The notes under the pieces: model-generated
Databases searched by the model: none
The model's input: the letters and a program-made list of their open reading frames with translations, nothing else
Told to the model about the DNA's origin: nothing
In this document: positions 1 to 64,000 of the stretch, one piece after another
Position numbering within the stretch: position 1 is the stretch's first letter
How the letters are laid out: each line of letters starts with the position of its first letter
Program-made: the position numbers and the translations under genes
DNA from: an uncultured Rikenella sp.
GTDB lineage: Bacteria > Bacteroidota > Bacteroidia > Bacteroidales > VadinHA17
Length of the DNA stretch: 64,000 nucleotides
Assembly: GCA_964537135.1 (NCBI GenBank)
Contig: CAZHZC010000013.1
Span: 2,301-66,300, forward strand
Direction of reading: 5' to 3'

Positions 1-25
1 TTTCTACAACTTTCATTAAATCCAT
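1..25 (-). CDS. 5' fragment of a gene running off the window edge, probably 50S ribosomal protein L19
   Basis: Minus strand reads ATG GAT TTA ATG AAA GTT GTA GAA (MDLMKVVE), resembling the Bacteroidales L19 N-terminus. TAnnTTTG box upstream. Only 8 codons visible. Confidence 0.4.
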
Positions 26-68
26 CACGCAAATCTATTTGTCTGATCTACTCGTTTTAAACAGGACG

Positions 69-76
69 CAAAGGTA
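69..76 (-). promoter_or_regulatory. Bacteroidota housekeeping -7 promoter box (TACCTTTG)
   Basis: Matches TAnnTTTG, 43 nt upstream of the ATG at 25. Confidence 0.6.
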
Positions 77-125
77 CAAATATTTTTATCGTATCTGCAA
101 ATAATTTATCGACTCATTTTGGGTG

Positions 126-1841
126 TCACTTCTCCTCCTGATCGGGTACTCTGAGCACGTCGCCATGGTCAACCACTATCCTCATCAGCCACTCCTGCGG
201 GTATCCCGGCCACTCTACCTTTGGCGAGATATACTTATACCCTTCGGGAACCGGTCTGACTGTCTTGGTATTTCCATCCATATATTTAACGAACAGGTAC
301 TTGTAAAGCTCCCTCCACTCTTTCACAGTATTATCGCCGGCATTGACTGAGTAGTTTGTAATCAGGTCTGTTGCCCTCTTTTCTGCTCCCCTGGCATTGC
401 TGCCAAGCAGTTCGGCAGCCTTTTCGTCTATCTCAACTGTCTCCCTGATATACTTCTGTTCAAGCTCTTTCTGTTTTGCCTGCAGGTCGGGGGTCATAAT
501 GCTTGCCCTGGTATACACGTAGTTGGTCACCTCGTTAAAGACCCAGAATGCCGCATCATAGCTGTAGGTCATCAGATCGCCATTGCCCACCTGGAATGAA
601 CGGGGTACTGATGTCATTCCGCAGTACATTGGTGAGTAGACTGTGTAGTAGGTATCATCAACACCGAACCACAGTATGCCGCCCACCGGGTCAGGCAGCC
701 ATGAGCGCGACTGTGATACGAATGAGAATGCTGTCTGCTGTGTTGATGTTGCTCTCTCATGTACATACTGCTTACCATCCACCTCCCATGTCATCGGTCT
801 CCACCGTACGGTGTTGGCGTAGGGTCCTGCACCAATATCCTTTGACATGTCCAGCGGTGTGTTCTGGTAGTAGTCTCTCATCATATCAAATACATCTTCA
901 AGGCTGAGCTTGTTGTCAGGCTTGATCCAGAGCGGCATCCTGTTTGTCAGCTCATGTCCCATGGCATAGTTGAGATAGCCACCCATATTGCTGTTCACCC
1001 TGTTAAAGCCTGCCCATACGCGTGCCTCACAGAAGCGTGCGCCGCTGAAGTCGACCGGCGCATAGACATCACTGAAGCTGAAGTCAGCATCATTGCCGCT
1101 GAACCATCCGCGGTTGCGGGCCACCTCCATCACGTCGGATGAATAGATTGTCTCAACCTCAGGGTTGTGTATCTTGCCCATCTCTGCGGAGGTGACAGAG
1201 CTTGTTCCGTTGGCCAGCGGGAAGGTCTGTATACGTGCCTGGTTGGCGTGACCTGAGATATATCCGTCAGGAATACGGCGTGCCACAAAGAGCATCCCTT
1301 TCTCTCCCGCCCCCTTGCCAATAACCTCCATGATCCATACCTCATGGGCGTCAGCAATGGAGAATGACTCACCTCCGCTGCAATATCCGTACCGCTCAGT
1401 GAGCGAAATCATTGTCTCTATCGCCTCACGTGCATTTTTTGCTCTCTGTAGTGTCAGGTAGATAAGGCTTCCGTAGTCAATAATACCGTCGGGGTTCATC
1501 AGCTCCCGCCGTCCCCCGTAGGTTGTCTCTCCTATAGCCAGCTGGTGCTGGTTCATATTGCCTACCACAGAGTAGGTCTCTGCTGCCTGCTCAATGGCGC
1601 CCTTGAATTTACCTGAGTCCCACTCATAGACATCAACAACAGTTCCTGCCTTGTACTTCATGGCGGGCCAGTAGTAGAGCTCTCCATAGAGCCCGTGTGA
1701 GTCAGCTGAATAGGTGATCATGGTAGAGCCATCCTTGCTGGCTCCCTTGGTGACCAGGAAGTTGGTACATCCATGGCTCTTCTCAGTGGCTGCAAACAGC
1801 ACGAGAAGAAAGCTCAAAATGAGTGAAGTGCTTCTTTTCAT
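126..1841 (-). CDS. C69 family dipeptidase (Ntn hydrolase), secreted
   Basis: Signal peptide followed by the N-terminal nucleophile motif CTNFLV; GNMNQHQLAIGETTYGGR and YISGHANQARI motifs. Confidence 0.9.
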   Translation of the reverse strand: MKRSTSLILSFLLVLFAATEKSHGCTNFLVTKGASKDGSTMITYSADSHGLYGELYYWPAMKYKAGTVVDVYEWDSGKFKGAIEQAAETYSVVGNMNQHQLAIGETTYGGRRELMNPDGIIDYGSLIYLTLQRAKNAREAIETMISLTERYGYCSGGESFSIADAHEVWIMEVIGKGAGEKGMLFVARRIPDGYISGHANQARIQTFPLANGTSSVTSAEMGKIHNPEVETIYSSDVMEVARNRGWFSGNDADFSFSDVYAPVDFSGARFCEARVWAGFNRVNSNMGGYLNYAMGHELTNRMPLWIKPDNKLSLEDVFDMMRDYYQNTPLDMSKDIGAGPYANTVRWRPMTWEVDGKQYVHERATSTQQTAFSFVSQSRSWLPDPVGGILWFGVDDTYYTVYSPMYCGMTSVPRSFQVGNGDLMTYSYDAAFWVFNEVTNYVYTRASIMTPDLQAKQKELEQKYIRETVEIDEKAAELLGSNARGAEKRATDLITNYSVNAGDNTVKEWRELYKYLFVKYMDGNTKTVRPVPEGYKYISPKVEWPGYPQEWLMRIVVDHGDVLRVPDQEEK

Positions 1842-1963
1842 CTTTAATGTAGGTTTTTAAGTTACTCTATTGTTAATATTTATCTCTCTTATTGTGTCTG
1901 TGCTACCCTGTCTTTACTGCTTATTCTCTCTTATTTTTTCTGTACTACTCTATTGTTACTGAT

Positions 1964-2716
1964 CTACAATACTACTCCACGCAGTATCTCAATTATTTCA
2001 GCGATACGCTCCTGGTCGGCACTCTTGAGGAGGTACTCTGACTGCAGCCTGGGATCTCCCATAAATATACCTTTTCTTCGGAATGTCATCATACTCTCCC
2101 TCTCCCGTCGTCCGGAGAGGTGGTACTCATGTGCCCCCGTGCTCACTGCCAGTGGGGCGGCATTATATTCATCGATACCGCCTCCGGGCATGATGATGAG
2201 TCTGCCGGCAGTGGCTGCGATCGCTGTTTTTATCAGCGCTGCGCCGGTCATCGCTGTCTTTGCCTGCCCTGATGTCAGGAGCCTCGCTGCTCCGGCAGCA
2301 ATGACATCCTCAAGCCCCTTTGTGGGGTTACGGCAGAGGTCGAATGCACGATGGAATGTGAGTGACATGGGTGCTGCATACTCAGCCAGCAGTGCTGTAC
2401 GGCCAACATCGATGGTACCGTCACTCAGCAGCATCCCGGTAACTATTCCGTCAGCGCCCGCCTCGCCTGCCAGCTCTATGTCGCGTCTCATGACGCTGAG
2501 CTCATTGTCATTGTAGAGGAAGTCGCCACGCCTCGGTCTTATGAGCACATGCATGGCTATACCGATGTTACGTCTCACCGACTCAATAAGTCCGGCACTG
2601 GGAGTGACACCCCCTTCGGCCAGGGCCGAGCAGAGCTCTACCCGTCCGGCGCCCGCAGCCTCTGCCACAACAGCTGACTCAACCGAATCAACGCATATTT
2701 CAACTACCAGCGACAA
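1964..2716 (-). CDS. cutC: Copper homeostasis protein CutC
   Basis: EICVDS, RVELCSAL.EGGVTPS, LIRPRRGDF, TFHRAFD and LLTSG motifs. Confidence 0.95.
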   Translation of the reverse strand: MSLVVEICVDSVESAVVAEAAGAGRVELCSALAEGGVTPSAGLIESVRRNIGIAMHVLIRPRRGDFLYNDNELSVMRRDIELAGEAGADGIVTGMLLSDGTIDVGRTALLAEYAAPMSLTFHRAFDLCRNPTKGLEDVIAAGAARLLTSGQAKTAMTGAALIKTAIAATAGRLIIMPGGGIDEYNAAPLAVSTGAHEYHLSGRRERESMMTFRRKGIFMGDPRLQSEYLLKSADQERIAEIIEILRGVVL

Positions 2717-2785
2717 TTCTTTTTATTGAGGCTTTGAAAGTAGATATTATTTAGATAATATTGCGTGACACAAAACATAAATCGA

Positions 2786-3685
2786 ATGAAACCTACACTA
2801 ATGGTACTGGCTGCCGGCATGGGCAGCAGATATGGCGGCAACAAGCAGCTTGACCAGGTTGGACCCTCAGGAGAGACAATCATTGACTACTCAATCTACG
2901 ATGCCAAGAGGGCCGGTTTTGGAAAGGTGGTCTTTGTTATCAGGCGTGATATTGAGGAGCAGTTCAGGGAGACCTTTGTGGAGAGACTGAAGGATGTGAT
3001 AGAGATCGATTATGTCTTCCAGGAGCTGGGCAACCTGCCTGCCGGGTACACACTGCCAGAGGGACGTACCAAGCCGTGGGGCACCAGCCATGCCATTCTT
3101 GTCACCGAGCCCAAGATAGCTGAGCCGTTCGGCGTCATCAATGCTGATGACTATTACGGCTATGACGCCTTTAAGGTGCTCTACCGGTTTCTGACAGAAG
3201 ACAGCAATGATACCAACTACTGTATCATAGGTTACCGTCTGGGCAACACCCTCTCAGACCATGGCAACGTCAACCGTGGTATCTGCCGGGTGAGTGAGAG
3301 CGGCTACCTTGAGCATATGGTTGAGACACGCGGCATAGGTAAGAGCGGGAAGGGGATCTTTGCACCTGACGCTGACGGTAAGGTGAACCAATATACCGGT
3401 GATGAGGTGGTCTCAATGAACCTGTTTGGATTCAAGCCCTCGGTCTACAGATACCTCAACCTGGAGTTCAGTAATTTTCTCAGGGAGCGCATCAGCGACC
3501 CCAAGGCTGAGCTTGACATACCCACCTCACTGGACAAGTTTGTGAAGAAGGGTGAGATAACCATACAGGTGCTGAGGAGTGAGAGCCGGTGGTTTGGTGT
3601 TACCTACCGTGAAGACAGGCCATTTGTTGTTGAGAGCATAAGGAAGATGGTTGATCAGGGTCTCTACCCTGAGAAACTTTTCTAG
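2786..3685 (+). CDS. Sugar-phosphate nucleotidyltransferase family protein
   Basis: LAAGMGSRYGG, KPWGTSHA and INADDYYG motifs. Start moved to ATG 2786 (MKPTLMVL). Confidence 0.85.
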   Translation: MKPTLMVLAAGMGSRYGGNKQLDQVGPSGETIIDYSIYDAKRAGFGKVVFVIRRDIEEQFRETFVERLKDVIEIDYVFQELGNLPAGYTLPEGRTKPWGTSHAILVTEPKIAEPFGVINADDYYGYDAFKVLYRFLTEDSNDTNYCIIGYRLGNTLSDHGNVNRGICRVSESGYLEHMVETRGIGKSGKGIFAPDADGKVNQYTGDEVVSMNLFGFKPSVYRYLNLEFSNFLRERISDPKAELDIPTSLDKFVKKGEITIQVLRSESRWFGVTYREDRPFVVESIRKMVDQGLYPEKLF

Positions 3686-3789
3686 AAAGCTATTCTGAGA
3701 AGAAATTCCGGGAAGCAATTCCAAAAAGATATAGTGAGAAGCGGTTCCGGGCAGCTATTCCAGAAGCTGGTCTGAGAAGTAATCTTTCC
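3674..3789. repeat. Degenerate 13-nt tandem repeat, about 9 units (consensus ~AAGCWATTCYGRG)
   Basis: Units at 3674, 3687, 3700, 3713, 3726, 3739, 3752 (12 nt), 3764, 3777, e.g. aagctattctgag / aagaaattccggg / aagcggttccggg / aagctggtctgag. Confidence 0.7.
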
Positions 3790-3795
3790 GTCACT

Positions 3796-5511
3796 TCACC
3801 ACCTGAAGGTGCTTCGTACGATGGTCAGGTTATCAGCGTTGTCACTTACCCTCAGCTCAATCTCATGCAGCCTGTTGTCACTGATATAATTTTTGTCAGG
3901 CCGGTATATCAGCAGGTTGTTTTTTGAGTCGTACTCAGCCAGGGCCCACTGGCCATCGATATAGATATCGTAACTCTTTATTCCGGAGAAATCATCACGT
4001 ATGGTTGCGGTCAGCAATGACCTGCCAGACAGGTCAGCCCCACCGGCAAATGAGAAGCTGGCAGTGGGAGGGATGGTATCAATGGCAACGGTATAGTCGC
4101 CCAGGCTGCCTATCTGTCCGGTCACATACCCATCCTTGTAGGTTCCGCCCGCATAGATAAGGGTTCCCTTTCTGTTTATGCGTGCCAGTGACAGTTTACC
4201 TTCCATACCGGTGATGATGGTGTCAGGTCTTACTGAGAGTGTAGGCCGGGCATGGAGAGCCACCCTCTCATCATGTACCGAGTGTATGGGTGCCAGGTGT
4301 CGTGATGTTCCCCTCCGGGTGCTGTACCTGAGCCAGAGGGTGTCATAGAGGGCTCCTGCAGGGAAGTTAACCCTTAGCCCCTCTGCGGTGAAGCTGTCAG
4401 CCCTGCCCCAGGGTATCATCCGTGTATAGTCCGGCATGAAGGGAGGCAGTGGCGGTTCGGTCTGTGCCTTCACCCTGAAGGCTACTGTCGAGATGTTGTT
4501 ATGGGCATCACTGACCACAACCTTTATCTCATGCTCACTGTTGTCATTAAACCGCAGCACCCCGCGCCACAGGTGTCCGTCATACATCGAGAGCCTGTCT
4601 CCTGGCTGAATATAAAGTCTCTGGATATTCTCACCGGTAGTGGCCTTTGCCTCATAGTCGATATGTGCGTTGATATAACGTGTCTCACCGTATGAGAAGC
4701 GGTCTGCCCTCCAGCCAAAGACCCTCATGCCATCAGCATAGAGATCAATAGTATATGCACCACACCTGTTGTTGCTGTTGTCGAAGGTATCCCAGCACTT
4801 GATCCCAATACCTGTCTCACCATAAATCACTGGTACGGCATCAGCTGCCAGGCGGTATGAACCGTCACCCGGCGCCGTGCGGAGCGTCAGCTTCTGGTGG
4901 CTGTTGTTGACTGCTGATGAGCGGGAAATGGGGTAGATAACCACCTTCTCTATGACCGGCTTCCTGGTATCCTTAACCTCAAAGCCGAGGGTGAGCGGAT
5001 TTACCGGCTCCTCCGTGGCTGAGTCGCGTATCTCAAAGTGCAGGTGTGGCCCTGTGGAGCTTCCGCTGTTGCCTGACCACGCTATCACCTCACTGCGGCT
5101 GACAGTAAACTGATTCTTCCCGGGAAAAAGTGACACTGTGAAGCTTTTGCTACGATACTGATTCTCTTTGACATACTCCTCAATATCAGGACGAAAGCTG
5201 CGCAGGTGTGCATAGACCGAGGTGTAACCCGACGGGTGTCTTACATAGAGCGCCTTGCCGAACCCTCCGGGGCTGACCCCCACCCGGTATACATAGCCTT
5301 CATCAACGGCCAGCACCTCCCTTCCCTGTACACCACCGGTACGGTAATCGAGCCCTGAATGAAAATGATCAGACCTCAGTTCGGCAAAACTGGCAGAGAG
5401 AGACGGGATGCCACTCAGTGGGCTGACAAATGAAACCTCTCCCGATGATTGGGGGTATAGCAGTATGGAACATGACACTGCAATAACGAATAGTGTGATT
5501 CTTCCGGACAT
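3796..5511 (-). CDS. M23 family metallopeptidase with C-terminal extension
   Basis: Signal peptide; HFHSGLD (HxxxD) and GPHLHFE (HxH) zinc motifs. Confidence 0.9.
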   Translation of the reverse strand: MSGRITLFVIAVSCSILLYPQSSGEVSFVSPLSGIPSLSASFAELRSDHFHSGLDYRTGGVQGREVLAVDEGYVYRVGVSPGGFGKALYVRHPSGYTSVYAHLRSFRPDIEEYVKENQYRSKSFTVSLFPGKNQFTVSRSEVIAWSGNSGSSTGPHLHFEIRDSATEEPVNPLTLGFEVKDTRKPVIEKVVIYPISRSSAVNNSHQKLTLRTAPGDGSYRLAADAVPVIYGETGIGIKCWDTFDNSNNRCGAYTIDLYADGMRVFGWRADRFSYGETRYINAHIDYEAKATTGENIQRLYIQPGDRLSMYDGHLWRGVLRFNDNSEHEIKVVVSDAHNNISTVAFRVKAQTEPPLPPFMPDYTRMIPWGRADSFTAEGLRVNFPAGALYDTLWLRYSTRRGTSRHLAPIHSVHDERVALHARPTLSVRPDTIITGMEGKLSLARINRKGTLIYAGGTYKDGYVTGQIGSLGDYTVAIDTIPPTASFSFAGGADLSGRSLLTATIRDDFSGIKSYDIYIDGQWALAEYDSKNNLLIYRPDKNYISDNRLHEIELRVSDNADNLTIVRSTFRW

Positions 5512-5527
5512 GGCATTATAAGAACTG

Positions 5528-5535
5528 CAAATCTA
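5528..5535 (-). promoter_or_regulatory. -7 promoter box (TAGATTTG) for the M23 gene
   Basis: TAnnTTTG, 16 nt upstream of the ATG. Confidence 0.6.
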
Positions 5536-5598
5536 AGTTTCTGTTGTCAAAGGACAAACTTAGCAGCCGCAATCTTTGAATAAAATGAAAAGAAATAT

Positions 5599-5606
5599 TA
5601 CTTTTG
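5599..5606 (+). promoter_or_regulatory. -7 promoter box (TACTTTTG) for the zapB-like/zapA operon
   Basis: TAnnTTTG, 17 nt upstream of ATG 5624. Confidence 0.6.
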
Positions 5607-5623
5607 CAATATAGTTGTCAGCC

Positions 5624-5917
5624 ATGAACGCGAAGAGATATGAAGAGTATCTTCAGCTCAGGAGATTGACGCAAGAGCTGATCTCCGCGTATGAGAAGCT
5701 GGAGAAGGAGACAGCCGGGTTGAGGGATAACCTGGCAGAGGTGAGGTGGCAGCTGGAGATAAAAAACGAAGAAGTAAAGGTACTTCAGACAAAATATGAA
5801 AGAGCTAAGTTCTCTGGATCGATTCTCGGTAGTGGGGAGGATGCCGTTACGGCCAGGAAGAGAGTGAGTGAACTTGTGCGGGAGATTGATAAATGTATTG
5901 CTCTTTTGGACAGATAA
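5624..5917 (+). CDS. Coiled-coil protein upstream of zapA (ZapB-like, conserved Bacteroidota hypothetical)
   Basis: Heptad-rich sequence, C-terminal RVSELVREIDKCIALL, position directly before zapA. Confidence 0.75.
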   Translation: MNAKRYEEYLQLRRLTQELISAYEKLEKETAGLRDNLAEVRWQLEIKNEEVKVLQTKYERAKFSGSILGSGEDAVTARKRVSELVREIDKCIALLDR

Positions 5918-5927
5918 TTATATAGCA

Positions 5928-6218
5928 ATGGATGATAAGCTATCGATCAGGGTAAACGTGGCCGACAGGTATTATCCGTTAAAAGTGGAGATTGAAAATG
6001 AGGAACGTATCCGCAAGGCAGCCAGAATGATTAACGAAAAGGTGCTGCAATATAAGCAGCGCTATGTTGACAAAGACACCCAGGACTTCCTGGCGATGGC
6101 AGCACTGCAGTACGTGATAAGACTCATTGAGATGGAGGAGAGGGATGATGATCCGTCACTTGAGGAGGGGTTGAGGGAGTTGGCCGGAATGATCGGATCT
6201 GCTCTGTCAAAAAGATAG
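5928..6218 (+). CDS. zapA: Cell division protein ZapA
   Basis: IRVNVADRYYPL..EEERIRKAA..IN..Y....D.QD.LAMAAL pattern. Start set to ATG 5928. Confidence 0.9.
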   Translation: MDDKLSIRVNVADRYYPLKVEIENEERIRKAARMINEKVLQYKQRYVDKDTQDFLAMAALQYVIRLIEMEERDDDPSLEEGLRELAGMIGSALSKR

Positions 6219-6244
6219 ATACACGTTCTTTAAAATAGCAGGAT

Positions 6245-6447
6245 ACTACCCGCATTGTTTCTTCATTCGTTTTTGGAAACTCAACAATTTGTACTTTGAA
6301 GCAAATCTTGCTCTGGATAGGACAGGCTGCAGCCCGGCTCGCCGGGATCCCGCTTGCGGGACAGCAGAAGCCCGAAACAGAACGGAAGCTTCAGCCATGT
6401 AGATATGGGGTTTTTTAAAAGCTGGAGAAACTCTGCGGGTTTTTTTT
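6245..6447 (+). ncRNA. ssrS: Probable 6S RNA (Bacteroidota type)
   Basis: Lies between zapA and rny, the known 6S position in this phylum. Ends pair: CCCGCA 6249-6254 with TGCGGG 6434-6439, extending to GTTTCT/GGAGAAAC. 3' U-tract at 6440-6447. Boundaries approximate. Confidence 0.7.
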
Positions 6448-6465
6448 AATAATAACAATAATACC

Positions 6466-8022
6466 ATGATCATAGCACAGATACCATTATGGGCCAGCGT
6501 TGCCATTGGTGCAACTGCCTTTATCGCAGGATTAGGATTGTCATTCTTCTTTTGGCAGCTGATCCTGCGTAACCGTAAGAAACGGATTCTAGCTGAGGCT
6601 GAGGCTGAGGCTGAAGTGATAAGAAAGGAGAAAATATTACAGGCAAAGGAGCGGTTCCTGCAGCTTAAGGCTGAACATGAAAAGGTCATCAATGAGCGCA
6701 ATAACCGGATAGGGCAGGCTGAGAACAAGATAAAACAGAGGGAGCTGACCCTCTCACAGAGGCTCGAAGAGGCACAGCGCCGTAAGAATGAGGCTGATGC
6801 CATACGTGAGAACCTGACCCAGCAGATGGGGCTGCTCGATAAACGTTCAGAGGAGGTGTCACGCCTCCACCGCCAGCAGGTGGAGCAGCTGGAAGCTCTC
6901 TCAGGCCTCTCTGCCGATGAGGCGAAAAACCAGCTGATGGAGTCACTCAAGGAGGAGGCTCACTCCAATGCCATCTCATATATCAATGAGATCATTGATG
7001 ATGCCAAGATGACTGCCAGCAAGGAGGCCAAGCGGGTGGTGCTGATGGCTATACAGCGTGTTGCTGCTGAGACCGCCATAGAGAATGCCGTTACCGTTTT
7101 TCATATTGAGAGTGATGATATAAAAGGACGTATCATAGGGCGTGAGGGACGTAATATCAGGGCGCTGGAGGCTGCTACCGGTATTGAGATCATCGTTGAT
7201 GACACACCGGAGGCGATCGTCCTCTCCGGGTTTGATCCGGTACGGCGCGAGGTAGCCAGGCTGGCACTGCATCAGCTGGTCACCGATGGGCGTATCCATC
7301 CGGCACGCATAGAAGAGGTGGTTGACAAGGTACGTAAACAGGTTGAGGAGGAGATTATTGAAACCGGAAAACGGACCGCCATTGACCTTGGCATCATGGG
7401 TCTCCATCCTGAGCTTATCAGGCTGGTGGGCAAGATGAAATACCGCTCATCATACGGACAGAACCTGCTTCAGCACTCACGTGAGGTGGCCAACCTGGCA
7501 TCGGTGATGGCAGCTGAGCTGGGACTCAACCCCAAGCTGGCCAAGAGGGCAGGACTGCTGCACGACATAGGCAAGGTGCCTGATGATGAGCCTGAGATGC
7601 CACACGCCCTGCTGGGGATGAAGCTGGCTGAGAGGTACAAGGAGAAGCCTGAGGTGGTCAATGCTATCGGGTCACACCATGATGAGACGGAGATGACCTC
7701 ACTGCTGGCACCCATAGTGCAGGTGTGTGATGCCATCTCGGGTGCACGCCCCGGAGCACGTCGTGAGGTGGTGGAGTCATATATCAAGCGGCTCAATGAG
7801 CTAGAGTCGGTGGCACTCTCATACCCCGGGGTGACCAAGACCTATGCCATACAGGCCGGCAGGGAGCTGAGGGTGATAGTGGGTGCAGACAAGGTGAGTG
7901 ACCAGGAGACCGAGAAACTTTCATTTGATATAGCACGTAAGATACAGAACGAGATGACCTACCCAGGCCAGATAAAGATCACTGTCATAAGAGAGACCAG
8001 GGCGGTTAATTATGCAAAATAA
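6466..8022 (+). CDS. rny: Ribonuclease Y
   Basis: N-terminal TM, coiled coil, KH domain ([13 protein letters not shown]), HD domain (LLHDIGK). Confidence 0.97.
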
Positions 8023-8101
8023 TAGAGGGTGGGAGTGAACCGTTATCCAGTGAGAGGGTGTGACATTTTCGGAACGTTCCGGAGGAGAGAGGAGGAGGGA
8101 A

Positions 8102-8142
8102 GAGGTAGGTGAGACCCCGGAGGAGGTAGGTGAGACCCCGGA
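8102..8142. repeat. Perfect 20-nt direct repeat, period 21 (GAGGTAGGTGAGACCCCGGA x2), in a purine-rich spacer
   Basis: Copies at 8102-8121 and 8123-8142. Confidence 0.9.
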
Positions 8143-8201
8143 CCGGGTACGTGAGGGAGAGAAAGCCGAAGGAGAGGTAGCTGACATATACCATGATATA
8201 G

Positions 8202-9362
8202 ATGGATAAGCTTAAGATCTTTAATATTGTTGGTGCCAGGCCTCAGATCATCAAGGCCTCAGCCATCAGCCGTGCTATTGCGGGACACTTTTCCGACCAG
8301 ATCACCGAGGTGGTGATACATACCGGCCAGCATTATGACCGTGAGCTGTCGGCGGTATTTTTCGATGAGCTGGAGATCAGGAGTCCAGACTATAACCTTC
8401 AGGTGGGCTCTGGCAGGCATGGCAGGCAGACCGGCCTGATCATGGAGCGTATGGAGGAGGTGATGCTCAAGGAGCGTCCCGACTGTGTCATCATTTACGG
8501 TGACACCAACTCAACACTGGCAGCTGCCCTGGCTGCCTCAAAGCAGCACTTCCCGGTGGTACATATAGAGGCTGGCATGAGGTCATTCAACAAGACGATG
8601 CCGGAGGAGCTGAACCGTATCATGGCTGACCACGCCTCAACGCTTCTGGTAGCTCCCACCAATACCGCTTTCAAAAACCTGATGACAGAAGGGTTTCATC
8701 CGGAGAATATGGCACCCTACAGCATCAATAACCCCCGTATCTTTCTCACCGGTGACATAATGTATGACAATGCCCTCTTCTATGCCGATCTGGCAGAGAG
8801 GAAGAAGCAGCTCTTCCTGGAGAAGCTGGGTGTCGCCGGGGAGAAGTTTGTGCTGGCCACCATACACCGCGAATCAAACACTGATAATCCTGAACGGCTG
8901 GATGCAATATTCACAACCATCAGGGCCCTCTCGGAGGAGAACTCGGTGCCTGTGGTTATGCCTCTCCACCCGAGAACCATAATAGCTCTTCGCAATAATA
9001 TCCCTGAGCTCTTTGCAGCTATCACCGATCATCCGCTGCTGAAGATTATCCCTCCGGTCTCCTACCTCGAGATGATACTCCTAGAGAAGAGGGCCGTAAT
9101 GATCATGACCGACTCAGGTGGTGTGCAGAAGGAGAGTCACTTCTTTTCGCGCCCCTGCATTGTACTGCGCAGGGAGACTGAGTGGGTGGAGCTGGTACGT
9201 AACGGTACCGTCATGCTGGCAGGTGCTGATCCGCAGAAAATACGGGAGATGTGGGATTACTTTATGAACAGCGGTGAGAACCTTAAATACCCCGGATTCT
9301 ATGGTGACGGTAAGGCTGCAATCACAATCCTCAATGAGGTGCTGGCGGTTTTCAGGAGCTGA
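8202..9362 (+). CDS. wecB: UDP-N-acetylglucosamine 2-epimerase (non-hydrolysing)
   Basis: GARPQIIK, HTGQHYD, GDTNSTLA, HIEAGMR, TDSGGVQKE motifs. Confidence 0.93.
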   Translation: MDKLKIFNIVGARPQIIKASAISRAIAGHFSDQITEVVIHTGQHYDRELSAVFFDELEIRSPDYNLQVGSGRHGRQTGLIMERMEEVMLKERPDCVIIYGDTNSTLAAALAASKQHFPVVHIEAGMRSFNKTMPEELNRIMADHASTLLVAPTNTAFKNLMTEGFHPENMAPYSINNPRIFLTGDIMYDNALFYADLAERKKQLFLEKLGVAGEKFVLATIHRESNTDNPERLDAIFTTIRALSEENSVPVVMPLHPRTIIALRNNIPELFAAITDHPLLKIIPPVSYLEMILLEKRAVMIMTDSGGVQKESHFFSRPCIVLRRETEWVELVRNGTVMLAGADPQKIREMWDYFMNSGENLKYPGFYGDGKAAITILNEVLAVFRS

Positions 9363-10215
9363 GCCGGTCAAGGACCAGGCGTGCCAGGTTACGTACTGAC
9401 GGGTTGTAGTCGCTGAGAAACTGACCGGTAACCCTGTTGGCTATGATCACACAGATAGATAGTGCCTTATGCCCCATCAGCCTGGAAAGGCCATAGATGG
9501 CTGAGCTCTCCATCTCATAATTGGTTATGCGTCCTCCGCCGTAACGGAAGGAGGTGATATTATCATTCAGCTCACTGTCAAAAGGTTCAAGCCTGAGCCT
9601 ACGGCCCTGCGGTGCATAGAACCCCGGTGATGAGATGGTTATCCCCCTGGTGATCTCCTCAGCCACCCTCTCCAGAAGATCCTCATCAGCAACCACAGCA
9701 TAGGGGTATGGCAGCGGGTCGGGCCACTCAAGGTGTGAGGCGAGCGCATCAGCCAGACCATGGTCAACACACCACTCATACCCTTCATAGAAGTGTAGCA
9801 CCCCGTCAAAGCCCACAGCCCTGGCGGTGGCAACAAAAGAGCCGGGCTCAAGATCAGCCTGCAGGCCGCCCGCAGTACCAATCCTCACTATTGTGAGTGA
9901 CCGTGGCTCATCAGCTGCCACCCCGCTCTGCAGGTCAATATTTACAAGTGCATCGAGCTCATTGAGAACTATATCTATGTTGTCTGTACCTATACCTGAT
10001 GAGATAATGGTTATATCATGCCCGCGATAGCTTCCGGTTATAGTGGCAAACTCCCTGTTTGACCTGCGTACCCTCACGTCGTCAAGCATCTCACCGATCA
10101 GCTCAACACGGGCAGGGTCACCTACCACAATAACCTTATCAGCAACCTCGCCGGGAAGCAGATGAAGGTGATAGATAGAGCCGTCAGGGTTGGTTATCAA
10201 TTCTGTCTTTTTCAT
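9352..10215 (-). CDS. Nucleoside phosphorylase (uridine phosphorylase/PNP family)
   Basis: VGDPARV, SSGIGTDNIDI, RIGTAG, NYEMESS motifs. Start set to ATG 10215, with TACTTTTG box at 10235-10242. Confidence 0.9.
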   Translation of the reverse strand: MKKTELITNPDGSIYHLHLLPGEVADKVIVVGDPARVELIGEMLDDVRVRRSNREFATITGSYRGHDITIISSGIGTDNIDIVLNELDALVNIDLQSGVAADEPRSLTIVRIGTAGGLQADLEPGSFVATARAVGFDGVLHFYEGYEWCVDHGLADALASHLEWPDPLPYPYAVVADEDLLERVAEEITRGITISSPGFYAPQGRRLRLEPFDSELNDNITSFRYGGGRITNYEMESSAIYGLSRLMGHKALSICVIIANRVTGQFLSDYNPSVRNLARLVLDRLSS

Positions 10216-10373
10216 ATTTTGAGATGGTAAAGTGCAAAAGTACAAAAAAAGTGCTCGCCGTATACCTCATCTCAGAGGAGATAACTCTAGTTAATAATTG
10301 TTAATATGATATCTCTCTTATTGTCGTTCACCTCTTGCACATATATTTGTTCTATTACCTGTACCCTGTACTG

Positions 10374-12869
10374 ATGAACACTTCACAAAGTAACAAAGCA
10401 GTAGTCCGGGTGCTTCTGTCAGTGTTACTGTGTGCAATTTTCAAGACATCAGTCGCTTACGGGGTTACCCAGGAGAAGAAGAGGGCTGAGGCTCGGCGCA
10501 CCTCACATGCCATAACCATTGACGGGAGGCTCGATGAGCCCGCCTGGCAGGCAGCTGCCCCAGCAACGGACTTTATAATCTACAATCCGCGTAACGGTCT
10601 CCCCTCTGCATACCACACTGAGGTGAGGGTTCTCTTTGATGATGACGCCCTCTATATCGGAGCAGTGATGTTCGACAGTGCCCCTGACTCAATCTTCACC
10701 CACCTGGGTCAGCGCGATGATAACGGTATCAATGCAGACCATTTCTGGATTGAGATCTCTCCCTTCAATGATGGCCTCAATGGTGAGATGTTCAAGGTTA
10801 CTGCATCCAATGTGCAGATTGATAACAAGATGGCTACCATGGAGAGCTTTATGTTCAATGATACCTGGGATGCAGTCTGGGAGAGCCAGACGATGATCAC
10901 TGACGAGGGGTGGATTGCCGAGATCAAAATACCCTATTCAGCGCTGCGCTTCCCAAGGTCAGAGTCGCAGTTGTGGGGTATCAACTTCTGGCGTGAGGTG
11001 AGGCGCGTGCGGGAGACCTCTTCATGGAACTTTGTGACAAAGGAGTTTGGCTCCTCGATAGCTCATCTGGGTGAGCTGTCAGGTATACGTGAGGTAAAGC
11101 CGCCACTACGGCTCTCGCTGGTGCCATATGTCTCAGGATATCTGGAGCACCAGTCCGGCGGCGGCGGAACGGGAACATCATATAACGGAGGGCTGGATCT
11201 CAAGCTGGGTCTCTCAGAGAGCTTCACCCTCGATGCTACCCTTATACCTGACTTCGGACAGGTGCAGTCTGATGACCATGTGCTCAACCTGTCGCCCTAT
11301 GAGGTGCAGTACAATGAGAAGAGACCATTTTTCATGGAGGGTACTGAGCTGTTTGAGAGAGGTAATATATTCTATTCGCGACGAATAGGAGGGACACCAC
11401 GGCTGGCACATATGGCACATACCATGGCCGGCGAGAATGAGGTGGTGACACGTAACCCGATAGAGGTGAGCCTCCTGAATGCCACAAAAATATCGGGCCG
11501 TACCAGGGGCGGACTGGGAATTGGAATCTTCAATGCCCTGACAAACAACACCTGGGCTACCGTTGAAAACCCGGTGACAGGTGAGAGAAGGGAGATTATG
11601 ACTGAGCCTCTTACCAACTATAATATGGTTGTGCTTGACCAGACCCTGAAGAATGACTCATATGTCAGTATAATGAATACCAGCGTCATACGCGCAGGAA
11701 AGCGCGATGAGTATTTCTATACGGCCAATGTGAGCGGGTTTGAGACACTGATCAAGAGCGCAAACAGGCGCTGGTCAGCATCTGCCGGGGCAGTACTAAG
11801 TCAGAAGTACTACTCAGATGACCCGACAGCCCTGGGTCACTCACTCAATCTCATGGCAGGCAAGACAGGAGGAAAATTCAGAACCGGATACAGCCTCTCA
11901 GTGATGAGTGACACCTATGACCCTACCGATATGGGCTACCTGAGGCGCAATAATGAGATAGAGCATCACCTCAACTTCTCATACAACACCTTTGAGCCGA
12001 TGGGCAATATCATGTCAACCTCCTCTACCATCGACTTCAGCTACATGCAGCTCTTCAATCCGAGAGCCTTCACCGGGGCCGGCATCATGTTCAACCATAT
12101 GATGATGCTGATGAACTACTGGACCTTCTTCGTAAATATGGAGCTGAACCCGTGGGGTGAGGATGACTATTTTGAGCCACGTACCCTTGACATGTCTATG
12201 TTCTATCACCGGCCACCATCAATGATGGCAGGGGTGAGGGGTGACACTGACAGGAGCAGGCGGCTCTACCTCGACTGGAACCTGTTTATCTCACGGTCAT
12301 GGTCAGACTATAACCAGTATGGCTTCATGTGGTCAGTGGGGCCTGAGATAAAGATAGGAAGGCGATTCTCATTGAAGTACAGCGTTGGTGCCGAGAAGAT
12401 GCGGAATGATATCGGTTTTGTCTATGAGAGCCCGACAGAGGGTATCACATTCGGGAAACGTGATGTGACCACCATCACCAACACCCTCTCAGGAGCATTC
12501 ATCTTCACAGCCAACTCATACCTCACCCTCAGGGGGAGGCACTACTGGTCACGGGCCGACTATGATGGTGACTACTACATATTACAGGATGACGGTTCGT
12601 TGTTTGACAGACCCTACTCAACCATTGTGGAAAACAGTGACGTCAATACCAATTTCTTCAATGTGGATATGGTCTATACCTGGCGCTTTGCTCCCGGAAG
12701 TGAGCTCTCGCTGGTATGGAAGAATTCAGTCACAGCCTTCGGCAGTGTGATAATCAATAACGGTATCGAAAACTTCAGGGAGATGTTCTCAATGCCACAG
12801 ACCAACAGTATATCTTTGAAAGTTTTATACTACCTTGACTACCAGAATTTCAGAAAGTTGTTTAGGTAA
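10374..12869 (+). CDS. DUF5916-type outer-membrane protein with N-terminal CBM9-like sugar-binding domain
   Basis: Signal peptide; ITIDGRLDEPAW and WIAEIKIPYSALRF motifs; PDFGQVQSDD and EKRPFFMEG; beta-barrel-like C-terminus. TATATTTG box at 10342-10349. Confidence 0.75.
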   Translation: MNTSQSNKAVVRVLLSVLLCAIFKTSVAYGVTQEKKRAEARRTSHAITIDGRLDEPAWQAAAPATDFIIYNPRNGLPSAYHTEVRVLFDDDALYIGAVMFDSAPDSIFTHLGQRDDNGINADHFWIEISPFNDGLNGEMFKVTASNVQIDNKMATMESFMFNDTWDAVWESQTMITDEGWIAEIKIPYSALRFPRSESQLWGINFWREVRRVRETSSWNFVTKEFGSSIAHLGELSGIREVKPPLRLSLVPYVSGYLEHQSGGGGTGTSYNGGLDLKLGLSESFTLDATLIPDFGQVQSDDHVLNLSPYEVQYNEKRPFFMEGTELFERGNIFYSRRIGGTPRLAHMAHTMAGENEVVTRNPIEVSLLNATKISGRTRGGLGIGIFNALTNNTWATVENPVTGERREIMTEPLTNYNMVVLDQTLKNDSYVSIMNTSVIRAGKRDEYFYTANVSGFETLIKSANRRWSASAGAVLSQKYYSDDPTALGHSLNLMAGKTGGKFRTGYSLSVMSDTYDPTDMGYLRRNNEIEHHLNFSYNTFEPMGNIMSTSSTIDFSYMQLFNPRAFTGAGIMFNHMMMLMNYWTFFVNMELNPWGEDDYFEPRTLDMSMFYHRPPSMMAGVRGDTDRSRRLYLDWNLFISRSWSDYNQYGFMWSVGPEIKIGRRFSLKYSVGAEKMRNDIGFVYESPTEGITFGKRDVTTITNTLSGAFIFTANSYLTLRGRHYWSRADYDGDYYILQDDGSLFDRPYSTIVENSDVNTNFFNVDMVYTWRFAPGSELSLVWKNSVTAFGSVIINNGIENFREMFSMPQTNSISLKVLYYLDYQNFRKLFR

Positions 12870-12887
12870 AAACTGTTACTATTCAAT

Positions 12888-13340
12888 ATGATACAGAGGA
12901 TACAGACTCTTTTTCTGCTGCTGGTGCTGTTGCTTTCTGCCCTCCTCCTCAGGGGTGAGCTGCTTGGTCTGAGTACCGGCAGCAGCATGCTCACTATCGG
13001 GTTTCCTGGTGTGAGTGACTCTGGTGGTATGATCCTGCAGCAGTTGTGGCCGTTGCGTATTATCATGGCGCTGGTCCCCCTGCTCACCCTTGTCGCTATT
13101 CTACTCTACAGGCGTCGTACGACACAGATGAGGGTGGTGATGATGGTGTTGCTGCTCTCCCTGGGCATCATTATACTGGGTAGCTTCTATGTGCTGATGC
13201 TCTCACGGAAGATTGAGTTTACCGTGGTCTGGAGGGTCAGGGCCATCTTTCCGCTGCTGATGGCCATACTCTCATGGCTCGCCTACCGTGCCATACTGAA
13301 GGATGAGCTGCTTGTCAAATCGTATGACCGCCTCAGATAA
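12888..13340 (+). CDS. DUF4293 family membrane protein
   Basis: MIQRIQTLFL start and AI.KDE.LVKSYDRLR end; four hydrophobic helices. Confidence 0.9.
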   Translation: MIQRIQTLFLLLVLLLSALLLRGELLGLSTGSSMLTIGFPGVSDSGGMILQQLWPLRIIMALVPLLTLVAILLYRRRTTQMRVVMMVLLLSLGIIILGSFYVLMLSRKIEFTVVWRVRAIFPLLMAILSWLAYRAILKDELLVKSYDRLR

Positions 13341-13410
13341 TCTCAATTCTCCTGTGGTTTATCTGTCCCGTTGCAGGTAAGGAGAAGTTGCTCACCAGTT
13401 TGCCACCATC

Positions 13411-13878
13411 TCAGATAATCTCCATACTCTCCTGGTCGGTAATCTTCTCACAGTAGTGACACTTCAGGGCTACCGGCTTTTTTGAGACCACCCTGAAGCG
13501 GGTGATCACCTTCTCAAAGTTGGTGATACACTTGGGGTTCATGCATCTGGCTATACCCGTTATTGTATCTGGTACCTCCACTACACGCTTCTCCACCACC
13601 TTGTACTCCTTTATGATGTTCAGCTTTGCCCTGGGGGCCACCAGCGCTATGCGGTTGACATCATCATCCTGAAAAAACTTGCCGGCAATCTTTATGATAG
13701 CCTTTTTACCATCAGCCTTACTGTCAAGGTTTGTTCCGAAGGTTATCTGGCTCTTGTACCTCTCTAGCCCCAGTATCTTTATCACCTTGAAGAGGGTGCT
13801 GGCAGGGATATGGTCGATAACAGTACCGCTCTCGATGGCTGAGACCAGCAGCTGCTTTGATTCATTGATATTCTTCAT
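13411..13878 (-). CDS. pyrI: Aspartate carbamoyltransferase regulatory chain
   Basis: GTVIDHIP; zinc ligands CMNPKC and CHYC. Confidence 0.97.
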   Translation of the reverse strand: MKNINESKQLLVSAIESGTVIDHIPASTLFKVIKILGLERYKSQITFGTNLDSKADGKKAIIKIAGKFFQDDDVNRIALVAPRAKLNIIKEYKVVEKRVVEVPDTITGIARCMNPKCITNFEKVITRFRVVSKKPVALKCHYCEKITDQESMEII

Positions 13879-13884
13879 GGCTTC

Positions 13885-14793
13885 CTATTTTAATCCCAGA
13901 AATGCGGTGATGATTGCCTGACGGGCATAGACCCCGTTGAGTGCCTGCTCAAAGTAGTACGCCTTACTGTTTGAATCTACATCAGTGCTGATCTCATTTA
14001 CCCTGGGTAACGGGTGTAGGATGCGCATATTCTGGCGTGTTTCGGCAAGCATGTACTCATGGAGAACATAGGCATTTTTTACCTTCTCATACTCCATCGG
14101 GTCGGAGAATCGTTCACGCTGTACTCTTGTGACATACACGATATCAGCCATGCTGATCACCTCGTTGATGTCAGTTGTCTCATGGTATTCAAGCCCCAGG
14201 TTACGCAGGTAGAGCTTGTACTCCTCAGGCATCCTGAGTTCCTCGGGTGAGACGAAGTTGAAGGAGCTCTTCCAGCGTGACATAGCCATCACCAGTGAGT
14301 GTACCGTACGGCCATACTTGAGGTCTCCTACCAGGCAGATATTGAGCTTCTCAAGAGTACCCTGCGTCTTTTGTATCGAATAGAGGTCCAGCAGGGTCTG
14401 GGTAGGGTGCTGATTGGCACCATCACCGGCATTGATAACCGGTACTGTGGCTATCTCACTGGCAAAGCGTGCACTGCCCTCAATCGGGTGACGCATCACA
14501 ATCATGTCAACATAGTTGTTTACCGTTCTGATAGTGTCATTCAGTGACTCGCCCTTTGTGACGCTGGAGCTGGAGGAGTCAGTGAAGCCTATCACCCTGC
14601 CTCCCAGCTTATTGATAGCGCTTTCGAAGCTAAGGCGGGTACGTGTTGAAGGTTCGAAAAAGAGTGTTGCCACCACCTTGCCGCGAAGAATATCCTGGTC
14701 AGGATTTTTCTCAAATTCGGCGGCAAGCCCAAGAATCTTCATGATCTCACCGGTGGTCAGGTCATCAATTGAGACTAAACTTCTGGACTGCAT
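13885..14793 (-). CDS. pyrB: Aspartate carbamoyltransferase catalytic chain
   Basis: [16 protein letters not shown] motifs. TACATTTG box at 14824-14831. Confidence 0.98.
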
Positions 14794-14954
14794 AGGATCT
14801 TCTTTAAAATTGCCTTACTGTTACAAATGTAGCACAACTACGGAGCTCGCAAAGAGATGTTAAAAACTATCTGAAAAATTGACGGCTGCTCCGGTGATTC
14901 ACCCATACGCCCAATCTGACAGCCGTTCACCCCTATGCCCTCTACCCCGGTGAT

Positions 14955-15572
14955 TCACTCCTCCTCCGGCTTTTCCACCTCCACGCCGGTGATCATTCCG
15001 AGTCTCTCAATAATAGTCTCTGCAACCGATGATCTGAAGTCTATATTGATTGAGACATCGTTTCCGCTGTAGCGATGTTCAGACTGGGTGCACTCCTCCT
15101 CTTTCAGTACCTTCATCACCTCATTCATGGCAGGGTAGGGGAAGGTGATACGCCATCTCTCTGTCAGGTGTCTCACCACTATTTTACCATTGTCTATTGC
15201 ATCAGCTGCAGCACTGCGGTAAGCATTAATCAGTCCGCCGGTGCCGAGAAGTGTTCCCCCGAAATACCTTATGACAACAATCAGAATATCTGTCAGCTCA
15301 TTTGAGTTTATCTGGCCCAGGATGGGGCGCCCGGCAGTGCCGGAGGGCTCACCGTCATCATTGGCCCGCCAGTCACTTCTGTGGTGCCCGAGCACCCACG
15401 CAAAGCAGTGATGCCTCGCATCGTGATACTCTTTCCGTAGCCTCTCCAGGTGGACCTTTATCTCATCCTGTGTGGTTACCGGCAGGGCGATGGCTATGAA
15501 ACGGCTGCCACGGTCTTTGAAGAGCCCTCTCGACTCATCTTCAATGGTTTTATATTTAAAATCTGACGCCAT
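14955..15572 (-). CDS. yigZ: YigZ/IMPACT family protein
   Basis: SRFIA, ARHHCFA, DDGEPSGTAGRP, RYFGGTLLGTGGL motifs. Confidence 0.93.
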   Translation of the reverse strand: MASDFKYKTIEDESRGLFKDRGSRFIAIALPVTTQDEIKVHLERLRKEYHDARHHCFAWVLGHHRSDWRANDDGEPSGTAGRPILGQINSNELTDILIVVIRYFGGTLLGTGGLINAYRSAAADAIDNGKIVVRHLTERWRITFPYPAMNEVMKVLKEEECTQSEHRYSGNDVSINIDFRSSVAETIIERLGMITGVEVEKPEEE

Positions 15573-15593
15573 GATACGCGAAGGGGTCTACTA

Positions 15594-16343
15594 TCAAAAT
15601 CCAAAGAGCGACTTCGCACCCTTTGCCAGGGTTAACAGACCCATTATCACCAGCACAATATATATAATAGTTGTAAAGGTCTTCTGGCTGATCTTTGATA
15701 CCAGCCTGTCACCCGTCCAGAGTCCGGCCAGCAATGCAGGCACCGAGGTGAGGGCCAGCAGTGGCGGATCACGCGTTATCAGTCCGGAGATCATGTAGAA
15801 GAGCAGTGCATAGGATACTGCAAAGAGTATGAAGACAGAGATTATTGCATTGAATTTCTCTTTTGGTGTCTTCATTGATGAGAGGATTATTGCCACCGGC
15901 GGGCCGGTGATTCCTGTTGCACCGGCCAGCGCTCCTCCGAACAGTCCGCTCAGGGTCATGGCAGCGGCATCACTCCGTATGGGGAAGCTGAATCCCCTGG
16001 TCAGTGAGATCACTATCACTATCAGCAGCACGCCCCAGGTGAGCTGAATGTATGCCGGGTTGACATATTTCAGTACCATTGCTCCGGCGGCCACCCCTAT
16101 ACCTGTCCATAGTGCCATACGTCCGAGTGGCTGCCCTTTGGCTATCTCTTTAGAGCGACGGTAGTATAACACTGAGAATATGAGGTTTATCATTGCAATA
16201 AATACAGCGGTATCTGTTACCGGCATGATAAACTGTATCAGTGGCACTGCCACCAGTGCCAGCCCGAAGCCGGTAAAGCCTCTTACCACCGAAGCAATAA
16301 AGACTATTAGTGAGAGCAGTACAATATTTACCGGGGTGAACAT
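15594..16343 (-). CDS. TauE/SafE family membrane transporter
   Basis: GFTGFGLALVAVP and GITGPP motifs; about 8 TM helices. Confidence 0.85.
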   Translation of the reverse strand: MFTPVNIVLLSLIVFIASVVRGFTGFGLALVAVPLIQFIMPVTDTAVFIAMINLIFSVLYYRRSKEIAKGQPLGRMALWTGIGVAAGAMVLKYVNPAYIQLTWGVLLIVIVISLTRGFSFPIRSDAAAMTLSGLFGGALAGATGITGPPVAIILSSMKTPKEKFNAIISVFILFAVSYALLFYMISGLITRDPPLLALTSVPALLAGLWTGDRLVSKISQKTFTTIIYIVLVIMGLLTLAKGAKSLFGF

Positions 16344-16344
16344 T

Positions 16345-17523
16345 CTACTCGTCGTAGAGTGCCATCTGGCTGAACTCTTTCATGAACGGCTCTCTCTGCT
16401 CTTCCCACCGTGCTATCTCGTCACTGAGTGATAGTCTGCGGCTCAGCACCTCACGCATCCGGCTGTCGCCCGACAGTATATCGAATGGCATCAGGTCATA
16501 TTCATACTCATAGGGTGGGGGGAGGAACTCCAGTGCCCCCTCCGGGGATGTCTCTATGATAGCATCAAACAGGTGCAGTGCTGTGATGACCGGCCTGTAG
16601 ACTGACGGGTCGGTGACATGTATCTGTATGCCCTGGCAGTACTCACCTGCATACTTGTTAAAGGTAGGTATAAAGTCATGCCAGCGAAACCGGCACCCGG
16701 GCAGGTTACGGCTCCTCATCTCATTAAGCAGCCGTTGTCCGTTTACCCAGGGGGCGCCTGTAAGCTCAAACGGTATGGTGGTTCCGCGTGCTTCGGAGAG
16801 GTTGAGTGCCTCAACCAGCACCGTGCCAGGGTATACCACTGCCGTCTGCAGTGTCGGCATATTTGGTGACGGGAGCACCCATGGGAGTCCAGTCTCATTG
16901 TAGAGCATGCTTCGTCTCCACCCTTCAGCCCTTATTATTTTCAGGTCACACCCCTGCACATATCTCTCTCTGATCCAGAGGGCCATCTCACCCAGTGTCA
17001 TACGGTGGCACAGAGGTATTGATGCTCCTCCGACGAAGGTGAAATACTCCTCCTGCAGCAGTGGTCCGTCAGCCTGTATCTTTCCTATCGGGTTGGGTCT
17101 GTCAAGTATCCATACCGGTATTCCTGCCTCTGCACACGCCTCCATACAGAGCTTGACCGTCCAGATATAGGTGTAGAGTCGCGCCCCTACATCCTGCAGG
17201 TCAATGACAAACTGCTCAACCCCTTCGAGCATGGCGGGTGTTGGCTTGCGGTGTTCACCGTAGAGGCTGTAGACGGGAAGGCCCAGCTGCGGGTCATCAC
17301 CCCCTTCCCACTCAATCATGTTGTCCTGTGTCTGGCCAAAGAGGCCGTGCTGTGGACCGAAGAGCGCTGCCAGCTCCCACCGGGAGCCGTTGCCAAACAG
17401 TTCGGTGATATGCCTGTAGTCTGAGGTTATGCTTGATGCATGGCACAAGAGGCCGGTCCGCTTGTCCCGCAGGCCGGCGGGCTGGTCACGGAGAGCTACA
17501 TCAAGTCCTGAGTATACTTTCAT
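16345..17523 (-). CDS. DUF1343/NamZ-like exo-beta-N-acetylmuramidase family protein
   Basis: LFGPQHG, YSLYGEHRKP, DLQDVGARLYTY, LDRPNP, PSPNMP motifs. Start set to ATG 17523. Confidence 0.9.
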   Translation of the reverse strand: MKVYSGLDVALRDQPAGLRDKRTGLLCHASSITSDYRHITELFGNGSRWELAALFGPQHGLFGQTQDNMIEWEGGDDPQLGLPVYSLYGEHRKPTPAMLEGVEQFVIDLQDVGARLYTYIWTVKLCMEACAEAGIPVWILDRPNPIGKIQADGPLLQEEYFTFVGGASIPLCHRMTLGEMALWIRERYVQGCDLKIIRAEGWRRSMLYNETGLPWVLPSPNMPTLQTAVVYPGTVLVEALNLSEARGTTIPFELTGAPWVNGQRLLNEMRSRNLPGCRFRWHDFIPTFNKYAGEYCQGIQIHVTDPSVYRPVITALHLFDAIIETSPEGALEFLPPPYEYEYDLMPFDILSGDSRMREVLSRRLSLSDEIARWEEQREPFMKEFSQMALYDE

Positions 17524-17707
17524 GCATACAAAAATAGCGAAAAGTGGCAGCGCCACAAGAGAGTCCGCTAATGCGACAAGGAAATAATCAATATATTTGC
17601 AGTCAACCCTGTTGATGGCCGGCCAGGCGCGATTGAAGCACGTCATATGGCGGGGTGTTGCGTGTGCCGGCCACGGCTATATTGGGTAATAGCTGATTAG
17701 AGAAGAG

Positions 17708-19576
17708 ATGAGAGTGACAAGATATTTTCTGGCGGCAGTAATTGCGGCAATCACAGCAACGGTGTTGGCATTCTCATGCAGCTCCGGTGCAGGGAAGCTC
17801 GAGATATATGCCACCACTGATATCCACGGTTTGCTGCTGCCATTTGACAATATAGAGGGAAGGGCTACCGACAGGTCACTTGCCAACCTGGCATCGGTTA
17901 TAGAATCATCTGACAAAGAGAATATTATACTGCTGGATAATGGAGATATTCTGCAGGGTGACCCGCTGGTCTATTACTATAACTACATTGATACCACCCC
18001 AACCCATATTGTAGCTGATATCCTGAATCATCTGGGGTATGATGCTGCTACAGCCGGTAATCATGACATTGAGGCTGGTCATGCTGTCTATGACCGTGTC
18101 AGGGCGCAGTACAACTTTCCGCTCCTGGCAGCCAATGCCGTTGACAAGGCTACCGGAGAGCCTTATTTCACTCCCTACACCGTGATCGACAGGGGAGGGG
18201 TCAGGGTAGTGGTCTTTGGTCTTATCACCCCGTCAGTACCCAGGTGGCTTCCTGAGGAGCTCTACAGCGGTATCATCTTCAATGATATGGTCTCCACAGC
18301 ACGTCAATGGATGCCCCGTATGCTCGATGAGAAGCCCGACCTGGTGATAGGTCTCTTTCATTCGGGGATGGGTGACGAGCCGGACAGTGACCCGACCGGG
18401 GGCGACAAAGCCGGAAGCAATAAGCCCGGAGGAGATAATTCTGATGGTGAACGGCATGAAAACAGTACTACCGCTGTGGCCAGGAGTGTTCCCGGATTTG
18501 ACATTATCTTTTGTGGCCACGATCACCGGCAGGATATGAGGGAGGTGATCAACACAGAGGGTGGCCGGGTGTTGATACTGGATGGCGGCAGCAGGTCAGA
18601 CGTAGTGATGAATGTCACTGTCACCTTTGAGCGTCAGGCCGACGGCTCACGGAGACCGTTGCTGAGCGGCCGGCTTATTCCCATGAATACCCTTCCTCTT
18701 TCGAAGACCTTCCTCAAAAGATTTGCTGGTGTAACAGAGAGTATCAGGAGCTACACCAGCGAGGTGATAGGATTTTCAGACGCATCGGCTACCACGCGTG
18801 ACGCCTTTTTCGGTCCGTCAGCCTTTGTCGATCTGATACACCGTATGCAGCTCGATTACACAGGTGCAGAGATATCACTGGCTGCCCCTCTCTCGTTTGA
18901 CCAGTCCATCGAAAGGGGTGAGCTGCGCGTAAGTGATATGTTCCGCCTCTACAGGTTTGAGAACTTCCTATATACAGTGCGGATGACAGGCAGAGAGATA
19001 GAGCGTCACCTGGAGCATGCTGCCGGCCAGTGGTTCAACACCATGAAGAGCAGCAGTGACCTTATGATGAATTACCGGCTCACCAGTGACGGCACACCGG
19101 TGATGGTCAATGGTACCGCCCGCCTGCGTTTTCCCTCTTACAACTTTGAGTCTGCCAAAGGTATACGCTATACCATTGATGTGAGTAAACCACAGGGATC
19201 AAGGGTGACAGTCACCTCCATGAGTGATGGTACCCCATTTGACCCGTCACGCAGCTATACAGTGGCTGTCAACTCATATAGGGCCAATGGTGGCGGTGGT
19301 CACTTTGCAGCAGCAGGGATAACCGGCAGTGAGCTGGAGAAGAGGATGATCTCTGCTACCACCCGAGACCTGAGATATTACCTGGCAGAATGGATCAGGG
19401 AGCAGGGGACGATCAGTCCTGCACCATCAGCCCAATGGAGCATAATACCGGCCGGATGGGCCAGGGAGGCTGAAGAGCGTGAACGCAAGTTACTGTTTGG
19501 AAACAGACAGAGTCAGTATCAGCCGGATAGTGTAAGAAACAACCAGAAGCAGTTAGATACAGTTAGAACCCATTGA
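17708..19576 (+). CDS. Bifunctional metallophosphatase/5'-nucleotidase (CpdB-like)
   Basis: TTDIHG, LDNGDILQG, GNHD, GHDH metallophosphoesterase motifs plus 5'-nucleotidase C-terminal domain; lipoprotein-like N-terminus (FSC). Confidence 0.9.
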   Translation: MRVTRYFLAAVIAAITATVLAFSCSSGAGKLEIYATTDIHGLLLPFDNIEGRATDRSLANLASVIESSDKENIILLDNGDILQGDPLVYYYNYIDTTPTHIVADILNHLGYDAATAGNHDIEAGHAVYDRVRAQYNFPLLAANAVDKATGEPYFTPYTVIDRGGVRVVVFGLITPSVPRWLPEELYSGIIFNDMVSTARQWMPRMLDEKPDLVIGLFHSGMGDEPDSDPTGGDKAGSNKPGGDNSDGERHENSTTAVARSVPGFDIIFCGHDHRQDMREVINTEGGRVLILDGGSRSDVVMNVTVTFERQADGSRRPLLSGRLIPMNTLPLSKTFLKRFAGVTESIRSYTSEVIGFSDASATTRDAFFGPSAFVDLIHRMQLDYTGAEISLAAPLSFDQSIERGELRVSDMFRLYRFENFLYTVRMTGREIERHLEHAAGQWFNTMKSSSDLMMNYRLTSDGTPVMVNGTARLRFPSYNFESAKGIRYTIDVSKPQGSRVTVTSMSDGTPFDPSRSYTVAVNSYRANGGGGHFAAAGITGSELEKRMISATTRDLRYYLAEWIREQGTISPAPSAQWSIIPAGWAREAEERERKLLFGNRQSQYQPDSVRNNQKQLDTVRTH

Positions 19577-19600
19577 GAACAATTGAAAACCTTTATAAAA

Positions 19601-20701
19601 ATGAAACGTTTATTTAAACCAACAACCTTAATTGCAGCACTGGCACTCATCATTGCCGGCTGCAAGAGTGAGAAGCCGCAAAATCTGATCTATATTATTG
19701 GTGACGGGATGGGTGTGGCGCAGTTCTATTCCGGTCTGACTGTTGCCGATGGGCCTATGGCGCTGGCTGCCTTCCCGGTAACCGGGTTCAGCCAAACCCA
19801 TTCGGCAGACAACTATATCACTGACTCAGCTGCCGGCGGCACCGCCCTCTCTACGGGAGAGAAGACCAACAACAGGATGATTGCCATGCGTCCTGACAGC
19901 ACTCATATGGTGACACTGCTTGAGCATGCCAGGGGTGCAGGCCTCTCCACAGGGGTGGTCTGTACCAGCTCACTCTCAGATGCCACCCCCGCCTCATTTG
20001 TGGCACACGTACCATCACGTTATGAGTACCGTGAGATATCACGTCAGTATCTCAACGGGGCAGCCGATATCTTCATCGGCGGAGGGAGGAACTATTTTGA
20101 GCCGGAGGTTGACTCGGCAGGAAATGTTATCAGCGGCAGTACCGTTGATGAGCTGATAGCACTCGGATATGATGTCACCTATGACCTTGAGTCGTTTGAG
20201 GCCTCTGAGTCAGACCGTATTGCCGGGCTGATGTCAAACGGACATATCCCTACCATCCTTGACGGCAGGGATCCCGGTTACCTGGCCAGGGCCACCGAGA
20301 AAGCGCTCAGGGTGCTCTCAAAAAATCGAAAGGGATTTGTGCTGATGATCGAAGGATCGGAGATAGACCACCAGGCACATAAGAATAACAGTGAGGGGGT
20401 CACCACAGAGATGCTCGATATGGACCGGGCAGTGGCAGTGGCCCGCAAGTTTGCAGAGGCAGACGGTAACACGCTTATTGTAGTCACTGCTGACCATGAG
20501 ACGGGTGGTATGAGTATCGTCAGCGGTGATCCTGACAAGAGGGAGTTGAAGGCCCATTTCAGCGTTACCGGTCATACAGGAATAATGGTACCGGTATTTG
20601 CCTACGGCCCCGGAGCAATGGAGTTTACCGGTATTCAGGACAACACGGAGGTGTTTAAGAAGATAGTGAGGCTGCTCTCACTTGACACCTCCCGGCAGTA
20701 G
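19601..20701 (+). CDS. Alkaline phosphatase (lipoprotein)
   Basis: IGDGMG, ITDSAAGGTA (catalytic Ser), ATPA, EGSEIDHQAH, TADHETGG; lipobox IAGC. Confidence 0.93.
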   Translation: MKRLFKPTTLIAALALIIAGCKSEKPQNLIYIIGDGMGVAQFYSGLTVADGPMALAAFPVTGFSQTHSADNYITDSAAGGTALSTGEKTNNRMIAMRPDSTHMVTLLEHARGAGLSTGVVCTSSLSDATPASFVAHVPSRYEYREISRQYLNGAADIFIGGGRNYFEPEVDSAGNVISGSTVDELIALGYDVTYDLESFEASESDRIAGLMSNGHIPTILDGRDPGYLARATEKALRVLSKNRKGFVLMIEGSEIDHQAHKNNSEGVTTEMLDMDRAVAVARKFAEADGNTLIVVTADHETGGMSIVSGDPDKRELKAHFSVTGHTGIMVPVFAYGPGAMEFTGIQDNTEVFKKIVRLLSLDTSRQ

Positions 20702-20706
20702 CGTGT

Positions 20707-21327
20707 ATGACTCCTGATGACCACAACGGCCTGCTGCTCCCGCTGGTAGAGGAGTTTTACTCGGTACAGGGTGAAGGCGCCAATACCGGCAAGGCAGCCT
20801 ACTTTATCAGGGTGGGCGGATGTGATATCTGTTGCAACTGGTGTGACACAAAGTATTCGTGGAACGCTGAGCTACACCCCCTGGTCACTGTGGAGGAGAT
20901 CACTGACAATGTGGTCAGGTCGGGAGCCGTGGCAGCAGTAGTAACCGGCGGTGAGCCGCTCACATGGAATATGGGTCCGCTATGCCGCAGCCTTAAGAGG
21001 CACGGCATCACCACGTTCCTTGAGACCTCAGGGGCTTATCCGCTGACAGGCGAGTGGGACTGGATCACCCTCTCACCCAAGAGAAGTTCACCCCCGCTGC
21101 CTGATATAGTTAAGAGGGCTGATGAGCTGAAGGTGGTCATACAGGATAATTCCGATTTTGAGGAGGCGGAGAAGTACAGCAGGGAGGCAGGTGAGGCGTG
21201 TGTGCTCTATCTGCAGCCCGAATGGAGTCGTTACCGCGAGATGGTGGCAGCCATAACTGAGTATGTCAAAAGGAATACCAGATGGAGGGTGTCACTACAG
21301 GCACAGAAGTTTATGCATATCCCCTAG
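20707..21327 (+). CDS. queE: 7-carboxy-7-deazaguanine synthase (radical SAM)
   Basis: FYSVQGEG, CxxxCxxC (CDICCNWC) then DTKYSW, TGGEP, ETSG, LSPK, LQPEW motifs. Confidence 0.93.
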   Translation: MTPDDHNGLLLPLVEEFYSVQGEGANTGKAAYFIRVGGCDICCNWCDTKYSWNAELHPLVTVEEITDNVVRSGAVAAVVTGGEPLTWNMGPLCRSLKRHGITTFLETSGAYPLTGEWDWITLSPKRSSPPLPDIVKRADELKVVIQDNSDFEEAEKYSREAGEACVLYLQPEWSRYREMVAAITEYVKRNTRWRVSLQAQKFMHIP

Positions 21328-23283
21328 GTGGGCGGCAGAATATCAATAACAGCTATCCTGATCCTGACACTGTCACTGTTGCAGCTGTCGGGTCAGGAGC
21401 TGCATACCCGTTCCAACAGAGCCCTCAAATACTATGATCTCGGTAAGCGCGACTACGAGCTGCTCTATTACAGCAGGGCAGAGAGCAACCTGAAGCTGGC
21501 GGTCAGGGAAGACAGCCGCTTCTATGAGGCTCATATCCTGCTCGGTCAGCTCTATACCGATACAGGTGAGTGGGAGGATGCTGTGACCCATTACCGGGCA
21601 GCAATCACCATCGACTCGCTCTTCTATCCTCCTGCACTCTTCAGCCTTGGCAGGGCTGAGCTTCGTACTGGCGACTACTACTCAGCCTCAATACATCTTG
21701 ATGCATACCTCAAACGACAAGGTAGCAGTGCCAGGCTGAGGAGGGAGGCTGAGAAGATGCTTGCTGACTGCCGGTTTGCCCTCGCCTACCCGGAGAGTGC
21801 CTTTGGTGTTGAACCGGTCAATGCCGGTGACTCGGTAAACAGTGAGCTGGATGAGTACTGGCCCACCGTGACCGGTGACGGCCAGATGCTGATATTCACA
21901 CGTGAGGTGAAACGCTCATCAGGCTATGGCCGCTCATACGGGCATGACAGGCAGGAGGACTTCTATATCAGCAGGTGGAACAGCAACGGCTACTGGGGGC
22001 GTGCACGCAATGCAGGGCCACCACTGAACACTGCAGGAAATGAGGGGGCACAATCAATATCTGCCGATGGCAGGTATATGTACTTCACCGCCTGTGACAG
22101 GAGTGACGGTCATGGCAGCTGTGATATCTACCTCTCTAAATTTGATGGTGTAAGATGGTCGCCGGGAAAGAATATTGGGTCACAGGTGAACACTTCATAC
22201 TGGGAGTCACAACCATCAATCAGCCCAAACGGACGTATGCTCTTCTTTGTCAGCAACCGGCCGGGCGGGCTGGGAGGGATGGATCTGTGGTATTCAGTCA
22301 TGGGCAGTGATGGCACCTGGGGTAATCCGGTCAACCCCGGAAAGAATATCAATACGGCAGGTGATGAGATATCTCCGTTTATCTACTTCAACGGCCGAAC
22401 CCTTTACTTCTCATCCAACGGGCGCGACTCATTCGGCGGATATGATATCTACTACTCAACCATGAACCGCGACTCATCCTGGAGCGTACCTGTCAATCTC
22501 GGCCCGGCAGTGAACACCCCGGCTGATGAGATGGGGCTGGTGATAGAGTCGTCAGGCAGAAGAGCCTATTTCTCGTCGGTACGTGACAAGAGGAGGGGGA
22601 AGGATATCTTCTATATTGACCTGCCACAGGAGATACAGCCTGAACAGGTGCTCTACTTCAAGGGAAGGGTGACCGACAAGGCTTCCAGCCAGCCTATTAT
22701 GGCCAGGTATGAGCTCACTGACCTTACCAGCAGAACGGAGGTGATAACTGATGAAACCGACAGTAACGGTGAATTCTTTGTATGCCTGCCGGAGGGGAGC
22801 AGCTATGGCCTCAATGTGACTGCTGCAGGATATATGATCTTCTCCGAGAATTTTGATTTTGCCGGCGGGTACAGCTCGGCCGAACCCTATCAAAAGATAA
22901 TTGCACTGAACCGGGTACGCGAAGGTGAGTTTATGAGGATGTATAACGTCTTCTATGACCATGACTCATCGGAGCTGCTGGAGACATCAATCCCTGAGCT
23001 GGAGCTGCTGCTTGAGTTCCTCACCATTAACAATACGGTGGTGATAGAGGTGGGAGGCCATACCGACTCTGACGGTACGGATGAGTACAACCAGAGGCTC
23101 TCCGAGAGAAGGGCCGCCTCCGTCAGGGAGTACCTGGTCAAGAGAGGTATAGAGAGCAGGCGTATCTTCTCACACGGCTATGGCGAGTCAGAGCCGGTGG
23201 CTGACAATGTGACCGAGGCAGGCAAACGCCTCAACAGACGTACCGAAATCACCATACTGTCAGAAGGTACCACCAAAAAATAG
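21328..23283 (+). CDS. TPR + PD40 beta-propeller + OmpA-like peptidoglycan-binding protein (PorE-like architecture)
   Basis: N-terminal TPRs; repeated INT..DE..P / DIY.S PD40 units; GHTDSDG..YN..LS..RA OmpA motif. Confidence 0.9.
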   Translation: MGGRISITAILILTLSLLQLSGQELHTRSNRALKYYDLGKRDYELLYYSRAESNLKLAVREDSRFYEAHILLGQLYTDTGEWEDAVTHYRAAITIDSLFYPPALFSLGRAELRTGDYYSASIHLDAYLKRQGSSARLRREAEKMLADCRFALAYPESAFGVEPVNAGDSVNSELDEYWPTVTGDGQMLIFTREVKRSSGYGRSYGHDRQEDFYISRWNSNGYWGRARNAGPPLNTAGNEGAQSISADGRYMYFTACDRSDGHGSCDIYLSKFDGVRWSPGKNIGSQVNTSYWESQPSISPNGRMLFFVSNRPGGLGGMDLWYSVMGSDGTWGNPVNPGKNINTAGDEISPFIYFNGRTLYFSSNGRDSFGGYDIYYSTMNRDSSWSVPVNLGPAVNTPADEMGLVIESSGRRAYFSSVRDKRRGKDIFYIDLPQEIQPEQVLYFKGRVTDKASSQPIMARYELTDLTSRTEVITDETDSNGEFFVCLPEGSSYGLNVTAAGYMIFSENFDFAGGYSSAEPYQKIIALNRVREGEFMRMYNVFYDHDSSELLETSIPELELLLEFLTINNTVVIEVGGHTDSDGTDEYNQRLSERRAASVREYLVKRGIESRRIFSHGYGESEPVADNVTEAGKRLNRRTEITILSEGTTKK

Positions 23284-23355
23284 AGCTAGGGCTGACCCAT
23301 AAGATCAGCCCTAGACATTCTTTTAACAGACAGATAGATAACTATCTCAAAAAAA

Positions 23356-24177
23356 TCAAATTGCCACCCGATCCTCTGATGAGGTGCCGGACAGTATCTT
23401 ATACCCTGAACACTCCTTAACCGGTAGTGAGACAAACACTGATGTGGCCTTGCCATCATCTGACTCAACCCTGATGGTACCCTCCATAGTGGAGATAAGA
23501 TTTCTGGCCAGGATTAAATTCATAGCGGAATAGGTATCCTGACTGTCGGATTGTCGGATTTCAGGATTGTCGGAAAGCAGCAGGTCTCTGCTTTTTGAAT
23601 AACCCTGGCCAGAATCTTTTACATACATTGTAATTATCTCATCACCGTAGGTGCACCCAACCTTAATAAACCCTGAAAAAGTGTGGTTGAGCGCATTCCT
23701 GAACAGATTGCTGACAATACGTGTCAGCCGTGCCGGATCAAGCTTCAGTATCAGCTTCTCAGGCAGATTGTCCTCATGAATGAGAACGACACTGTCGTGT
23801 CCCTTTTTCCCCATGTAAACCCTGAAATCTGAGGTTAGTGACTCGAACAGTGATGTTATATCAGTCTCACGGAGTTTCTCGCCTCCTCCGTTAACTGTTT
23901 TCAGTATTGCAGTATCAAAGTAGTTTTCAAACAGCCCTATCAGTTGTTCACATGATCGTATGATATGGTCACTGAACTCTCTTCTCTCTGCGTCAGTGAA
24001 CCGTTCATTGCCAATCAGGTGTGAGAACGCCATTATTGAGTTCATCTGGGTTCTGATCTCATGTGATACCCCAGCTATTATCTCCGGGTTGTTAATCATT
24101 CTGTCAAGCTTTTTACGCCCGGCTCTCCCTGCCTCACCTGTCTCCTTCATGAGGGCATTGCGAAGGATCTCGAACAT
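23356..24177 (-). CDS. Sensorless HisKA/HATPase histidine-kinase-like protein with degenerate G2 box
   Basis: H-box VSHEIRT, N-box SNLFRNA, G1 DSGQG; expected GLGL replaced by AMNL; no TM or sensor domain. Confidence 0.8.
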   Translation of the reverse strand: MFEILRNALMKETGEAGRAGRKKLDRMINNPEIIAGVSHEIRTQMNSIMAFSHLIGNERFTDAERREFSDHIIRSCEQLIGLFENYFDTAILKTVNGGGEKLRETDITSLFESLTSDFRVYMGKKGHDSVVLIHEDNLPEKLILKLDPARLTRIVSNLFRNALNHTFSGFIKVGCTYGDEIITMYVKDSGQGYSKSRDLLLSDNPEIRQSDSQDTYSAMNLILARNLISTMEGTIRVESDDGKATSVFVSLPVKECSGYKILSGTSSEDRVAI

Positions 24178-24289
24178 ATGATTACCTGTTTAATTACACT
24201 TTCTTCTTCAGCCTGCAGCTTACTCAGCTTACTCTTGCCAAACTCTGCGCTTCGTTGAGCTCTGTTTTGTACTACATTATAGCTCTGAC

Positions 24290-25039
24290 CTACCTCATCC
24301 TGCGGGCCAGCCGTGCCGCCTTTTTTGCGTAGCGGCTTCCCGAGGCAGCTATCGCTTCGAACTGGGTGACAGCCTTCTCCCTGTTATCGGTCATCATATA
24401 GCAGAGTCCCAGATACCATGAAGCATCTTCGAGGTAGAGGTTATCATTGTGATCAATCACACTACGGAATGATCCGCTGGCCTGCTGGTAATTCTTTATC
24501 TCCATATTGGCCATCCCGTGCATGAACACCGGTTCCATCTCCTTCTGCCCCTTGTCTATCAGCTGCTCCAGGCAGACTATTGCCTTCTCATACTCCCTGG
24601 CATTGTAGGAGGCCATGGCATCCTGCATCAGTGTATTGTCAGTGGTCTCTGCCGATCTCACTGCTCCCTGCAGCTCATACCGTGCATAGTTGGCCAGCAG
24701 CAGCTCTTCCGGTGATGAGCCGGGCCTCATAATAAGGTACAGGGCTGCCGTCACCAGCGCTGCGACAGCTACTGCCGCCGCATACCTGCCGGCGCGCACG
24801 AGGCCCCGCCGTACTCTCTCTGCCGAGCGTTTTTTACTGTCAAGGTGTATAAGCTTCCTGCGCAGCTCAAGCAGACCGCTGTCTGCCAGTATCTCATCAC
24901 TCTTCTGCCTCAGGGCAGCCTCACGTTCAGCCGACAACGAATCATTTGTCAAATCAGTGAGCCATGAGTTAACCGCCCTGCCGGGTTTACCTGCAAGGTG
25001 CTGGTAGTCCGGGTTGTTTGCGTTATTCCTTTTCATCAT
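24290..25039 (-). CDS. Single-pass membrane TPR protein, putative anti-sigma factor
   Basis: About 85-aa basic N-terminus, TM helix RYAAAVAVAALVTAALYLIM, C-terminal TPR-like repeats (Y...EYEKAI..L, A.WYLGLCY); close to CHAT and ECF sigma genes. Confidence 0.7.
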   Translation of the reverse strand: MMKRNNANNPDYQHLAGKPGRAVNSWLTDLTNDSLSAEREAALRQKSDEILADSGLLELRRKLIHLDSKKRSAERVRRGLVRAGRYAAAVAVAALVTAALYLIMRPGSSPEELLLANYARYELQGAVRSAETTDNTLMQDAMASYNAREYEKAIVCLEQLIDKGQKEMEPVFMHGMANMEIKNYQQASGSFRSVIDHNDNLYLEDASWYLGLCYMMTDNREKAVTQFEAIAASGSRYAKKAARLARRMR

Positions 25040-25133
25040 ATTGTGTTTTACACAGTTAATATCCGTTCAACTCTCTGTTGTGTGCCACCTGGTGGAGAGA
25101 GCCGGCAACAATGCCCCTCTCCCTGCCAGCAGC

Positions 25134-25196
25134 TCAATATATCACTCTTCCCCAGCCCAATATCACTCCCCCCGGCCCAATATCACTCCCCGCTGC
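25134..25196. repeat. 20-nt tandem repeat, 2 near-perfect plus 1 degenerate copy (CCCAATATCACTCCCC)
   Basis: Identical 16-mers at 25156-25171 and 25176-25191; degenerate copy at 25134-25153. Confidence 0.85.
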
Positions 25197-25512
25197 TCTG
25201 CGTCATTTTCCTCTGTCACCGGACCATGCACCAGTAAAATTCTGGTAACATGCCAGTTCCTTCCACCTGCCGGTTTTTCCGTAGCTCAGCCACCACACCC
25301 TTTGCCGGTATCACTGCGTACCGCACCTCTCCGGGAGTATGGCCCCGGCTCTCTCTTCCGGGCCCTTCACCCGCTATGGGTTATGGCGTGGCTCTCTCTA
25401 CTGCCACTCTTCCCCCGTTTCCCGGATCACCCGGTAAGGCCTGTGCAGCCCTTTACCACCGGGTATAGCTTAAGACTGGCCCAGCCAGCCTTCGCTATGA
25501 ACAGATATCAGA

Positions 25513-25659
25513 TCAGATCTCAATAATTATCGGAGGCAGGGTCGGACCTATAGGGCCACCCGGGATTGGCTTGGTACCGCCACGAAGGTTAATCATCTCT
25601 TCATTTGAAAGAACAAACTCAGCAAGCTTTTCAATTTTCAGGGTTTCCATCTTTTTCAT
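25513..25659 (-). CDS. 48-aa double-glycine-leader peptide precursor, MKKMETLKIEKLAEFVLSNEEMINLRGG|TKPIPGGPIGPTLPPIIIEI (not in the ORF track)
   Basis: Hand-translated ATG 25659 to TGA 25513-25515. Leader fits L(-12)S-x-x-E-hydrophobic(-7)-x-x-hydrophobic(-4)-x-GG. AT-rich upstream region; C39 exporter 4 kb away. Confidence 0.85.
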   Translation of the reverse strand: MKKMETLKIEKLAEFVLSNEEMINLRGGTKPIPGGPIGPTLPPIIIEI

Positions 25660-25697
25660 AATTAATTAATAAATCAGGGTTTAATTGCGTTTACATC

Positions 25698-25730
25698 AAT
25701 ACGTACCCAAAAGGGGCGTTTTGTGACACA
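25698..25730 (-). promoter_or_regulatory. Candidate ECF-type promoter for the peptide gene (TGTGTCACA-N18-CGTATT)
   Basis: Bipartite motif resembling ECF -35/-10 elements, ending 38 nt upstream of the ATG; no TAnnTTTG box seen close to the start. Confidence 0.45.
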
Positions 25731-25824
25731 AAAAAACGAACTATTTTTAATTTAATTTATATTATGCTCATTAACTGCTACATACAATTACTCTTTTGTG
25801 ACTGTTTAAGAGTCTGATCTTTTA

Positions 25825-25832
25825 TATTTTTG
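25825..25832 (+). promoter_or_regulatory. -7 promoter box (TATTTTTG) for the CHAT gene
   Basis: TAnnTTTG, 27 nt upstream of ATG 25860. Confidence 0.55.
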
Positions 25833-25859
25833 CAGTCTGAAGCTAGAAGAACCACTTTG

Positions 25860-28800
25860 ATGAGTCAGAAGAGAGCCATACTGACCCTGATTTTTATTGT
25901 CTGCTGCCAATTTGTTGTCATGACGGAAGCGCCGGCGAAGGGAGCTGTTGACGGTCAGGTTACGGACCTTATAAGACTGCGTCAGCTGACCGACACCCTC
26001 TCAGGTATCCTTGAAGGGGGCAGAACCGAAAGTGACCCGGCGGCCTGTGTGACCGAGATCGAAAGAATATTGTTGACGGGTACCGTTACCGATACACTGG
26101 CCCTATCGGACGCTTTCTACTATACCGGCATTCACCATTTTCAGTCCAACAGATTCTCCAGTGCCTCCAAATCCTTCGCCCGATCGCTACGGTTCCGTGA
26201 AGCTCTCAGTCTGACAGACCGCCGCTATTCAACCGGCTACAGCAATCTGGCGGCATCACTGGCCAGGGAGGGCGACTATGAAGCTGCCCGTCAGGCAGGA
26301 ATCAGGGCGCTGGAGGTGAGGAGGCTCACCTCCGGATCCGACTCATCGGGTCTGGCTAATACCTATCTCAACCTGGCCAGTATATCGTCACAGCTGAATG
26401 ATAATGAACAGGCGATTGTGATGGCTGAGGCCGGACTGGAAATTGCACGTCTCTTCCCGCGAAAGGTCAGTGAGAAGGTGGTTGCCGACCTGTACCATGT
26501 AATAGGTCTGAGTCTGTATAATATAAATGAATACAACAAGTCACTTGCCTACTGCCGGCAGGCCCTCACCATTTACGATCGTCAGCAGGATGCCGGCATC
26601 GATTCGCGGATACTGATTCACAACACCATAGCCCTGATCTACCAGGCTGTGGGTCAGCCCGGTGAGAGTGAACACTATCTGCGTCGCGGGCTGGCCATAG
26701 AGGATGGGGCTGAAACACAGGACAAGTACCTTCTCTATCTGAATTATGCACGACTGCTTGAGGAGATGGGGAGGGTTGATGAGGGTGAGAGGCTTCTTGA
26801 GAGAGGGGTTGAGCAGGCGAGCCGCAGCTTTGGGGGAGCCAGCCGGCAATACTTCACAATGCTTGTAGGCCTGGCAGCCTTTGTTGATCAGAGCCTGCAT
26901 GACCATGTACGCTCACTGGCTCTCTATGACAGCTGCTTCTCATATGTACGCCATAACCCGTGGGACCATATAATGCGAAAGTTTGTCACGGCAGCCTATG
27001 CCACCGCACTCTACTCAGCCGGCAGGTATAAGGAGCTGCTGGAGGTGACTGAGGAGGAGGCTGCACTGCCACAGGCATCATACGAGTGGAGATACAACAG
27101 GACAGCAGACAGTAGAGCTACAGACAGAAGTGTTGCAGATGGCAGGGCTACAGATGGGAGAGTTGCAGATGGCAGAGCTGCGGACAGAAGAGTTGCAGAT
27201 GGCAGGGCTACTGATGAATGGGTTACAGACGGCATGACAGGCGAAAATGGCAGGATCTCAGCCAGTGACCTGGCAATACTGAACCTGAGATATGCCTCGC
27301 TCAATGCTCTGTCAGCCAGCAGCAGTGACACCCTGCTCATCAGGAAGGCCATCGCCACAGGCCGTCAGCTCACCTCAATCTATGATCGTCGCAGGCTGGA
27401 GATGACTGATGATGAGAGTCGTACCAATCTGAGCTCCTCATCAAGGGATGTCTATACCGGCCTGGTAGGCAACTATGCCGCCCTTTACAATGAGGGTGCT
27501 GCCCCGGGGCTGGTCAGTGCCTTTTTTGAGTTCACAGAGAGAAGCAAGATGGCGGGATTTCTCTCTTCCATACGTGAGGTTAATGCTGCCCGCTTCTCAC
27601 TGCCAGTGGAGCTGGTCACGCTCGACGCCACCATACGCAGCCAGACAGGGCTCTATCGTGAGCTGATAGCGAGGGAAGAGATCAGGGCAGCACCCGACAC
27701 ACAACGGCTGGCTACATGGGAAGGACTGATATTCAGGCTGGTCAGGTCTCGTGACTCACTGATACGTCTCTTTGAGGAGGAGTATCCGGCCTACTACAAC
27801 CTGAAATACAGAAGTGAGGTGACCCCCTCTACAAACATAACGAGGGTGATAGGGCGCCACTCAAACCTACTCAGCTATGTGCTGACCGAGACGAAGCTCT
27901 ACACCTTTGTGGCCAACCAGAGACACCAGGAGATCATCACCCATGATATTGACAGCTCCTTTATAGCATCACTCTACCGGTTTCGTGAGCTGCTAACCAC
28001 CATGCCACGTACCAGTGATACCCGTGCCCCCTTCAATGAATATATGGATCTGGCCTACAGCCTTTACCGTGTGCTCCTTGAGCCGGCCCTGCCTTATCTC
28101 AGGGGTGACAAGATTGTTATCTCTCCTGACAATATTCTCTCATATATCCCTTTTGAGGCGCTGGTTACCGAGGAGTTTCGCAGCCAGGAGATGCTCTACC
28201 GTGATGCGCCCTTCGCACTGAAGAGATTCCGCTTCTCATATATCTATAGCGTTACCCTCTCATCGGAGACGATGGAGAGGAGCAGGAGGTTCAATAACCG
28301 GGTAGCTGCATTCGCACCCTCATATTCAGCGATGGAGATTGCTGACTCACTGCTGGTATCATGGCCCACCCTGCGGAGCAATATAAGAGAGCTGCCCTAC
28401 GCCCTGCTGGAGGCAGAAGATGTGGTGAGGCAGTGTGGCGGCACAGCCTTCCTGGGAGAGGAGGCGGGTGAAGAGAGATTCAAGCGGGAGGCGGCAGGCT
28501 ACAAAATAATACACCTGGCAACCCATGCCCTGGTTGATGACCGGCAGCCGGCATTCTCAAAGATACTGTTTGCCGGAGGTGACAAGAGCGAAGATGGTAT
28601 GCTCAATACCTATGAGATATACAGCATGCACCTCAATGCCATGCTGGTGGTACTCAGCTCATGCAATACCGGTGTGGGGAGGCTGGTCAGTGGTGAGGGG
28701 ATACTGAGCCTCGCCCGCGGATTCCTCTATGCCGGCAGCCGCTCGGTGGTGATGTCAATGTGGGAGGTGGAGGATGTGTCTGCCTCGTTGGTAACACACT

Positions 28801-29042
28801 CATTTTACAGGAATATGAGGGCGGGGCAGACCAAGAGTGCGGCACTGCGCAGTGCCAGGCTACGCTTCCTGCGGGAGGCAGACCAGACCCGGTCACACCC
28901 CTACTACTGGGCAACACTGGTAATCTATGGTGATGACACACCACTGTGGTATAACCATATCACTCTTTACCTGTCACTGCTGGGGGTGCTGGCTGCCGGC
29001 ACGGTACTTATGGCTCTCTATTACAGAGGGCCAAGGTCATGA
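25860..29042 (+). CDS. TPR-CHAT (caspase-like, peptidase C14 clan) protease with signal peptide and C-terminal TM anchor
   Basis: N-terminal hydrophobic signal; TPR repeats; ISPDNILSYIPFEAL; catalytic His in IIHLATHA and Cys in VVLSSCNT; SMWEVED and HPYYWA motifs; C-terminal LYLSLLGVLAAGTVLMALYY. Confidence 0.93.
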   Translation: MSQKRAILTLIFIVCCQFVVMTEAPAKGAVDGQVTDLIRLRQLTDTLSGILEGGRTESDPAACVTEIERILLTGTVTDTLALSDAFYYTGIHHFQSNRFSSASKSFARSLRFREALSLTDRRYSTGYSNLAASLAREGDYEAARQAGIRALEVRRLTSGSDSSGLANTYLNLASISSQLNDNEQAIVMAEAGLEIARLFPRKVSEKVVADLYHVIGLSLYNINEYNKSLAYCRQALTIYDRQQDAGIDSRILIHNTIALIYQAVGQPGESEHYLRRGLAIEDGAETQDKYLLYLNYARLLEEMGRVDEGERLLERGVEQASRSFGGASRQYFTMLVGLAAFVDQSLHDHVRSLALYDSCFSYVRHNPWDHIMRKFVTAAYATALYSAGRYKELLEVTEEEAALPQASYEWRYNRTADSRATDRSVADGRATDGRVADGRAADRRVADGRATDEWVTDGMTGENGRISASDLAILNLRYASLNALSASSSDTLLIRKAIATGRQLTSIYDRRRLEMTDDESRTNLSSSSRDVYTGLVGNYAALYNEGAAPGLVSAFFEFTERSKMAGFLSSIREVNAARFSLPVELVTLDATIRSQTGLYRELIAREEIRAAPDTQRLATWEGLIFRLVRSRDSLIRLFEEEYPAYYNLKYRSEVTPSTNITRVIGRHSNLLSYVLTETKLYTFVANQRHQEIITHDIDSSFIASLYRFRELLTTMPRTSDTRAPFNEYMDLAYSLYRVLLEPALPYLRGDKIVISPDNILSYIPFEALVTEEFRSQEMLYRDAPFALKRFRFSYIYSVTLSSETMERSRRFNNRVAAFAPSYSAMEIADSLLVSWPTLRSNIRELPYALLEAEDVVRQCGGTAFLGEEAGEERFKREAAGYKIIHLATHALVDDRQPAFSKILFAGGDKSEDGMLNTYEIYSMHLNAMLVVLSSCNTGVGRLVSGEGILSLARGFLYAGSRSVVMSMWEVEDVSASLVTHSFYRNMRAGQTKSAALRSARLRFLREADQTRSHPYYWATLVIYGDDTPLWYNHITLYLSLLGVLAAGTVLMALYYRGPRS
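27105..27254 (+). repeat. In-frame 30-nt (10-aa) tandem repeat inside the CHAT gene
   Basis: Units start at 27105, 27135, 27165, 27195, 27225: ADSRATDRSV / ADGRATDGRV / ADGRAADRRV / ADGRATDEWV / TDGMTGENGR. Confidence 0.9.
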
Positions 29043-29587
29043 TATTCGGGATCTGTCCTGATGATCTCCATCAGAGCCTCCTTGCACAGATATTTTTTAC
29101 GGCGGGCATAAGCCTCACTGCCGAGATTCATGCGGCGGGCAATCTCTTCGTAGGTGTGTCCTTCACTGAACAGGTTTAGAATCATCTGGCAGTCAGCCTT
29201 CAACAGCGCAAATGAACGCATCACTATGCGCTCCATGATAGCCTGGCTGATAAGGTCATCATCACGTGAGTCGACCGGCTCAGAGATGATCGGTTCAAGC
29301 TTCGAACGGTGTTGAAGCAGCTTGGTCCAGACAATACGTGCCATACCAAAGAAGTAACCTTTAAGGTCACCGGCTACCTGCAGTCTTCCGCCGGTCACCT
29401 TACGGTAGAAAAATACAATCGTCTCCTGAAACACCTCATGCACATCATCATCTGTGGCACCATTTTTCAGGAGATAGTCACGTACCATACCGAACCAGTT
29501 ATCATAGAGGTATGAAAGGATGCGGTTGTCCTGCCTCCTTATCCCATCAATGATGTCAGAATCCGAATACTTTCTGAATAAGCCCAA
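29021..29587 (-). CDS. ECF (sigma-70 group 4) RNA polymerase sigma factor
   Basis: Region 2 (DDVHEVFQETIV, GYFFGMARIVW) and region 4 (CQMILNLF.EGHTYEEIA..M); TTG start; TATATTTG box at 29605-29612; overlaps the CHAT 3' end by 22 nt (convergent). Confidence 0.9.
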   Translation of the reverse strand: MGLFRKYSDSDIIDGIRRQDNRILSYLYDNWFGMVRDYLLKNGATDDDVHEVFQETIVFFYRKVTGGRLQVAGDLKGYFFGMARIVWTKLLQHRSKLEPIISEPVDSRDDDLISQAIMERIVMRSFALLKADCQMILNLFSEGHTYEEIARRMNLGSEAYARRKKYLCKEALMEIIRTDPEYHDLGPL

Positions 29588-29726
29588 ACCGGCGATTTAA
29601 TTGACAAATATACAATTTCCGCAATCGATTTCTGAAAAGTGCGCTTCAGTAGCTCTTTCTTGCCCCATGGAAGTGTGTCACATTTATTTTGGATATATTT
29701 GCAACGGTTCATCTCCTCACAATTAT

Positions 29727-31910
29727 ATGGCGTACCCCTTTGTCAGACAACATGATGCAATGGACTGCGGGCCTGCCTGCATCAGTATGGTGGCACAGTG
29801 GCACGGCAAGCACTTCTCACTGGAGACTATCAGACAGAAGGCCTGGATCACCCGGCAGGGTGTCTCAATGATGGGTCTCAGCCAGGCTGCCGTGAGCATG
29901 GGGTTGACTGCTGTAGGGGTGAAGATACCTTTCAGCAGGCTGCGGAGTGATGCTCCCCTGCCAGCAGTGGCACACTGGCAGCAGAATCACTTTATTGTTG
30001 TCAACAGGATCAGTGACAGGATGGTATGGGTCAGTGACCCGGCCATCGGTCGTATCAGGATGAGCCATGATGAGTTTCTTAGGGGCTGGAGTACGGGCGA
30101 GAGAGAGGGTGAGAGGGAGGGTATGGCACTGCTGCTCACCCCGGGGCCCGGCTTCACCGATCAGCCTGATGACCCGCCTGCACGTAGCAGCTTTCGCTTC
30201 CTGCTGCCCTACCTGAAGTCCTATCGCAGACAGATCATATGGCTGTTTGCCGGACTGATAGCCTCAAGCGCCATACAGCTGGTCTTTCCCTTCCTCACCC
30301 AGGCAATAATAGACAGGGGGATAGCAGCACGTGACATACGTCTTATCTGGCTGATACTGGCCGGGCAGCTGGCACTGACGGCCGGCAGGATGGCTGTGGA
30401 GTTCAGTCGCGGCTGGCTGCTGCTTCACCTCGGCACACGGCTTAACATCAGGATAGTCTCTGACTTCCTGGCAAGGCTGATGGGGCTCCCCATCGCCTAC
30501 TTCGACACCAAGCTTAACGGTGATATCCTGCAGCGTATAGATGACAACAGCAGGGTAGAGGAGTATCTGACCTCCTCGAGCCTTACCATACTCTTCTCGC
30601 TCTTTAATTTTGTCATATTTGGTATTGTGCTGGGCATATATAGTATACCGGTACTGCTAGTATTTGTCTCCGGCACAGCACTCTATATCCTCTATGTCAC
30701 CCTCTTCATGCCTGCCCGTGAGCGGCTGGACAACAGGCGTTTTATGCAGATGGCTGAGGCGGGCAACAGGATCATCAACATTGTCAACGGGATGCAGGAG
30801 ATAAAGCTGGCAGGTAATGAGGCAGCCAACAGGCTTGAGTGGGAGAAGCATCAGAGAGAGGTTTACTCAACCCGGATCAGGGGGATGCGGATAATGCAAT
30901 TCCAGACAGCCGGCGGAACACTTATCCATGAGTCGGTAAACGTGATTATCACAATCATATCTGCCACACTGGTAATTGGCGGCTCAATGACCCTGGGGAT
31001 GATGCTGGCGGTACAGTTTATCACCGGCCAGCTGAATGGTCCGGTATCACAGATAGTGAGCCTGATGAGAGCGACACAGGATGCACGTATAAGCCTTGAA
31101 CGTATCAGTGAGGTGCATGAGATGACCTCCGAGACTGAAGATGATCAGCAGAAGGCAGCTATGCCTGCTGACGCGCCGGTGACCATCAGGGAGCTCTCAT
31201 TCAGGTATGAGGGGCCCGGCTCGCCATGGGTGCTGCATCGCCTCAACCTCAACATACCGGCCGGACGTATCACTGCTGTGGTGGGCGAGAGCGGGTCAGG
31301 AAAGAGTACCCTTCTTAAGATGCTTCTGGGCTATTACCGACCCGTTGAAGGAGAGATACTGATAGGGGGGAGGAGGCTGGAGGAGATATCTGTCTCATCA
31401 CTGAGAGAGAATACCGGTGTGGTGATGCAGGAGGGGTATATCTTCCCCGATACCATTCTGGGTAATATTGCCCCCGGTGAAGATGAGCCTGTGATGGAGA
31501 GGGTTGAGAGAGCCATTATGACTGCCAACCTCACACCACTGATAGAGATACTCCCGGCAGGCCTCAATACGATGGTGGGGCAGGGCGGTCACGGACTGAG
31601 CCAGGGACAGAAACAGCGGATACTGATAGCACGGGTGGTCTACAAGGAGCCGTCACTGCTGCTGCTTGATGAGGCTACCAGTGCCCTTGATGCCTCCAAT
31701 GAGAGAGTGATTGTTGAGAACCTGGCACAGTTTTATGCAGGACGAACGGTGGTGGTGGTGGCTCACCGGCTGAGCACGGTACGCCATGCTGACAACATAG
31801 TGGTGCTTGATCAGGGAAGGGTGACCGAGGAGGGTACCCACGATCAGCTCACCGCCCTCAGAGGTACATACTACAGGCTCATAAGAGACCAGCTGGAGCT
31901 GGGAGCCTGA
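29727..31910 (+). CDS. Peptidase-containing ABC transporter (C39 peptidase + TMD + NBD), double-glycine peptide exporter
   Basis: QHDAMDCG (Cys), NHFIVV (His), SDPA (Asp); Walker A GESGSGKST, signature LSQGQ, Walker B LLLLDE. Start set to ATG 29727, with TATATTTG at 29694-29701. Confidence 0.95.
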   Translation: MAYPFVRQHDAMDCGPACISMVAQWHGKHFSLETIRQKAWITRQGVSMMGLSQAAVSMGLTAVGVKIPFSRLRSDAPLPAVAHWQQNHFIVVNRISDRMVWVSDPAIGRIRMSHDEFLRGWSTGEREGEREGMALLLTPGPGFTDQPDDPPARSSFRFLLPYLKSYRRQIIWLFAGLIASSAIQLVFPFLTQAIIDRGIAARDIRLIWLILAGQLALTAGRMAVEFSRGWLLLHLGTRLNIRIVSDFLARLMGLPIAYFDTKLNGDILQRIDDNSRVEEYLTSSSLTILFSLFNFVIFGIVLGIYSIPVLLVFVSGTALYILYVTLFMPARERLDNRRFMQMAEAGNRIINIVNGMQEIKLAGNEAANRLEWEKHQREVYSTRIRGMRIMQFQTAGGTLIHESVNVIITIISATLVIGGSMTLGMMLAVQFITGQLNGPVSQIVSLMRATQDARISLERISEVHEMTSETEDDQQKAAMPADAPVTIRELSFRYEGPGSPWVLHRLNLNIPAGRITAVVGESGSGKSTLLKMLLGYYRPVEGEILIGGRRLEEISVSSLRENTGVVMQEGYIFPDTILGNIAPGEDEPVMERVERAIMTANLTPLIEILPAGLNTMVGQGGHGLSQGQKQRILIARVVYKEPSLLLLDEATSALDASNERVIVENLAQFYAGRTVVVVAHRLSTVRHADNIVVLDQGRVTEEGTHDQLTALRGTYYRLIRDQLELGA

Positions 31911-31922
31911 CAGGTGGCGGTG

Positions 31923-32117
31923 TCACTCCTTATCAGGATCTTTTCCGGAATATGGCTCATAGTCATCAGGCTTCTCCCGTGGACTCTCCTTCCTCTTTTC
32001 CCCTCCGGTGACATTACCATCGCTGCCAGACCTTCTCTTTTTTTGCATATTTCTATATGCCAGATAACCGGCCAGAGCAGTAAGCAACAGGATAAGAATG
32101 AACTGCATGGTTTCCAT
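31923..32117 (-). CDS. Small single-pass membrane protein (64 aa), unknown function
   Basis: N-terminal TM, basic stop-transfer, charged tail; own TAAATTTG box at 32144-32151. Confidence 0.65.
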   Translation of the reverse strand: METMQFILILLLTALAGYLAYRNMQKKRRSGSDGNVTGGEKRKESPREKPDDYEPYSGKDPDKE

Positions 32118-32302
32118 AAATTCAGAATATCAAACCCGATTGACAAATTTAAACTTTTTGACAATCAGAAGCTATTCATTCCCATTTAATTCAGGTATAG
32201 GTTTGACTTTTGCTAATATTCCATTATTTTCGTGGTTTGAAAAAAGGAGGTGAGCTGCACGCCTCCCGCCATTGGCGAAGCACTGAAGAAAAGGGATTTG
32301 AA

Positions 32303-34597
32303 ATGACAACAAAAGATCCGGAAAACTCTGTTCATAATGAACAATTCAATGACCCTGACAGGAACATTGAATCTATGGAGAATAACGATATACCGGTAAC
32401 TGCTCCGGAAGATACTGCTGAAGAGAGAGTTGCTCCACCGGCAGAGGAGAGCGGGGGCGGTGAGCCAAAGACAGCCGCTGAAGAGGAAAAACACCGGGAG
32501 GAGCAGAATGAGCCCGGAGAGAAGGAGGAGAATGAGACTGAGGAAAAGAAGGCGGAGGCTGTAGATCAGGTCGAAGGTGACGCTGAGGAGAAGAAGGCGG
32601 AGGCTGTAGATCAGGCTGAAGAGAAGGATACTGTCGATCAGGCTGAAGAGGAGAAAAAGGGTGATACTGATGAGAAGACTGTCGATCAGGTCGAAGGTGA
32701 AGCTGAAGGGAAGGTTGTAGATCAGACTGAAGAGAAGGATACTGTAGATCAGGCTGAAGAGGAGGAAAAGGATGATACTGATGAGAAGACTGTAGATCAG
32801 GTCGAAGGTGAGGCTGAAGAGAAGGAAGAGGAGGAGGAGGAGCTCAATTACGATGAGATAGAGCTGCCACCGGTAGATTATAGCGGCTTCTCAAGAAAGG
32901 AGCTGGTAGAGACCCTCGCCCTCATAGTGGAGAACAGGCCGCCAGCGGAGATCATTGATGATGTCAGCCGTATCAAGGAGCTCTTCTACAAAAAGAGCAA
33001 GGCTGAATTCAACGAGCGCAGGCTCGAATTTGCCAAGGAGGGTGGTAATATTGAAGATTACAGGCCTGAGCCTGATGAGCTGGAGGGTGAGATAAATACC
33101 ATTCTGCAGACCTACCGCAGTCGCAGAAGTGACTTCATTAAGGTTCAGGAGAGCGAGAAGCAGGAGAACCTGAAAAAGAAGCTGGATATCATTGAGCAGA
33201 TTAAGGATCTGGTAAACCGTGAGGAGGCAATAAACAAGACCTTCCAGGAGTTCAGGAACCTGCAGAATGCCTGGCATGCCATAGGCATCGTGCCACAGCC
33301 GGCAGTGAAAGATCTGTGGGAGAACTATCATCACAGCGTAGAGATATTCTATGACTATATAAAGATAAACCGTGAGCTGAGAGACCTGGACTTGCGTAAA
33401 AATCTCGAAGTCAAGGTATTACTATGTGAGAAGGCTGAGGAGCTGCTTCTTGAGCCCAATGCTGTGGCAGCCTTCAAGCAGCTGCAGGAGTACCACAACC
33501 AGTGGCGTGAGGTGGGTCCGGTACCGCATGAGCACAAGAATGAGATTTGGGAGCGGTTCCGTGAGGCTACCTCAAAAGTAAACAAGAGGCACCATGAGTT
33601 CTTTGAGAAGCAGAAGGATGAGCAGAAGCGTAACCTGGAGGCCAAGACCGAGCTGTGTAAGAGGGTTGAGGAGATAGCTGCCGGCGAGATACTCACTTTT
33701 GCCGATTTCAGGGAGAAGTCAGAGGCGATCCTGGAGGCTCAGAAGCTGTGGAAAACGATCGGGTTTGCTCCCAGGAAACATAATAACAAGATTTATCAGC
33801 GTTTCAGGGCAGCATGTGACACCTTCTTCGAAAAGAAGCGCACCTTTTTTGCCGAGAACAAGGAGACACAGGTGAGAAACCTGCAGCTCAAGACAGAGCT
33901 CTGTCTCAAGGCTGAGGCGCTGCAGGAGGGTACCGACTGGAAGGAGACCTCTGACATGCTGATAAGGCTTCAGAAAGAGTGGAAAGAGATCGGACCGGTA
34001 CCTAAAAAATATTCAGACAAGATATGGAAGCGGTTCCGAAGGGCATGCGACACCTTCTTTACCCGTAAGTCTGAATACTTCACCGGCCGTGACTCATCAT
34101 ACGAAGATAATCTCAATGCCAAACTGGCCATACTGGATGAGCTTGACCAGTTTGACCCGGGGGAGGATCTCAGGGCCGGGTTTGAACAGCTGAAGGATAT
34201 ACAGAAGCGATGGACTGATATAGGTTTTGTGCCATACAACAGGAAAGAGGAGATAGCACGGCGATACAAAGAGGCGCTGAACAGGCAGTTTGACAGGCTG
34301 AAACTTGATGATGAGGACAAAAATATTCTCAGATATCGTAGCAAGATTGACAGTGCCAGGTCAAACCCGCGCACCGCAAGGAAGGTGAGAGGTGAACGTG
34401 AGAAGTTCTACAGCAAAATCAGACAGCTGGAGAGTGATATTGTCCTTTGGGAGAACAATATAGGCTTCTTTGCAAAGTCGGCCAACGCTGACAGTATGAT
34501 AAAAGAGGTCGAAGAGAAGATAGCCAGCGCCAAAAGAGAGATAAAGATGCTCGAAGAGAAGGTGAGGCTGATTGATAACTCTATGTATGAGGAGTAG
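32303..34597 (+). CDS. DUF349 domain-containing protein with acidic repetitive N-terminus
   Basis: Repeated W..IG.VP......IW.RFR.A.D.FF units. Start set to ATG 32303. Confidence 0.88.
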   Translation: MTTKDPENSVHNEQFNDPDRNIESMENNDIPVTAPEDTAEERVAPPAEESGGGEPKTAAEEEKHREEQNEPGEKEENETEEKKAEAVDQVEGDAEEKKAEAVDQAEEKDTVDQAEEEKKGDTDEKTVDQVEGEAEGKVVDQTEEKDTVDQAEEEEKDDTDEKTVDQVEGEAEEKEEEEEELNYDEIELPPVDYSGFSRKELVETLALIVENRPPAEIIDDVSRIKELFYKKSKAEFNERRLEFAKEGGNIEDYRPEPDELEGEINTILQTYRSRRSDFIKVQESEKQENLKKKLDIIEQIKDLVNREEAINKTFQEFRNLQNAWHAIGIVPQPAVKDLWENYHHSVEIFYDYIKINRELRDLDLRKNLEVKVLLCEKAEELLLEPNAVAAFKQLQEYHNQWREVGPVPHEHKNEIWERFREATSKVNKRHHEFFEKQKDEQKRNLEAKTELCKRVEEIAAGEILTFADFREKSEAILEAQKLWKTIGFAPRKHNNKIYQRFRAACDTFFEKKRTFFAENKETQVRNLQLKTELCLKAEALQEGTDWKETSDMLIRLQKEWKEIGPVPKKYSDKIWKRFRRACDTFFTRKSEYFTGRDSSYEDNLNAKLAILDELDQFDPGEDLRAGFEQLKDIQKRWTDIGFVPYNRKEEIARRYKEALNRQFDRLKLDDEDKNILRYRSKIDSARSNPRTARKVRGEREKFYSKIRQLESDIVLWENNIGFFAKSANADSMIKEVEEKIASAKREIKMLEEKVRLIDNSMYEE
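32540..32825 (+). repeat. In-frame nested repeats (45-nt and 111-nt periods) encoding acidic VDQ(A/V)EE units
   Basis: GTAGATCAG anchors at 32561, 32606 (+45) and 32717 (+111); the 37-aa unit is nearly identical in both copies. Confidence 0.9.
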
Positions 34598-34703
34598 GTG
34601 ACTTCTCAGTACATATCAGTAGATAAGGCGGGGGCGGCTGAAGCAGATCACAAAAAAATCAACATCAACAATCTGAAGTTTATTAACCGGGAATCTTAAA
34701 ATA

Positions 34704-36677
34704 ATGGATAGGAACACTGTAACCGGCATCATCCTGATCTTCCTGATCTTCGTGGGGTTCAGCATGTATAACAATAACCGGATGAACAAGTTCTTCACTG
34801 CCGAGAAGGAGTATGCTGACTCACTCTATACTGCCGGTGACTATGACAATGCGCGTGATTCATATATAAGGGCTCTCAACTATAAGCCAAAGGATCAGCC
34901 TACCATTGACAGGGTCTATGAGCTTAACAACCGGCTGGGCCTCGGTACCGGTGAACAGAAGGGTACCTCTGATGAGTCGCCTCTCTCACCGCTCAACGCT
35001 GATGATAACCTGTTTTCCCACCCCGCTGACTCAGCCGCCCACTCTCAGTTTGGTGTCAGTGCCAGTGACAGTGCGAAGTTCTATACTATTGAGAATGACC
35101 TGATGACCATGAAGATTGCTGCCAATGGCGGTAAGCCCTATTCGGTCACCCTAAAGAACTATTCGGCCCATGACGGCACACCTATCGTTCTGTTTGACGG
35201 CGACTCAACAATCTTCGGATTTAAATTTTTTACTACCGACAATAAGCTTGTTGCTACCGATGAGCTGTGGTTTGAGCCTGTGGGATATGATGGTCCGGTA
35301 CTTGCCGACAAACGGCCCGCAAGCCTGACAATGAGGATGACAGCCGCCGGAGGAGCATCAATAGAGTATATCTACACCATGGAGCCTGACGACTATATGG
35401 TGAGCTTCGAGTCACGGTTCAGCTCGCTGGCTGCAGTGATACCCGCAAACACAACCTCAATAGCGCTCGACTGGAAGATGTATATCCCTCAGCAGGAGAA
35501 GGGAAGGCAGAACGAGGATATGTATACCGGTATCAAGTACAAGGTCTATCAGGAGAGTGTTGAAAACCTGGGAGGACAGCGGCAGCGGCAGAAAAAGAGC
35601 GTGCTGTCAGAGAACCTGATGAGGACCGACTGGATAGCCTACAAGGATCAGTTCTTCTCATCAGTGATCATTGCAGACGACTTTTTCCTCAATGCCTCTA
35701 TCAGCTCATCAAATACCGACCCCACATCACGTTACCTACGTTATTTTGAGTCGGAGATAGGGGTTCCCTTTGCTCATGGTGACAATACCGGAATGAAGAT
35801 GAGGTTCTATTTCGGACCCAACAGCTACACCATACTGAAAAAGTATGACCTCAAGCTGGAGGGACTGGTATTCCTGGGTAACAATATCATCAAAGGGATC
35901 AACCAGTTTGTCATAATACCGATCTTCAACCTTCTCAACAACCATATCGCAAACTATGGCATCATAATATTGATACTGACGCTGCTGATCAAGCTGGTTC
36001 TGGCACCCCTGACCCACAAGTCGTTTATCAGCCAGGCAAAGATGAGGGTGATGAAGCCAATGGTAGATGAGATCGCCAAGAAGTTTCCCAAGCAGGAGGA
36101 TGCCATGAAGAAGCAGCAGGCGACGATGGATCTCTACAAAAAGGCAGGAGTCAGTCCAATGGGAGGGTGCCTGCCCATGATGCTTCAGATGCCTATCCTG
36201 TTTGCAATGTTCCGTTTCTTTCCCACCTCAATAGAGCTGAGACAGCAGCCATTTCTATGGGCCAAGGACCTCTCAACCTATGACAGTATTCTTGACCTCC
36301 CCTTTACCATTCCCATGTATGGAGACCATGTGAGCCTCTTCACCCTGCTGATGACAGCCTCCACAATCATCTCAACCAGGCTGAGCAACCCGTCAGGAGG
36401 GCAGGAGCAGATGCCGGGAATGAAGTCTATGATGTACCTCATGCCGGTGATGTTCATGCTTATCCTAAACAACTTCTCGGCAGGACTAACCTATTACTAT
36501 TTCCTTGCAAACCTCATCTCGATAATACAGACACAGGTATCAAGACGGTTTGTCAGTGAGTCAGAGATACTGAAAAAGATCGAGGAGAACAGGAAGAAAC
36601 CGGTCAAGAAATCCAAATGGCAGCAGCGGCTGGAGGTGGCGGCAAAACAGAGCGGACGCCCTCTGCCTAAAAAATAG
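34704..36677 (+). CDS. yidC: Membrane protein insertase YidC
   Basis: N-terminal TM, periplasmic domain, NYGIIILILTLLIK, GGCLPMMLQMP, W..DLS..D motifs. Confidence 0.97.
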   Translation: MDRNTVTGIILIFLIFVGFSMYNNNRMNKFFTAEKEYADSLYTAGDYDNARDSYIRALNYKPKDQPTIDRVYELNNRLGLGTGEQKGTSDESPLSPLNADDNLFSHPADSAAHSQFGVSASDSAKFYTIENDLMTMKIAANGGKPYSVTLKNYSAHDGTPIVLFDGDSTIFGFKFFTTDNKLVATDELWFEPVGYDGPVLADKRPASLTMRMTAAGGASIEYIYTMEPDDYMVSFESRFSSLAAVIPANTTSIALDWKMYIPQQEKGRQNEDMYTGIKYKVYQESVENLGGQRQRQKKSVLSENLMRTDWIAYKDQFFSSVIIADDFFLNASISSSNTDPTSRYLRYFESEIGVPFAHGDNTGMKMRFYFGPNSYTILKKYDLKLEGLVFLGNNIIKGINQFVIIPIFNLLNNHIANYGIIILILTLLIKLVLAPLTHKSFISQAKMRVMKPMVDEIAKKFPKQEDAMKKQQATMDLYKKAGVSPMGGCLPMMLQMPILFAMFRFFPTSIELRQQPFLWAKDLSTYDSILDLPFTIPMYGDHVSLFTLLMTASTIISTRLSNPSGGQEQMPGMKSMMYLMPVMFMLILNNFSAGLTYYYFLANLISIIQTQVSRRFVSESEILKKIEENRKKPVKKSKWQQRLEVAAKQSGRPLPKK

Positions 36678-36777
36678 CGGTAAAAGGTGCTATAAGGCAC
36701 ATTTTTAATTTTTTCAACGCTAAATCTTACCGGCAAACGGGAAAATAAATTAATTTCGTGGAAGAAATCTAAATGAA

Positions 36778-37818
36778 ATGGGGAAAAAAGTTAAAAACAA
36801 AGACATTGCAGCGAGACTAGGTCTCTCCGGCACATTGGTATCACTGGTTCTAAACAACAAGGCTGACCAGCATGGTATAAAAAAAGAGACACAGGAGAGG
36901 GTGCTCGCCGTGGCGAGACAGATGGGCTACTTCGATACGGTGAGTGAGAAAGAGGAACCGGCAGCGACAGAGGAGAAGCCTGGTATTATCGGTATGGTGG
37001 TACCCTCTATGAATGACCCGTTTATCTATGAGATAACCCCCTACCTGCAGAAGGCATTCGCAAGTATAGGGCTGGGCTTCTCGGTCTTCACCAGAGACCC
37101 TGATGACCTTCGGTTTAACAGACTTATCAACTCACTGAAAAAATTCTTCAGCGGTATGATTGTGGTCGGTAATGCTGCCGAAGACAATATGGTCCGTGCG
37201 CTTAACCGTGACTCATACCCTTTGGTTCTGCTGGAGAAGAGCATCAAGCGTACCAGGCTCAATACTGTCACCTCTGACCGTGTTGCCGGTGTGGCCGTTA
37301 TGACACAGCACCTTGACCGTATGGGATTCAGAAACCTGCTGGTTCTCTCCGGTGAGGATAGTGCCAACTATGATAAGGAGATGCTCGAAGAGCTGAAGAA
37401 CAATACTAAAAAGTCAAAGGTATTCGATTCGGTGAACTTCACTGTCGCTTCCCTCCCTAAGGCGGGTGAGACCTTTGACTTCCAGGTGATAGAGAGCTTC
37501 CTCAGACCCCCACACCGGTGTGATGTGGTTATCACCCTCAACTCCGGGCTGGTCTTTCCGCTCTACCAGGCCCTGAATGAGAAGAATATCAGGGTGCCAC
37601 AAGACCTTGCAGTGGTCTCGATGGAGGACGGGATAGGGTTTGACCTTCTAAATACACCGGTCACCCGTCTGCGCAGGCCCCTGCCCGCCATGTCTCTTAA
37701 GGTGGCCAATATCATTTGGTCTGAAGTGAGAAACCAAGGTAAGAGCAAGTACAAGCGTCAGGTTAACCTGGCACCTGAGCTGCTGATCAGAAGCAGCTGC
37801 GGCTCTTACCAGAAATAG
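36778..37818 (+). CDS. LacI family transcriptional regulator
   Basis: N-terminal HTH (KDIA.RLGLS..LVSLVLN) and periplasmic-binding-like effector domain. Confidence 0.9.
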   Translation: MGKKVKNKDIAARLGLSGTLVSLVLNNKADQHGIKKETQERVLAVARQMGYFDTVSEKEEPAATEEKPGIIGMVVPSMNDPFIYEITPYLQKAFASIGLGFSVFTRDPDDLRFNRLINSLKKFFSGMIVVGNAAEDNMVRALNRDSYPLVLLEKSIKRTRLNTVTSDRVAGVAVMTQHLDRMGFRNLLVLSGEDSANYDKEMLEELKNNTKKSKVFDSVNFTVASLPKAGETFDFQVIESFLRPPHRCDVVITLNSGLVFPLYQALNEKNIRVPQDLAVVSMEDGIGFDLLNTPVTRLRRPLPAMSLKVANIIWSEVRNQGKSKYKRQVNLAPELLIRSSCGSYQK

Positions 37819-37824
37819 TTGCCT

Positions 37825-40473
37825 ATGATCACTCCCTACAGATTAATTCTCCCGCTCCTGCTGGCACTGCTAATATCAGGATGCGGTGAGCGACACCTTA
37901 TCAAAGAGAGGAAGCTGCGTCAGAATATCGAAGAGGAGTTCAGCGCCCGGGCTGCCATGTATGGTGACAAGACGGGCAACCTCTTTGCCCTGGCTGCCGG
38001 CAGTGATAGTATAGAGGTACGTGAGGCCGCCACTTTTCTTCTGGCCTATATGCCTATGAGTGATCTGGCTCACTATGACCGCAACCAGCTACTGTCAACC
38101 ATTACCAGTGCACTCACTGCCCGGGAGGCCACCCCCTGGGGCAGGAAGATTCCCTCATCACTGTTCCTGAATTTTGTGCTGCCCCCACGGGTGAACAATG
38201 AGAATCCTGATGAGTTCAGGGAGACCTGCCGTGATGAGCTGCTTGACCGTGTCAGCGGGCTTACGGCCGTGGAGGCTGCCCTGGAGGTGAACCGCTGGTG
38301 CCAGGAGAAGGTAGCCTACCAGGCGGCCGACTCCCGCACCTCATCACCCCTGGCCACAATACTATCGGCACGCGGACGATGTGGAGAGGAGTCAACCCTG
38401 ACAGTGTCTGCTCTGCGGGCGGTCTCTATACCGGCACGTCAGGTATACACACCCCGCTGGGCACATACTGATGATAACCATGCCTGGGTAGAGTTCTGGG
38501 CTGACGGCAGATGGCACTATCTGGGTGCATGTGAGCCTGAACCGGTACCTGACAGGGGGTGGTTCACCGAGCCGGCACGCAGAGCGATGATGGTACATAC
38601 AAAGAGCTTCGGCTTATATGAGGGCAACGAGAAGGTGATCAGGCGGGAGAGGTTCTTTACCGAGCTGAATACCCTGGAGCGGTATGCAGTGACGAAAGAA
38701 CTGAAGGTGAGGGTCACTGACCCGTCAGGGGAGCCCGTGCCCGGAGCTACCACTGGGTACATGATATATAATTATGCCGAATTCTATCCGCTGGCACAGC
38801 TGACAAGCGACGATCAGGGTGAGAGCAGCCTCACTACCGGGCTGGGCACCCTGCTGATATGGGCTGATGATGGTGAGAGGTACGGCTTCTCACCCGCACT
38901 GCCTGACCAGAGAGAGGTCACAGTGGTCATCTCACCACGACTCCCGGAAGAGACTACTGAGATTGATGTGATGGTGCCGGTGGTACCAACACCCTTCCCG
39001 GAGATAGACCCGCTGCTCGTAGAGGAGAATAACAGGGTGATAGTGAGGGGTGACAGCATCAGGAACCAATATATCGCCTCCTGGATGAGAGGTATCAATA
39101 TTGCTGACCTCGCAGAGGAGACAGGTATTGAGGTTGATCTGCTGGAAGATCTTCTCAGGCGGTCAATGGGCAACTGGCGTGATATCACCGGCTTCCTTAT
39201 GCATGCCGGCGGTAAGGGTGACCTGGCATTACGGCTTCTCAGGAATGTCAGCAGTAAGGATCTTCGTGATACGCCTGCTGATATTCTTGCCGATCATCTG
39301 GACAATGCTCCCGAGCCTCTGCCTGGCAGTGACCCAGCTCTCTATGACCCCTATGTGCTCTCACCCCGTATCTCCAATGAGATGCTCACACCCTTCCGCA
39401 GTCTGTTGCTGGCAGCCCTGCCTGAGGGGTTTGTCGTACGATTCAGGGATAATCCGGCGGCAGCGGCAGCATGGGTCGATAAGACAATAAGAGTCAATAA
39501 TGATGAGAACCATTACCGGGTCCCCATCGTGCCGGGCGGTGTGCTGAAGCTGATGATGGCTGACAGCCACAGCCGGGAGATCTTTCTGGTAGCCCTGCTG
39601 AGGAGCGCCGGTGTGCCCTCACGGCTGGCACCAGGCACAGGCAGGCCACAGTATCATTATGACGGGGTATGGAACGATGTCTGGTTCTCCGATGAGACAG
39701 GAGCATCAGGCAGTCCCGGCTTTATCACTTTTGTCAACGGCAGTGACGGTGAAGAGCCGGAGTATCACGTTCATTTCTCACTGGCACGTCTTGAAGGGGG
39801 TCGTTACACCACCCTGGACTATGGCTACGAGGTGAGGCTCAGTGCACTGCCCAAACATATTGCCCTTGACCCCGGATCCTATATGCTTACCACGGGAAAC
39901 AGGGATGAGAATGGAAATGTGATGGCGTCACTCTCATTCTTTGAGCTGACGGCCGGCCAGGAGCTCTCACTGACAATATCACCACGCATCCTGGTGGCTG
40001 GCACACCGGCCTCAGGAGCCACAACCTCAGGCAGCCTGACGGGGGGCAGCGCCGACCTCTCCGAGGTGGTGGCTGTCGCCGGGGGCGAGGGGCTCACTCT
40101 CAGCTCACTGGCCACAGAGGGTCTGGTAATGATATGGATCGAGCCTGAGCGTGAACCAACCCGTCACCTGCTCAATGACCTGCCCGGCCTCAAGGGTGAG
40201 CTTGACCGGTGGAACGGAAGGTTTATAGTACTTACTGACCCGGCGGTGACCCCGGTAGGGTTCGACCCCTCCGCCATCGATGGTATGCCTGAAAATACAC
40301 TCTTTGCCACTGACCGTGGTCTCAGGCTGCTGGAGGAGCTCTCCGGCGGAGCGCCGGCACGTAGTATGCTGCCGGTGGTGCTCTATACCGCCAGTGACGG
40401 CACAATACTGTTTTCGTCGGAAGGGTACCGTATAGGCACCGGGAGGCAGCTGCTCAGCAAGCTGACTAATTAG
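37825..40473 (+). CDS. Transglutaminase-like domain lipoprotein (one intact Cys-His core, second degenerate domain)
   Basis: Lipobox ISGC; RGRCGEES (Cys), DNHAWVE (His), WHYLGACE. Confidence 0.85.
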   Translation: MITPYRLILPLLLALLISGCGERHLIKERKLRQNIEEEFSARAAMYGDKTGNLFALAAGSDSIEVREAATFLLAYMPMSDLAHYDRNQLLSTITSALTAREATPWGRKIPSSLFLNFVLPPRVNNENPDEFRETCRDELLDRVSGLTAVEAALEVNRWCQEKVAYQAADSRTSSPLATILSARGRCGEESTLTVSALRAVSIPARQVYTPRWAHTDDNHAWVEFWADGRWHYLGACEPEPVPDRGWFTEPARRAMMVHTKSFGLYEGNEKVIRRERFFTELNTLERYAVTKELKVRVTDPSGEPVPGATTGYMIYNYAEFYPLAQLTSDDQGESSLTTGLGTLLIWADDGERYGFSPALPDQREVTVVISPRLPEETTEIDVMVPVVPTPFPEIDPLLVEENNRVIVRGDSIRNQYIASWMRGINIADLAEETGIEVDLLEDLLRRSMGNWRDITGFLMHAGGKGDLALRLLRNVSSKDLRDTPADILADHLDNAPEPLPGSDPALYDPYVLSPRISNEMLTPFRSLLLAALPEGFVVRFRDNPAAAAAWVDKTIRVNNDENHYRVPIVPGGVLKLMMADSHSREIFLVALLRSAGVPSRLAPGTGRPQYHYDGVWNDVWFSDETGASGSPGFITFVNGSDGEEPEYHVHFSLARLEGGRYTTLDYGYEVRLSALPKHIALDPGSYMLTTGNRDENGNVMASLSFFELTAGQELSLTISPRILVAGTPASGATTSGSLTGGSADLSEVVAVAGGEGLTLSSLATEGLVMIWIEPEREPTRHLLNDLPGLKGELDRWNGRFIVLTDPAVTPVGFDPSAIDGMPENTLFATDRGLRLLEELSGGAPARSMLPVVLYTASDGTILFSSEGYRIGTGRQLLSKLTN

Positions 40474-40479
40474 CCGGCA

Positions 40480-42672
40480 ATGAAAGGCCTTCTCCGGGCA
40501 GCTGTATGCATGGTAGTGCTCATGGTCTCATGCCATGCTCCGCTGACGCGTGACCTCACCGCCTTTGTCGATCCGTTTATTGGTACTGACGGTCATGGTC
40601 ATCTCTTCCCCGGAGCCACCACCCCATTCGGTATGGTACAGCTCAGTCCGGACAATGGCACCTCCGGATGGGACTGGTGTTCAGGCTACCACTACTCTGA
40701 CTCTCTCATTGCCGGTTTCAGCCACACCCACCTCAGCGGCACCGGCATAGGTGATCTGTGTGACATACTCTTCCTCCCCTCGATGCAACCTTTCAGCCGT
40801 GCACTGCCTGACCCTGACGCCTCACTGGCCAGGCTGAACAGGGTATGGTTCTCGCATGATGCCGAGCAGGCGCGCCCCGGATACTATGCCGTAGCACTCT
40901 CGTCAGGTGTTGATGTGGAGCTCACCGCCACACCCAGGTGCGGCATACAGAGATATACAGCTGTTGAGGAGGGTACCATGCACGTACTCCTCGATCTGGG
41001 CTTCGCCATCAACTGGGATCGTCCTGCTGACTGTATGATCTCATGGGATGGCACTATGCTTACCGGCCGGCGTATCTCTGCCGGCTGGGCCGAGAAGCAG
41101 TACCTCTTCTTTGCCACCCGCTTCTCACGTGAGCCGGCAGCAGTGGAGATGATCAATTCAGGCACCACAGAGGGCACTACCCTGACAGAGGGGACAAACA
41201 TCTCATGTCTGCTCACCTTCAGTATGGGCAGGCAGGAGGAGCTGATCATCAAGACCGGTATCTCGGCAGTGGATATTGACGGTGCAGCTGACGCCCTGAC
41301 GGCCGAGGTGCCGGGGTGGGACTTCACGGGCAGTGCAGCAGCAGCACGTCAGGCGTGGCAGAAGAGGCTGGAGGTGATAGAGGCAGGGTCATCAGACACC
41401 TCACAGCTGAAGGTGTTCTACACCGCGCTCTATCACTCCATGATCGCTCCTAACCTCTATACGGATGTTGACGGCAGGTACCGGGGAACAGATGGTGAGA
41501 TACACCGTGCTGACGGGTTTGTAAACTATACCCTCTTCTCATTGTGGGATACCTATCGTGCTGCCCATCCGCTCTTCACCATCACCGCACCTGAGATGGT
41601 ACCCCACTTTATAAATACCATGCTCACCATCAGGGAGGAGCAGGGCAAGCTGCCTGTCTGGTCACTCGCAGGAAATGAGACAAACTGCATGATAGGTTAC
41701 CATGCCGTGCCGGTGCTTGCTGATGCCATACAGAAGCGGTTCACCGGCTTTGACTATGAGGCAGCACTGGAGGCTGCCATCCACTCGGCATCACTTGACT
41801 TCAGAGGCCTTGACCACTACCGCCAATATGGTTATATACCCTCTGATCTCGAGAACGAATCGGTCTCCAAGACGATGGAGTATGCCATTGATGACTGGTG
41901 TATATACCAGATGGCTAACCACCTGGGTAAGAGTGATATTGCAGAGGAGTATCTTAAGCGTTCCTACAGCTACCGTAACCTGTTCGACACCACAATGCTC
42001 TTTGTCAGGGGGCGGATGAGTGATGGCAGCTGGCGTCAGGACTATGACCCTCTCTATTCACACCATACCGACTCTGACTTCACGGAAGGCAACGGGTGGC
42101 AGTATACCTGGCTGGCACCACATGATGTTGACGGACTGATCTCGCTCTTTGGTGGCAGGGAGAGATTCCTGCAGCGCCTTGACTCACTCTTCATTGTTAC
42201 CGACCAGGTGAAGGGTGACCACGCATCACCTGACATAAGCGGGCTAATCGGACAGTATGCGCATGGCAATGAGCCCTCGCACCATGTGGCCTACCTCTTC
42301 ACCATGGCCGGGGCGCCGGAGAGGAGCGAGGTGATGGTGAGAAGGATTATTTCAGAGATGTACAGCGACAGGCCCGACGGAGTGTGCGGGAATGAGGACT
42401 GCGGCCAGCTCTCGGCATGGTACATCTTCTCCGCCATGGGGTTCTATCCGGTCAATCCTGCCGATGGCAGGTTCATACTGGGCAGCCCCGCCCTGGAGAG
42501 CGCACAGATCACCCTTCCCGGTGGAGGGAGGTTCACCATGGTGGCTGAAGGCAACGCACCCGGCAGGGTGAATGTTGAATCGTGCTACCTCAACGGTATG
42601 CTGCTTGACCGTAACTATATCACCTATGACGAGATAATGGCTGGCGGCGAGCTTAGATTTATTATGAGATAG
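40480..42672 (+). CDS. GH92 family alpha-mannosidase (lipoprotein)
   Basis: VDPFIGT, PGAT.PFGMVQLSPD, FSHTHLSGTG, FSLWDTYRA, SKTMEYA, FTEGNGWQY, GNEDCGQLSAW. Confidence 0.95.
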   Translation: MKGLLRAAVCMVVLMVSCHAPLTRDLTAFVDPFIGTDGHGHLFPGATTPFGMVQLSPDNGTSGWDWCSGYHYSDSLIAGFSHTHLSGTGIGDLCDILFLPSMQPFSRALPDPDASLARLNRVWFSHDAEQARPGYYAVALSSGVDVELTATPRCGIQRYTAVEEGTMHVLLDLGFAINWDRPADCMISWDGTMLTGRRISAGWAEKQYLFFATRFSREPAAVEMINSGTTEGTTLTEGTNISCLLTFSMGRQEELIIKTGISAVDIDGAADALTAEVPGWDFTGSAAAARQAWQKRLEVIEAGSSDTSQLKVFYTALYHSMIAPNLYTDVDGRYRGTDGEIHRADGFVNYTLFSLWDTYRAAHPLFTITAPEMVPHFINTMLTIREEQGKLPVWSLAGNETNCMIGYHAVPVLADAIQKRFTGFDYEAALEAAIHSASLDFRGLDHYRQYGYIPSDLENESVSKTMEYAIDDWCIYQMANHLGKSDIAEEYLKRSYSYRNLFDTTMLFVRGRMSDGSWRQDYDPLYSHHTDSDFTEGNGWQYTWLAPHDVDGLISLFGGRERFLQRLDSLFIVTDQVKGDHASPDISGLIGQYAHGNEPSHHVAYLFTMAGAPERSEVMVRRIISEMYSDRPDGVCGNEDCGQLSAWYIFSAMGFYPVNPADGRFILGSPALESAQITLPGGGRFTMVAEGNAPGRVNVESCYLNGMLLDRNYITYDEIMAGGELRFIMR

Positions 42673-42678
42673 AGAGGT

Positions 42679-44961
42679 ATGCCCCGAGGGCAGCTCGCTG
42701 TGCTGCCTTTACTGTGCTACTCTGTTCAGATTCTATTCACAGTGGCAGGGTTAACCACTTTTTACTTACTTTTAGGCCCAAATGGTGTGCCATTGCAAAG
42801 AGGTCCCTTCATAGCATTGCTGTTTCTGGTCATGCCCCTTGCTCTCTCAGGGCAGGGTGAGTATGCGGTTGGAAAACCGCTCTTTCCCGCTATAGATCAG
42901 TGGCATGAGGTAACTATCGACCAGGAGGCGCTGACCCTCATGCGTTCACTTGACCAGCCCAAGGACCAGCCATGGCAGTTTGCCATCCCTGTCGGTGTAT
43001 CGCTCACGCCTTTTAACTCAGGCTTTACTGTCAGCCGTGGGGGAGAGACCGTCTGGGTGCTGCCACTCTCCTCCAAGGGAGCCCTCTCGCTCAACCTGAT
43101 CCTCACCCCCTATGAGCTGCCGGATGGTGCTTATATATATCTGTATGATAATGACCGTACTGTTGTGAGGGGTGCCTTTACTGCCGGCAGTGGGAGCCAC
43201 ACTCTCCCCATCCTTCCTGTGCCCGGTGACCTGATGGTGCTTGAGTGTCATTTCCCCGGTGGTCTCATACCTCCTGATGCAATAGGTGTCAGCCAGGTGG
43301 CTCATGACTTTGCGGGCTTCTTCGCCCCGCCTGACACCAAGGATGCCTATTATGGCAGGTCTGGTGAGTGCGAGGTTGATCTCCTCTGTTCATCAGACAC
43401 CACCCACCATAGGGTTGCAGGCTCGGTGGTGAGGCTGCTGGTAGCAGGTATAGAGCTCTGTACCGGCGTCATGGTCAACACCACCGGCAACGCCAATAAA
43501 CCCTATCTGCTTACTGCCAACCACTGTATCAGCAATGACAAGGAGGCGGCAAATACCATATTTGTATTTAACTACCGCAGTCCGGTATGCGGGGGACCAG
43601 ACATAAGCAACATGCATTCGCTCACCGGCTCGTTCCTGCGTGCTACCGGTACTGAGACCGATTTCTCACTGGTTGAGCTGCATCAGTTTCCCCCTATACA
43701 CTTCAAGCCTTACCTGGCAGGCTGGGATATCAGCGGGACAGCGCCCTCATCAGCCTTCACGCTTCATCATCCTGAAGGTGATATGATGAAGGTGAGCCTT
43801 ACCGGCAGGGCGCCGGTTGTCAATTCCTATCCGGTACCGGGGTTTGCTGCGTCGGCCTTCTGGAGGGTCATGTTGTGGGATAGTGGCTCTACCGAGCCCG
43901 GCTCATCGGGCGCACCCCTCTTTGACCCTGCCGGCCTGATAAGGGGCACCCTCACCGGTGGCTCAGCCACCTGTGCCAATCCCCGTAACGACTATTTTGC
44001 CAGGGTAAGCATGATGTTTGACCATGGCGACAGTGAATCGTCGCGCCTGCGACCCTGGCTTGACCCTCTCTCAATAGGCGCCACCCGCACCGGAGGCCGG
44101 AATCCATACCAGGCAAACCTGTCACAGTCAGATACGTTAGGAGGTATAACTACCGGTGAGGGCGGTATGATGAGTTCATACCTGCTGCCCGGCTGGGGGC
44201 TCTCTACCGGACACAACTCAGACAGCCTGGTCAGCTATGCTGAATATATTCCCTTCGCAGGTAGCGGCGAGCTTATATGGCTAAGAGTCAGGGTAGCTGC
44301 AGCTGCTCCCCTCTCTCATGCCGACTCAATACGATTCTACCTGTGGCATGATAGTGACACTCCGGGTAATGTTATTACCAGCAGGAGGCTGAGGGTCAGT
44401 GAGGTTATCAGCGGTCATGAGACGGAGCTTGACTTTGGCGGTCCGGTAGCTCTCTCCGGACCTTTCTATGCCGGTTACCGCATCTATTATCGTGAGAGCC
44501 TTCATCAGCACCAGCCACTCTTTGGCGTAACCCACTCGGCACCATATCTCTATCCACCACTCAACAGCGCCTTCTTCAGTGACGGTACCAGCTGGAAGCC
44601 CTTTACCAGCCACCCGTCATACCCCATGTCGGTATCACTAGGGATAAGGGCTGTCATGGTAAAAAACTCACTCCTCAGGGTGCCAGACACTATCCGTCCG
44701 CCTCAGGCAGGGGTGCAGGTATTCCCAAACCCCTTTGTCTCTTACATCACCTTCAGGATAGTTGATGGCGTGGCTGATGAGCTGTCACTGCTGATCTATG
44801 ACAACGCCGGCCTGGTGGTTCATGCAGGCCACTACAGCATCACCGCCCCCGGTGAGCTCACCGTTGAGCTGCCCCCCCTGTTACCCGGGGTGTACCATTA
44901 CAGCCTGACAGCAGGCAGGCAACAATACTCAGGCACCGTGATTAAATCTGTAATCAGATGA
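42679..44961 (+). CDS. Trypsin-like (lysyl endopeptidase-type) serine protease with T9SS C-terminal sorting domain
   Basis: Triad LTANHC / TDFSLVEL / GSSGAP; C-terminal VFPNPF..G.Y......K pattern. True start may be GTG ~42787. Confidence 0.85.
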   Translation: MPRGQLAVLPLLCYSVQILFTVAGLTTFYLLLGPNGVPLQRGPFIALLFLVMPLALSGQGEYAVGKPLFPAIDQWHEVTIDQEALTLMRSLDQPKDQPWQFAIPVGVSLTPFNSGFTVSRGGETVWVLPLSSKGALSLNLILTPYELPDGAYIYLYDNDRTVVRGAFTAGSGSHTLPILPVPGDLMVLECHFPGGLIPPDAIGVSQVAHDFAGFFAPPDTKDAYYGRSGECEVDLLCSSDTTHHRVAGSVVRLLVAGIELCTGVMVNTTGNANKPYLLTANHCISNDKEAANTIFVFNYRSPVCGGPDISNMHSLTGSFLRATGTETDFSLVELHQFPPIHFKPYLAGWDISGTAPSSAFTLHHPEGDMMKVSLTGRAPVVNSYPVPGFAASAFWRVMLWDSGSTEPGSSGAPLFDPAGLIRGTLTGGSATCANPRNDYFARVSMMFDHGDSESSRLRPWLDPLSIGATRTGGRNPYQANLSQSDTLGGITTGEGGMMSSYLLPGWGLSTGHNSDSLVSYAEYIPFAGSGELIWLRVRVAAAAPLSHADSIRFYLWHDSDTPGNVITSRRLRVSEVISGHETELDFGGPVALSGPFYAGYRIYYRESLHQHQPLFGVTHSAPYLYPPLNSAFFSDGTSWKPFTSHPSYPMSVSLGIRAVMVKNSLLRVPDTIRPPQAGVQVFPNPFVSYITFRIVDGVADELSLLIYDNAGLVVHAGHYSITAPGELTVELPPLLPGVYHYSLTAGRQQYSGTVIKSVIR

Positions 44962-46241
44962 GTAGCAGCAATATGACTACCGATTCTCTCGCAGGCCGTC
45001 CACCGCTGCAGCCACCAGCCGCCACAGAGGTCACTGCCAGTCCTGTTGCAGCTTTCCCCCCGCGGGCACCTCATCATGGAGGTACCCCGGTAACAATGCT
45101 GGCCATAACACTTGTGGTCTCCCTGATCATCCTGGCAGCCGGCTGTCGTCACCGTAGCGATCCTTCCCCTTCAGGTCACCCTTCAGGTCCCTCATCGGCC
45201 ACCGGCGAGGCTACCGGTCTCAGGATAGAGAGGGAGGGAGATGTTGTCAGGGTGACAGTGACCACCCCATGGCAGAAGAGTGGTGGTGCCGGACATATCT
45301 GGTACCTGGTGCCGCATGGCAGGGTGCTGCCCGTAGGGGTGAATGAGGGAGAGGTCATAAGGGTTCCCATCAGCAGGATAGTATGTATGTCAACAACACA
45401 CATAGCCATGCTTCGCGCCCTTGAGGCCGAGAACCTGATAGTCGGCATCTCCGGCACAACGCTGGTGTATGACTCTCTTATACGAAAGGCGATAAGCCGG
45501 GGAGAGATAGCAGATGTCGGTTATGAGGCCAGCCTCGACAAGGAGCTGATCATCTCACTCGCTCCTGACCTGGTGATGGCCTACGGCATCACCGGACCGG
45601 TCACCGGAAGCATGGCACGACTGTCGGAGACAGGTGTAAAGGTCTTTTACAATGCTGAGCACCTTGAGAGTCATCCGCTGGCACGCAGTGAGTGGATCAG
45701 GCTCTTCGGGCTGCTGGCAGGCAAGGAGGCGATGGCTGACTCTATCGTAGTTGCTGTTACTGCCAGCTACCATGAGCTGACAATGATGGTTGACAGCCTC
45801 GTCACCCGCCGGCCCCTGGTGCTGCTGGGGGCGCCCTGGGAAGATGTGTGGTACATCTCACCGTCAGACTCATACACCGGCCGCCTGATCAATGATGCCG
45901 GTGGTGAGTACCTCTACAGTGAGCTGCGGGGCGCCAACCCCTTCCCCATGTCGGTGGAGTCGGTCTTCCGCAAGGCTGCCGGGGCTGAGATATGGATCAA
46001 CCCGGGTGAGGCTGCCTCGCTGCAGGCGATCGCTGCTGCTGACCGCCGGCTGGCAGCACTGCCCCTCTTCAGTGGGGGAAGGGTTTGGAACAACCGCCTG
46101 AGAACCACAGCTACCGGGGGTAACGACTATTGGGAGAGTGCCGTGGTACGTCCTGACAGGCTTCTCAGTGATTTTATAGCGATTATCCATCCGGAGCTGA
46201 TGCCCGGCTATGAATATTATTATTACAGGAGAGTGGAGTGA
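44958..46241 (+). CDS. ABC transporter substrate-binding lipoprotein (cobalamin/Fe-chelate, BtuF-like)
   Basis: RIVCMSTTH, E.HPLARSEWI, NDYWESAVVRPD motifs; lipobox AAGC; ATGA overlap. Confidence 0.85.
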   Translation: MSSSNMTTDSLAGRPPLQPPAATEVTASPVAAFPPRAPHHGGTPVTMLAITLVVSLIILAAGCRHRSDPSPSGHPSGPSSATGEATGLRIEREGDVVRVTVTTPWQKSGGAGHIWYLVPHGRVLPVGVNEGEVIRVPISRIVCMSTTHIAMLRALEAENLIVGISGTTLVYDSLIRKAISRGEIADVGYEASLDKELIISLAPDLVMAYGITGPVTGSMARLSETGVKVFYNAEHLESHPLARSEWIRLFGLLAGKEAMADSIVVAVTASYHELTMMVDSLVTRRPLVLLGAPWEDVWYISPSDSYTGRLINDAGGEYLYSELRGANPFPMSVESVFRKAAGAEIWINPGEAASLQAIAAADRRLAALPLFSGGRVWNNRLRTTATGGNDYWESAVVRPDRLLSDFIAIIHPELMPGYEYYYYRRVE

Positions 46242-47272
46242 AGAGAGGATTTGCAAGGCCGCTGATGGTGATGGCAGCCCTCATCGTGCTGATGGTGCTG
46301 CTCTTCATAGCTGATATCTTCCTCGGAAGTACACGTATCGATGTCTCTGCTGTGCTGCAGGCTCTCCTGGGCAACGGCCCCCCGGGTGACACCATTATCA
46401 TTATGCAGTTCAGGCTGCCCAAGGCACTCACTGCCGTGATTGCCGGTGCAGCCATGTCTGTCAGCGGACTGCTGATGCAGACCCTCTTCCGTAACCCTCT
46501 CGCCGGTCCTGATGTGCTGGGGGTGAGCTCCGGCGCCGGGCTGGGTGTGGCTCTCACCCTGCTGACGCTCTTCCCGCTGATCACTATCCCTGACGGGAGC
46601 CTCATGGCAGGGTGGGGGGTGGTGCTGGCAGCATGGGCCGGCGCTGGTGCAGTGATGATGGTCATCATGGCTGTCTCAGCACGTATGCATGACATTATGA
46701 CTGTCCTGATCACCGGCCTGCTGCTTGCCAGCGCTATCTCAGCCGTAGTGAGCCTCCTGCAATATTTCAGCAACGAGGCGATGCTCAAGACCTATGTCAT
46801 ATGGACCATGGGTAATCTGGGTAATCTATCATACCTACAGGTGAGGGTGCTGGCTATCGCCACAGCCATAGGCCTGGCAGTAGCCGGCGTCATGGTCAAG
46901 CCACTCAATGCGATGCTGATGGGAGAGACCTTTTCACAGACGGTGGGTGTGCGGCTGCAGGTGACACGGCTGCTGCTGCTGGCATCGGCAAGCATACTGG
47001 CCGGCAGCGTGACAGCTTTCTGTGGGCCCCTGGCATTCATCGGCATTGCGGTACCACATATAGGGAGGCTCCTCTTTAACACCACCGATCATCGTATACT
47101 GATGCCGGGGGTGATCATCACCGGTGCAGTGGTACTGCTCTTCAGTGACATCGTCTCCACAATGCCGGGTGGCGGGCATATCATACCGGTAAACTCAGTG
47201 ACCTCACTGATAGGTATACCTGTGGTACTCTGGATAATTCTCGGAAAGAAGGGGATGGGGAGGAGGTTCTGA
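46238..47272 (+). CDS. FecCD/BtuC family ABC permease
   Basis: RLPKA, QTLFRNPLAGP..LGVSSGA, GPLAFIGIAVPH motifs. Confidence 0.93.
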   Translation: MKRGFARPLMVMAALIVLMVLLFIADIFLGSTRIDVSAVLQALLGNGPPGDTIIIMQFRLPKALTAVIAGAAMSVSGLLMQTLFRNPLAGPDVLGVSSGAGLGVALTLLTLFPLITIPDGSLMAGWGVVLAAWAGAGAVMMVIMAVSARMHDIMTVLITGLLLASAISAVVSLLQYFSNEAMLKTYVIWTMGNLGNLSYLQVRVLAIATAIGLAVAGVMVKPLNAMLMGETFSQTVGVRLQVTRLLLLASASILAGSVTAFCGPLAFIGIAVPHIGRLLFNTTDHRILMPGVIITGAVVLLFSDIVSTMPGGGHIIPVNSVTSLIGIPVVLWIILGKKGMGRRF

Positions 47273-48402
47273 TGGATAGGATAATGGTCAGCACAAGTGA
47301 GCTACAGATAGGGTACCAGGTACGGAGGAGGAGTATCATGGTGATGGAGAACCTCTCTGTCACGGCACGACGCGGTGAGCTGGTGGCACTGATAGGCCGT
47401 AACGGTACCGGTAAGAGCACCCTGCTGAAGACCATCACCGGCCTGCTGCCACCACTGGAAGGCACCGTCATGATCGACGGCAGAAGCCTCAGGGAGAGAG
47501 GAGCCCCACAGCTGCCCAGGGTGGTGAGCTATGTCTCCACCGAGCCACTGATGGTACGTAACATCAGGGTGCGGGAGGTGGTGGCACTGGGTCGCTTCCC
47601 CTATACCAACTGGGTGGGCACACTGACAGAGGCTGACCAGGAGGCGGTGGCAGCAGCGATGAAGGCCACCGGCATAACACCTCTCGCTGATCGTATCATA
47701 GACAGCCTCTCCGACGGTGAGAGGCAGCGAACCCTCATAGCACGTTCACTGGCACAGGATACCGGACTGATGGCTATGGATGAGCCTACCGCCTTTCTGG
47801 ACCTGCCCTCACGATATAGCATTGTCAGCCTGCTCAGGCAGCTGACACGTGAGGCGGATAAGTGTGTGGTATACTCAACCCATGACCTCGATACCGCTAT
47901 CAGCGAGGCAGACAAGATATGGCTCATGAGTGACGGTGCCATCTATGAGGGTGCCCCTGAAGACCTTCTGCTGCAAGGGACGCTGGCAAAAGCTTTTGAG
48001 AGCCCCATGCTCACCTTCAGCCAGAAAGACGGGCGGGTGAGCCTGCTGAGAGAGGGGAGGGGAATGGTGGCCCTCAGCGGCAGCGGACCGGCAGCCGGAC
48101 TGACGGAAAAGGCACTGTCCAGATGTGGATTTGTTGCTGATGAGAAGGCTGAGACACGGGTAACCATGATAGAAGATACGGAAGGGGTACGGTGGAGAGT
48201 GAGAGAGGGGAAGGTTGCAGGAGAAGAGAGAGAAGTAGCAATGGCAGGAGCATCGGCAGAAACCGGGTCAGGAGCAGAGTCAGGAGCATCGGCAGGTATC
48301 GTTGTAAGCACAGGGTCAGGAGGGAGTGTGGAATATACCTTCACTTCACTCTATGACCTGCTGAGATACCTGCAGGGTGGTCGCCGGGATGGGCAGCCTT
48401 AA
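47272..48402 (+). CDS. ABC transporter ATP-binding protein (FecE/BtuD-like)
   Basis: GRNGTGKST, LSDGERQR, MDEPTAFLD, STHD motifs. Confidence 0.93.
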   Translation: MDRIMVSTSELQIGYQVRRRSIMVMENLSVTARRGELVALIGRNGTGKSTLLKTITGLLPPLEGTVMIDGRSLRERGAPQLPRVVSYVSTEPLMVRNIRVREVVALGRFPYTNWVGTLTEADQEAVAAAMKATGITPLADRIIDSLSDGERQRTLIARSLAQDTGLMAMDEPTAFLDLPSRYSIVSLLRQLTREADKCVVYSTHDLDTAISEADKIWLMSDGAIYEGAPEDLLLQGTLAKAFESPMLTFSQKDGRVSLLREGRGMVALSGSGPAAGLTEKALSRCGFVADEKAETRVTMIEDTEGVRWRVREGKVAGEEREVAMAGASAETGSGAESGASAGIVVSTGSGGSVEYTFTSLYDLLRYLQGGRRDGQP

Positions 48403-48490
48403 CCGATAGAGGCCTGCCGGGCTAGAAATGGGGCATGACTCTCACCCGGCAAACGTTACTGCTCTAGCAGCAGCATAGTCACAAAAATGG

Positions 48491-49951
48491 TCAGTGCTGC
48501 ATATATTGCCTGTAGCTCTCAATGAATGACGGAATATCATCTATGGAGAGTCGTTTCGCAATGATCCTTTTATCCTTGTCAAGTATATAGAAGAGAGGTG
48601 TTGATTCCACATTGTAAAGAGTGTCAAACCGGCTCATCCGCTGAGGGTCCCATCCGTTGATCCATGTGAGTCCGTGCCCCGCTATGTACTCCTGCCAATC
48701 ACTCTTCTCATGGCGGGTATTCACAGCAAAGACCTCAACACCTGACAACCGGCTACTGTCATAATACTCTTTCAGCTTCGGGGTAGACACCTTACAGTGT
48801 CCGCAGTCAGGCTCCCAGAAGTAGAGGATTGTAAACTCTGCCTTTATGTCATAGAGTGATACCCAGTGACCGGTGAACGACTCCAGGAGCAGGTCGGGTG
48901 CCTTCTCTCCGATAAGGTTAGGCCGCAGTCGCTCCACACGCTTCTCAAGCTCTGAGAGATACTGTTCGCTGGCCCAGGGAGCCCTGCCGGCAAGGTACAC
49001 CTTGTCTGCCAGGTGTACCACCACCGCATCGTGTCCCATGATCTCACTGGCCGCATACCTGTTCATCAGCCAGATAGCCACAAACTGAAACATTTCATCA
49101 TTGACCGAGCTACTGGCCAGTACCCTGTCAGCCTCCCGGTTGATTGAATCAGGAGCCTGTATCACCACCTGCCCAAAAAACTGTTGTAGCCGGCCGTTGA
49201 TGACAGGACTACGTATCAGTCCGGGCTCTGTGAAATCTATATTGTCAAAAAAGTGCTCCTTGTGATAGAGGTATGAGAGAAGTCTTCCCACTGAGTCGGG
49301 TTTATCTGTCCCCGGCGGTATCACCGGTTGCGGTACCTCAACCGGTATTACGGAGCGTGCGATGGCACCAAGGAGTGAGCCGCTGTTTGCCTCAGCTGTC
49401 TCACTCAGGAATCTCTTCATGGCAGCTTCATGACCGGTCAGCTCCCTCCTGGCTTGCGTCGCCTCCTGGCTGCCGGGCTGAAGTTCATTAAGTCTCTCAC
49501 TCAGCCTCATCGCCTCCTCCTGCAGGTTCTTCCATCCTCTCTGATAAGCAATAAACCGACTGTTCTCCTCCGAGTCGGTAAACTGAAGTGTTGAGGCCGG
49601 ATCATCAAGTAAAAAGCTGATACCAAAATGTTGGTTATCACCTACCAGGAACTCAAAAAAGGTGTTTCCGGGGGTAACGATCATATAAACGCCCTCGGGG
49701 AGCCTCTCATCACCGGCAAACTGTGCCATACCATTCAGGTCGGTGACCAGGCTGTCACGCACATACTGCTGATTTCCCACATGGTAGGCCAGTCTGATCT
49801 GTGTCTCGGGAGCATCACTGACGGTCAGGCTGAAAGAGTAGCCCTGCCTGGCCCCGAGATGAGGTGACACTGCCTGGAGAATTCCTGTCAGTAACAGTAC
49901 TGTTAATCTGCCATTCATCTTAATAACTGATTTTGCAAAGATTCCTATCAA
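48491..49951 (-). CDS. TlpA/AhpC-TSA thioredoxin-like protein with N-terminal DUF5106-like domains
   Basis: Signal peptide; C-terminal FWEPDCGHC (CxxC) thioredoxin fold. Confidence 0.85.
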   Translation of the reverse strand: MIGIFAKSVIKMNGRLTVLLLTGILQAVSPHLGARQGYSFSLTVSDAPETQIRLAYHVGNQQYVRDSLVTDLNGMAQFAGDERLPEGVYMIVTPGNTFFEFLVGDNQHFGISFLLDDPASTLQFTDSEENSRFIAYQRGWKNLQEEAMRLSERLNELQPGSQEATQARRELTGHEAAMKRFLSETAEANSGSLLGAIARSVIPVEVPQPVIPPGTDKPDSVGRLLSYLYHKEHFFDNIDFTEPGLIRSPVINGRLQQFFGQVVIQAPDSINREADRVLASSSVNDEMFQFVAIWLMNRYAASEIMGHDAVVVHLADKVYLAGRAPWASEQYLSELEKRVERLRPNLIGEKAPDLLLESFTGHWVSLYDIKAEFTILYFWEPDCGHCKVSTPKLKEYYDSSRLSGVEVFAVNTRHEKSDWQEYIAGHGLTWINGWDPQRMSRFDTLYNVESTPLFYILDKDKRIIAKRLSIDDIPSFIESYRQYMQH

Positions 49952-50039
49952 TTATCCTGCCAGCCCATTTTGACTGTACCCATCCTTTCAACACGACTCA
50001 ATGATCCATCTACTCAGCTCCATAATCCATGTACACTGT

Positions 50040-50741
50040 TCAGTGATCCATATTGAGCCTCATTATCTCGGCATATCCACCCGGTTTGATCAGGGCCCGC
50101 AAGACAAAATTGAACCGGTTGATATCGGTACATAGAAAGAAGTCTGTTGGCGGACTGAACGTCAGGTTGGCAGGATCAAAAAACCGGCTGCCTGCCCCGT
50201 TACGCAGTGATGCTGCCTCTCCTGAGATATCGGGGTCATTGCCCTTCAGCAGCTCCCTGATATACCTGGCACAGAGCAGGTCTTCATCAGCAGAGATGGC
50301 TGCACGGTACCCCATTGCCACCAGGGTGACCACTTCAGGCTTTGTCATCAGTATATATGATGCCACAGCGCCAGCATTAACCAGTCCGGCAGCCAGCACC
50401 TCGGTTGCTCCGGCAGCACTCATAATACCCCTGGTGCCGGCGGTGGTGCAGTGTATCATTTTCTTGCCTGCAACATTGCCGGTAAGCATCTCGGTAGGAC
50501 TATTACTGAAATCAAAACCGTCAGGCTTCACCTCGTTCTGCTCGCCTGCAATAATCACATCATTTCCAAGTTTCTCTTTTAGAGCGAATGCTTCAGCCGG
50601 GGTGGCTACGTCAAGAAGGCGGCTAATACCGTTATCAAAGGCGTAGCAGGCGGTGCTGAATGCGCGGAAAACATCAATGACAACTGCCACGCCCTTAGCA
50701 GACTGTGCCCCACTGATAAATTCGGTAATAATGATCTCCAT
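50040..50741 (-). CDS. 2-phosphosulfolactate phosphatase (ComB) family protein
   Basis: VVIDVFRAFST, GE......GFDFSNSP, TTAGT, EDLLCA motifs. Start set to ATG 50741. Confidence 0.88.
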   Translation of the reverse strand: MEIIITEFISGAQSAKGVAVVIDVFRAFSTACYAFDNGISRLLDVATPAEAFALKEKLGNDVIIAGEQNEVKPDGFDFSNSPTEMLTGNVAGKKMIHCTTAGTRGIMSAAGATEVLAAGLVNAGAVASYILMTKPEVVTLVAMGYRAAISADEDLLCARYIRELLKGNDPDISGEAASLRNGAGSRFFDPANLTFSPPTDFFLCTDINRFNFVLRALIKPGGYAEIMRLNMDH

Positions 50742-50827
50742 CTTCTGCCTTTCAAAGTGTGAAGATAACAATAGTGTTTGAAGATCATTTCTTAAATTTG
50801 CGTTCCGCCATTTTCAGCAATAATCTG

Positions 50828-52165
50828 ATGAGACCAGTGACAACCATAAGCCGTAAGATAGCCGAGAGTGCAGGGCAGAGTGTCAGAAAAGCGAGAGAGC
50901 GACTGAAGAGGTCACTCCCATGGTGGGTTCGTCAACAGCGTATCACATACCTTCTCTATAAGGGTATAAAGCGTGACAACATCTATATCAAGGCGTCAGC
51001 ACTTACTTTTTTCACCATCCTCTCCCTCATACCGATGATGGCCCTGGCTTTTGGCATAGCCAAGGGCTTTGGACTGCATGAGGAGCTCAGAGCACAGATA
51101 ATCATGCAGTTTCATAACCAGGAGCAGGTGATGAACTGGATACTGGACTTTGCCAATAAAACCCTTGAGCAGACCAGCGGTGGATGGGTGGCAGGCATAG
51201 GGGTAGCCTTTCTCTTCTCAGCGGTGATACAGCTGCTTCGCTATGTTGAGAATGTCTTCAACTCAATCTGGAAGGTTGAGGAGACAAGGGTGTGGTACCG
51301 CCAGATAACCGATTACCTGGCAATGATCATTCTGGTACCTGCCCTGCTGATAGCCTCCAGCAGTGTGACCCTGCTGGCCAATACACGACTCAATGAGGTG
51401 CTCAGCAGCCATTCAGGTGTGCTGGAGACCTTAAGGCCGGCGGTAGCTGTCATTGTAAAGCTGATACCCTATATCCTCCTCTGGACCCTCTCCACGGCTG
51501 CCTACCTGGCAATACCCAATACCAGGGTCAGGTTTAGGGCTGCCCTCCTTGCCGGGCTGGCTGCCGGGGTGGCGCTACAGGTGCTGCAGGTGGTCTATGT
51601 GGTCACACAGGTGGGTATCACCAGGCTGGGAACCCTCTATGGCAGCTTTGCAGCCATACCGCTGCTGATGGTGTGGATACAGATGAGCTGGGTGGCGATG
51701 CTGATGGGGGCACAGCTCTCATATTACCTGCAGAATATTACGAGGCATGAGTTTGAATTTGATGTGCAGAGGGTCTCTCCCAGGCAGAAAAAAAGATTGT
51801 CACTGCTTGTCATGCACTCACTGGTGATCGATTTTATCAAAGGTACCAGGCCCAGGGCACCTGAAGAGATCTCACAGGCACTGAGCCTGCCGGTACGTAC
51901 CGTGCATGAGTGCCTTGACCAGCTGCGTGAAGCATCAATGGTGACTGAGGTGTGGAGTGATGAGACAGAGAGTTACCTCTACCAGCCTGCTACCGACATC
52001 AACAAAATGACTCTGGCATATCTGCTTGAGCAGCTGGACGCTTCGGGCTCTACGCACAAGGTGGTCATCAGGAATTCTGATTACAAAAAGATTGATGCTG
52101 CCCTTACACGGTTTGAGGAGATGGTAGCCTCCTCAGATGGGAATATTCTTTTGAGAGATCTATAG
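50828..52165 (+). CDS. YihY/virulence factor BrkB family membrane protein with C-terminal HTH-like extension
   Basis: ASALTFFTILSLIP, YGSFAAIPLLMVWIQMSW; C-terminal helix-turn-helix-like segment. Confidence 0.88.
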   Translation: MRPVTTISRKIAESAGQSVRKARERLKRSLPWWVRQQRITYLLYKGIKRDNIYIKASALTFFTILSLIPMMALAFGIAKGFGLHEELRAQIIMQFHNQEQVMNWILDFANKTLEQTSGGWVAGIGVAFLFSAVIQLLRYVENVFNSIWKVEETRVWYRQITDYLAMIILVPALLIASSSVTLLANTRLNEVLSSHSGVLETLRPAVAVIVKLIPYILLWTLSTAAYLAIPNTRVRFRAALLAGLAAGVALQVLQVVYVVTQVGITRLGTLYGSFAAIPLLMVWIQMSWVAMLMGAQLSYYLQNITRHEFEFDVQRVSPRQKKRLSLLVMHSLVIDFIKGTRPRAPEEISQALSLPVRTVHECLDQLREASMVTEVWSDETESYLYQPATDINKMTLAYLLEQLDASGSTHKVVIRNSDYKKIDAALTRFEEMVASSDGNILLRDL

Positions 52166-52288
52166 ATCCCCTCTGTTCCTCTATAAGCCTGTTTGCAGAC
52201 CTCTGCCCCGGACTGCTGACCACTTAGGCTGTTTGTTGACTCCTGATCCAAACCATCAATCACAGACCCTGTCTGTTTATCTCAGAAC

Positions 52289-52990
52289 TTATTTATTGCG
52301 GAAGGGAGAGAGCCGGAATCGTCTGACATATCTGACCATCTCATCCAGTGAATTCCAGTTGTCAAACAGGTAGTGTGGGGCGTCGACGATAATCTGCCTG
52401 GTCTCAGGGTGCATTGACCAGTAGCTGATCAGGTTTGAGGCCCTGAATATGCGGTCTTCAGAGCCTATCAGGCTGTAGTCCCATACAAACCCGGTATCCA
52501 CCGGCTCCATCATACGGTTGTAGAGCCACCTCAGCTCATCATGCAGTGACTTAATGGTGCGGGTAGGTATGAATGCACGGTTCATCTCAAACCGGCTCTT
52601 GGTGCCGAAGAGTCTCAGGTAGAACTTCGCCATGCTGTAGTTGGAGATATTGTCAAGGGTAGCCTCAAAAATTTTGAGAGGGATGCCATACTTGTCATCG
52701 GCAGCCACCGGTGTGCCGTTAATTGCTATGGTGAGGTCAGGCGTGAGGCCCAGCTTACTGCTGTAGTACTCGGCAGCCCACACCCCCAGTGACCAGCCTA
52801 TGACAGTGACCCGCCGGTAGGTCTTCATCTCAGGCAGTATCAGCGGCTCATCAGCTGAAAAGTTGTAGAAGAGAATAAAATCAAAGTTGTCAGTACACAG
52901 GTTGGAAAAGGATTTCTCGTCAATTCCCCAGGTGCCGAAAAGAATTATAAGATCTCTGTTGTTCTCAAACCTTCTGAGGAACGTTTTCAT
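52289..52990 (-). CDS. DUF452/BioG-type pimeloyl-ACP methyl ester esterase
   Basis: LILFGTWG, nucleophile GWSLG, AINGT, DDKYGIP..IF..T, C-terminal PHY. Confidence 0.8.
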   Translation of the reverse strand: MKTFLRRFENNRDLIILFGTWGIDEKSFSNLCTDNFDFILFYNFSADEPLILPEMKTYRRVTVIGWSLGVWAAEYYSSKLGLTPDLTIAINGTPVAADDKYGIPLKIFEATLDNISNYSMAKFYLRLFGTKSRFEMNRAFIPTRTIKSLHDELRWLYNRMMEPVDTGFVWDYSLIGSEDRIFRASNLISYWSMHPETRQIIVDAPHYLFDNWNSLDEMVRYVRRFRLSPFRNK

Positions 52991-52996
52991 CGGCCA

Positions 52997-53193
52997 TAAT
53001 AAAAGGAAAAAGAGGAGAGGGTTTCTTGTGAGACATTAAGGAACGGGCTTATGAGATAATCCCGGAATCTACTGTCTGATAAAAGGAAGTAACCTATGGT
53101 AGTCAGCCTTAGGTTCATGTGAAAGTCAATGTCTGCAATACAATCCTATTGAATCTCACAAGTAACCCTAACTCTCCTCTTTTATTTCATCGT
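52997..53193 (-). ncRNA. Candidate structured RNA or 5' leader upstream of the bioG-like gene
   Basis: About 26-bp closing stem (53008-53033 with 53154-53183), three internal hairpins plus an inner stem, TATATTTG box at 53199-53206, 3' U-rich tract. Confidence 0.5.
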
Positions 53194-53341
53194 TTCTACA
53201 AATATATTATATAGGACGATACTTTACAAATATTTCAGAGAAATTATACTCTTATTTTTTACGGTTGTTTATTAAATTCTGATTAGCTATTTTTAACCAG
53301 ATTATCACCGTATTTATAATCCTGACATTAACCTGTTTACT

Positions 53342-54190
53342 ATGATTCCCGAGATTATCACCATGAAGCGTGATGATGGATCAGGCTTCCGGGTCTCCTG
53401 GATGGACAGTGAGAGCAGTTTCCTGCATCTTCATCCTGAGTTTGAGATAGTGCTTAACATCACCGGTAATGGTACCCGTGTAGCGGGCACCTCTGTGGAG
53501 TTGTTTGACCGCTATGACCTTGTTATTTTTGGTCCTGAGCTGATGCATTTCTGGAACTTTTACAGGAACAGTGCCTCGGAGAGTGCCTCCCACGCAATAA
53601 TGGTTCATTTCCGGCGCGACTCACTCGGTGATGATCTGCTCTCCCAGTTTGAGTTTACTGCTCTTAACCAGCTGTTTGAGGATGCCTCCAGGGGGATAGC
53701 CTTCCCGTCGGAGACCGGCAGGGCGGCTGAGGAGCCTATGCGACGGCTGCTGGTAGAGAGGGGGATGAGAAAGATGGTCAGTCTCTTCACCCTGCTCGAG
53801 ATCCTCAGTGCGGCACCGGCACGAAAGATATTGTCTGATGCCAACCCCGAAGGGATGAGTACCCTGGCTGACAGCCGGCTGACAGAGGTATGTGCCTATG
53901 TGAGAGAGAATTTTTATCGCCCACTGACAGTCAAGGAGATGGCAGGAGTAGCCAATATGAGTCCGCACTCATTCAGCCGCTACTTCTCACGTAGCACCGG
54001 AAGCGGATTTGTTGACTACGTGAATCAGGTGCGAACCAACAAGGCGTGTTATCTTCTTCGCGAGACAAATAACCAGATCAATGATATAGCTTTTCAGTGC
54101 GGATTTGCCACCGTCTCTAACTTCAACAAGCAGTTCAGGAAACATGCCGGCATGTCTGCACGTGACTACAGGGCACAATACCGCAACTGA
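53342..54190 (+). CDS. AraC family transcriptional regulator
   Basis: Cupin HLHPEFEI; C-terminal double HTH (MSPHSFSRYF, IAFQCGF.TVSNFNKQFRK). Confidence 0.93.
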   Translation: MIPEIITMKRDDGSGFRVSWMDSESSFLHLHPEFEIVLNITGNGTRVAGTSVELFDRYDLVIFGPELMHFWNFYRNSASESASHAIMVHFRRDSLGDDLLSQFEFTALNQLFEDASRGIAFPSETGRAAEEPMRRLLVERGMRKMVSLFTLLEILSAAPARKILSDANPEGMSTLADSRLTEVCAYVRENFYRPLTVKEMAGVANMSPHSFSRYFSRSTGSGFVDYVNQVRTNKACYLLRETNNQINDIAFQCGFATVSNFNKQFRKHAGMSARDYRAQYRN

Positions 54191-54366
54191 CCCGCAGGTA
54201 ACGTAGTGCAACTGACCTTTAGCCACAGAGGCCTGATGCTACCTTTGCGGTTACTCACGCCTCCGGAAAAGAGCCCTTCCGGGCGTCGCTGCCACACCGG
54301 TAAAAGCCTTTCAAAAAATTGTTATGATGTATGATATATATGGTGGCAGGGAATGATTTGTATTGC

Positions 54367-54374
54367 TAAATTTG
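54367..54374 (+). promoter_or_regulatory. -7 promoter box (TAAATTTG) for the hydro-lyase pair
   Basis: TAnnTTTG, 28 nt upstream of ATG 54403. Confidence 0.55.
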
Positions 54375-54402
54375 TCATTTAACAAAATAAAATATATCTG
54401 CC

Positions 54403-56220
54403 ATGGGAATGACCATTACCGAGAAAATCATTGCTTCACACTCGAAATATGACAGTGTAAAGCCGGGTGACATAGTTGATATATCCATTGATGCCAGGGT
54501 TGCCAGGGATTTTGGCGGTGCCAATGTCGTCAAAAACCTGAGGGATTTCGGGCTGTCCGTTGATGATCCTGAGAAGACCCTCTTCACCTTCGACTGCAAT
54601 CCTACCGGATCAGACCAGAAGTATGCCGTCAACCAGCATATCTGCCGGCAGTTTGCGCGCAGCCATGGTATCCGTCTATATGATATCAATGCCGGGATCG
54701 GAACCCACCTGCTGATTGAAGAGGGGTATATATGGCCCGGGGCCACCGGCGTCTCTACCGACTCACATGCCAATGTGCTGGGTGCTGTGGGCGCCTTTGG
54801 GCAGGGTATGGGTGATATGGATATAGCTGCTGCATGGAACAGTGGCAGGGTATGGTTCAAGGTACCCCATTCGGTCAGGCTCACCTTCACCGGAGAGATG
54901 CCCTCTAATGTCAATGCCAAGGATGTTATTCTCAACCTGCTGCAGATATATGGCGCCAACACGCTACTTGGCTACAGCATAGAGCTCTATGGTGATGCCG
55001 TTGATCGTATGACGCTGGATGAGCGTATCACCATCGCCTCCATGGCTACCGAGATGGGTGCAATAATTATACTGTTCCCTCCCAGCAAGGAGGTAGTTGA
55101 CTACTGCCGGGCACGTGCACGTGAACCCTTTGAACCGGTATATGCTGATAAGGATGCCAGCTATAAGCTCACCGCAGAGATAGATGTGACCAGATTCGTT
55201 CCTATGGTTGCACGTCCCGGTGAACCACATGATACGGTAGGGGTGAAGGAGCTTACCCGGACCAGAATCGATTCAGCATTCATAGGGAGCTGTACCAACG
55301 GACGGATAGAGGATATGCGTACTGCCGCGGAGATACTGAGAGAGAGGAAGGTGGCGCCGGGGGTGGTGCTCAAGATTGTGCCCTCTACCGATGCGGTATG
55401 GATGCAGTGCCTTGAAGAGGGGCTGATAGATATCTTCAAGCAGGCCGGAGCGCTGGTCTCCAATGCCGGGTGTGCAGGATGCGCTGCCGGACAGGTGGGG
55501 CAGAATGGCCTGGGAGAGGTAACAGTCAGTACCGGCAACCGTAACTTTCCGGGCAAGCAGGGTAAGGGAGAGGTCTTCCTGGCCTCACCGGCAGTGGTGG
55601 CAGCATCAGCCCTGGCCGGATATATCACCACACCTGATGCCATACCGGCAACACCGCCGGAGGTACTGTTTGAGACAGCCGTAACGGAGAGTGCGGCAGC
55701 ACCCAAAGAGGTGAAGGCAGAGAAGAAGCCTGTGGTGATAAGAGGAAGGGTATGGCTGATCGAAAGGGACAATATCGATACCGACATGATATTCCATAAC
55801 CGCTATCTGGCAATAACTGACATCAACGAGATGGGACAGTACACCTTTGACAACCTGAAAGGTTATGAAGATTTTGCCAGGAGGGCCAAACCGGGTGACA
55901 TCATAGTAACAGGTAAGAACTTCGGGAGCGGCAGCTCACGCCAGCAGGCAGTAGACTGCTTTGTGGCACTTGGAGTACAGGCTGTTATAGCACAGTCTTT
56001 TGGAGCCATTTATGAACGTAATGCAATCAATGCTGCCTTCCCGGTGATGACCTACAACGCGCTGGCGGGCATAGAGCTTAAGGACCAGGACATAATCTCC
56101 GTCAATCTGCTTACCGGTGAGGTGACCAATGAGCGTAACGGACTAACCACTTCAATTAATCCGTTCTATGACGCTCAGTATGACATCTATAACAGGGGCG
56201 GACTGCTGGGAAGAATCTAA
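54403..56220 (+). CDS. Aconitase-family [4Fe-4S] hydro-lyase, LeuC-like large subunit fused to LeuD-like swivel domain, with atypical motifs
   Basis: GSCTNGR and GCAGC cluster ligands; NIDTD and NFGSGSSRQQA swivel motifs; DH replaced by DC. Confidence 0.88.
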   Translation: MGMTITEKIIASHSKYDSVKPGDIVDISIDARVARDFGGANVVKNLRDFGLSVDDPEKTLFTFDCNPTGSDQKYAVNQHICRQFARSHGIRLYDINAGIGTHLLIEEGYIWPGATGVSTDSHANVLGAVGAFGQGMGDMDIAAAWNSGRVWFKVPHSVRLTFTGEMPSNVNAKDVILNLLQIYGANTLLGYSIELYGDAVDRMTLDERITIASMATEMGAIIILFPPSKEVVDYCRARAREPFEPVYADKDASYKLTAEIDVTRFVPMVARPGEPHDTVGVKELTRTRIDSAFIGSCTNGRIEDMRTAAEILRERKVAPGVVLKIVPSTDAVWMQCLEEGLIDIFKQAGALVSNAGCAGCAAGQVGQNGLGEVTVSTGNRNFPGKQGKGEVFLASPAVVAASALAGYITTPDAIPATPPEVLFETAVTESAAAPKEVKAEKKPVVIRGRVWLIERDNIDTDMIFHNRYLAITDINEMGQYTFDNLKGYEDFARRAKPGDIIVTGKNFGSGSSRQQAVDCFVALGVQAVIAQSFGAIYERNAINAAFPVMTYNALAGIELKDQDIISVNLLTGEVTNERNGLTTSINPFYDAQYDIYNRGGLLGRI

Positions 56221-56236
56221 ATAACCGATACCGGAT

Positions 56237-58012
56237 ATGAAACCAAGAACATTTGTTGAAAAGATACTGGGAGCCCCTGAGGGGGCGGTAGTCTTCAGGA
56301 AGCCTGACCTGATACTGACGCATGACAACACTGCAAGCATCTTCCAGACCTTCCGCAAGATGGGAGGCGAAAAGGTGGCTGATCCCGGCCAGATGGTGAT
56401 AGTGCTTGATCACAATGCCCCGCCTACAGATGCCAAGATTGCCTCTCAGTACCAGGATATCAGGAACATAGTAACCAATCAGGGTATTGACAAGTTTTAC
56501 GACTCCGGCACCGGCATCTGTCATCAGATGATGGCCGGTCACGCCAGGCCGGGAATGGTTATTGTCGGTTCAGACAGCCACACCTGTACTGCCGGCGCCT
56601 TCAATGCGCTGGCTGCAGGTATAGACCGTACTGAGGCAGCAGGTATCTGGAAGAGGGGAGAGACCTGGTTCCTGGTACCACCCTCAATGCGCATTGACCT
56701 TACCGGCAGCCTGCGTCCCGGTGTCAGCGCCAAGGATCTCTCACTATGGATTATAGGTATCCTGGGGTCAGACGGTGCCAACTACATGTCAATTGAGTTT
56801 CATGGTGACGGCGTCAGTTCACTCAATATCAGTGACCGCATGACGGTGGCCAACCTCGCCTCCGAGATGGGAGCCAAGAATGCTGTCTTCCCCGCTGACC
56901 AGGTGCTCTTTAACTATCTGGGTGAAGAGATACCCGGTATATGGGCTGATGAGGAGGCTGAGTATGCCTGCCGCATCTCCATCAACCTGAATGATGTCTT
57001 TCCCCTGGTGGCGGCACCACACCATGTTGACAATATCAGATCGGTAGCCTCGGTAGCGGGCACAGCCGTTCAGGAGGGTCTTATCGGCACCTGTACCAAC
57101 GGACGCATAGAAGATCTCAGGGCTGCCGCAGAGGTGTTGATCGGCAAAAAGGTGAAGGAGGGCTTTCAGCTACATATTATCCCCGCATCGCGGGAGATCT
57201 ACCTGCAGGCTATCAGGGAAGGTATCATTACCGGGCTGATAGAGTCAGGAGCCAACATACTCAGTCCGAGCTGCGGCCCCTGCCTCGGCACCGGGCAGGG
57301 GATACCTGCCAGCGGCCATACGGTTATCTCCACCGCCAACCGCAACTTCCTGGGCAGGATGGGTAACAAGGAGGCCTCCATATACCTGGCCTCACCGGCT
57401 ACGGTGGCCGCCTCAGCCCTCAGCGGGGTGATCACTGACCCGAGGCAGGAGGGAGGCAGTGAGCAGTTTCCCTTCCGGCGACCGCAGAGCAAGACCAGCC
57501 TCATCGGAGAGGGTGAGCAGAGAAGGATCGGCAATGTATGGAACTATGCTGATGTGGATAATCTCAATACTGACCAGATGTTTGCAGGCAAGCACACCTA
57601 CAGCGTGCTCAGCTCTGACGCCGCAGCAATCATTCCGCTGCTCTTCAGCGACTTCGATCCGGCCTTCAGCACCACCGCCCACGAGGGAGATATTATCATG
57701 GCAGGTGATAACTTCGGATGTGGCAGCTCACGTGAGCACCCTGCGGTGGGACTGGCACACCTGGGTATCAGGGCAGTGATAATCAAATCTGTGAACCGCA
57801 TATTCTACCGGTCGGCAATCAACCAGGGGCTTCCGCTGATCGTTCACCGTGAGGCGGTAGAGGCATGGCAGCCGGGAGAGAGCGTAGAGGTTAACTTTGA
57901 TAAGGGCTCCTTAAAGGTGGGGGAGAGAAGGTTTGAGTTTGAACCTCTTCCCGCACAGCTGAAAGAGATAATCGAGAAGAGAGGGCTGGTCAACTGGATG
58001 AAGAGTGTGTGA
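56237..58012 (+). CDS. Aconitase-family [4Fe-4S] hydro-lyase, LeuC-LeuD fusion (3-isopropylmalate dehydratase/homoaconitase-like)
   Basis: THDNT, LDHNAP, GICHQ, SDSHT, GTCTNGR, SCGPC, STANRNF; NLNTD and NFGCGSSREH. Confidence 0.9.
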   Translation: MKPRTFVEKILGAPEGAVVFRKPDLILTHDNTASIFQTFRKMGGEKVADPGQMVIVLDHNAPPTDAKIASQYQDIRNIVTNQGIDKFYDSGTGICHQMMAGHARPGMVIVGSDSHTCTAGAFNALAAGIDRTEAAGIWKRGETWFLVPPSMRIDLTGSLRPGVSAKDLSLWIIGILGSDGANYMSIEFHGDGVSSLNISDRMTVANLASEMGAKNAVFPADQVLFNYLGEEIPGIWADEEAEYACRISINLNDVFPLVAAPHHVDNIRSVASVAGTAVQEGLIGTCTNGRIEDLRAAAEVLIGKKVKEGFQLHIIPASREIYLQAIREGIITGLIESGANILSPSCGPCLGTGQGIPASGHTVISTANRNFLGRMGNKEASIYLASPATVAASALSGVITDPRQEGGSEQFPFRRPQSKTSLIGEGEQRRIGNVWNYADVDNLNTDQMFAGKHTYSVLSSDAAAIIPLLFSDFDPAFSTTAHEGDIIMAGDNFGCGSSREHPAVGLAHLGIRAVIIKSVNRIFYRSAINQGLPLIVHREAVEAWQPGESVEVNFDKGSLKVGERRFEFEPLPAQLKEIIEKRGLVNWMKSV

Positions 58013-58094
58013 CACCCTTATATAATGCATTACAAGAGCGGCCATCAACAAAAAAACTGATTATCTTTGCGGCGGCATTTTTTTAGTGCCGTTC

Positions 58095-58171
58095 GGTTCC
58101 GTAGCTCAGTTGGATAGAGCAACAGCCTTCTAAGCTGTGGGTCGAGCGTTCGAGTCGCTCCGGAATCACCA
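58095..58171 (+). tRNA. tRNA-Arg (anticodon TCT)
   Basis: Acceptor stem GGTTCCG/CGGAATC, anticodon arm ACAGC-CTTCTAA-GCTGT, GTTCGA T-loop, encoded CCA; TATCTTTG box at 58062-58069. Confidence 0.97.
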
Positions 58172-58278
58172 CCGGCCGGTATCATTGTCACCGGTCCTAT
58201 TTTGTCAGGTGTCATGAAAGCTATCAGTATCAGTGCATTATTTGAAAGCAGTGTGACCACCATTTTACCGGGGCCATC

Positions 58279-59724
58279 ATGAGCACCATCAATTTCAGGG
58301 TACTGCTCAGGATCATAGGAGTGATACTGCTTATCACCTCAGCCTCATTCCTGCTATGCATTCCGGTAGCCCTTATCTATTCAGAACCGGCAACCCCTTT
58401 TCTTCTCTCCTCAGTGACTACGCTCATCCCCGGGATGCTGGCAATTATTCCGGGTCGCAGTAACCCTACAGAGAGGATGGGCAACAGGGAGGGTTATCTC
58501 AGTGTCACCCTGGGATGGGTGATACTGGCTCTGGCCGGCACCCTGCCCTTCCTCTTCAGCCATGAGCTAAACGGATTTGTTAACATGCTCTTTGAAAGCA
58601 TGTCAGGATTTACCACCACCGGCGCAACGATCCTCGCCGACGTTGAGAGCCTGTCACGGTCGGTACTCTTCTGGCGCAGCCTCATGCACTGGATCGGCGG
58701 CATCGGTATAATACTACTGGTAATAATTGTATTCCCCTCTCTTAAGGTGGGCGGCTATTCACTCTTTGCACTTGAGTCATCAATGAAGGAGAAGATACTG
58801 CCCCGCACCAGGTCGGTAGCCGGAGCAGTACTTATCATCTACCTGATACTGACAGTGGTACTCACCGGGTTGCTCACTGCCGGAGGGATGAGCCTCTATG
58901 ACAGTATCTGCCATGCCTTTGGTACTATTGCCACTGCGGGCTTCTCAACCCACAACAACAGTATTGCCGGCTACTCCAGTTATATACAGTATCTCCTGGG
59001 ATTCTTTATGCTGCTCTCAGCAACCAGCTTTGTCATCCTTTATCACCTCTACAAGAGGAACTTTGCAAAGGTGAAGGGTAATGAGGAGCTCTGGTTCTAC
59101 CTTATCGTCACTCTCACGGCGGTAATAGTGGTTACACTGATACTCTATAGCGATAGCAACCGTACTCTCGAGGAGGCTTTCCGGCACGCCTTTTTTCAGG
59201 TTACCGCCACCATCTCTACCACTGGCTATGCCACCTCTGACTATATGAGCTGGCCACAGACCGCGGTGGTGATCATCTTTCTGCTGATGTTTGCCGGCGG
59301 CTGTACAGGGTCAACCACCGGTGGCATCAAGATGGCGCGTCATCTGATCGTGGTCAGGAACCTGCGTAATGTTACCATTAGGCTTCAGCACCCCAGTGCA
59401 GTGATACCTGTCAGGCTGAATGGCAGGGTGGTACCAGACAACCTCAACATCCAGATGCTGCTCTTTGTGTTCCTCTTTTTTCTGATCTTCATAGCAGGCA
59501 CCCTTATCCTGCTGCTCACCGGTATCCCCTCCCTTGAGGCTGCCGGCGCCTCCGTGGCTGCTCTCTCATGTGTGGGGCCCGGCCTCGGCTCAGCTGCCAA
59601 TATGGGTAACTTCGCCCATTTCAATGATGTTGCCAAGCTGACGATGGTGTTGCTGATGATTATAGGCCGGCTGGAGCTCTTCACCTTCATCGCTCTCTTT
59701 ACCCGCGCCTTCTGGAAGAAGTGA
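58279..59724 (+). CDS. trkH: TrkH family potassium uptake protein
   Basis: FESMSGFTTTGAT, ATAGFS, STTGY, GSTTGGIK, VGPGLG, GRLE pore motifs. Confidence 0.95.
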   Translation: MSTINFRVLLRIIGVILLITSASFLLCIPVALIYSEPATPFLLSSVTTLIPGMLAIIPGRSNPTERMGNREGYLSVTLGWVILALAGTLPFLFSHELNGFVNMLFESMSGFTTTGATILADVESLSRSVLFWRSLMHWIGGIGIILLVIIVFPSLKVGGYSLFALESSMKEKILPRTRSVAGAVLIIYLILTVVLTGLLTAGGMSLYDSICHAFGTIATAGFSTHNNSIAGYSSYIQYLLGFFMLLSATSFVILYHLYKRNFAKVKGNEELWFYLIVTLTAVIVVTLILYSDSNRTLEEAFRHAFFQVTATISTTGYATSDYMSWPQTAVVIIFLLMFAGGCTGSTTGGIKMARHLIVVRNLRNVTIRLQHPSAVIPVRLNGRVVPDNLNIQMLLFVFLFFLIFIAGTLILLLTGIPSLEAAGASVAALSCVGPGLGSAANMGNFAHFNDVAKLTMVLLMIIGRLELFTFIALFTRAFWKK

Positions 59725-59841
59725 CAGTGGCAGCTGACATGCTGCGTGCACAATGTGGTGCTACGAAACTACGGTTTGAGGTTATGCATCGCCGTGCTCA
59801 ACTTCGCTTAGTCACGCATCACGGCTTATCAGTACAAATCA

Positions 59842-60489
59842 TCACCCTTCTCTCTTCTCACAACCGAGCAGTCCAAACCGCCTCTCGGCAACATTGCATA
59901 TCAGTCTGACTGTCTCATCTATACCCAGCAGTGATGAGTTGATACATAGGTGGTATGACCCTGCTGCTCCCCAATCCTTGCCGGTGAAATAGTTGTAATA
60001 GTTTGATCGCCCACGGTCGGTACGCTCTATCAGCTCCTTCGCCTTACTCTCTGTAAGACTCCTGCTACGGGCGATACGCCTTATACGGTCGTCAAGGTCT
60101 GCATTGATAAAGAGGTTAAGGCTCTCTCTCTCTTCCTTCATCACATAGTCGGCACAGCGTCCTACAAAGATAGATGCACCTTCGGCGGCGAGCTTCCTCA
60201 TAACATCACTCTGTATCTTGAAGAGTGACTCACTGCTGAGGTAGTAATTGGAAAAGAGGTCATCGGTAAGCGAAGGCCGCATACCCAGCATCCCGGGAAA
60301 GAGGCTGAAATGTTTCTGCTCGTCAACCCTCTCAAAAAACTCCTCCTTCAGTCCGCTCTGCCGGGAAGCTATCTGTATCAGCTCTTTGTCGTAAAAGGCA
60401 ATACCCAGCCTCGACGACAGTTTCTGACCTATCTCACGGCCGCCGCTACCCAGCTGTCTGCCTATTGTTATTATATAGTGAGCCGCCAT
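59842..60489 (-). CDS. Cytidylate kinase-like family protein
   Basis: ITIGRQLGSGG P-loop, YDKEL, VGRCADY, YHLCINSS. Confidence 0.88.
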   Translation of the reverse strand: MAAHYIITIGRQLGSGGREIGQKLSSRLGIAFYDKELIQIASRQSGLKEEFFERVDEQKHFSLFPGMLGMRPSLTDDLFSNYYLSSESLFKIQSDVMRKLAAEGASIFVGRCADYVMKEERESLNLFINADLDDRIRRIARSRSLTESKAKELIERTDRGRSNYYNYFTGKDWGAAGSYHLCINSSLLGIDETVRLICNVAERRFGLLGCEKREG

Positions 60490-60650
60490 ATGCCTGAATG
60501 GTTACCAACACTCAAATTTACTGTAAAATTTCATTCTATGCCGTGAACAGCTGTAAAATGCGTGCCGGCAGCACTGTTTCATGGTAGCCTGATAAATCAA
60601 AAAGTAGTACTTTAGATGCGATGTAACAAAATCTCTGTGTCGGCCTCCTC

Positions 60651-62153
60651 ATGAAGCAGCGCTATATTCTCTCACTTGATCAGGGCACTACCAGTTCAAG
60701 GGCAATACTGTTCGACCGGAACGGACGGGTGGTTACCTCGGCACGCCGCGAGTATACCCAGATCTACCCGAAGCCGGGGTGGGTTGAGCATGACCCGGAG
60801 GAGATATGGTCTTCACAGGCCTCAGTAGCTGTTGAGGCAATCACAATGGCCGGTATTGCCGGCAGTGAGATAGCTGCCGTCGGTATAGCCAACCAGCGTG
60901 AGACCACCATCTTGTGGGACAGGAGGAGTGGCAGGGCACTCTATAATGCCATTGTCTGGCAGGACAGGCGCACTGCCGGATACTGTGACCGGTTGATGGC
61001 TGAAGGTTATGGCGGGATGGTAGCTTCACGTACCGGGCTGATCATTGATGCCTACTTCTCTGCCACCAAAATACGCTGGATACTCGATCATGTGGAGGGT
61101 GCTGCCGCGCTGGCTGCCAGCGGCCACCTGGCCTTTGGTACGGTTGACACATGGCTTCTCTGGAAGATGACCGGTGGTGAGCTGCATGTCACTGATGTTA
61201 CCAACGCATCACGCACCATGCTCTTCAATATAGAGACCATGTGCTGGGACAGTGACCTGCTGGAGCTGTTCAGCATACCGGCCTCCCTCATGCCTGAGGT
61301 ACGCTCATCCAGTGAGGTGTATGGTATGACCACAGGCATCTTCCCCTCACCGATACCTGTTGCTGCCATGGCCGGTGACCAGCAGGCGGCCCTGTTTGGT
61401 CAGATGTGTATTGAAGAGGGGATGGTAAAGAATACCTATGGCACCGGCTGTTTTATGATGATGAATACCGGCAGCAGACCTATCTTCTCAGATAACAGGC
61501 TGCTGACAACAGTAGCGTGGCAGAGGGGTGGTGAGACCGTCTATGCCCTTGAGGGAAGCATCTTTATAGGGGGAGCAGTGGTGCAGTGGCTCCATGAAGG
61601 GCTGGGCATAATAGAGAGCCCGGGTGAGGCTGAGGCGCTGGCACAACACTCCTCACGGAGCGATGGCATCTATTTTGTTCCTGCCTTTGCCGGCCTGGGT
61701 GCTCCCTGGTGGAACCCGCATGCCAGGGGGATGATAACCGGACTGACCCGGGGTAGTACGGCAGCGGCCATAGCACGTGCCGCCCTGGACAGCATAGCCT
61801 ACCAGACACTTGACGTCTTGCTGGCGATGGAGAGGGACGCGCAGCTGAAGATCACTGAGCTGAGGGCTGACGGTGGCGCAGCAGTCAATGATATGCTGAT
61901 GCAGTTCCAGGCAGACCTGCTTCAGGCAGAGGTGATCAGGCCGCTGGTGACCGAGACCACTGCCCTGGGGGCAGCTTTTCTGGCCGGGCTGGCAACAGGA
62001 TTCTGGGCGGGGGAAGATGAGCTGAAAGAGCTGTGGCAGGCTGATGCCCGTTTCACCCCGTCAATGGGACCCGGCATGAGGGAGAGGCTCATCAGGGGCT
62101 GGCACCGGTCTGTAAGAGCTGCAGAGGGATGGGCTGATGGAGATAACAGTTGA
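60651..62153 (+). CDS. glpK: Glycerol kinase
   Basis: [44 protein letters not shown] motifs. Confidence 0.97.
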
Positions 62154-62203
62154 ATATTAACAGTAGCTGCCACCGTGAAACACTCCTCTCCATAAAACAT
62201 TTA

Positions 62204-63361
62204 ATGATGAGAAAACTGGTTCTGACTGTCGCACTGATGACACTGGTGATGAGCTCCGGCATCGTTGCACAGGATATTGACAATGCCGAGGTATATATGC
62301 TCACATGTGCTCCCGGTAATGAGAGCTATTCAATCTATGGTCATACCGCAATTCGTATCACCTTCAGCGATACCGGATATGATATGGTATATAACTGGGG
62401 TATTTTTGACTTCTCAACTCCCAACTTCGTATACCGGTTTGCAAAGGGGAAGCTTGACTATCTGCTGGGTGCCTACAGCTATGAGCGGTTCCTGGCAGAG
62501 TATGTTTACGAGGGGAGGAGTGTATGGTCACAGAAGCTCAACCTGACCGTTGCCGACAAGGCGAGACTCTTCACTCTCATCAGCGAAAACCTCAGGCCGG
62601 AGAATATCAGTTACCGCTATGACTTCTTCCATGACAACTGTGCCTCCCGGGTACGTGACATAATCTTTGCTGCAACAGGTGACTCACTGGTTATGCCTGC
62701 ACAGAGCAGCGTCAAGAGCTTCCGGCAGCTGGTTGATCCCTACCAGAAGGTGCTGCCCTGGCTCGACCTGGGAGCTGATATGCTGCTGGGCCTGCCGGCT
62801 GACCGTAAAGCTTCAGTAACAGATGAGATGTTCCTTCCTATATACCTGAGAGACAATCTGGCAGAGATCTATCTCTATCGTGATGGCACCCTGCAGCCTA
62901 TGGCTGAGCCGGTCATAACCGTCGTGGAGATGCCCCCACCGCCCGCCGGCCAGCCGCCCTGGGTGCCACATGCTGTTCTGTGGCTCCTCTTCCTTGCAGT
63001 GGCTCTTATCACCCTCTTCATTACCAACAGGAGGGTACAGACCGTCACCGACATAATAATCTTCACCCTCTACTCAGCCATTGCCCTGCTGCTGCTCTTC
63101 ACCAACCTGATCTCTGACCATGCCGCCCTCCACTTTAACCTCTTCCTTTTGGGAATAAATATTCTGATACCTTTTGTGGCGGTTATGTTACTGGCAGGCA
63201 AGAGGATCACCGGCCTGTGCCGGCTCGCCGTCATTGTCTCAGCCTCCTGGCTGCCCGTCTCACTCATTGCCGGGCAGGGAATACATGCGGCATTGATTCC
63301 GGTTGTACTGATCATAATGGTGAGACTCTGCAGGCATTGCTCCTTCAGGAGAGCACTTTAA
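62204..63361 (+). CDS. DUF4105/Lnb-like lipoprotein N-acyltransferase
   Basis: LTCAPG, YGHTAIR, YNWGIFDF, YDFFHDNCASR; C-terminal TM helices. Start set to ATG 62204. Confidence 0.8.
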   Translation: MMRKLVLTVALMTLVMSSGIVAQDIDNAEVYMLTCAPGNESYSIYGHTAIRITFSDTGYDMVYNWGIFDFSTPNFVYRFAKGKLDYLLGAYSYERFLAEYVYEGRSVWSQKLNLTVADKARLFTLISENLRPENISYRYDFFHDNCASRVRDIIFAATGDSLVMPAQSSVKSFRQLVDPYQKVLPWLDLGADMLLGLPADRKASVTDEMFLPIYLRDNLAEIYLYRDGTLQPMAEPVITVVEMPPPPAGQPPWVPHAVLWLLFLAVALITLFITNRRVQTVTDIIIFTLYSAIALLLLFTNLISDHAALHFNLFLLGINILIPFVAVMLLAGKRITGLCRLAVIVSASWLPVSLIAGQGIHAALIPVVLIIMVRLCRHCSFRRAL

Positions 63362-63397
63362 CACTTATTTAACATCCTTTAACAAGGAATTTTAATA
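63357..63397 (+). promoter_or_regulatory. Phased TTTAACA direct repeats, candidate regulator sites upstream of moxR
   Basis: TTTAACA at 63357, 63368, 63378 and TTTAATA at 63391. Confidence 0.4.
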
Positions 63398-63514
63398 TCA
63401 GAAATGATCTTTGCGCCAGCGCCAGCCACTCTGTAAGCAACACCAGGGCACCGGCAGCCATGGGGCGGACAGTGTCTGGCTTTCTGCCAGATTGTCTATT
63501 ATAAAACAACATAT

Positions 63515-64000
63515 ATGGAACACACTACCGATATTCGGCAACTGAACGAAAAGATTGAACGGGAGAGCGCATTTGTAGATCTGATCAGACAGGAGACAGG
63601 CAAGGTTATCATAGGCCAGCGTCACCTCACCGACTCACTGCTTATCGGGCTGCTCTCCAACGGGCATATACTGCTCGAAGGTGTCCCCGGACTGGCAAAG
63701 ACACTGGCTATCAAGACACTGGCCTCCTCCATCGATACCCGCTTCAGCAGGATACAGTTCACTCCCGACCTGCTGCCTGCTGACCTGGTAGGTACAATGA
63801 TCTACAGCCAGAAGAGGGAGGAGTTTGTGGTACGTAAGGGACCTCTCTTCGCCAACTTCATACTTGCTGACGAGATAAACCGCTCACCGGCGAAGGTACA
63901 GAGTGCACTGCTCGAGGCGATGCAGGAGCGGCAGGTGACGATAGGCGACAACAGCTATCTGCTGGATGAGCCCTTCATGGTTCTGGCGACACAAAACCCG
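63515..64000 (+). CDS. moxR: MoxR family AAA+ ATPase, 5' part, truncated by the window edge
   Basis: Hand translation: [51 protein letters not shown]. Confidence 0.95.

Follow-up and report, generated by a model that had tools for sequence, protein, structure and literature searches.

The closest characterised system to the locus described here is DdvS/DdvA of Myxococcus xanthus, in which an ECF sigma factor is paired with a single-pass transmembrane anti-sigma factor that carries a periplasmic TPR-CHAT module, and which is Cas-independent (PMC11506125; PDB 8ROT/8RW5). The TPR-CHAT part of DdvA was proposed to make the site-1 cut, in a flexible linker next to the membrane, ahead of RseP-type cleavage; CHAT-mediated cleavage is still a proposal there, mutants of the dyad showed no phenotype as long as cells were unstimulated, and DdvA-like proteins were reported only from Myxococcota and one Comamonas (PMC11506125). 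In Craspase (type III-E Cas7-11/Csx29/Csx30/CASP-sigma), a TPR-CHAT protein cleaves the protein that holds an ECF-type sigma factor (PMC10028731). The initial annotation of this DNA knew of no characterised example of such a system, a suggestion of novelty that DdvS/DdvA overturns, since there an ECF sigma factor, its anti-sigma factor and a periplasmic TPR-CHAT module have been characterised together. In the DegS/RseA/RseP/sigma-E envelope stress pathway of E. coli, a hydrophobic C-terminal peptide switches on a periplasmic site-1 protease by binding to its regulatory domain; the protease cuts a single-pass anti-sigma factor, and a site-2 cut then frees the sigma factor. The ComC/ComAB/ComDE and BlpC/BlpAB/BlpRH systems of Gram-positive bacteria use a short unmodified GG-leader peptide that a C39-ABC transporter cleaves and exports and that is sensed by a membrane histidine kinase with its response regulator. 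Short exported peptides are also bound by the TPR domains of RRNPP receptors (Rap/NprR/PlcR/PrgX), the active part being the C-terminal end of the peptide.

The window analysed here is a 64-kb stretch of DNA in which the six adjacent genes named in the initial annotation, encoding an HK-like (kinase-like) protein, a TPR protein, a peptide, a TPR-CHAT protease, a sigma factor and a C39-ABC exporter, were all confirmed at their positions. Its description of a cluster set among housekeeping genes also held, with genes of housekeeping or metabolism to either side: DUF349, YidC, LacI and GH92 in one flank, and PyrBI, NamZ, 5'-nucleotidase, alkaline phosphatase, QueE and an OmpA-like protein in the other. 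A scan of the whole window against Rfam, which includes CRISPR direct-repeat families, returned nothing at gathering score except one tRNA, and no Cas genes were among the genes identified in the window. Whereas DdvA regulates a CBASS/CRISPR defence island, no defence genes were found at this locus, and a dedicated peptide and exporter are attached to it.

All six genes, with identical order and flanks, occur in eight related Bacteroidales loci (L001-L004, L006-L008 and L011), and CHAT identity among the related six-gene loci goes down to about 32%. L005 keeps the cluster genes but has split CHAT and ABC frames, while L009 and L010 are truncated contigs that keep CHAT, sigma and ABC genes in the part covered. 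A further 32 Bacteroidota loci with unrelated flanks have the CHAT, sigma and TPR genes as their sole common genes, and this triad is a conserved unit, as had been supposed; the sigma and TPR pair is found in 18 of the 24 loci having at least 4 kb on both sides. The sigma and TPR genes are co-oriented in the 32 further loci, with the TPR homologue directly 3' of the sigma gene and gaps mostly of -4 to +20 nt, an arrangement typical of sigma/anti-sigma operons; in the window the two genes are not adjacent. No GG peptide was detectable in about 26 of the 32 additional triad loci, so that the triad must originally have responded to something other than a dedicated peptide. The linkage of peptide and exporter to CHAT triads, which had been put forward for a co-occurrence check, recurs in a second CHAT subfamily that has different flanks and the order [HlyD<-ABC][pep->CHAT][TPR<-sigma], with GG-leader peptide, C39-ABC exporter and HlyD all present. 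There the peptide gene lies upstream of CHAT in all seven loci holding upstream sequence, and the ABC gene is present in all six loci reaching far enough. GG peptides stand beside the triad in three more loci (L026, L077 and L049), and throughout the 1.2 Mb of fetched loci each convincing GG-leader gene adjoined a CHAT or sigma gene.

The reading frame of the TPR-CHAT protease opens at 25830, and the most likely true start is the ATG at 25860, which gives the 1060-aa protein (25860..29042, plus strand) called in the database. Pfam matched the CHAT domain with E=1.5e-59, and the catalytic pair is intact as first reported: among 22 relatives Cys935 is invariant and His889 is present in at least 90% (ATG numbering; 945 and 899 in the frame of the initial annotation). 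The predicted layout comprises a signal peptide with an AxA site, TPRs at 30-402, a disordered repeat insert at 404-464, a helical region at 468-649, the CHAT domain at 657-1024, a transmembrane (TM) helix at 1033-1054 and a short basic tail. Taken together, the signal peptide and the TM helix at the C-terminus, the latter found in 32 of 38 triad-linked relatives, place the CHAT domain outside the cytoplasm. An AF2 model of the protein (pLDDT 78.7) gave Csx29, DdvA and separase as top Foldseek matches, with Csx29 (8eey_B) best and DdvA second-best, and the sole PDB sequence match of the CHAT domain was DdvA (8rot/8rw5, E=1.5e-4). Rap phosphatase 4i1a was among the sequence matches of the TPRs (E=5.8e-13), a match that is generic to TPRs. 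Craspase shares with this locus a TPR-CHAT protein and an ECF-type sigma factor, but is cytoplasmic and RNA-guided and is activated by target RNA on Cas7-11, whereas the protease here is predicted to be exported.

The sigma gene (29021..29587, minus strand, 188 aa) runs towards the CHAT gene, and the last 22 nt of the latter lie within the overlap of the two. The single sequence matched ECF models weakly; a profile of the sigma family matched full-length solved ECF sigma factors with E of about 1e-18, and 30 of 36 relatives have a Sigma70_r2 match. The TPR protein (24290..25039, minus strand, 249 aa), described from Pfam TPR matches, an AF2 model and invariant columns, is predicted to have a cytoplasmic helical N-terminus (about 1-85), one TM helix (86-104) and a periplasmic TPR domain (133-248), which would put its TPRs on the same periplasmic side as the CHAT body, in line with the extracytoplasmic location first suggested for the CHAT TPRs. 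Its juxtamembrane linker is predicted to be disordered and contains G125, R128 and S129, which are invariant across 44 orthologues; R128, conserved in 85% of 34 family members, ranks in the top ten columns of the family by conservation, and the stretch around it has pLDDT < 50. We regard the protein as a putative anti-sigma factor: the N-terminus of the family has an IExYLxGxLxxxE helix, which we take to resemble the kind found in anti-sigma domains, although the N-terminal family profile matched no anti-sigma domain among solved structures and no anti-sigma family in Pfam. The likeness to DdvS/DdvA comprises an ECF sigma factor, a putative inner-membrane single-pass anti-sigma factor and a periplasmic TPR-CHAT module with a conserved His-Cys dyad. 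In DdvA, however, anti-sigma domain, TM helix and TPR-CHAT form one 991-aa chain and the anti-sigma domain binds zinc (CHCC), whereas here the functions would be divided between two proteins, the putative anti-sigma factor lacks a zinc motif and carries a small TPR domain of its own, and a helix at the C-terminus would anchor the protease.

The precursor peptide (25513..25659, minus strand, 48 aa) consists of the leader MKKMETLKIEKLAEFVLSNEEMINLRGG and a predicted mature peptide of 20 aa, TKPIPGGPIGPTLPPIIIEI. Against the NCBIfam model TIGR04149, which covers GG leaders from Bacteroidota and has a curated cut-off of 25 bits, it scored 26.5 bits, and it is the only such GG-leader peptide in the window. 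Unlike the RiPP precursors of TIGR04149 (GG_sam_targ_CFB), its core has no Cys and no radical-SAM/SPASM maturase lies near the gene; the radical-SAM protein encoded nearby, of 206 aa, is QueE-like, and its gene is a housekeeping gene conserved as part of the flank. Across ten orthologous peptides the N-terminal half of the mature part is variable and the C-terminal PP(I/V)IIE(I/V) is conserved. The peptide gene is followed by a non-coding spacer of 473 nt (25040..25512, minus strand) before the TPR gene, against 191-352 nt in relatives, with two stable hairpins directly 3' of the stop codon (about 25498-25429) and a 20-nt tandem repeat (25139-25191); a hairpin occupies the equal position, with differing sequence, in all ten orthologues. 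The exporter (PCAT type) has an open reading frame at 29601-31910 on the plus strand and a likely start at the ATG at 29727 (29727..31910), with Peptidase_C39, ABC_membrane and ABC_tran domains and the Cys (DAMDCGPAC) and His (NHFIVV) motifs. Behind the ABC gene, L006 and L008-L011 have an HlyD gene, whereas the window and L001-L005 have none; no HlyD-type adaptor was found anywhere in the window. This loss in the window's subclade favours release into the periplasm or autocrine action over a pheromone passing between cells. Of the pheromone-like loop first proposed, the link of peptide and exporter stands, while the signal between cells is doubtful; about 26 of the 32 additional triads show no peptide.

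An ECF-type promoter (25700..25728, minus strand) was assigned to the peptide gene by motif resemblance in an alignment of ten orthologues. It reads TGTCAC, 17 nt, TACGTA, with a T run in front, within a block of about 35 nt that is near-invariant in all ten and occurs once per locus; it is the sole exact match in the window. In each of the five peptide groups the peptide gene has an ECF-like -35 box with 17-nt spacing in front of it, the equivalent box, [ATG]G[TA][AC]ACAA, being located at -58 to -79 (background 0.013 per 60 nt). The sigma, CHAT and ABC genes of the window's clade instead have housekeeping-type TAnnTTTG boxes, in the window TATATTTG at 29605-29612 for the sigma gene, TATATTTG at 29694-29701 for the exporter gene and TATTTTTG at 25825-25832 for the CHAT gene. 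The peptide gene is therefore probably the target of the sigma factor; the drive from sigma factor to peptide gene claimed earlier fits the promoters found, its sigma dependence being read from motif resemblance. No copy of the motif occurs at the sigma gene, which speaks against classical autoregulation. The -35 block is also near-palindromic (TTYGTG.CACRAA) and might therefore serve as the operator of some dimeric regulator.

The HK-like gene (23356..24177, minus strand, 273 aa) appears to be the last gene of the peptide/anti-sigma transcription unit, which likely ends at a strong terminator-like hairpin just 3' of it (13-bp stem and T run, 23286..23314, minus strand). Its product, predicted to be cytoplasmic, has DHp and CA domains only (Pfam HisKA 33-89, HATPase_c 147-254), with about 30 residues before the H-box. 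The absence of a TM or sensor domain agrees with the earlier description of a sensorless kinase-like protein. Of the kinase motifs it retains the H-box His, the N box and the G1 box (DSGQG), but lacks the G2 box, where all orthologues of the alignment have YSAMNL. The gene is restricted to the L001-L011 clade.

These observations suggest the following mechanism. At rest, the single-pass TPR protein would hold the ECF sigma factor at the inner membrane as an anti-sigma factor, and the exported TPR-CHAT protein would be tethered by its C-terminal helix to the outer face of that membrane. On activation, the CHAT domain would act as site-1 protease and cut the anti-sigma factor in its disordered periplasmic linker, with Arg128-Ser129 as candidate site; a site-2 protease and cytoplasmic proteases would then release the sigma factor, so that the pair would be a two-polypeptide form of the scheme proposed for DdvA. 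The free sigma factor may transcribe the peptide gene from the TGTCAC-N17-YAYGTA promoter and, by read-through past the hairpin, the anti-sigma and HK-like genes. The C39-ABC exporter would cut off the leader and bring the 20-aa peptide to the periplasm, where in the subclade without HlyD it probably stays. Its conserved hydrophobic C-terminus would most likely bind one of the two periplasmic TPR domains and give positive feedback, which the co-induced anti-sigma factor would damp. We think it likely that the triad is a protease-gated sigma switch and, with a little less assurance, that the peptide gene is under the control of this sigma factor; the role of the peptide as activating ligand is put forward tentatively. 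DegS, in contrast, is a serine protease with a PDZ sensor whose ligands are the C-termini of misfolded outer-membrane proteins, whereas here the protease belongs to clan CD of cysteine proteases, the sensors would be TPRs and the candidate ligand is a genetically linked, dedicated exported peptide. As in the GG pheromone systems, the peptide gene would have a dedicated inducible promoter and an autoinduction loop is proposed, but the receiver would be a relay of TPR protease, anti-sigma factor and ECF sigma factor in the periplasm of a diderm, and the only kinase-like protein is cytoplasmic and sensorless. RRNPP receptors are cytoplasmic and need peptide re-import, whereas both TPR domains here are predicted to be periplasmic.

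The peptide might instead be output only, the triad sensing another envelope or environmental cue and the peptide being directed at other cells, whether as an antimicrobial or as a signal between species, or at the envelope, with no feedback on the protease. We consider this somewhat unlikely, but it would account for the majority of triads that have no peptide and for the peptide gene having the sole ECF-type promoter of the locus. The HlyD kept in deeper relatives and the second subfamily suggests secretion past the outer membrane, and a GG-leader peptide with a C39-ABC exporter is classically a bacteriocin; yet the mature peptides (15-24 aa, proline-rich, uncharged, with neither Cys nor amphipathic helix) are in our reading unlike known class II bacteriocins or bacteroidetocins, and an immunity gene is absent. 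Moreover, the subclade dropped HlyD yet kept peptide and exporter, and the peptide gene is physically tied to the CHAT gene in four gene arrangements. Another reading is that the peptide is itself a CHAT substrate, trimmed to its C-terminal PPxIIEI as Phr peptides are after export, or a securin-like inhibitor that blocks the active site until it is displaced by a signal. A pseudo-substrate restrains separase, which is one of the fold neighbours (PMC11506125), the variable N-terminal half of the core and its conserved C-terminal heptapeptide are of the expected kind, and in the second subfamily, L026 and L077 the peptide gene is co-oriented with CHAT, 84-303 nt upstream. In the cores, however, neither Arg/Lys nor any other obvious P1 residue is conserved, and such a role, improbable in our view, would not alone explain the sigma/anti-sigma pair, though it is compatible with the feedback model and does not exclude it.

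That peptide and exporter are left over from a small RiPP or bacteriocin locus and lie uncoupled beside the triad, their common order being inherited synteny, seems more improbable still. In the window's clade the conservation of the housekeeping flanks equals that of the cluster, so little follows from synteny by itself, and the leader family is named after rSAM-modified RiPPs, with no maturase present. Against this, the association outlasts complete re-arrangement and relocation in the second subfamily and is seen again in L026, L077 and L049, the GG-leader genes of the fetched loci keep to CHAT or sigma genes, and the six genes stay intact over the full range of CHAT divergence, down to about 32% identity. 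Least probable of all, to our mind, is control of the sigma factor by the HK-like protein, either as a GHKL-type anti-sigma factor or by phosphorylation of an orphan regulator, the TPR protein being a periplasmic adaptor only. The HK-like gene is present in all members of the window's clade, its product is sensorless with a degenerate G2 box, and a kinase-to-ECF-sigma cascade has a precedent in Bacteroidota in PorY-PorX-SigP of Porphyromonas (PMC4800418). The gene is missing, however, from the 32 other triads and the second subfamily, where the coupling of sigma to TPR gene is near-universal.

The reading as a whole, an extracytoplasmic signalling module built on regulated proteolysis with peptide feedback included, is one to which we give slightly less than even confidence. 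The cluster looks like a new, split version of the recently described protease-gated sigma switch, possibly closed into a self-signalling loop by its own exported peptide.

The six genes described at 23356-31910 were recovered both in the ORF listing and by profile searches: a histidine kinase-like (HK-like) protein, a TPR protein, a GG-leader peptide, a TPR-CHAT protease, a sigma factor and a C39-ABC exporter, set among housekeeping and metabolic flank genes. The window holds exactly one GG-leader peptide and exactly one sigma of this family. The genes form four transcription units: the sigma gene alone (29021-29587, minus strand), the ABC gene alone, the CHAT gene alone (25860-29042), and a minus-strand run of the peptide, TPR and HK-like genes that ends at a strong terminator-like hairpin (23286-23314, minus strand). 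The sigma gene is convergent with the CHAT gene and their 3' ends overlap by 22 nt (29021-29042), an overlap kept in all orthologues; in many of the canonical triads of sigma, TPR and CHAT genes discussed below it is the anti-sigma gene, instead of the sigma gene, that overlaps the CHAT 3' end, by 2-30 nt. With genes that converge and overlap in this way, transcription of sensor and regulator could interfere.

The TPR-CHAT protein most likely begins at ATG 25860 and is 1060 aa long; the TTG at 25830 that opens the ORF falls within a promoter-like TATTTTTG box. The AlphaFold2 model (pLDDT 78.7) places a hydrophobic helix followed by an AxA site, as in a signal peptide, at the N-terminus, a TPR superhelix at residues 30-402, a disordered insert at 404-464, a helical region at 468-649, the CHAT domain at 657-1024 and a C-terminal TM helix at 1033-1054 that is followed by YYRGPRS. 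A Foldseek search of the PDB with this model ranks Csx29 of Craspase (the type III-E CRISPR system), the Myxococcus xanthus anti-sigma factor DdvA and the separases first, and DdvA (8rot/8rw5) is the only solved protein matched in a sequence search with the CHAT domain. The catalytic residues are intact, as had been proposed, with His889 and Cys935 aligning to H862 and C907 of DdvA. A C-terminal TM helix with a basic tail is found in 32 of the 38 full-length triad-linked CHAT proteins, and the signal peptide and this helix together predict an extracytoplasmic protein. The insert that separates the TPR superhelix from the helical region, and that is the sole long disordered part of the model, is encoded by a 30-nt tandem repeat (27114-27211, 3.3 copies) that gives (R)ATDGRVADG-like repeats. 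The protein is 1060 aa here and 996-1083 aa in the orthologues, and the repeat expansion may be specific to this genome.

The TPR protein (24290-25039, minus strand; 249 aa, single-pass, with C-terminal TPRs) was modeled from its orthologues with modest confidence (pLDDT 62) as three short helices in the cytoplasm, one long helix containing the TM segment (86-104), a low-confidence linker and the TPRs (133-248). The signal peptide and TM topology of the two models thus predicts that the body of the protease and the linker and TPRs of this protein share the periplasmic side. Residues G125, R128 and S129 of the linker are invariant in 44 orthologues. Across the phylum R128 is kept in 85% of 34 members of the TPR family, where it is among the ten best-conserved columns and is the sole charged residue of those ten. 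Most members carry an IExYLxGxLxxxE helix at the N-terminus. None of the 34 members matches a Pfam anti-sigma family, the family N-terminus has no conserved His or Cys of the zf-HC2 HxxxCxxC type, and a sequence link to solved anti-sigma domains had to be rejected since the N-terminal profile matched none of them, its best match being a Nif11 leader domain (E=0.008). The protein is read as a putative anti-sigma, which would bind and inhibit the sigma, mainly because the coupling of sigma and TPR genes is the standard signature of a sigma/anti-sigma operon: the two genes are neighbors in 32 related loci, usually separated by -4 to +20 nt. The TPR gene of the window and its clade (related Bacteroidales loci, L001-L011) lies 4 kb from the sigma gene, in the peptide unit, and this placement of the anti-sigma gene beside the peptide gene is a derived arrangement.

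The sigma factor itself is 188 aa and the window protein alone matches ECF models weakly (TIGR02937, 30.9 against a curated cut-off of 42.9). A profile of 36 relatives matches the full-length solved ECF sigmas RpoE, SigW, SigH and SigL over residues 1-178 (E=5.6e-18 to 1e-15); Sigma70_r2 is matched by 30 of these relatives and Sigma70_r4_2 by 15. These matches point to an ECF (group 4) sigma-70, which has regions 2 and 4 only and a length of about 170-220 aa.

The HK-like protein is a 273-aa cytoplasmic protein with HisKA and HATPase_c domains and is conserved in the window's clade only. It keeps the H-box His, the N box and the G1 box (DSGQG), while the G2 glycines are replaced by YSAMNL/YTAINI in every orthologue; the input domain is absent, and a scan of the cluster and 20 flanking genes showed no response regulator. 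With its altered G2 box, and lacking both sensor input and a response regulator, it falls short of a full sensor histidine kinase and would be either an atypical kinase or a pseudokinase. That ECF sigmas of the phylum Bacteroidota can receive input from kinases is known from the PorY-PorX-SigP cascade (PMC4800418). The C-terminus (23356-23370) ends in (V/I)AI in every orthologue, distant ones included, an ending that resembles the hydrophobic C-terminal residues of the peptide (IEI, VII, IRI); this likeness may be coincidence because the HK-like protein is predicted to be cytoplasmic.

The peptide gene (25513-25659, minus strand) encodes 48 aa, MKKMETLKIEKLAEFVLSNEEMINLRGG|TKPIPGGPIGPTLPPIIIEI, where the bar marks the predicted boundary between leader and mature peptide, and scores 26.5 bits against the curated cut-off of 25 of TIGR04149, a GG-leader family of Bacteroidota. 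The peptides of the clade share a conserved leader and a conserved C-terminal end (PPIIIEI, PPVIIEI/V/L, PPVII, PPIRI, VDPEI) and differ freely in the first half of the core. A homologue search with the 48-aa sequence returned only itself, probably because the database seldom has ORFs this small annotated. Conserved Cys residues are absent from the core. The sole radical-SAM gene nearby was rejected as a maturase for the peptide, being a 206-aa QueE-like flank gene that is conserved independently, and a complete TIGR04149 rSAM-modified RiPP locus was likewise rejected, since the leader matches but the maturase and the Cys-rich core are lacking.

The exporter gene (likely start ATG 29727) encodes C39 (E=2.5e-34), ABC_membrane (1.1e-31) and ABC_tran (5.5e-31) Pfam domains, is matched over its full length by TIGR01193 and TIGR03796, and carries the catalytic Cys in DAMDCGPAC and the catalytic His in NHFIVV. 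Judged by its sequence it is a peptidase-containing (C39-ABC) transporter, with a C39 domain bearing Cys and His, a six-helix membrane domain and an ATPase. The adjacent HlyD-type adaptor expected for such transporters in diderms is found neither in the whole 64-kb window nor in L001-L005. An adaptor gene follows the ABC gene in the deeper relatives L006 and L008-L011 (15896-17182 in L006, 15831-17117 in L008 and 15656-16969 in L011), and one is also present in the second, rearranged CHAT group that we call subfamily 2, a distribution that indicates loss of HlyD from the subclade formed by the window and L001-L005. Because of this loss, an autocrine periplasmic signal fits this subclade better than an intercellular pheromone. 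About 300 nt and a small minus-strand ORF are left between the ABC and DUF349 genes (31911-32209). This ORF (31923-32117, minus strand) would encode 64 aa (METMQFILILLLTALAGYLAYRNMQKKRR...) that start with a hydrophobic helix and finish in a charged tail; L002 and L003 have annotated genes of 63 and 73 aa in the corresponding place, and the product is possibly a real small membrane protein. The DUF349 gene (32210-34597) has a long acidic low-complexity start in which 111-nt and 36-nt tandem repeats (32593-32842) encode AEEKK..VDQ(V/A)E units. Farther along, 42679-44961 encodes a 760-aa protein with a trypsin-like peptidase domain, with GH92 and a transglutaminase-like protein immediately upstream, and is followed by a periplasmic-binding-protein/FecCD/ABC ATPase uptake system (44958-48402); as far as can be seen, these peptidase and uptake genes have no relation to the CHAT cluster.

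We compared 83 loci, gathered by three CHAT-orthologue look-ups and a scan of one genome per species, using our own HMMs. The six genes, with their order and their flanks (QueE, OmpA-like, DUF349, YidC) unchanged, occur in L001-L004, L006-L008 and L011, the last from a Marinilabiliaceae MAG, with CHAT identity across the clade going down to about 32%. L005 keeps the genes with the CHAT and ABC frames split, and the incomplete contigs L009 and L010 (the latter a Rikenellaceae MAG) keep CHAT, sigma and ABC. The flanks are conserved to the same degree, so this synteny shows long retention and does not by itself show functional linkage. The triad recurs elsewhere: 32 further loci, from Saprospiraceae, Cyclobacteriaceae, Flavobacteriaceae, Weeksellaceae, Chitinophagaceae, Sphingobacteriaceae and others, carry homologs of the CHAT, sigma and TPR proteins, and clustering of their neighboring ORFs found these three families to be the only common ones, any other family occurring in at most 3 loci. 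Where at least 4 kb is available on both sides of the CHAT gene, the sigma/TPR pair is present in 18 of 24 loci; the TPR gene comes immediately after the sigma gene, and in the commonest arrangement the pair converges with the CHAT gene and abuts it.

The linkage of peptide and exporter with CHAT triads, proposed initially as a co-occurrence to be checked, holds through rearrangement and relocation. Subfamily 2, made up of L046, L059 and nine metagenome loci retrieved with the L059 CHAT protein as query, has the order [HlyD<-ABC] [peptide(s)->CHAT] [TPR<-sigma] beside tryptophan-synthesis genes. All 7 of its loci with sequence upstream of CHAT have a GG peptide there, the ABC gene is present in all 6 that reach far enough, and the peptide core belongs to a different, proline-rich family (PPLPPxGGEDYPIDL). 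In the two triad-type loci L026 and L077 a GG peptide is found 84-93 nt upstream of CHAT, and in L049, a Roseivirgaceae triad, two GG peptides lie upstream of the sigma gene. These two are tandem precursors of 79 and 81 aa (L049 1717-2237, minus strand) directly upstream of the sigma and anti-sigma genes, with a leader of the form ...LKIKSFVT...LGG and Cys/Gly-rich cores, and from their sequence look like modified (lanthipeptide-like) peptides rather than short linear ones. In 1.2 Mb of loci all the convincing GG-leader genes are beside a CHAT or sigma gene, the other regular-expression matches being fragments of larger frames. The peptide-bearing groups do not form one clade in a neighbor-joining tree of the CHAT domain, which is rough and of low resolution, and about 26 of the 32 triads have no detectable peptide.

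Upstream of the peptide gene a block of roughly 35 nt (a T run, TGTCAC, 17 nt, YAYGTA) is near-invariant in 10 of 10 orthologues, occurs once per locus and has its sole exact match in the 64-kb window there. In all five peptide groups a [ATG]G[TA][AC]ACAA box is found at -58 to -79 from the peptide ATG, with a second hexamer after a 17-nt spacing; the background of this pattern, which was defined after the data had been seen, is 0.013 per 60 nt. The -35 box and second hexamer are TGTCACAA and CATGTA or TACGTA in the window's clade, GGTAACAA and TATTAA in subfamily 2, AGTAACAA and TATGTA in L026, GGTAACAA and GATTAA in L077, and TGAAACAA and GCCGAA in L049. Classical ECF promoters have GTAAC, GAAAC or GGAAC at -35 and a 16-17 nt spacer. 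Because ECF-type boxes precede the peptide genes, there is moderate evidence that the peptide gene is the target of the sigma. The clade block is nearly palindromic and could also be an operator. The sigma, ABC and CHAT genes of the clade each have a TAnnTTTG-type box 18-28 nt before the start codon, the consensus of the Bacteroidetes housekeeping -7 element, and the peptide promoter motif is absent upstream of all three, so that we make no claim of their autoregulation through it. Two other candidates were dropped, a shared autoregulatory GGTTACC box upstream of canonical-triad sigma genes (6 of 36 only) and GTAAC boxes upstream of CHAT genes (3 of 30, background level), and no promoter is claimed for peptide-less triads. 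All orthologues have a stable hairpin after the peptide stop codon, constant in position and different in sequence, which suggests an attenuator or a transcript-stabilizing end with read-through into the TPR and HK-like genes. The spacer between peptide and anti-sigma genes (25040-25512; G+C 0.56) is 473 nt here against 191-352 nt in relatives, contains a 20-nt tandem repeat (GGGGAGTGATATTGGGC-like, minus strand) at 25139-25191 and matched no Rfam family.

In the initial annotation the linkage, the topology and a sigma-driven peptide promoter agree with what we found, and the claim that there is no characterized relative was wrong: DdvS/DdvA, the ECF sigma and anti-sigma pair of M. xanthus (PMC11506125), is the closest known system. 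The two share a TPR-CHAT that is extracytoplasmic (here by prediction), the His-Cys dyad and the genetic pairing with an ECF sigma. DdvA, however, joins an anti-sigma domain, a TM segment and the periplasmic TPR-CHAT in one polypeptide, whereas here two genes (24290-25039 and 25860-29042) are involved and the CHAT protein begins with a signal peptide and not with an anti-sigma domain. Because the single fused polypeptide and the zinc anti-sigma domain of DdvA are lacking, the present system is not a member of the DdvA family, but it very probably works alike. A Craspase, in which the TPR-CHAT is encoded with Cas7-11/gRAMP, a CRISPR array and Csx30/Csx31, was rejected, and the expected absence of CRISPR was borne out: no Cas gene was seen among the identified window genes or the families common to related loci, and Rfam, which includes CRISPR direct-repeat families, gave over the whole window a single match, a tRNA (58095-58168, plus strand). 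An anti-phage defense system was rejected too, PADLOC having given generic ATPase and TPR matches only. One review points to CHAT proteins in the vicinity of ECF54 sigmas as a possible mechanism without an anti-sigma, and the main text of an ECF classification paper (PMC7826278) does not mention CHAT. Our full-text searches of the openly searchable literature yielded no paper that connects CHAT proteins with ECF sigmas in Bacteroidota.

The reading with the best support is that of a split DdvA-like switch. The TPR protein, as anti-sigma, would hold the sigma; the tethered periplasmic TPR-CHAT would act as the site-1 protease, with the conserved Arg in the disordered linker of the anti-sigma as the candidate cleavage site; intramembrane proteolysis would then free the sigma to transcribe the peptide unit, and the C39-ABC exporter would bring the mature peptide to the periplasm. 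Cleavage after Arg is a property of several clan-CD proteases, including separase (PMC11506125). C-terminal peptides are common ligands of TPR domains, and hydrophobic C-termini activate DegS. An attractive candidate step is that the peptide would close the loop by binding a TPR domain. The complete autoinduction by a self-produced peptide, in which the conserved hydrophobic C-terminus of the processed peptide binds a periplasmic TPR domain, the CHAT protease cuts the separate anti-sigma at the linker Arg and the ECF sigma transcribes the peptide gene, is a tentative proposal that we consider rather unlikely as a whole.

Bacterial CHAT (caspase/separase-like) proteases are abundant and, apart from the Craspase of CRISPR systems, a substrate or trigger is known for almost none of them; DdvA is the one characterized extracytoplasmic example, and there the signal and the cleavage were not shown. 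The split form is widespread in Bacteroidota: a sample of 69 species-level genomes contains at least 32 such loci, some of them in the cultured strains Gaetbulibacter jejuensis and Moheibacter lacus. As the protease and its candidate substrate are two proteins, cleavage in trans is directly testable, and the peptide-bearing loci offer a candidate ligand of 15-24 residues that can be synthesized, along with candidates for the cleavage site (R128-S129) and the target promoter. The question of what switches on a bacterial CHAT protease is in this way turned into a short list of ordinary experiments. Should the loop prove true, it would add to the Bacteroidota a peptide-based self-signalling of which we found no description in the searchable literature. 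The exported protease would then be the first bacterial extracytoplasmic CHAT with both ligand and substrate identifiable from the genome, and the first peptide-sensing route of its kind, in which the receptor is an exported caspase-like TPR-CHAT protease and not a kinase.

Follow-up and report, generated by a model that had tools for sequence, protein, structure and literature searches.

A putative split module for ECF sigma factor control with a periplasmic TPR-CHAT protein and a peptide output in Bacteroidota

The window analysed here, a 64,000-nucleotide stretch of DNA from an uncultured member of the Bacteroidales, carries a locus that we consider moderately probable to encode a three-part envelope module, composed of an ECF-type sigma factor, a TM-TPR anti-sigma factor and a periplasmic TPR-CHAT protease, with a peptide as its output (Table 1). 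Distant gene order, a conserved triad of genes and co-evolution with sigma region 2 support the TM-TPR protein as the cognate anti-sigma factor, and comparative genomics likewise supports the peptide gene (pep) as a sigma-dependent output. The CHAT protein is the candidate site-1 protease for the TM-TPR protein, a role that would fit the evidence: the two proteins are predicted to share a compartment, the catalytic dyad is invariant, the genes co-occur, and DdvA and craspase offer an analogy.

Table 1. Features of the locus, in coordinates of the window.
Feature	Position	Strand	Remarks
Terminator-like hairpin	23286..23314	-	13-bp stem and T-run; strong; after the kinase gene
Soluble histidine kinase	23356..24177	-	HisKA and HATPase_c; H-box SHEIR; no TM; directly downstream of tmTPR
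TM-TPR protein (gene tmTPR)	24290..25039	-	249 aa; single-pass; candidate anti-sigma factor
TM-TPR juxtamembrane motif	24653-24688		Y118-x2-YE-x2-G-x2-RS129; conserved, model-disordered
TM-TPR cytoplasmic part	24785-25039		aa 1-85; followed by TM aa 86-104 and periplasmic TPR aa ~136-249
pep-tmTPR spacer	25040..25512	-	about 470 nt; transcribed; 20-nt direct and 18-nt inverted repeats
GG-leader peptide precursor (pep)	25513..25659	-	leader ends LRGG; predicted mature peptide TKPIPGGPIGPTLPPIIIEI
ECF-type promoter-like motif	25700..25728	-	TGTCACAAA-N16-CGTA; 40-49 nt upstream of the pep start codon
TAnnTTTG (-7 box) before CHAT	25825..25832	+	27 nt ahead of ATG 25860
TPR-CHAT protease	25860..29042	+	TPR_12 repeats, CHAT domain; predicted membrane-anchored and periplasmic
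CHAT protein parts			signal/anchor aa ~6-24; C-terminal TM aa ~1034-1052, then basic tail
CHAT/sigma 3' overlap	29021-29042		22 nt
ECF-type sigma factor	29021..29587	-	188 aa; sigma-2 and sigma-4; convergent with CHAT
TAnnTTTG box before sigma	29605..29612	-	conserved as GGAAATnnTATATTTG; 17 nt ahead of TTG start
TAnnTTTG box before ABC exporter	29694..29701	+	25 nt ahead of ATG 29727
Peptidase-C39 ABC exporter (PCAT)	29727..31910	+	DCGPAC catalytic-Cys motif; predicted leader-cleaving exporter of pep

Results

The sigma factor has the attributes of an ECF (group 4) member of the sigma-70 family. Its family profile matched E. coli sigma-E (1or7) at 3e-6, as well as SigL, SigH and other ECF structures, over nearly the full length (positions ~2-168), and the protein matched TIGR02937 (E=1.9e-7, aa 27-167) with 30.9 bits, below the curated cutoff of 42.9. 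The convergent, overlapping arrangement of the CHAT and sigma genes described by the first-pass annotation was confirmed, and the overlap measures the same 22 nt in closer relatives. The housekeeping TAnnTTTG boxes that it had assigned to both genes were also found and are kept across about 80 orthologous loci: the -7 box precedes sigma in 81/81 cases, CHAT in 67/73 and the ABC exporter gene in 76/76, and is rare before pep (7/72), tmTPR (8/66) and the kinase gene (2/71). The strict final G of the box occurs before CHAT in 22 of 73 loci, most of the others having TAnnTTTA, and before the exporter gene in 10 of 76. Within the window 39 such boxes were observed against 19 expected, a number reached by none of 100 shuffles. 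The alternative TTG start of CHAT at 25830 lies within the box, so ATG 25860 is probably the real start. The statement that each gene is separately promoted is valid for CHAT, for sigma and for the exporter gene, but not for tmTPR, which lacks such a box.

The CHAT protein matched PF12770 at E=1.5e-59 and also carries TPR_12 repeats. Topology of this protein and of the TM-TPR protein was deduced from hydropathy and the positive-inside rule. A hydrophobic segment follows the K/R-rich start, and a C-terminal transmembrane segment is followed by the basic tail YYRGPRS; the former is retained in 67 of 71 orthologues and the latter in all 71, in agreement with the proposed N-terminal signal or anchor, C-terminal membrane segment and periplasmic orientation. 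In principle, the C-terminal segment and the basic residues behind it might instead act as a sorting signal. The catalytic His (HLATH, H885/H889) and Cys935 of the CHAT domain are invariant in the 71 orthologues.

The 249-aa TM-TPR protein yielded only TPR matches in the domain search (aa ~140-233). A net charge of +5 just before its membrane segment and of -1 after it predicts an N-in orientation, which upholds the earlier description of one membrane segment with an external TPR domain on the side of CHAT; the N-terminus had been called short, but with 85 aa (18 K+R and 11 D+E) it is not very short. Between the membrane and the TPR domain, the motif YxxYExxGxxRS (aa 118-129) is nearly invariant, yet the model shows it as a coil of pLDDT<50. 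Class I anti-sigma domains are compact bundles of 3-4 helices that bind sigma-2 and sigma-4. AlphaFold2 models of the full protein (pLDDT 62, low confidence) and of aa 1-110 (two long helices, pTM 0.30) were both too weak for a fold search. Comparison of 22 N-termini with Pfam at E<=10 gave zero matches, and when PDB sequences were searched with two N-terminus profiles no anti-sigma factor was among the hits, the top one being a Nif11 leader (0.004); across Pfam and PDB, no similarity to class I ASD or ZAS domains (zf-HC2, RskA, RseA_N, FecR N-terminus) was found. By eye only, an IExYLxGEL...ExxF pattern resembles helix 1 of an ASD.

The assignment of the TM-TPR protein as anti-sigma factor, already suggested by the first-pass annotation, was strengthened by its distant relatives. 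The family comprises at least 212 clusters (50% identity) at E<=1e-30. Of 31 short distant relatives, 23 have the sigma gene directly upstream of or overlapping tmTPR, with no histidine kinase beside it, and among the 19 distant loci flanked on either side by 5 kb or more, sigma and CHAT are each present in 18. The protein shares the predicted N-in single-pass topology and the sigma-adjacent gene of membrane anti-sigma factors, the adjacency being taken from the distant relatives and not from the window clade, where sigma and tmTPR lie 4.5 kb apart in different transcription units, an unusual position for a cognate pair. In a mirror-tree analysis of about 30 related taxa, residuals of the TM-TPR N-terminus correlated with those of sigma region 2 (r=0.79; tier 1 alone 0.67) and hardly with those of the kinase (r=0.23; tier 1 alone 0.01). 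In the lineage of the window and locus L062, the N-terminus (ratio 0.60), sigma-2 (0.77) and the -10 element have changed jointly, which is a single event. The analysis gave no signal between CHAT and the periplasmic part of the TM-TPR protein beyond the general rate correlation, and the pep core showed no co-evolution with CHAT or the TM-TPR protein. Synteny of the about 80 orthologous loci was not counted towards a functional link, since it extends to the housekeeping genes on their flanks.

Pep, tmTPR and the kinase gene lie on the minus strand. Of 74 related loci extending across the CHAT-tmTPR interval, 73 contain pep, and by homology it probably starts at ATG 25650 (METL...). Its leader matches TIGR04149 with 26.5 bits (cutoff 25), and the cores (9-22 aa) are Cys-free, proline-rich or acidic and variable, with a conserved C-terminus of the PTRPPVIIEI type. 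The exporter matched Peptidase_C39 at E=2.5e-34, so that a GG leader is paired with a C39 exporter bearing a catalytic Cys. Although the TIGR04149 family is named 'rSAM-modified RiPP', a radical-SAM/SPASM maturase is absent from the locus, the sole radical-SAM gene nearby being a syntenic housekeeping gene of ~206 aa beyond an OmpA/PD40 gene; neither is an HlyD or TolC partner for outer-membrane export encoded in the locus. The kinase gene adjoins tmTPR at a distance of 19-30 nt in almost all orthologous loci that reach that far and is present in 9 of 19 distant loci, where it sometimes has the shared distant promoter motif upstream. Both the kinase and the C39 exporter belong to the locus and neither had been part of the earlier reading.

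In the 20-kb orthologous loci, the -35/-10-like motif of the TGTCACAAA-N16-CGTA type occurs in about one copy per locus, always before pep and nowhere else. Its interpretation as an inverted repeat (TGTCA...TGACA) bound by a dimeric regulator was rejected, since the window and L062 retain the YGTA element but not the second half-site. A search for the window-type pattern gave no relevant matches in the distant loci. Alignment of their upstream regions revealed another motif, GGTTACCTTTT-N11-GGAATAA, geometrically similar to that of the window, which stands before 10 sigma genes and also before 17 peptide genes. In distant relatives this equivalent motif is found upstream of the sigma-tmTPR operon; in the window clade sigma has the housekeeping box only. 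The unique conserved ECF-type promoter motif, the lack of a housekeeping box and the motif common to distant sigma and peptide genes all support the proposal that the peptide is a sigma-dependent output.

The tmTPR gene appears to be co-transcribed with pep and the kinase gene. The hairpin behind the kinase gene is the probable end of this transcription unit, and no comparable minus-strand terminator was found between the three genes. The spacer between pep and tmTPR is ~190-210 nt long in most relatives and contains no TAnnTTTG box. Metatranscriptomes provided few contigs, of low depth and unstranded, which cover the spacer and are insufficient to read the transcription start; transcripts of CHAT and sigma were not seen among them. 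As tmTPR follows pep, has no -7 box of its own and is reached through a transcribed spacer, it is probably expressed from the same sigma-dependent promoter, which would give a negative feedback. Consequently, the idea of a constitutively expressed sensor applies to sigma and CHAT with their housekeeping boxes and does not extend to the candidate anti-sigma factor, which probably shares the pep operon. An Rfam scan of 23000-32500 gave one chance miRNA match only.

Discussion

We propose that sigma, CHAT and the C39-ABC exporter would be supplied from the housekeeping TAnnTTTG promoters. In the resting state, as comparative genomics suggests, the TM-TPR protein would hold sigma with its 85 cytoplasmic N-terminal residues. 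By analogy with the systems compared below, a cue in the periplasm, for which the TPR arrays are the probable sensors, would activate the CHAT His/Cys dyad, and CHAT would cut the TM-TPR protein within the unstructured juxtamembrane motif, after which intramembrane (site-2) proteolysis may free sigma. Free sigma would then act at the ECF-type motif to drive one operon with pep, fresh anti-sigma factor and the soluble kinase, and the newly made anti-sigma factor would close the feedback loop. The exporter is predicted to cleave the precursor after GG and to carry a proline-rich peptide of ~20 aa at least as far as the periplasm. For the peptide, the kinase and the stimulus, the roles suggested here come by analogy only. 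An extension of the proposal, which we regard as unlikely, is a peptide-autoinducing circuit in which the exported peptide would bind in the periplasm to a TPR array, either that of CHAT or that of the anti-sigma factor, and trigger CHAT, so that the anti-sigma factor is destroyed and sigma makes more peptide; the periplasm is taken as its destination because the locus has no outer-membrane export partner. Were this true, it would constitute caspase-gated ECF pheromone or self-signalling, with a wide distribution in Bacteroidota and peptide cores that are specific to the species.

Other readings differ mainly in the role given to CHAT and to the membrane protein. It is possible, if rather doubtful, that the pairing of sigma with the TM-TPR protein and the peptide output are right while CHAT is a periplasmic sensor, a scaffold or a protease that acts on itself, on the exported peptide or on other envelope proteins, with sigma freed by another protease or by a conformational change. 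The missing CHAT-specific co-variation with the periplasmic TM-TPR part would agree with this, as would the fact that CHAT always forms its own transcription unit and that in DdvA no cleavage has been seen and the dyad mutants equal the wild type in unstimulated cells (PMC11506125). However, the invariant dyad argues for catalysis, and the TM-TPR protein presents, in the compartment of CHAT, a juxtamembrane motif that is both conserved and disordered. In addition, no GG peptide was found in the distant core sigma/TM-TPR/CHAT loci, and thus CHAT goes with sigma and the TM-TPR protein and not with the peptide; outputs vary among loci, some having GG-leader peptides together with an exporter and others a T9SS-type secreted protein.

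The close and frequent proximity of tmTPR to the kinase gene, in orthologous and in part of the distant loci, and the lack of a known anti-sigma domain would suit a split two-component system, in which the TM-TPR protein is the sensor half, its N-terminus controls the kinase and sigma is regulated otherwise. We hold this to be improbable, given that in most short distant relatives tmTPR follows or overlaps sigma with no kinase beside it and that the N-terminus residuals follow sigma-2 and not the kinase. Still less probable in our view is a bacteriocin or RiPP cluster with sigma as its pathway-specific activator and with CHAT and the TM-TPR protein serving maturation or self-immunity instead of signalling. 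The TIGR04149 leader, the C39 exporter and the differences of the cores between species are what such a cluster would offer, but the locus has no maturase, the nearby radical-SAM gene is small, syntenic and housekeeping, the cores are short and without Cys, and the triad occurs without peptide or exporter. We therefore retain the three-part envelope module as the preferred reading and compare it with known systems.

In the RseA/DegS/RseP system of sigma-E, a single-pass N-in anti-sigma factor is cleaved by a periplasmic site-1 protease and then within the membrane, and the anti-sigma gene is itself controlled by sigma. There the site-1 enzyme is an HtrA-type serine protease, whereas the candidate here is a caspase-like CHAT protein, and the putative anti-sigma domain has no recognisable likeness to RseA or to a ZAS domain. 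With respect to the output, Gram-positive ComC/ComAB systems export a pheromone with a GG leader. The locus shares with GG-leader/C39 systems, for which bacteroidetocins serve as a further comparison (PMC6671954), the double-glycine leader, the C39 ABC exporter with its catalytic Cys and short variable cores; it differs in having no rSAM maturase, no HlyD/TolC and no core Cys, and in that pep would be transcribed from an ECF-type promoter coupled to a sensor made of CHAT and anti-sigma factor.

The best match of the CHAT domain among solved structures was DdvA (E=3.6e-4), the periplasmic TPR-CHAT anti-sigma factor of the DdvA-DdvS pair of Myxococcus xanthus (PMC11506125; PDB 8rot/8rw5), whose His-Cys dyad was proposed to make the site-1 cut ahead of RseP (PMC11506125). 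Like DdvS, the sigma factor here would be an ECF member controlled by a single-pass membrane protein, and in both cases a large periplasmic TPR-CHAT part carries a His-Cys dyad. Nevertheless, in DdvA the zinc-binding anti-sigma domain, membrane segment and TPR-CHAT form one polypeptide, for which autoproteolysis in trans within a dimer was proposed; here CHAT and its candidate substrate are separate, hardly any of the CHAT protein is cytoplasmic besides short ends outside the hydrophobic segments, and the sigma-linked module resides on the 249-aa protein, the N-terminus of which lacks the CHCC zinc site. The proposed output here is an exported peptide as opposed to CBASS/CRISPR, and the host phylum is Bacteroidota (Bacteroidales) and not Myxococcota; DdvA-like proteins were found by the DdvA authors only in Myxococcota and one Comamonas (PMC11506125).

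In craspase, the CHAT protease Csx29 cleaves the sigma inhibitor Csx30 (PMC10028731). The Cas7-11/Csx29-Csx30-CASP-sigma system resembles the module proposed here in that a TPR-CHAT protein acts in trans on a separate inhibitor of an ECF-like sigma factor and cleavage relieves inhibition; it is cytoplasmic, RNA-guided and CRISPR-associated, while the present proteins are predicted to be extracytoplasmic and membrane-anchored. None of the genes called in the locus or in its relatives is a cas gene, hence it is not a type III-E craspase, and PADLOC reported nothing beyond generic TPR and ATPase models. A literature search for CHAT combined with ECF and anti-sigma retrieved only DdvA, craspase and related CRISPR papers. 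The locus is thus a split, periplasmic Bacteroidota variant of DdvA and craspase, of which we found no description in the searched literature.

Bacteroidota have the most ECF sigma factors per genome of any phylum, about 22 (PMC7826278). For most of these the signals are not known, and a three-gene module that recurs in many genomes of this phylum is defined here. If CHAT is the site-1 protease, caspase-like control of sigma factors would exist in three forms, a fused periplasmic, a cytoplasmic RNA-guided and a split periplasmic one, and the locus would also offer a defined set of promoter, sigma and anti-sigma for Bacteroidota genetics. Of the three, the split form would lend itself most readily to tests, since its protease and its substrate are two distinct proteins.

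Gene content and source of the locus

The 23.3-31.9 kb part of the window holds seven features, from kinase to exporter. The source organism belongs to an uncultured Bacteroidales lineage, named Rikenella or Rikenellaceae among public MAGs, from bioreactor, sludge and digester metagenomes. Directly past the exporter gene lies a 64-aa ORF with one hydrophobic segment (31923-32117, minus strand), and all three relatives with inspected gene calls have a predicted ORF of 58-73 aa at the equivalent position. The flanking DUF349 protein (32210-34597, plus strand), syntenic in all relatives, has a long N-terminal region that is acidic and repetitive, with repeats of the EEKKAEAVDQ type; it is probably unrelated to the locus.

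Features of the locus, with the fraction of orthologous loci carrying a TAnnTTT[G/A] box upstream of the gene
Feature	Position	Strand	Remark	Loci with box
Soluble histidine kinase	23356-24177	-		2/71
249-aa protein (TM-TPR)	24290-25039	-	TPR matches only	8/66
Spacer, peptide gene to TM-TPR gene	25040-25512		470 nt	
48-aa ORF, GG-leader peptide	25513-25659	-	first 29 residues match TIGR04149, 26.5 bits vs cutoff 25	7/72
TPR_12 + CHAT protein, 1060-1070 aa	25830/25860-29042	+	PF12770, E=1.5e-59	67/73
Sigma-70-family protein, 188 aa	29021-29587	-		81/81
Peptidase-C39 ABC exporter	29601/29727-31910	+		76/76

Promoters and transcription units

The TAnnTTTG box is enriched in the window (39 observed vs 19 expected, with 0/100 shuffles reaching 39) and lies 27 nt upstream of the CHAT start (ATG 25860), 17 nt upstream of that of sigma (TTG) and 25 nt upstream of that of the exporter (ATG 29727). 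Since the alternative TTG 25830 falls within the CHAT box, ATG 25860 is the likely start codon. TAnnTTT[G/A] was sought within ~150 nt upstream of the genes in ~80 orthologous loci from 80 species-level genomes. The strict final G was present in 81/81 boxes of sigma, 22/73 of CHAT and 10/76 of the exporter, TAnnTTTA being the majority form in the latter two. In place of this box, the peptide gene carries TGTCACAAA-N16-YGTA, 40-49 nt upstream; the motif gave 70 matches among the 73 loci in which a peptide gene was detected, always upstream of that gene, and was not found elsewhere in the 20-kb loci. The sole strong minus-strand terminator is located 3' of the kinase gene, and low-depth contigs from three metatranscriptomes cover the kinase and TM-TPR genes, the spacer and the peptide gene's 3' end, with one contig spanning the TM-TPR start codon. 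We read the peptide, TM-TPR and kinase genes as one operon under a non-housekeeping promoter. Thus the separate promotion that the first-pass annotation had assigned to each gene holds for CHAT, sigma and the exporter and fails for the TM-TPR gene.

The spacer, transcribed in the metatranscriptomes, exceeds the ~190-210 nt of most relatives and contains a 20-nt direct repeat (25139-25191) and an 18-nt inverted repeat (25088-25105 / 25345-25362), suggesting a small insertion. The 5' leader of the peptide mRNA is conserved as TAAACCCTGAATTA in the window clade (25660-25700, minus strand), and a near-invariant mRNA leader of ~55 nt precedes the peptide genes of a distant clade (L093-L164); both hint at RNA-level or translational control.

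The 249-aa protein as a candidate anti-sigma factor

Hydropathy analysis divided the 249-aa protein into 85 N-terminal residues (net charge +7), a TM segment at aa 86-104 and the TPR part; the flanking charges (+5 before, -1 after) agree with the single-pass topology described previously, with the TPR domain on the protease side. No Pfam or PDB-sequence match to a known anti-sigma domain was obtained for the family, the AlphaFold models were weak, and synteny of the orthologous loci was little informative because the housekeeping flanks are also syntenic. Searching 1.84 billion representative proteins with a profile revealed a large family (212 clusters at E<=1e-30) of uniform architecture, in which an N-terminal module of the IExYLxGEL... 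type is followed by a TM helix, the motif YYxPYxxxGxxRS and a TPR domain that ends in DNLFIEQAEWYLGLCYL. We then analysed 80 metagenomic loci encoding relatives ~35-48% identical to the distant-relative query, plus one locus obtained by look-up. In 23/31 short relatives with upstream room, the TM-TPR start is overlapped by a sigma gene of the same family or lies only a few bases from its end, which is the classic sigma/anti-sigma operon. Distant loci whose flanks reach at least 5 kb in both directions encode sigma (18/19), CHAT (18/19), the kinase (9/19) and the exporter (3/19), and no GG-leader ORF was found in them.

For co-variation in the orthologues, background divergence of three flanking genes was regressed out and the residual distances were correlated. 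The TM-TPR N-terminus tracked sigma domain 2 (r=0.79, falling to 0.67 when the window lineage and tier 2 were left out) and sigma-4 (0.32, and 0.58 with the same omissions) but not the kinase (0.23 and 0.01, respectively). Furthermore, the window/L062 lineage shows joint divergence of sigma-2, the TM-TPR N-terminus and the peptide promoter's -10 element, which the controls did not share. Coming from ~30 related taxa and one lineage event, this co-variation is supportive, not decisive. Together with the operon arrangement, it makes the 249-aa protein the probable cognate anti-sigma factor, in line with its earlier putative assignment.

Variants of TM-TPR of ~500 aa (P0255, P0261, P0273 and others; loci L093, L108, L131, L156) repeat the cytoplasmic N-terminal module 3-4 times in tandem ahead of the TM helix, and the gene upstream of them is usually a GG-peptide gene, not sigma. 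Locus L158 has four GG-leader peptide genes in tandem (2975-3920), whose short acidic cores are nearly identical, and a long TM-TPR gene follows downstream of them.

Proposed sigma-dependent output

A profile of the sigma family hits ECF sigma structures. Distant loci carry the motif GGTTACCTTTT-N11-GGAATAA, with the same GT(C/T)AC-N16 geometry as the window motif, upstream of sigma genes (10 cases), GG-peptide genes (17 cases, 52-60 nt from the ATG) and some kinase genes. A sigma gene preceded by its own promoter type is the usual ECF autoregulation. Since one motif precedes both the sigma operon and the peptide genes, the peptide promoter would be of sigma's own type, the shared motif being the best available evidence; this favours the earlier proposal that the peptide is the inducible output.

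In peptide-less relatives, CHAT has as its neighbour a gene for a secreted protein of ~420 aa that combines dockerin-like repeats with a C-terminal sorting domain of the T9SS type (L092 12921-14204 and L121 12302-13552, both minus strand). It carries the same promoter motif (GGTTACC...GGAATTA) and looks like an alternative output of the sigma/TM-TPR/CHAT module.

The predicted mature peptide is TKPIPGGPIGPTLPPIIIEI. Peptide cores vary at the N-terminal end and are conserved at the C-terminal end (PTRPPVIIEI in closer relatives), and their distances gave no correlation in the mirror-tree style residual analysis of the orthologues. The locus encodes no outer-membrane export partner for the peptide, which may hence act in the periplasm; a hypothetical feedback onto the TPR sensors is possible.

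CHAT as a candidate site-1 protease

Hydropathy and flanking charges reproduced the described N-terminal signal and C-terminal TM of CHAT: a K/R-rich start is followed by a hydrophobic segment (in 67/71 orthologues), ~1000 residues, a second hydrophobic segment (71/71) and the tail YYRGPRS. The TPR-CHAT body is thus predicted to be extracytoplasmic, whether or not the N-terminal segment is cleaved. All 71 orthologues retain the histidines of HLATH and the cysteine of SSCNTG. An in-frame 30-nt tandem repeat (27105-27211; 3.3 copies, 10-aa units of RATDRSVADG type) sits between the TPR and CHAT halves, in a region that the 70 orthologues lack (conservation in the alignment 0.07 at aa 401-450).

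CHAT and sigma are convergent, and the reported overlap is exactly 22 nt (29021-29042), repeated in closer relatives; farther relatives keep the convergent orientation, and not all of them show an overlap. The sigma C-terminus DPEYQDLGPL is nearly invariant in closer relatives, and its coding sequence lies opposite that of the CHAT tail RGPRS. The convergent genes have no terminator between them, therefore mutual antisense read-through is possible.

Whether CHAT makes the first, periplasmic cut in TM-TPR is a more tentative matter. The compartment that CHAT and the TPR side of TM-TPR have in common, the invariant His/Cys dyad and the retention of CHAT alongside sigma and TM-TPR even in loci without the peptide count for this role. 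So does a nearly invariant juxtamembrane motif of TM-TPR (Y118, Y121, E122, G125, R128, S129): it lies 14-25 residues beyond the membrane, at the expected place of a site-1 cut, in a stretch that the AlphaFold model shows as coil of low confidence. Against it counts that no specific CHAT/TM-TPR co-variation was detected in the orthologue residual distances. We consider the site-1 role plausible, with doubt slightly prevailing.

Comparison with known systems

Myxococcus xanthus DdvA is a periplasmic TPR-CHAT protein fused to an anti-sigma domain, for which self-cleavage before RseP action was proposed and cleavage was not observed (PMC11506125). In the craspase system, the TPR-CHAT protein Csx29 cuts Csx30, freeing an ECF-like sigma factor (PMC10028731). 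Both are close precedents. In contrast to the DdvA fusion, TPR-CHAT and the anti-sigma domain would here be split between two proteins, and DdvA-like proteins were found by the DdvA authors only in Myxococcota and one Comamonas (PMC11506125). The main text of the ECF reclassification paper makes no mention of CHAT. Since our literature search on CHAT with ECF and anti-sigma factors yielded DdvA, craspase and related CRISPR studies only, we rate the system in the window as a probable new Bacteroidota form of ECF signalling under CHAT control, split and periplasmic, which would here drive an operon for a GG-leader peptide.

Follow-up and report, generated by a model that had tools for sequence, protein, structure and literature searches.

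A double-glycine precursor peptide gene linked to genes for a TPR-CHAT protease and an ECF-type sigma factor in Bacteroidota

The analysed window, a stretch of 64,000 nucleotides from an uncultured Rikenella sp., contains a small precursor ORF that is a genuine gene on which purifying selection acts. Its product has a double-glycine leader, as the preliminary description of this DNA had proposed: the leader positions are conserved, and a catalytically intact C39 exporter is encoded 3.9 kb away. Because the gene is always found beside genes for a caspase-like protease, predicted to be membrane-anchored, and a sigma/anti-sigma switch, the peptide is probably the self-made signal of a gene-control circuit that has not been described before. 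Judging from sequence, the precursor could give rise to an unmodified, exported, Pro-rich peptide of about 20 residues that is the dedicated partner of the periplasmic TPR-CHAT protein and the ECF sigma/anti-sigma pair, a reading that we favour tentatively. The features of the locus are collected in Table 1.

Table 1. Features of the locus in window coordinates, with strand and supporting evidence
Feature	Position	Strand	Evidence and remarks
Precursor peptide gene, 48-aa ORF plus stop	25513..25659	-	Translation, TIGR04149 leader match, orthologues in 88/88 loci, pN/pS
Leader METLKIEKLAEFVLSNEEMINLRGG	25650-25576	-	Orthologue start and GG site
Core, 20 aa, TKPIPGGPIGPTLPPIIIEI	25575-25516	-	Translation
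Stop codon of precursor gene	25515-25513	-	Translation
Conserved 5'-UTR element AATTAAACCCTGA	25674..25686	-	About 15-27 nt upstream of the ATG; invariant or near-invariant alignment columns
Promoter/operator-like motif, GTGTCACAAA (25729-25720), N13, GTACGTA (25706-25700)	25700..25729	-	Sequence alignment and 90 upstream regions
GC-rich spacer, 473 bp, peptide gene to anti-sigma-like gene	25040..25512	-	Lineage-specific; 20-nt tandem repeat (TRF)
Anti-sigma-like protein, 249 aa	24290..25039	-	TPR Pfam matches, central TM, conservation table
Soluble histidine kinase, HisKA and HATPase	23356..24177	-	Pfam; no TM or sensor domain; downstream of anti-sigma-like gene
TPR-CHAT protease, 1060 aa	25860..29042	+	Divergent from peptide gene; Pfam CHAT (1.5e-59) and TPRs
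Divergent ECF-type sigma-70 family factor, 188 aa, TTG start	29021..29587	-	Convergent with CHAT gene, overlaps its 3' end
Peptidase-C39 ABC transporter (PCAT)	29601..31910	+	Pfam C39 (2.5e-34), ABC_membrane, ABC_tran; NCBIfam bacteriocin-export families

The precursor gene and its upstream region

Read on the minus strand, positions 25513-25659 consist of 48 codons from ATG, followed by a TGA stop, and translate to MKKMETLKIEKLAEFVLSNEEMINLRGGTKPIPGGPIGPTLPPIIIEI. The 48-aa ORF reported earlier thus exists, but its strand had been missed: a stop interrupts the translation of the plus-strand reading, and the ORF is therefore on the minus strand. Orthologues begin where the window ORF has Met4 (MKTLK.../METLK...), so translation probably starts at this fourth codon, at 25650, and would yield a precursor of 45 aa. 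The gene had also been called unannotated, which is correct for the ORF track used at the time, but it has already been called on four public Logan contigs. In protein databases the peptide family is nearly absent (approximately 10-11 matches among 1.84 billion representatives), yet it is found at every locus examined, which amounts to an annotation gap.

A length of 48 aa is by itself unremarkable, as 21 kb contain 195 ORFs that reach 30 aa or more. That the precursor ORF is beyond chance follows from its match to the TIGR04149 leader, its presence in all 88 loci, the asymmetry of synonymous and nonsynonymous changes, and its being the sole leader-like ORF in the window; in the six-frame translation of the window there was no second one (next-best E 0.5 vs 4e-29 for the precursor ORF). 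A 170-aa plus-strand ORF (25014-25526), which overlaps the spacer and the 3' end of the peptide gene, was treated as spurious because it has no homologue in relatives and is of low-complexity composition.

A word-indexed protein search with the peptide returned the peptide alone, and homologues were therefore recovered from six-frame translations of loci fetched via the CHAT protein, which gave 87 distinct homologous precursors. The leader residues named in the preliminary description (Leu at -12, Ser at -11, Glu at -8, Met at -7, Leu at -4 and Gly-Gly at -2/-1) are present in the translation; they are near-invariant across the 87 homologues and are those of a double-glycine leader, an N-terminal segment of approximately 15-30 aa that ends in Gly-Gly and has hydrophobic residues at -4, -7 and -12 and an acidic one at -8. 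The composition given for the core was likewise accurate, with 6 Pro, 6 Ile, 3 Gly, an internal GG and no Cys, Ser or aromatic residue; the core has a single Lys and a single Glu, lacks Arg and carries a net charge of 0. Family cores are 12-24 aa long, Cys-poor and acidic to neutral (net charge -3 to +1).

Codon analysis, in which synonymous change was abundant, gave a low pN/pS for the leader (0.18) and for the final ten residues of the core (0.13) and a higher one, 0.63, for the first half of the core. The core is thus built in two parts, a variable N-terminal half and a conserved C-terminal half, with a near-invariant [DENG]-P junction. The C-terminal consensus is PT[RK]PP[VI]IIE[IFL] in the window's clade and PP[VI]x[ILFV]-COOH family-wide. 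The idea that the cores might be hypervariable is contradicted by this strongly conserved C-terminal half, of which PP[VI]x[IL] is kept throughout the family. We also looked for co-variation between the penultimate residue of the peptide (E, K/R or hydrophobic) and positions in the CHAT and anti-sigma alignments. The highest-ranking positions follow one subclade and are confounded by phylogeny; a single charge-complementary position, residue 173 of the window copy in the anti-sigma TPR, is inconsistent within the window's clade.

Upstream of the peptide gene lies a promoter/operator-like motif, in short form TGTCACAAA...GTA. Searching 1.47 Mb of related loci for the composite motif gave 71 sites, 70 of them directly upstream of the peptide gene and one at a contig edge. 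The motif of the peptide gene does not contain a TAnnTTTG housekeeping-type box; the sigma and PCAT genes of the Bacteroidales have boxes resembling the housekeeping -7 box. The Marinilabiliales have an equivalent motif, GGGTTACCTTTT-N-CrGAATATAT, in front of the peptide gene and again in front of the sigma/anti-sigma operon. The spacing of the motif is unlike the canonical ECF geometry (AAC-N16/17-CGT), and because the motif is partly palindromic it could be the operator of a different regulator. Part of the 5'-UTR element, (A)TTACCCTGA, is seen again in a distant clade. On the other side of the gene, the spacer has an RNA fold z of -4.8, no homologue in any related locus and no Rfam match, and we consider it to be outside the conserved module. 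Rfam searches of the window and of region 24900-25900 detected one tRNA elsewhere in the window and nothing more.

Conserved neighbours of the peptide gene

Among related loci with enough upstream sequence, a homologue of the peptide lies divergently upstream of the orthologous TPR-CHAT gene in 88/88, down to 30% CHAT identity, at a median distance of approximately 190 bp from the extrapolated CHAT start. The link between leader and CHAT/TPR genes that had been suspected is thereby borne out. In the Bacteroidales clade the entire block is syntenic, unrelated genes included (OmpA-like, DUF349, YidC), and adjacency there is therefore partly a matter of vertical inheritance; the locus belongs to the core chromosome of a deep clade, in which it is passed on vertically as a block, and is not an accessory island. 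Independent support for the linkage comes from three Marinilabiliales loci. In Draconibacterium and Mariniphaga, the neighbours are different and no PCAT is present nearby, but the peptide(s), CHAT, anti-sigma and sigma genes are still together. The distant TPR-CHAT proteins P0075, P0076 and P0077 are encoded in unrelated contexts with no GG-peptide module, and the association is therefore specific to the Bacteroidota subfamily with signal peptide, TPR-CHAT and TM anchor. P0077 is a natural fusion of a zf-HC2 anti-sigma domain, a TM segment and TPR-CHAT. The hypothesis of a defence system was rejected: no PADLOC system model matched at the locus, where only generic TPR and ABC-ATPase matches were obtained. 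In the literature on CHAT combined with C39, the double-glycine leader, the periplasm or Bacteroidetes, we found the module described nowhere.

The TPR-CHAT protein consists of an N-terminal signal-like segment, a TPR array, a helical scaffold, the CHAT domain, a C-terminal TM helix and a basic tail. Hydrophobic segments occur at its two termini only, with basic tails, and the termini are hydrophobic in 79/81 and 77/81 orthologues. Its signal peptide and C-terminal membrane anchor predict a periplasmic protein that is tethered to the inner membrane. The catalytic dyad (His889/Cys935 in the 1060-aa numbering) is intact and invariant in the orthologue alignments. In Foldseek searches, the best matches of the AF2 model (pLDDT 80) were DdvA (8rot, top), separase and Craspase Csx29.

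The 188-aa ORF has no Pfam match at the default threshold, and its TIGR02937 match (E 1.9e-7) is below the cutoff. Its homologues, however, have Sigma70_r2/r4_2/ECF Pfam matches and sigma-factor names, one orthologue (at locus L033) passes the Sigma70_r2 threshold, and the AF2 model matches AlgU, sigmaE, SigL, SigH and SigW. The gene is located beside the CHAT gene in all loci that extend far enough. The 249-aa protein is composed of a cytoplasmic N-terminus of approximately 85 aa, one TM helix, a periplasmic linker and 3-4 TPRs; the central TM is present in 78/81 orthologues, and the linker motif Y121-E-x5-R128-S129 is invariant. It has no Cys/His zinc ligands, and its gene is separate from that of CHAT. 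In the Marinilabiliales, the homologous gene shares 17 nt with the sigma gene, and its product matches zf-HC2 weakly; for the window copy, the assignment as an anti-sigma factor is weak at the sequence level. Whether the histidine kinase belongs to the module is uncertain, as its gene is syntenic in all Bacteroidales loci and absent from the Marinilabiliales loci. It is followed by a strong terminator-like hairpin (23286-23314).

The true start of the PCAT gene is probably the ATG at 29667. The catalytic Gln, Cys, His and Asp are present in an alignment to PCAT1 (4ry2), the gene is syntenic in relatives, and no other candidate substrate was found in the window. A membrane-fusion or outer-membrane partner is not encoded nearby, and the peptide may therefore stay in the periplasm, in which case it would be an autocrine or internal regulator and not a quorum signal. 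RiPP-modifying enzymes, which had been stated to be missing nearby, are indeed absent within approximately 12 kb on either side, because the only radical-SAM gene (206 aa, 20707-21327, 4 kb away), considered as a possible maturase, was identified as QueE. The periplasmic topology predicted for the CHAT protein, the ECF-type sigma factor, the anti-sigma-like membrane protein and the dedicated promoter motif had been missed in the preliminary description.

A proposed circuit and its alternatives

The mechanistic steps of the circuit that we propose are all derived from sequence and genomic context. Given the leader consensus and a C39 domain whose catalytic residues are intact, PCAT would be expected to cut the leader after Gly-Gly and to move the core TKPIPGGPIGPTLPPIIIEI through the inner membrane. 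A TPR surface would next bind the conserved free C-terminus (PPxIxE/K-I/L/F-COOH), either while the peptide is still in the periplasm or once it has been released and has re-entered; the membrane-anchored TPR-CHAT protease and the anti-sigma-like protein are both candidates for this surface. By analogy with DdvA, DegS/RseA and Craspase/Csx30, CHAT might then cleave the juxtamembrane linker of the anti-sigma-like protein, with Arg128-Ser129 as the candidate site, and this site-1 cut would lead to release of the sigma factor. The freed ECF-type sigma factor would transcribe the peptide gene from its dedicated promoter and thus cause autoinduction; we infer this last step because the motif is exclusive to the peptide gene and is shared with the sigma operon in the Marinilabiliales. 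Taken as a whole, the chain in which the linear peptide, once exported by the PCAT, activates a TPR-CHAT site-1 protease as its ligand, the anti-sigma factor is cut, the ECF sigma factor is freed and the peptide gene is transcribed seems possible to us, but on the unlikely side.

The peptide might also be a substrate or pseudosubstrate of CHAT and not its activator, which we regard as rather unlikely. As a substrate, it would lose its variable N-terminal half to CHAT, and the conserved C-terminal decapeptide would be freed as the active species; as a pseudosubstrate, it would fill the active site, as securin does in separase, and the protease would stay off until the peptide is exhausted. The linkage of peptide and CHAT in 88/88 loci serves this explanation equally well, and the two-part core, with its variable first half (pN/pS 0.63), [DENG]-P junction and conserved second half, agrees with it. 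Moreover, pseudosubstrates or partners that bind to them control the TPR-CHAT relatives separase and Craspase (PMC11506125). However, Pro at P1' is disfavoured by most proteases, the penultimate residue varies (E, K, R, I) so that no consistent P1 can be read, and the peptide's own sigma-type promoter is left unexplained unless the explanation is joined with the activation model.

Three further explanations assign the peptide a role outside such a switch. An unmodified class-II-like bacteriocin or Pro-rich antimicrobial exported by PCAT, with CHAT, sigma and anti-sigma as mere neighbours or regulators of production, would account for the double-glycine leader, the PCAT nearby and the absence of a modifying enzyme, and Bacteroidetes are known to produce toxins with GG leaders, the bacteroidetocins (PMC6671954). 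We nevertheless consider it improbable. The short cores, with their charges of -3 to +1, have no Cys pair and are neither amphipathic nor cationic, and no immunity-like small membrane protein is recognisable nearby; class II bacteriocins and bacteroidetocins have a cationic or amphipathic core of approximately 25-60 aa, in many cases with a disulfide, and an immunity gene beside that of the peptide, and Pro-rich antimicrobials are strongly cationic and Arg/Pro-rich, neither of which describes the window core. A conserved core-chromosome block in a deep clade is also not a variable accessory island, and a core C-terminus that is kept where the CHATs share approximately 30% identity would be unusual for an arms-race weapon. 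Of the two roles that had been suggested earlier, an unmodified signalling peptide or an antimicrobial, the context thus favours signalling over killing, in line with the lack of a modifying enzyme, and the Pro-rich antimicrobial fits poorly. Even less probable is a radical-SAM-modified RiPP of the TIGR04149 family with its maturase gene at another place in the genome. The 48-aa form does score 26.5 bits against a cutoff of 25, but the match is confined to the leader (positions 1-29 of the 43 in the profile), the score is 17.6 bits for the 45-aa form that begins at the conserved start, and 14/54 family members match at E <= 0.01. Except for QueE, there is no rSAM/SPASM gene in the window and none in the syntenic blocks, and the cores do not contain the Cys residues that are usual maturase targets. 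We give the least credence to a cis-acting regulatory uORF with a functionless product that would control the downstream anti-sigma-like/kinase operon. The peptide gene shares its orientation with these two genes, and no terminator-like site was found between them on its strand. Against this stand the conservation at the amino-acid level and the complete export leader with its GG site, the variable distance to the next gene (190 to 470 bp among loci), and the Marinilabiliales loci, where the anti-sigma gene is not located downstream of the peptide genes.

Significance and comparison with known systems

Signalling through peptides is regarded as uncommon among Gram-negative bacteria; we know of no case in Bacteroidota. 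Bacterial TPR-CHAT proteases are widespread, and the only trigger we know of is that of the CRISPR-linked Craspase. If the proposed circuit is true, it would be a peptide autoinduction circuit (quorum or autocrine) of new architecture in the core genome of a large Bacteroidota group, and its peptides would be the first class of ligands to be identified that act on a TPR-CHAT protease outside the cytoplasm. Candidate ligand, exporter, protease, likely substrate, transcriptional output and target promoter are all located within 8 kb; together with the approximately 90 natural sequence variants, this makes the idea of a peptide-gated caspase-like site-1 protease directly testable.

The closest known system is DdvA-DdvS of Myxococcus. 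DdvA is the one characterised periplasmic TPR-CHAT example; signal-induced CHAT cleavage has been proposed to be the site-1 cut that precedes intramembrane proteolysis, the signal itself is expressly described as unknown, and DdvA-like proteins have been reported only in Myxococcota and one Comamonas, whereas the window module is found in Bacteroidota (PMC11506125 for DdvA). Both systems have a periplasmic TPR-scaffold-CHAT protein with a His-Cys dyad that is coupled to an ECF-type sigma factor, and our proposal shares the logic of a signal-induced CHAT cut as the site-1 step. In DdvA, however, the anti-sigma domain, TM and TPR-CHAT form one polypeptide; the TPR-CHAT protein of the window is separate and predicted to be anchored at its C-terminus, with no zinc anti-sigma domain and TM fused to its N-terminus, and its anti-sigma-like partner has a small TPR domain of its own. 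DdvA controls a CBASS/CRISPR defence island, while the window module includes a dedicated peptide, predicted to be exported, and a PCAT and no defence genes. Craspase, which consists of Cas7-11 and the TPR-CHAT protein Csx29, acts with the substrate Csx30 and CASP-sigma, and cleavage of the anti-sigma-like protein frees an ECF-type sigma factor (PMC10028731). The same event is proposed for the window, and the proteases are structurally similar. However, Craspase is cytoplasmic, activated by an RNA-guided target and CRISPR-associated, and has no peptide, exporter or membrane anchor.

In the DegS-RseA-sigmaE pathway of E. coli, the site-1 protease is switched on by the C-termini of misfolded outer-membrane proteins (summarised in PMC10028731). 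It has in common with our proposal an anchored periplasmic site-1 protease, peptides with a free C-terminus, the cutting of a single-pass anti-sigma factor and the freeing of an ECF sigma factor. DegS has a trypsin fold and a PDZ sensor, whereas the window protease would have a caspase fold and use its TPRs for sensing; the ligand would be a dedicated, PCAT-exported gene product and not the C-terminus of a misfolded protein, and the DegS pathway does not have the autoinduction loop that we propose.

Among peptide signals, the streptococcal double-glycine pheromones ComC (with ComAB) and BlpC are exported by PCATs and sensed by membrane histidine kinases. They resemble the window peptide in the GG leader and in being short, and they have in common with our proposal cleavage and export by a C39-ABC transporter, an unmodified product and autoinduction of the precursor gene. 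They differ in that they belong to Gram-positive bacteria with histidine-kinase sensing, while a Gram-negative system with a periplasmic TPR-CHAT/anti-sigma sensor and ECF sigma output is predicted here. The RRNPP proteins (Rap/Phr, PlcR/PapR, Rgg/SHP) are cytoplasmic regulators of Firmicutes, and their peptides arrive by Opp import. TPR recognition of a short peptide from the C-terminal end of a small precursor is shared with our proposal, and a Rap phosphatase TPR appeared as a weak match in our search. Export by Sec/PptAB without a protease or sigma factor nevertheless sets them apart from a GG leader with PCAT, and the window TPR proteins are not the cytoplasmic receptors fused to HTH or phosphatase domains, with Opp re-import, that define RRNPP systems: neither carries an HTH or phosphatase domain, and both are extracytoplasmic by topology. 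With the TIGR04149 (GG_sam_targ_CFB) precursors of Bacteroidota, finally, the window precursor shares a related leader in the style of MK..L....LS.EEM..I.GG, but it is distinguished by an unrelated core, the lack of an rSAM maturase, and a family of which most members are below the model cutoff.

The small gene and its peptide family

The comparison set comprised 31 genome loci and 80 metagenome loci, which were fetched via the neighbouring CHAT protein and searched as six-frame translations. Only loci with at least 700 nt of sequence upstream of the CHAT gene were counted for the presence of the peptide. All 88 such loci carry a small homologous ORF immediately before the CHAT gene and divergent from it, even beside CHAT proteins merely 30-35% identical to that of the window; the conserved homologues that the preliminary description had proposed to look for near CHAT genes thus exist. 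Calculated on 18 gap-free orthologues, pN/pS is low in the leader (0.18) and in the last ten residues (0.13) and higher in core residues 1-10 (0.63); as many as four synonymous codons are in use at invariant Pro positions. The homologues at all informative loci and the pN/pS pattern show that the ORF is a conserved protein-coding gene. The exact peptide has already been called as a gene on four Logan metagenome contigs.

The 48-codon ATG ORF lies on the minus strand, and the plus-strand frame contains a stop. Its translation reproduced exactly the sequence, leader positions and core composition described before. The size of 48 codons holds for the ORF; the product is probably shorter, namely 45 aa, of which 25 form the leader and 20 the core, because orthologue starts coincide with the position of Met4 (MKTLK... 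or METLK...).

The family alignment contains 87 distinct precursors with the common leader MKTL-x(5-9)-F-x-EF-x-LS-NEEMI-x-VRGG and cores of 12-24 aa, which have a net charge of -3 to +1 and are essentially without Cys. Cores of the window's clade begin with a variable stretch of 9-10 residues and end in PT[RK]PP[VI]IIE[IFL]-COOH; those of a deeper clade read [DE]G[DE]PI[VI]-x-P-x-x-PP[VI][KRI][IL]-COOH. At three Marinilabiliales loci (Draconibacterium, Mariniphaga) the core is of another, charged type (...KPGSRDKDIF.E/D...). The Draconibacterium locus carries two tandem precursor genes with differing leaders and identical cores (GTPKSRDKDIFDFDAE), preceded by a single promoter motif. Hypervariability of the cores, which the preliminary description had asked about, was not borne out, since half of the core is conserved. 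In databases the family hardly shows: a word-indexed protein search returned solely the peptide itself, and phmmer, run exhaustively against 1.84 billion representatives, gave 11 matches, eight of them same-family peptides.

Coordinates of the module genes and associated features
Feature	Position	Strand	Basis or remark
Histidine kinase, soluble, 273 aa	23356-24177	-	relevance to module unclear
Terminator-like hairpin, strong	23286-23314		after kinase gene
Anti-sigma-like protein, 249 aa	24290-25039	-	topology, TPR domain, N-terminal motif
Spacer, 473 bp	25040-25512		peptide stop to anti-sigma-like gene
20-nt tandem repeat	25139-25191		in spacer
Peptide ORF	25513-25659	-	
5'-UTR element ACCCTGATTT	25671-25680		
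Second copy of ACCCTGATTT	25884-25893		start of CHAT gene
TPR-CHAT protein, 1060 aa	25860-29042	+	Pfam, NCBIfam, structure prediction, topology
30-nt tandem repeat, 3.3 copies	27114-27211		in CHAT gene
Divergent ECF-type sigma factor, 188 aa	29021-29587	-	TIGR02937, homologues, AF2 model
Sigma/PCAT intergenic region	29588-29670		
Box TATATTTG	29612-29605	sigma strand	
C39-ABC transporter (PCAT)	29601-31910	+	Gln, Cys, His, Asp align with PCAT1
Split CHAT gene, L032 (MAG)	8313-11431		three ORFs
Tandem precursors, L033 (Draconibacterium)	533-850	-	
Third-motif unit, L034 (Mariniphaga)	14480-14590	+	
Third-motif unit, L035 (Mariniphaga)	14392-14403	+	
P0077, L116 (metagenomic)	226-3666		

Proteins of the module and their linkage

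The 188-aa protein had no Pfam match at the default threshold. It scores below the cutoff of TIGR02937 (E 1.9e-7), its homologues form more than 1,200 clusters, several with Sigma70_r2/r4_2/ECF domains and sigma-factor names, its Draconibacterium orthologue clears the Sigma70_r2 threshold, and its AF2 model resembles AlgU, sigmaE, SigL, SigH and SigW. It is a divergent ECF-type sigma factor. The 249-aa protein consists of a cytoplasmic N-terminus of ~85 aa, a single TM helix (kept in 78/81 orthologues) and a small periplasmic TPR domain. Its orthologues share an anti-sigma-style N-terminal helix motif (IE.Y..GE....E..WF..EL..N..L..EV), and in Marinilabiliales the homologous gene, which gives a weak zf-HC2 match, shares 17 nt with the sigma gene. 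TM helix and TPR domain are joined by a periplasmic linker that is variable except for Y-E-x5-R-S (residues 121-129); this motif is invariant (95-100% of 81 orthologues) and is a candidate protease cleavage site.

The TPR-CHAT protein has just two hydrophobic segments, an N-terminal signal-like one (79/81 orthologues) and a C-terminal TM helix (77/81) followed by YRGPRS, so that its bulk is predicted to be periplasmic. All aligned orthologues keep the His and Cys that form the caspase-like dyad. Its AF2 model (pLDDT 80) comes closest to DdvA of M. xanthus (the periplasmic TPR-CHAT part of this transmembrane anti-sigma), followed by separase and Craspase Csx29. The tandem repeat in the gene encodes a RATD/VADG-rich insert in a loop predicted to be disordered by AF2 (residues 403-464); no orthologue has the insert, and it appears that the repeat expanded recently, and in frame, within a surface loop. 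In one MAG a frameshift (pseudogene or assembly error) breaks the CHAT gene into three ORFs, next to intact genes for the peptide, sigma, anti-sigma-like protein and PCAT. More distant TPR-CHAT proteins occur without the peptide module.

The surroundings are core chromosome of an uncultured Bacteroidales bacterium (52% GC), with RNase Y, PyrBI, YidC, aconitase and similar genes. Among the Bacteroidales loci synteny extends over the whole block (OmpA-like, kinase, anti-sigma-like, peptide / CHAT, sigma / PCAT, DUF349, YidC). This marks the module as a stable part of the core genome and not an accessory island; it also means that adjacency by itself is in part due to vertical inheritance. The Marinilabiliales loci provide independent support for the linkage, because peptide(s), CHAT, anti-sigma and sigma genes stay together while the flanks differ and PCAT, kinase and DUF349 are not nearby. 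The kinase lacks membrane and sensor domains, and no response regulator is encoded near it. Its gene directly follows that of the anti-sigma-like protein in every Bacteroidales locus and is absent in the Marinilabiliales versions. PADLOC gave no matches to defence systems.

The GC-rich (56%) spacer has no counterpart in any related locus, the corresponding gap being ~190-350 bp. As minus-strand RNA it folds unusually stably (z = -4.8), without an Rfam match; a 158-aa gene called on its opposite strand looks spurious.

Putative promoter motifs

Upstream of the peptide gene we found the strongly conserved motif TTTTTyGTGTCACAAA-N(9-15)-(yrTGTA or GTACGTA); a conserved element in the 5'-UTR, (A)TTA(A)ACCCTGA, comes after it. 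The perfect sense-strand recurrence of the window's 10-mer in the divergent CHAT gene may be chance. In 1.47 Mb of related loci the composite motif has 71 sites, 70 directly before the peptide gene and one at a contig edge where that gene would be. It is without the Bacteroidetes housekeeping -7 box, TAnnTTTG. Conserved boxes resembling this -7 box are found 18 nt before the TTG start of the sigma gene (TATATTTG) and upstream of the PCAT gene (AAATATAAATATCTTTAC). The sigma and PCAT genes are divergent and have a common short intergenic region. For PCAT the ATG at 29667 is probably the true start, because the listed TTG (29601) overlaps this region.

The Marinilabiliales have a different motif, GGGTTACCTTTT-N9-CrGAATATAT, upstream of both the peptide gene and the sigma/anti-sigma operon. 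Sharing of a motif with the operon that encodes the sigma factor is what one usually sees at autoregulated ECF promoters, and from this we infer that the module's sigma factor has the peptide gene among its targets. Being partly palindromic and spaced unlike canonical ECF promoters, the Bacteroidales motif is possibly an operator for another regulator. In Mariniphaga a third motif copy precedes a unit of ~60 nt that ends in a GC hairpin and T-run (terminator) and holds only a 9-codon ORF, a candidate small RNA of the same regulon.

Proposed circuit, alternatives and known systems

The preliminary description read the product as an unmodified signalling peptide without a modifying enzyme nearby. 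The latter stands, the only radical-SAM gene near the peptide being QueE; signalling is the best-supported reading, with all biochemical steps inferred. PCAT would cut the precursor after GG and export the unmodified core. In the periplasm the core would encounter the TPR-CHAT protease and also the TPR domain that the anti-sigma-like protein has there. The anti-sigma-like protein would then be cut in a CHAT-dependent manner (candidate site R128-S129), and this would begin release of the sigma factor, which would in turn transcribe the peptide gene. Because no membrane-fusion or outer-membrane partner for PCAT is encoded nearby, the peptide may act inside the producer's periplasm.

We also considered that the peptide is a substrate or pseudosubstrate of CHAT, or that the ORF is a cis-acting upstream ORF. 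A bacteriocin, or the Pro-rich antimicrobial suggested earlier, agrees poorly with the cores, which resemble neither cationic Pro-rich antimicrobials nor class II bacteriocins. The precursor could also be a TIGR04149 RiPP modified by a remotely encoded enzyme; however, the NCBIfam match is confined to the leader and only 14/54 family members reach E <= 0.01. The window peptide in its conserved-start form moreover scores below the cutoff; the family has no profile model of its own.

With a handful of recombinant parts each step of the signalling circuit is testable, and its follow-up value is thus high. The single components are of known kinds; we found no description in the literature of the combined peptide/TPR-CHAT/sigma/anti-sigma/PCAT module. 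In its logic the circuit is similar to DegS/RseA/sigmaE, where the site-1 protease is switched on by free peptide C-termini, and to Craspase, in which a TPR-CHAT protease cleaves an anti-sigma-like protein (PMC10028731). At the sensing end it is reminiscent of pheromone systems that combine a GG leader with a PCAT. In DdvA/DdvS a periplasmic TPR-CHAT is likewise coupled to an ECF sigma factor; its authors propose CHAT-mediated site-1 cleavage and state the signal as unknown (PMC11506125). DdvA unites anti-sigma, TM helix and TPR-CHAT in one protein, as does P0077, a metagenomic protein from a GC-rich organism in which a zf-HC2 anti-sigma, TM helix, TPRs and CHAT are fused (the second gene downstream of it has a faint Peptidase_C39_2 match).
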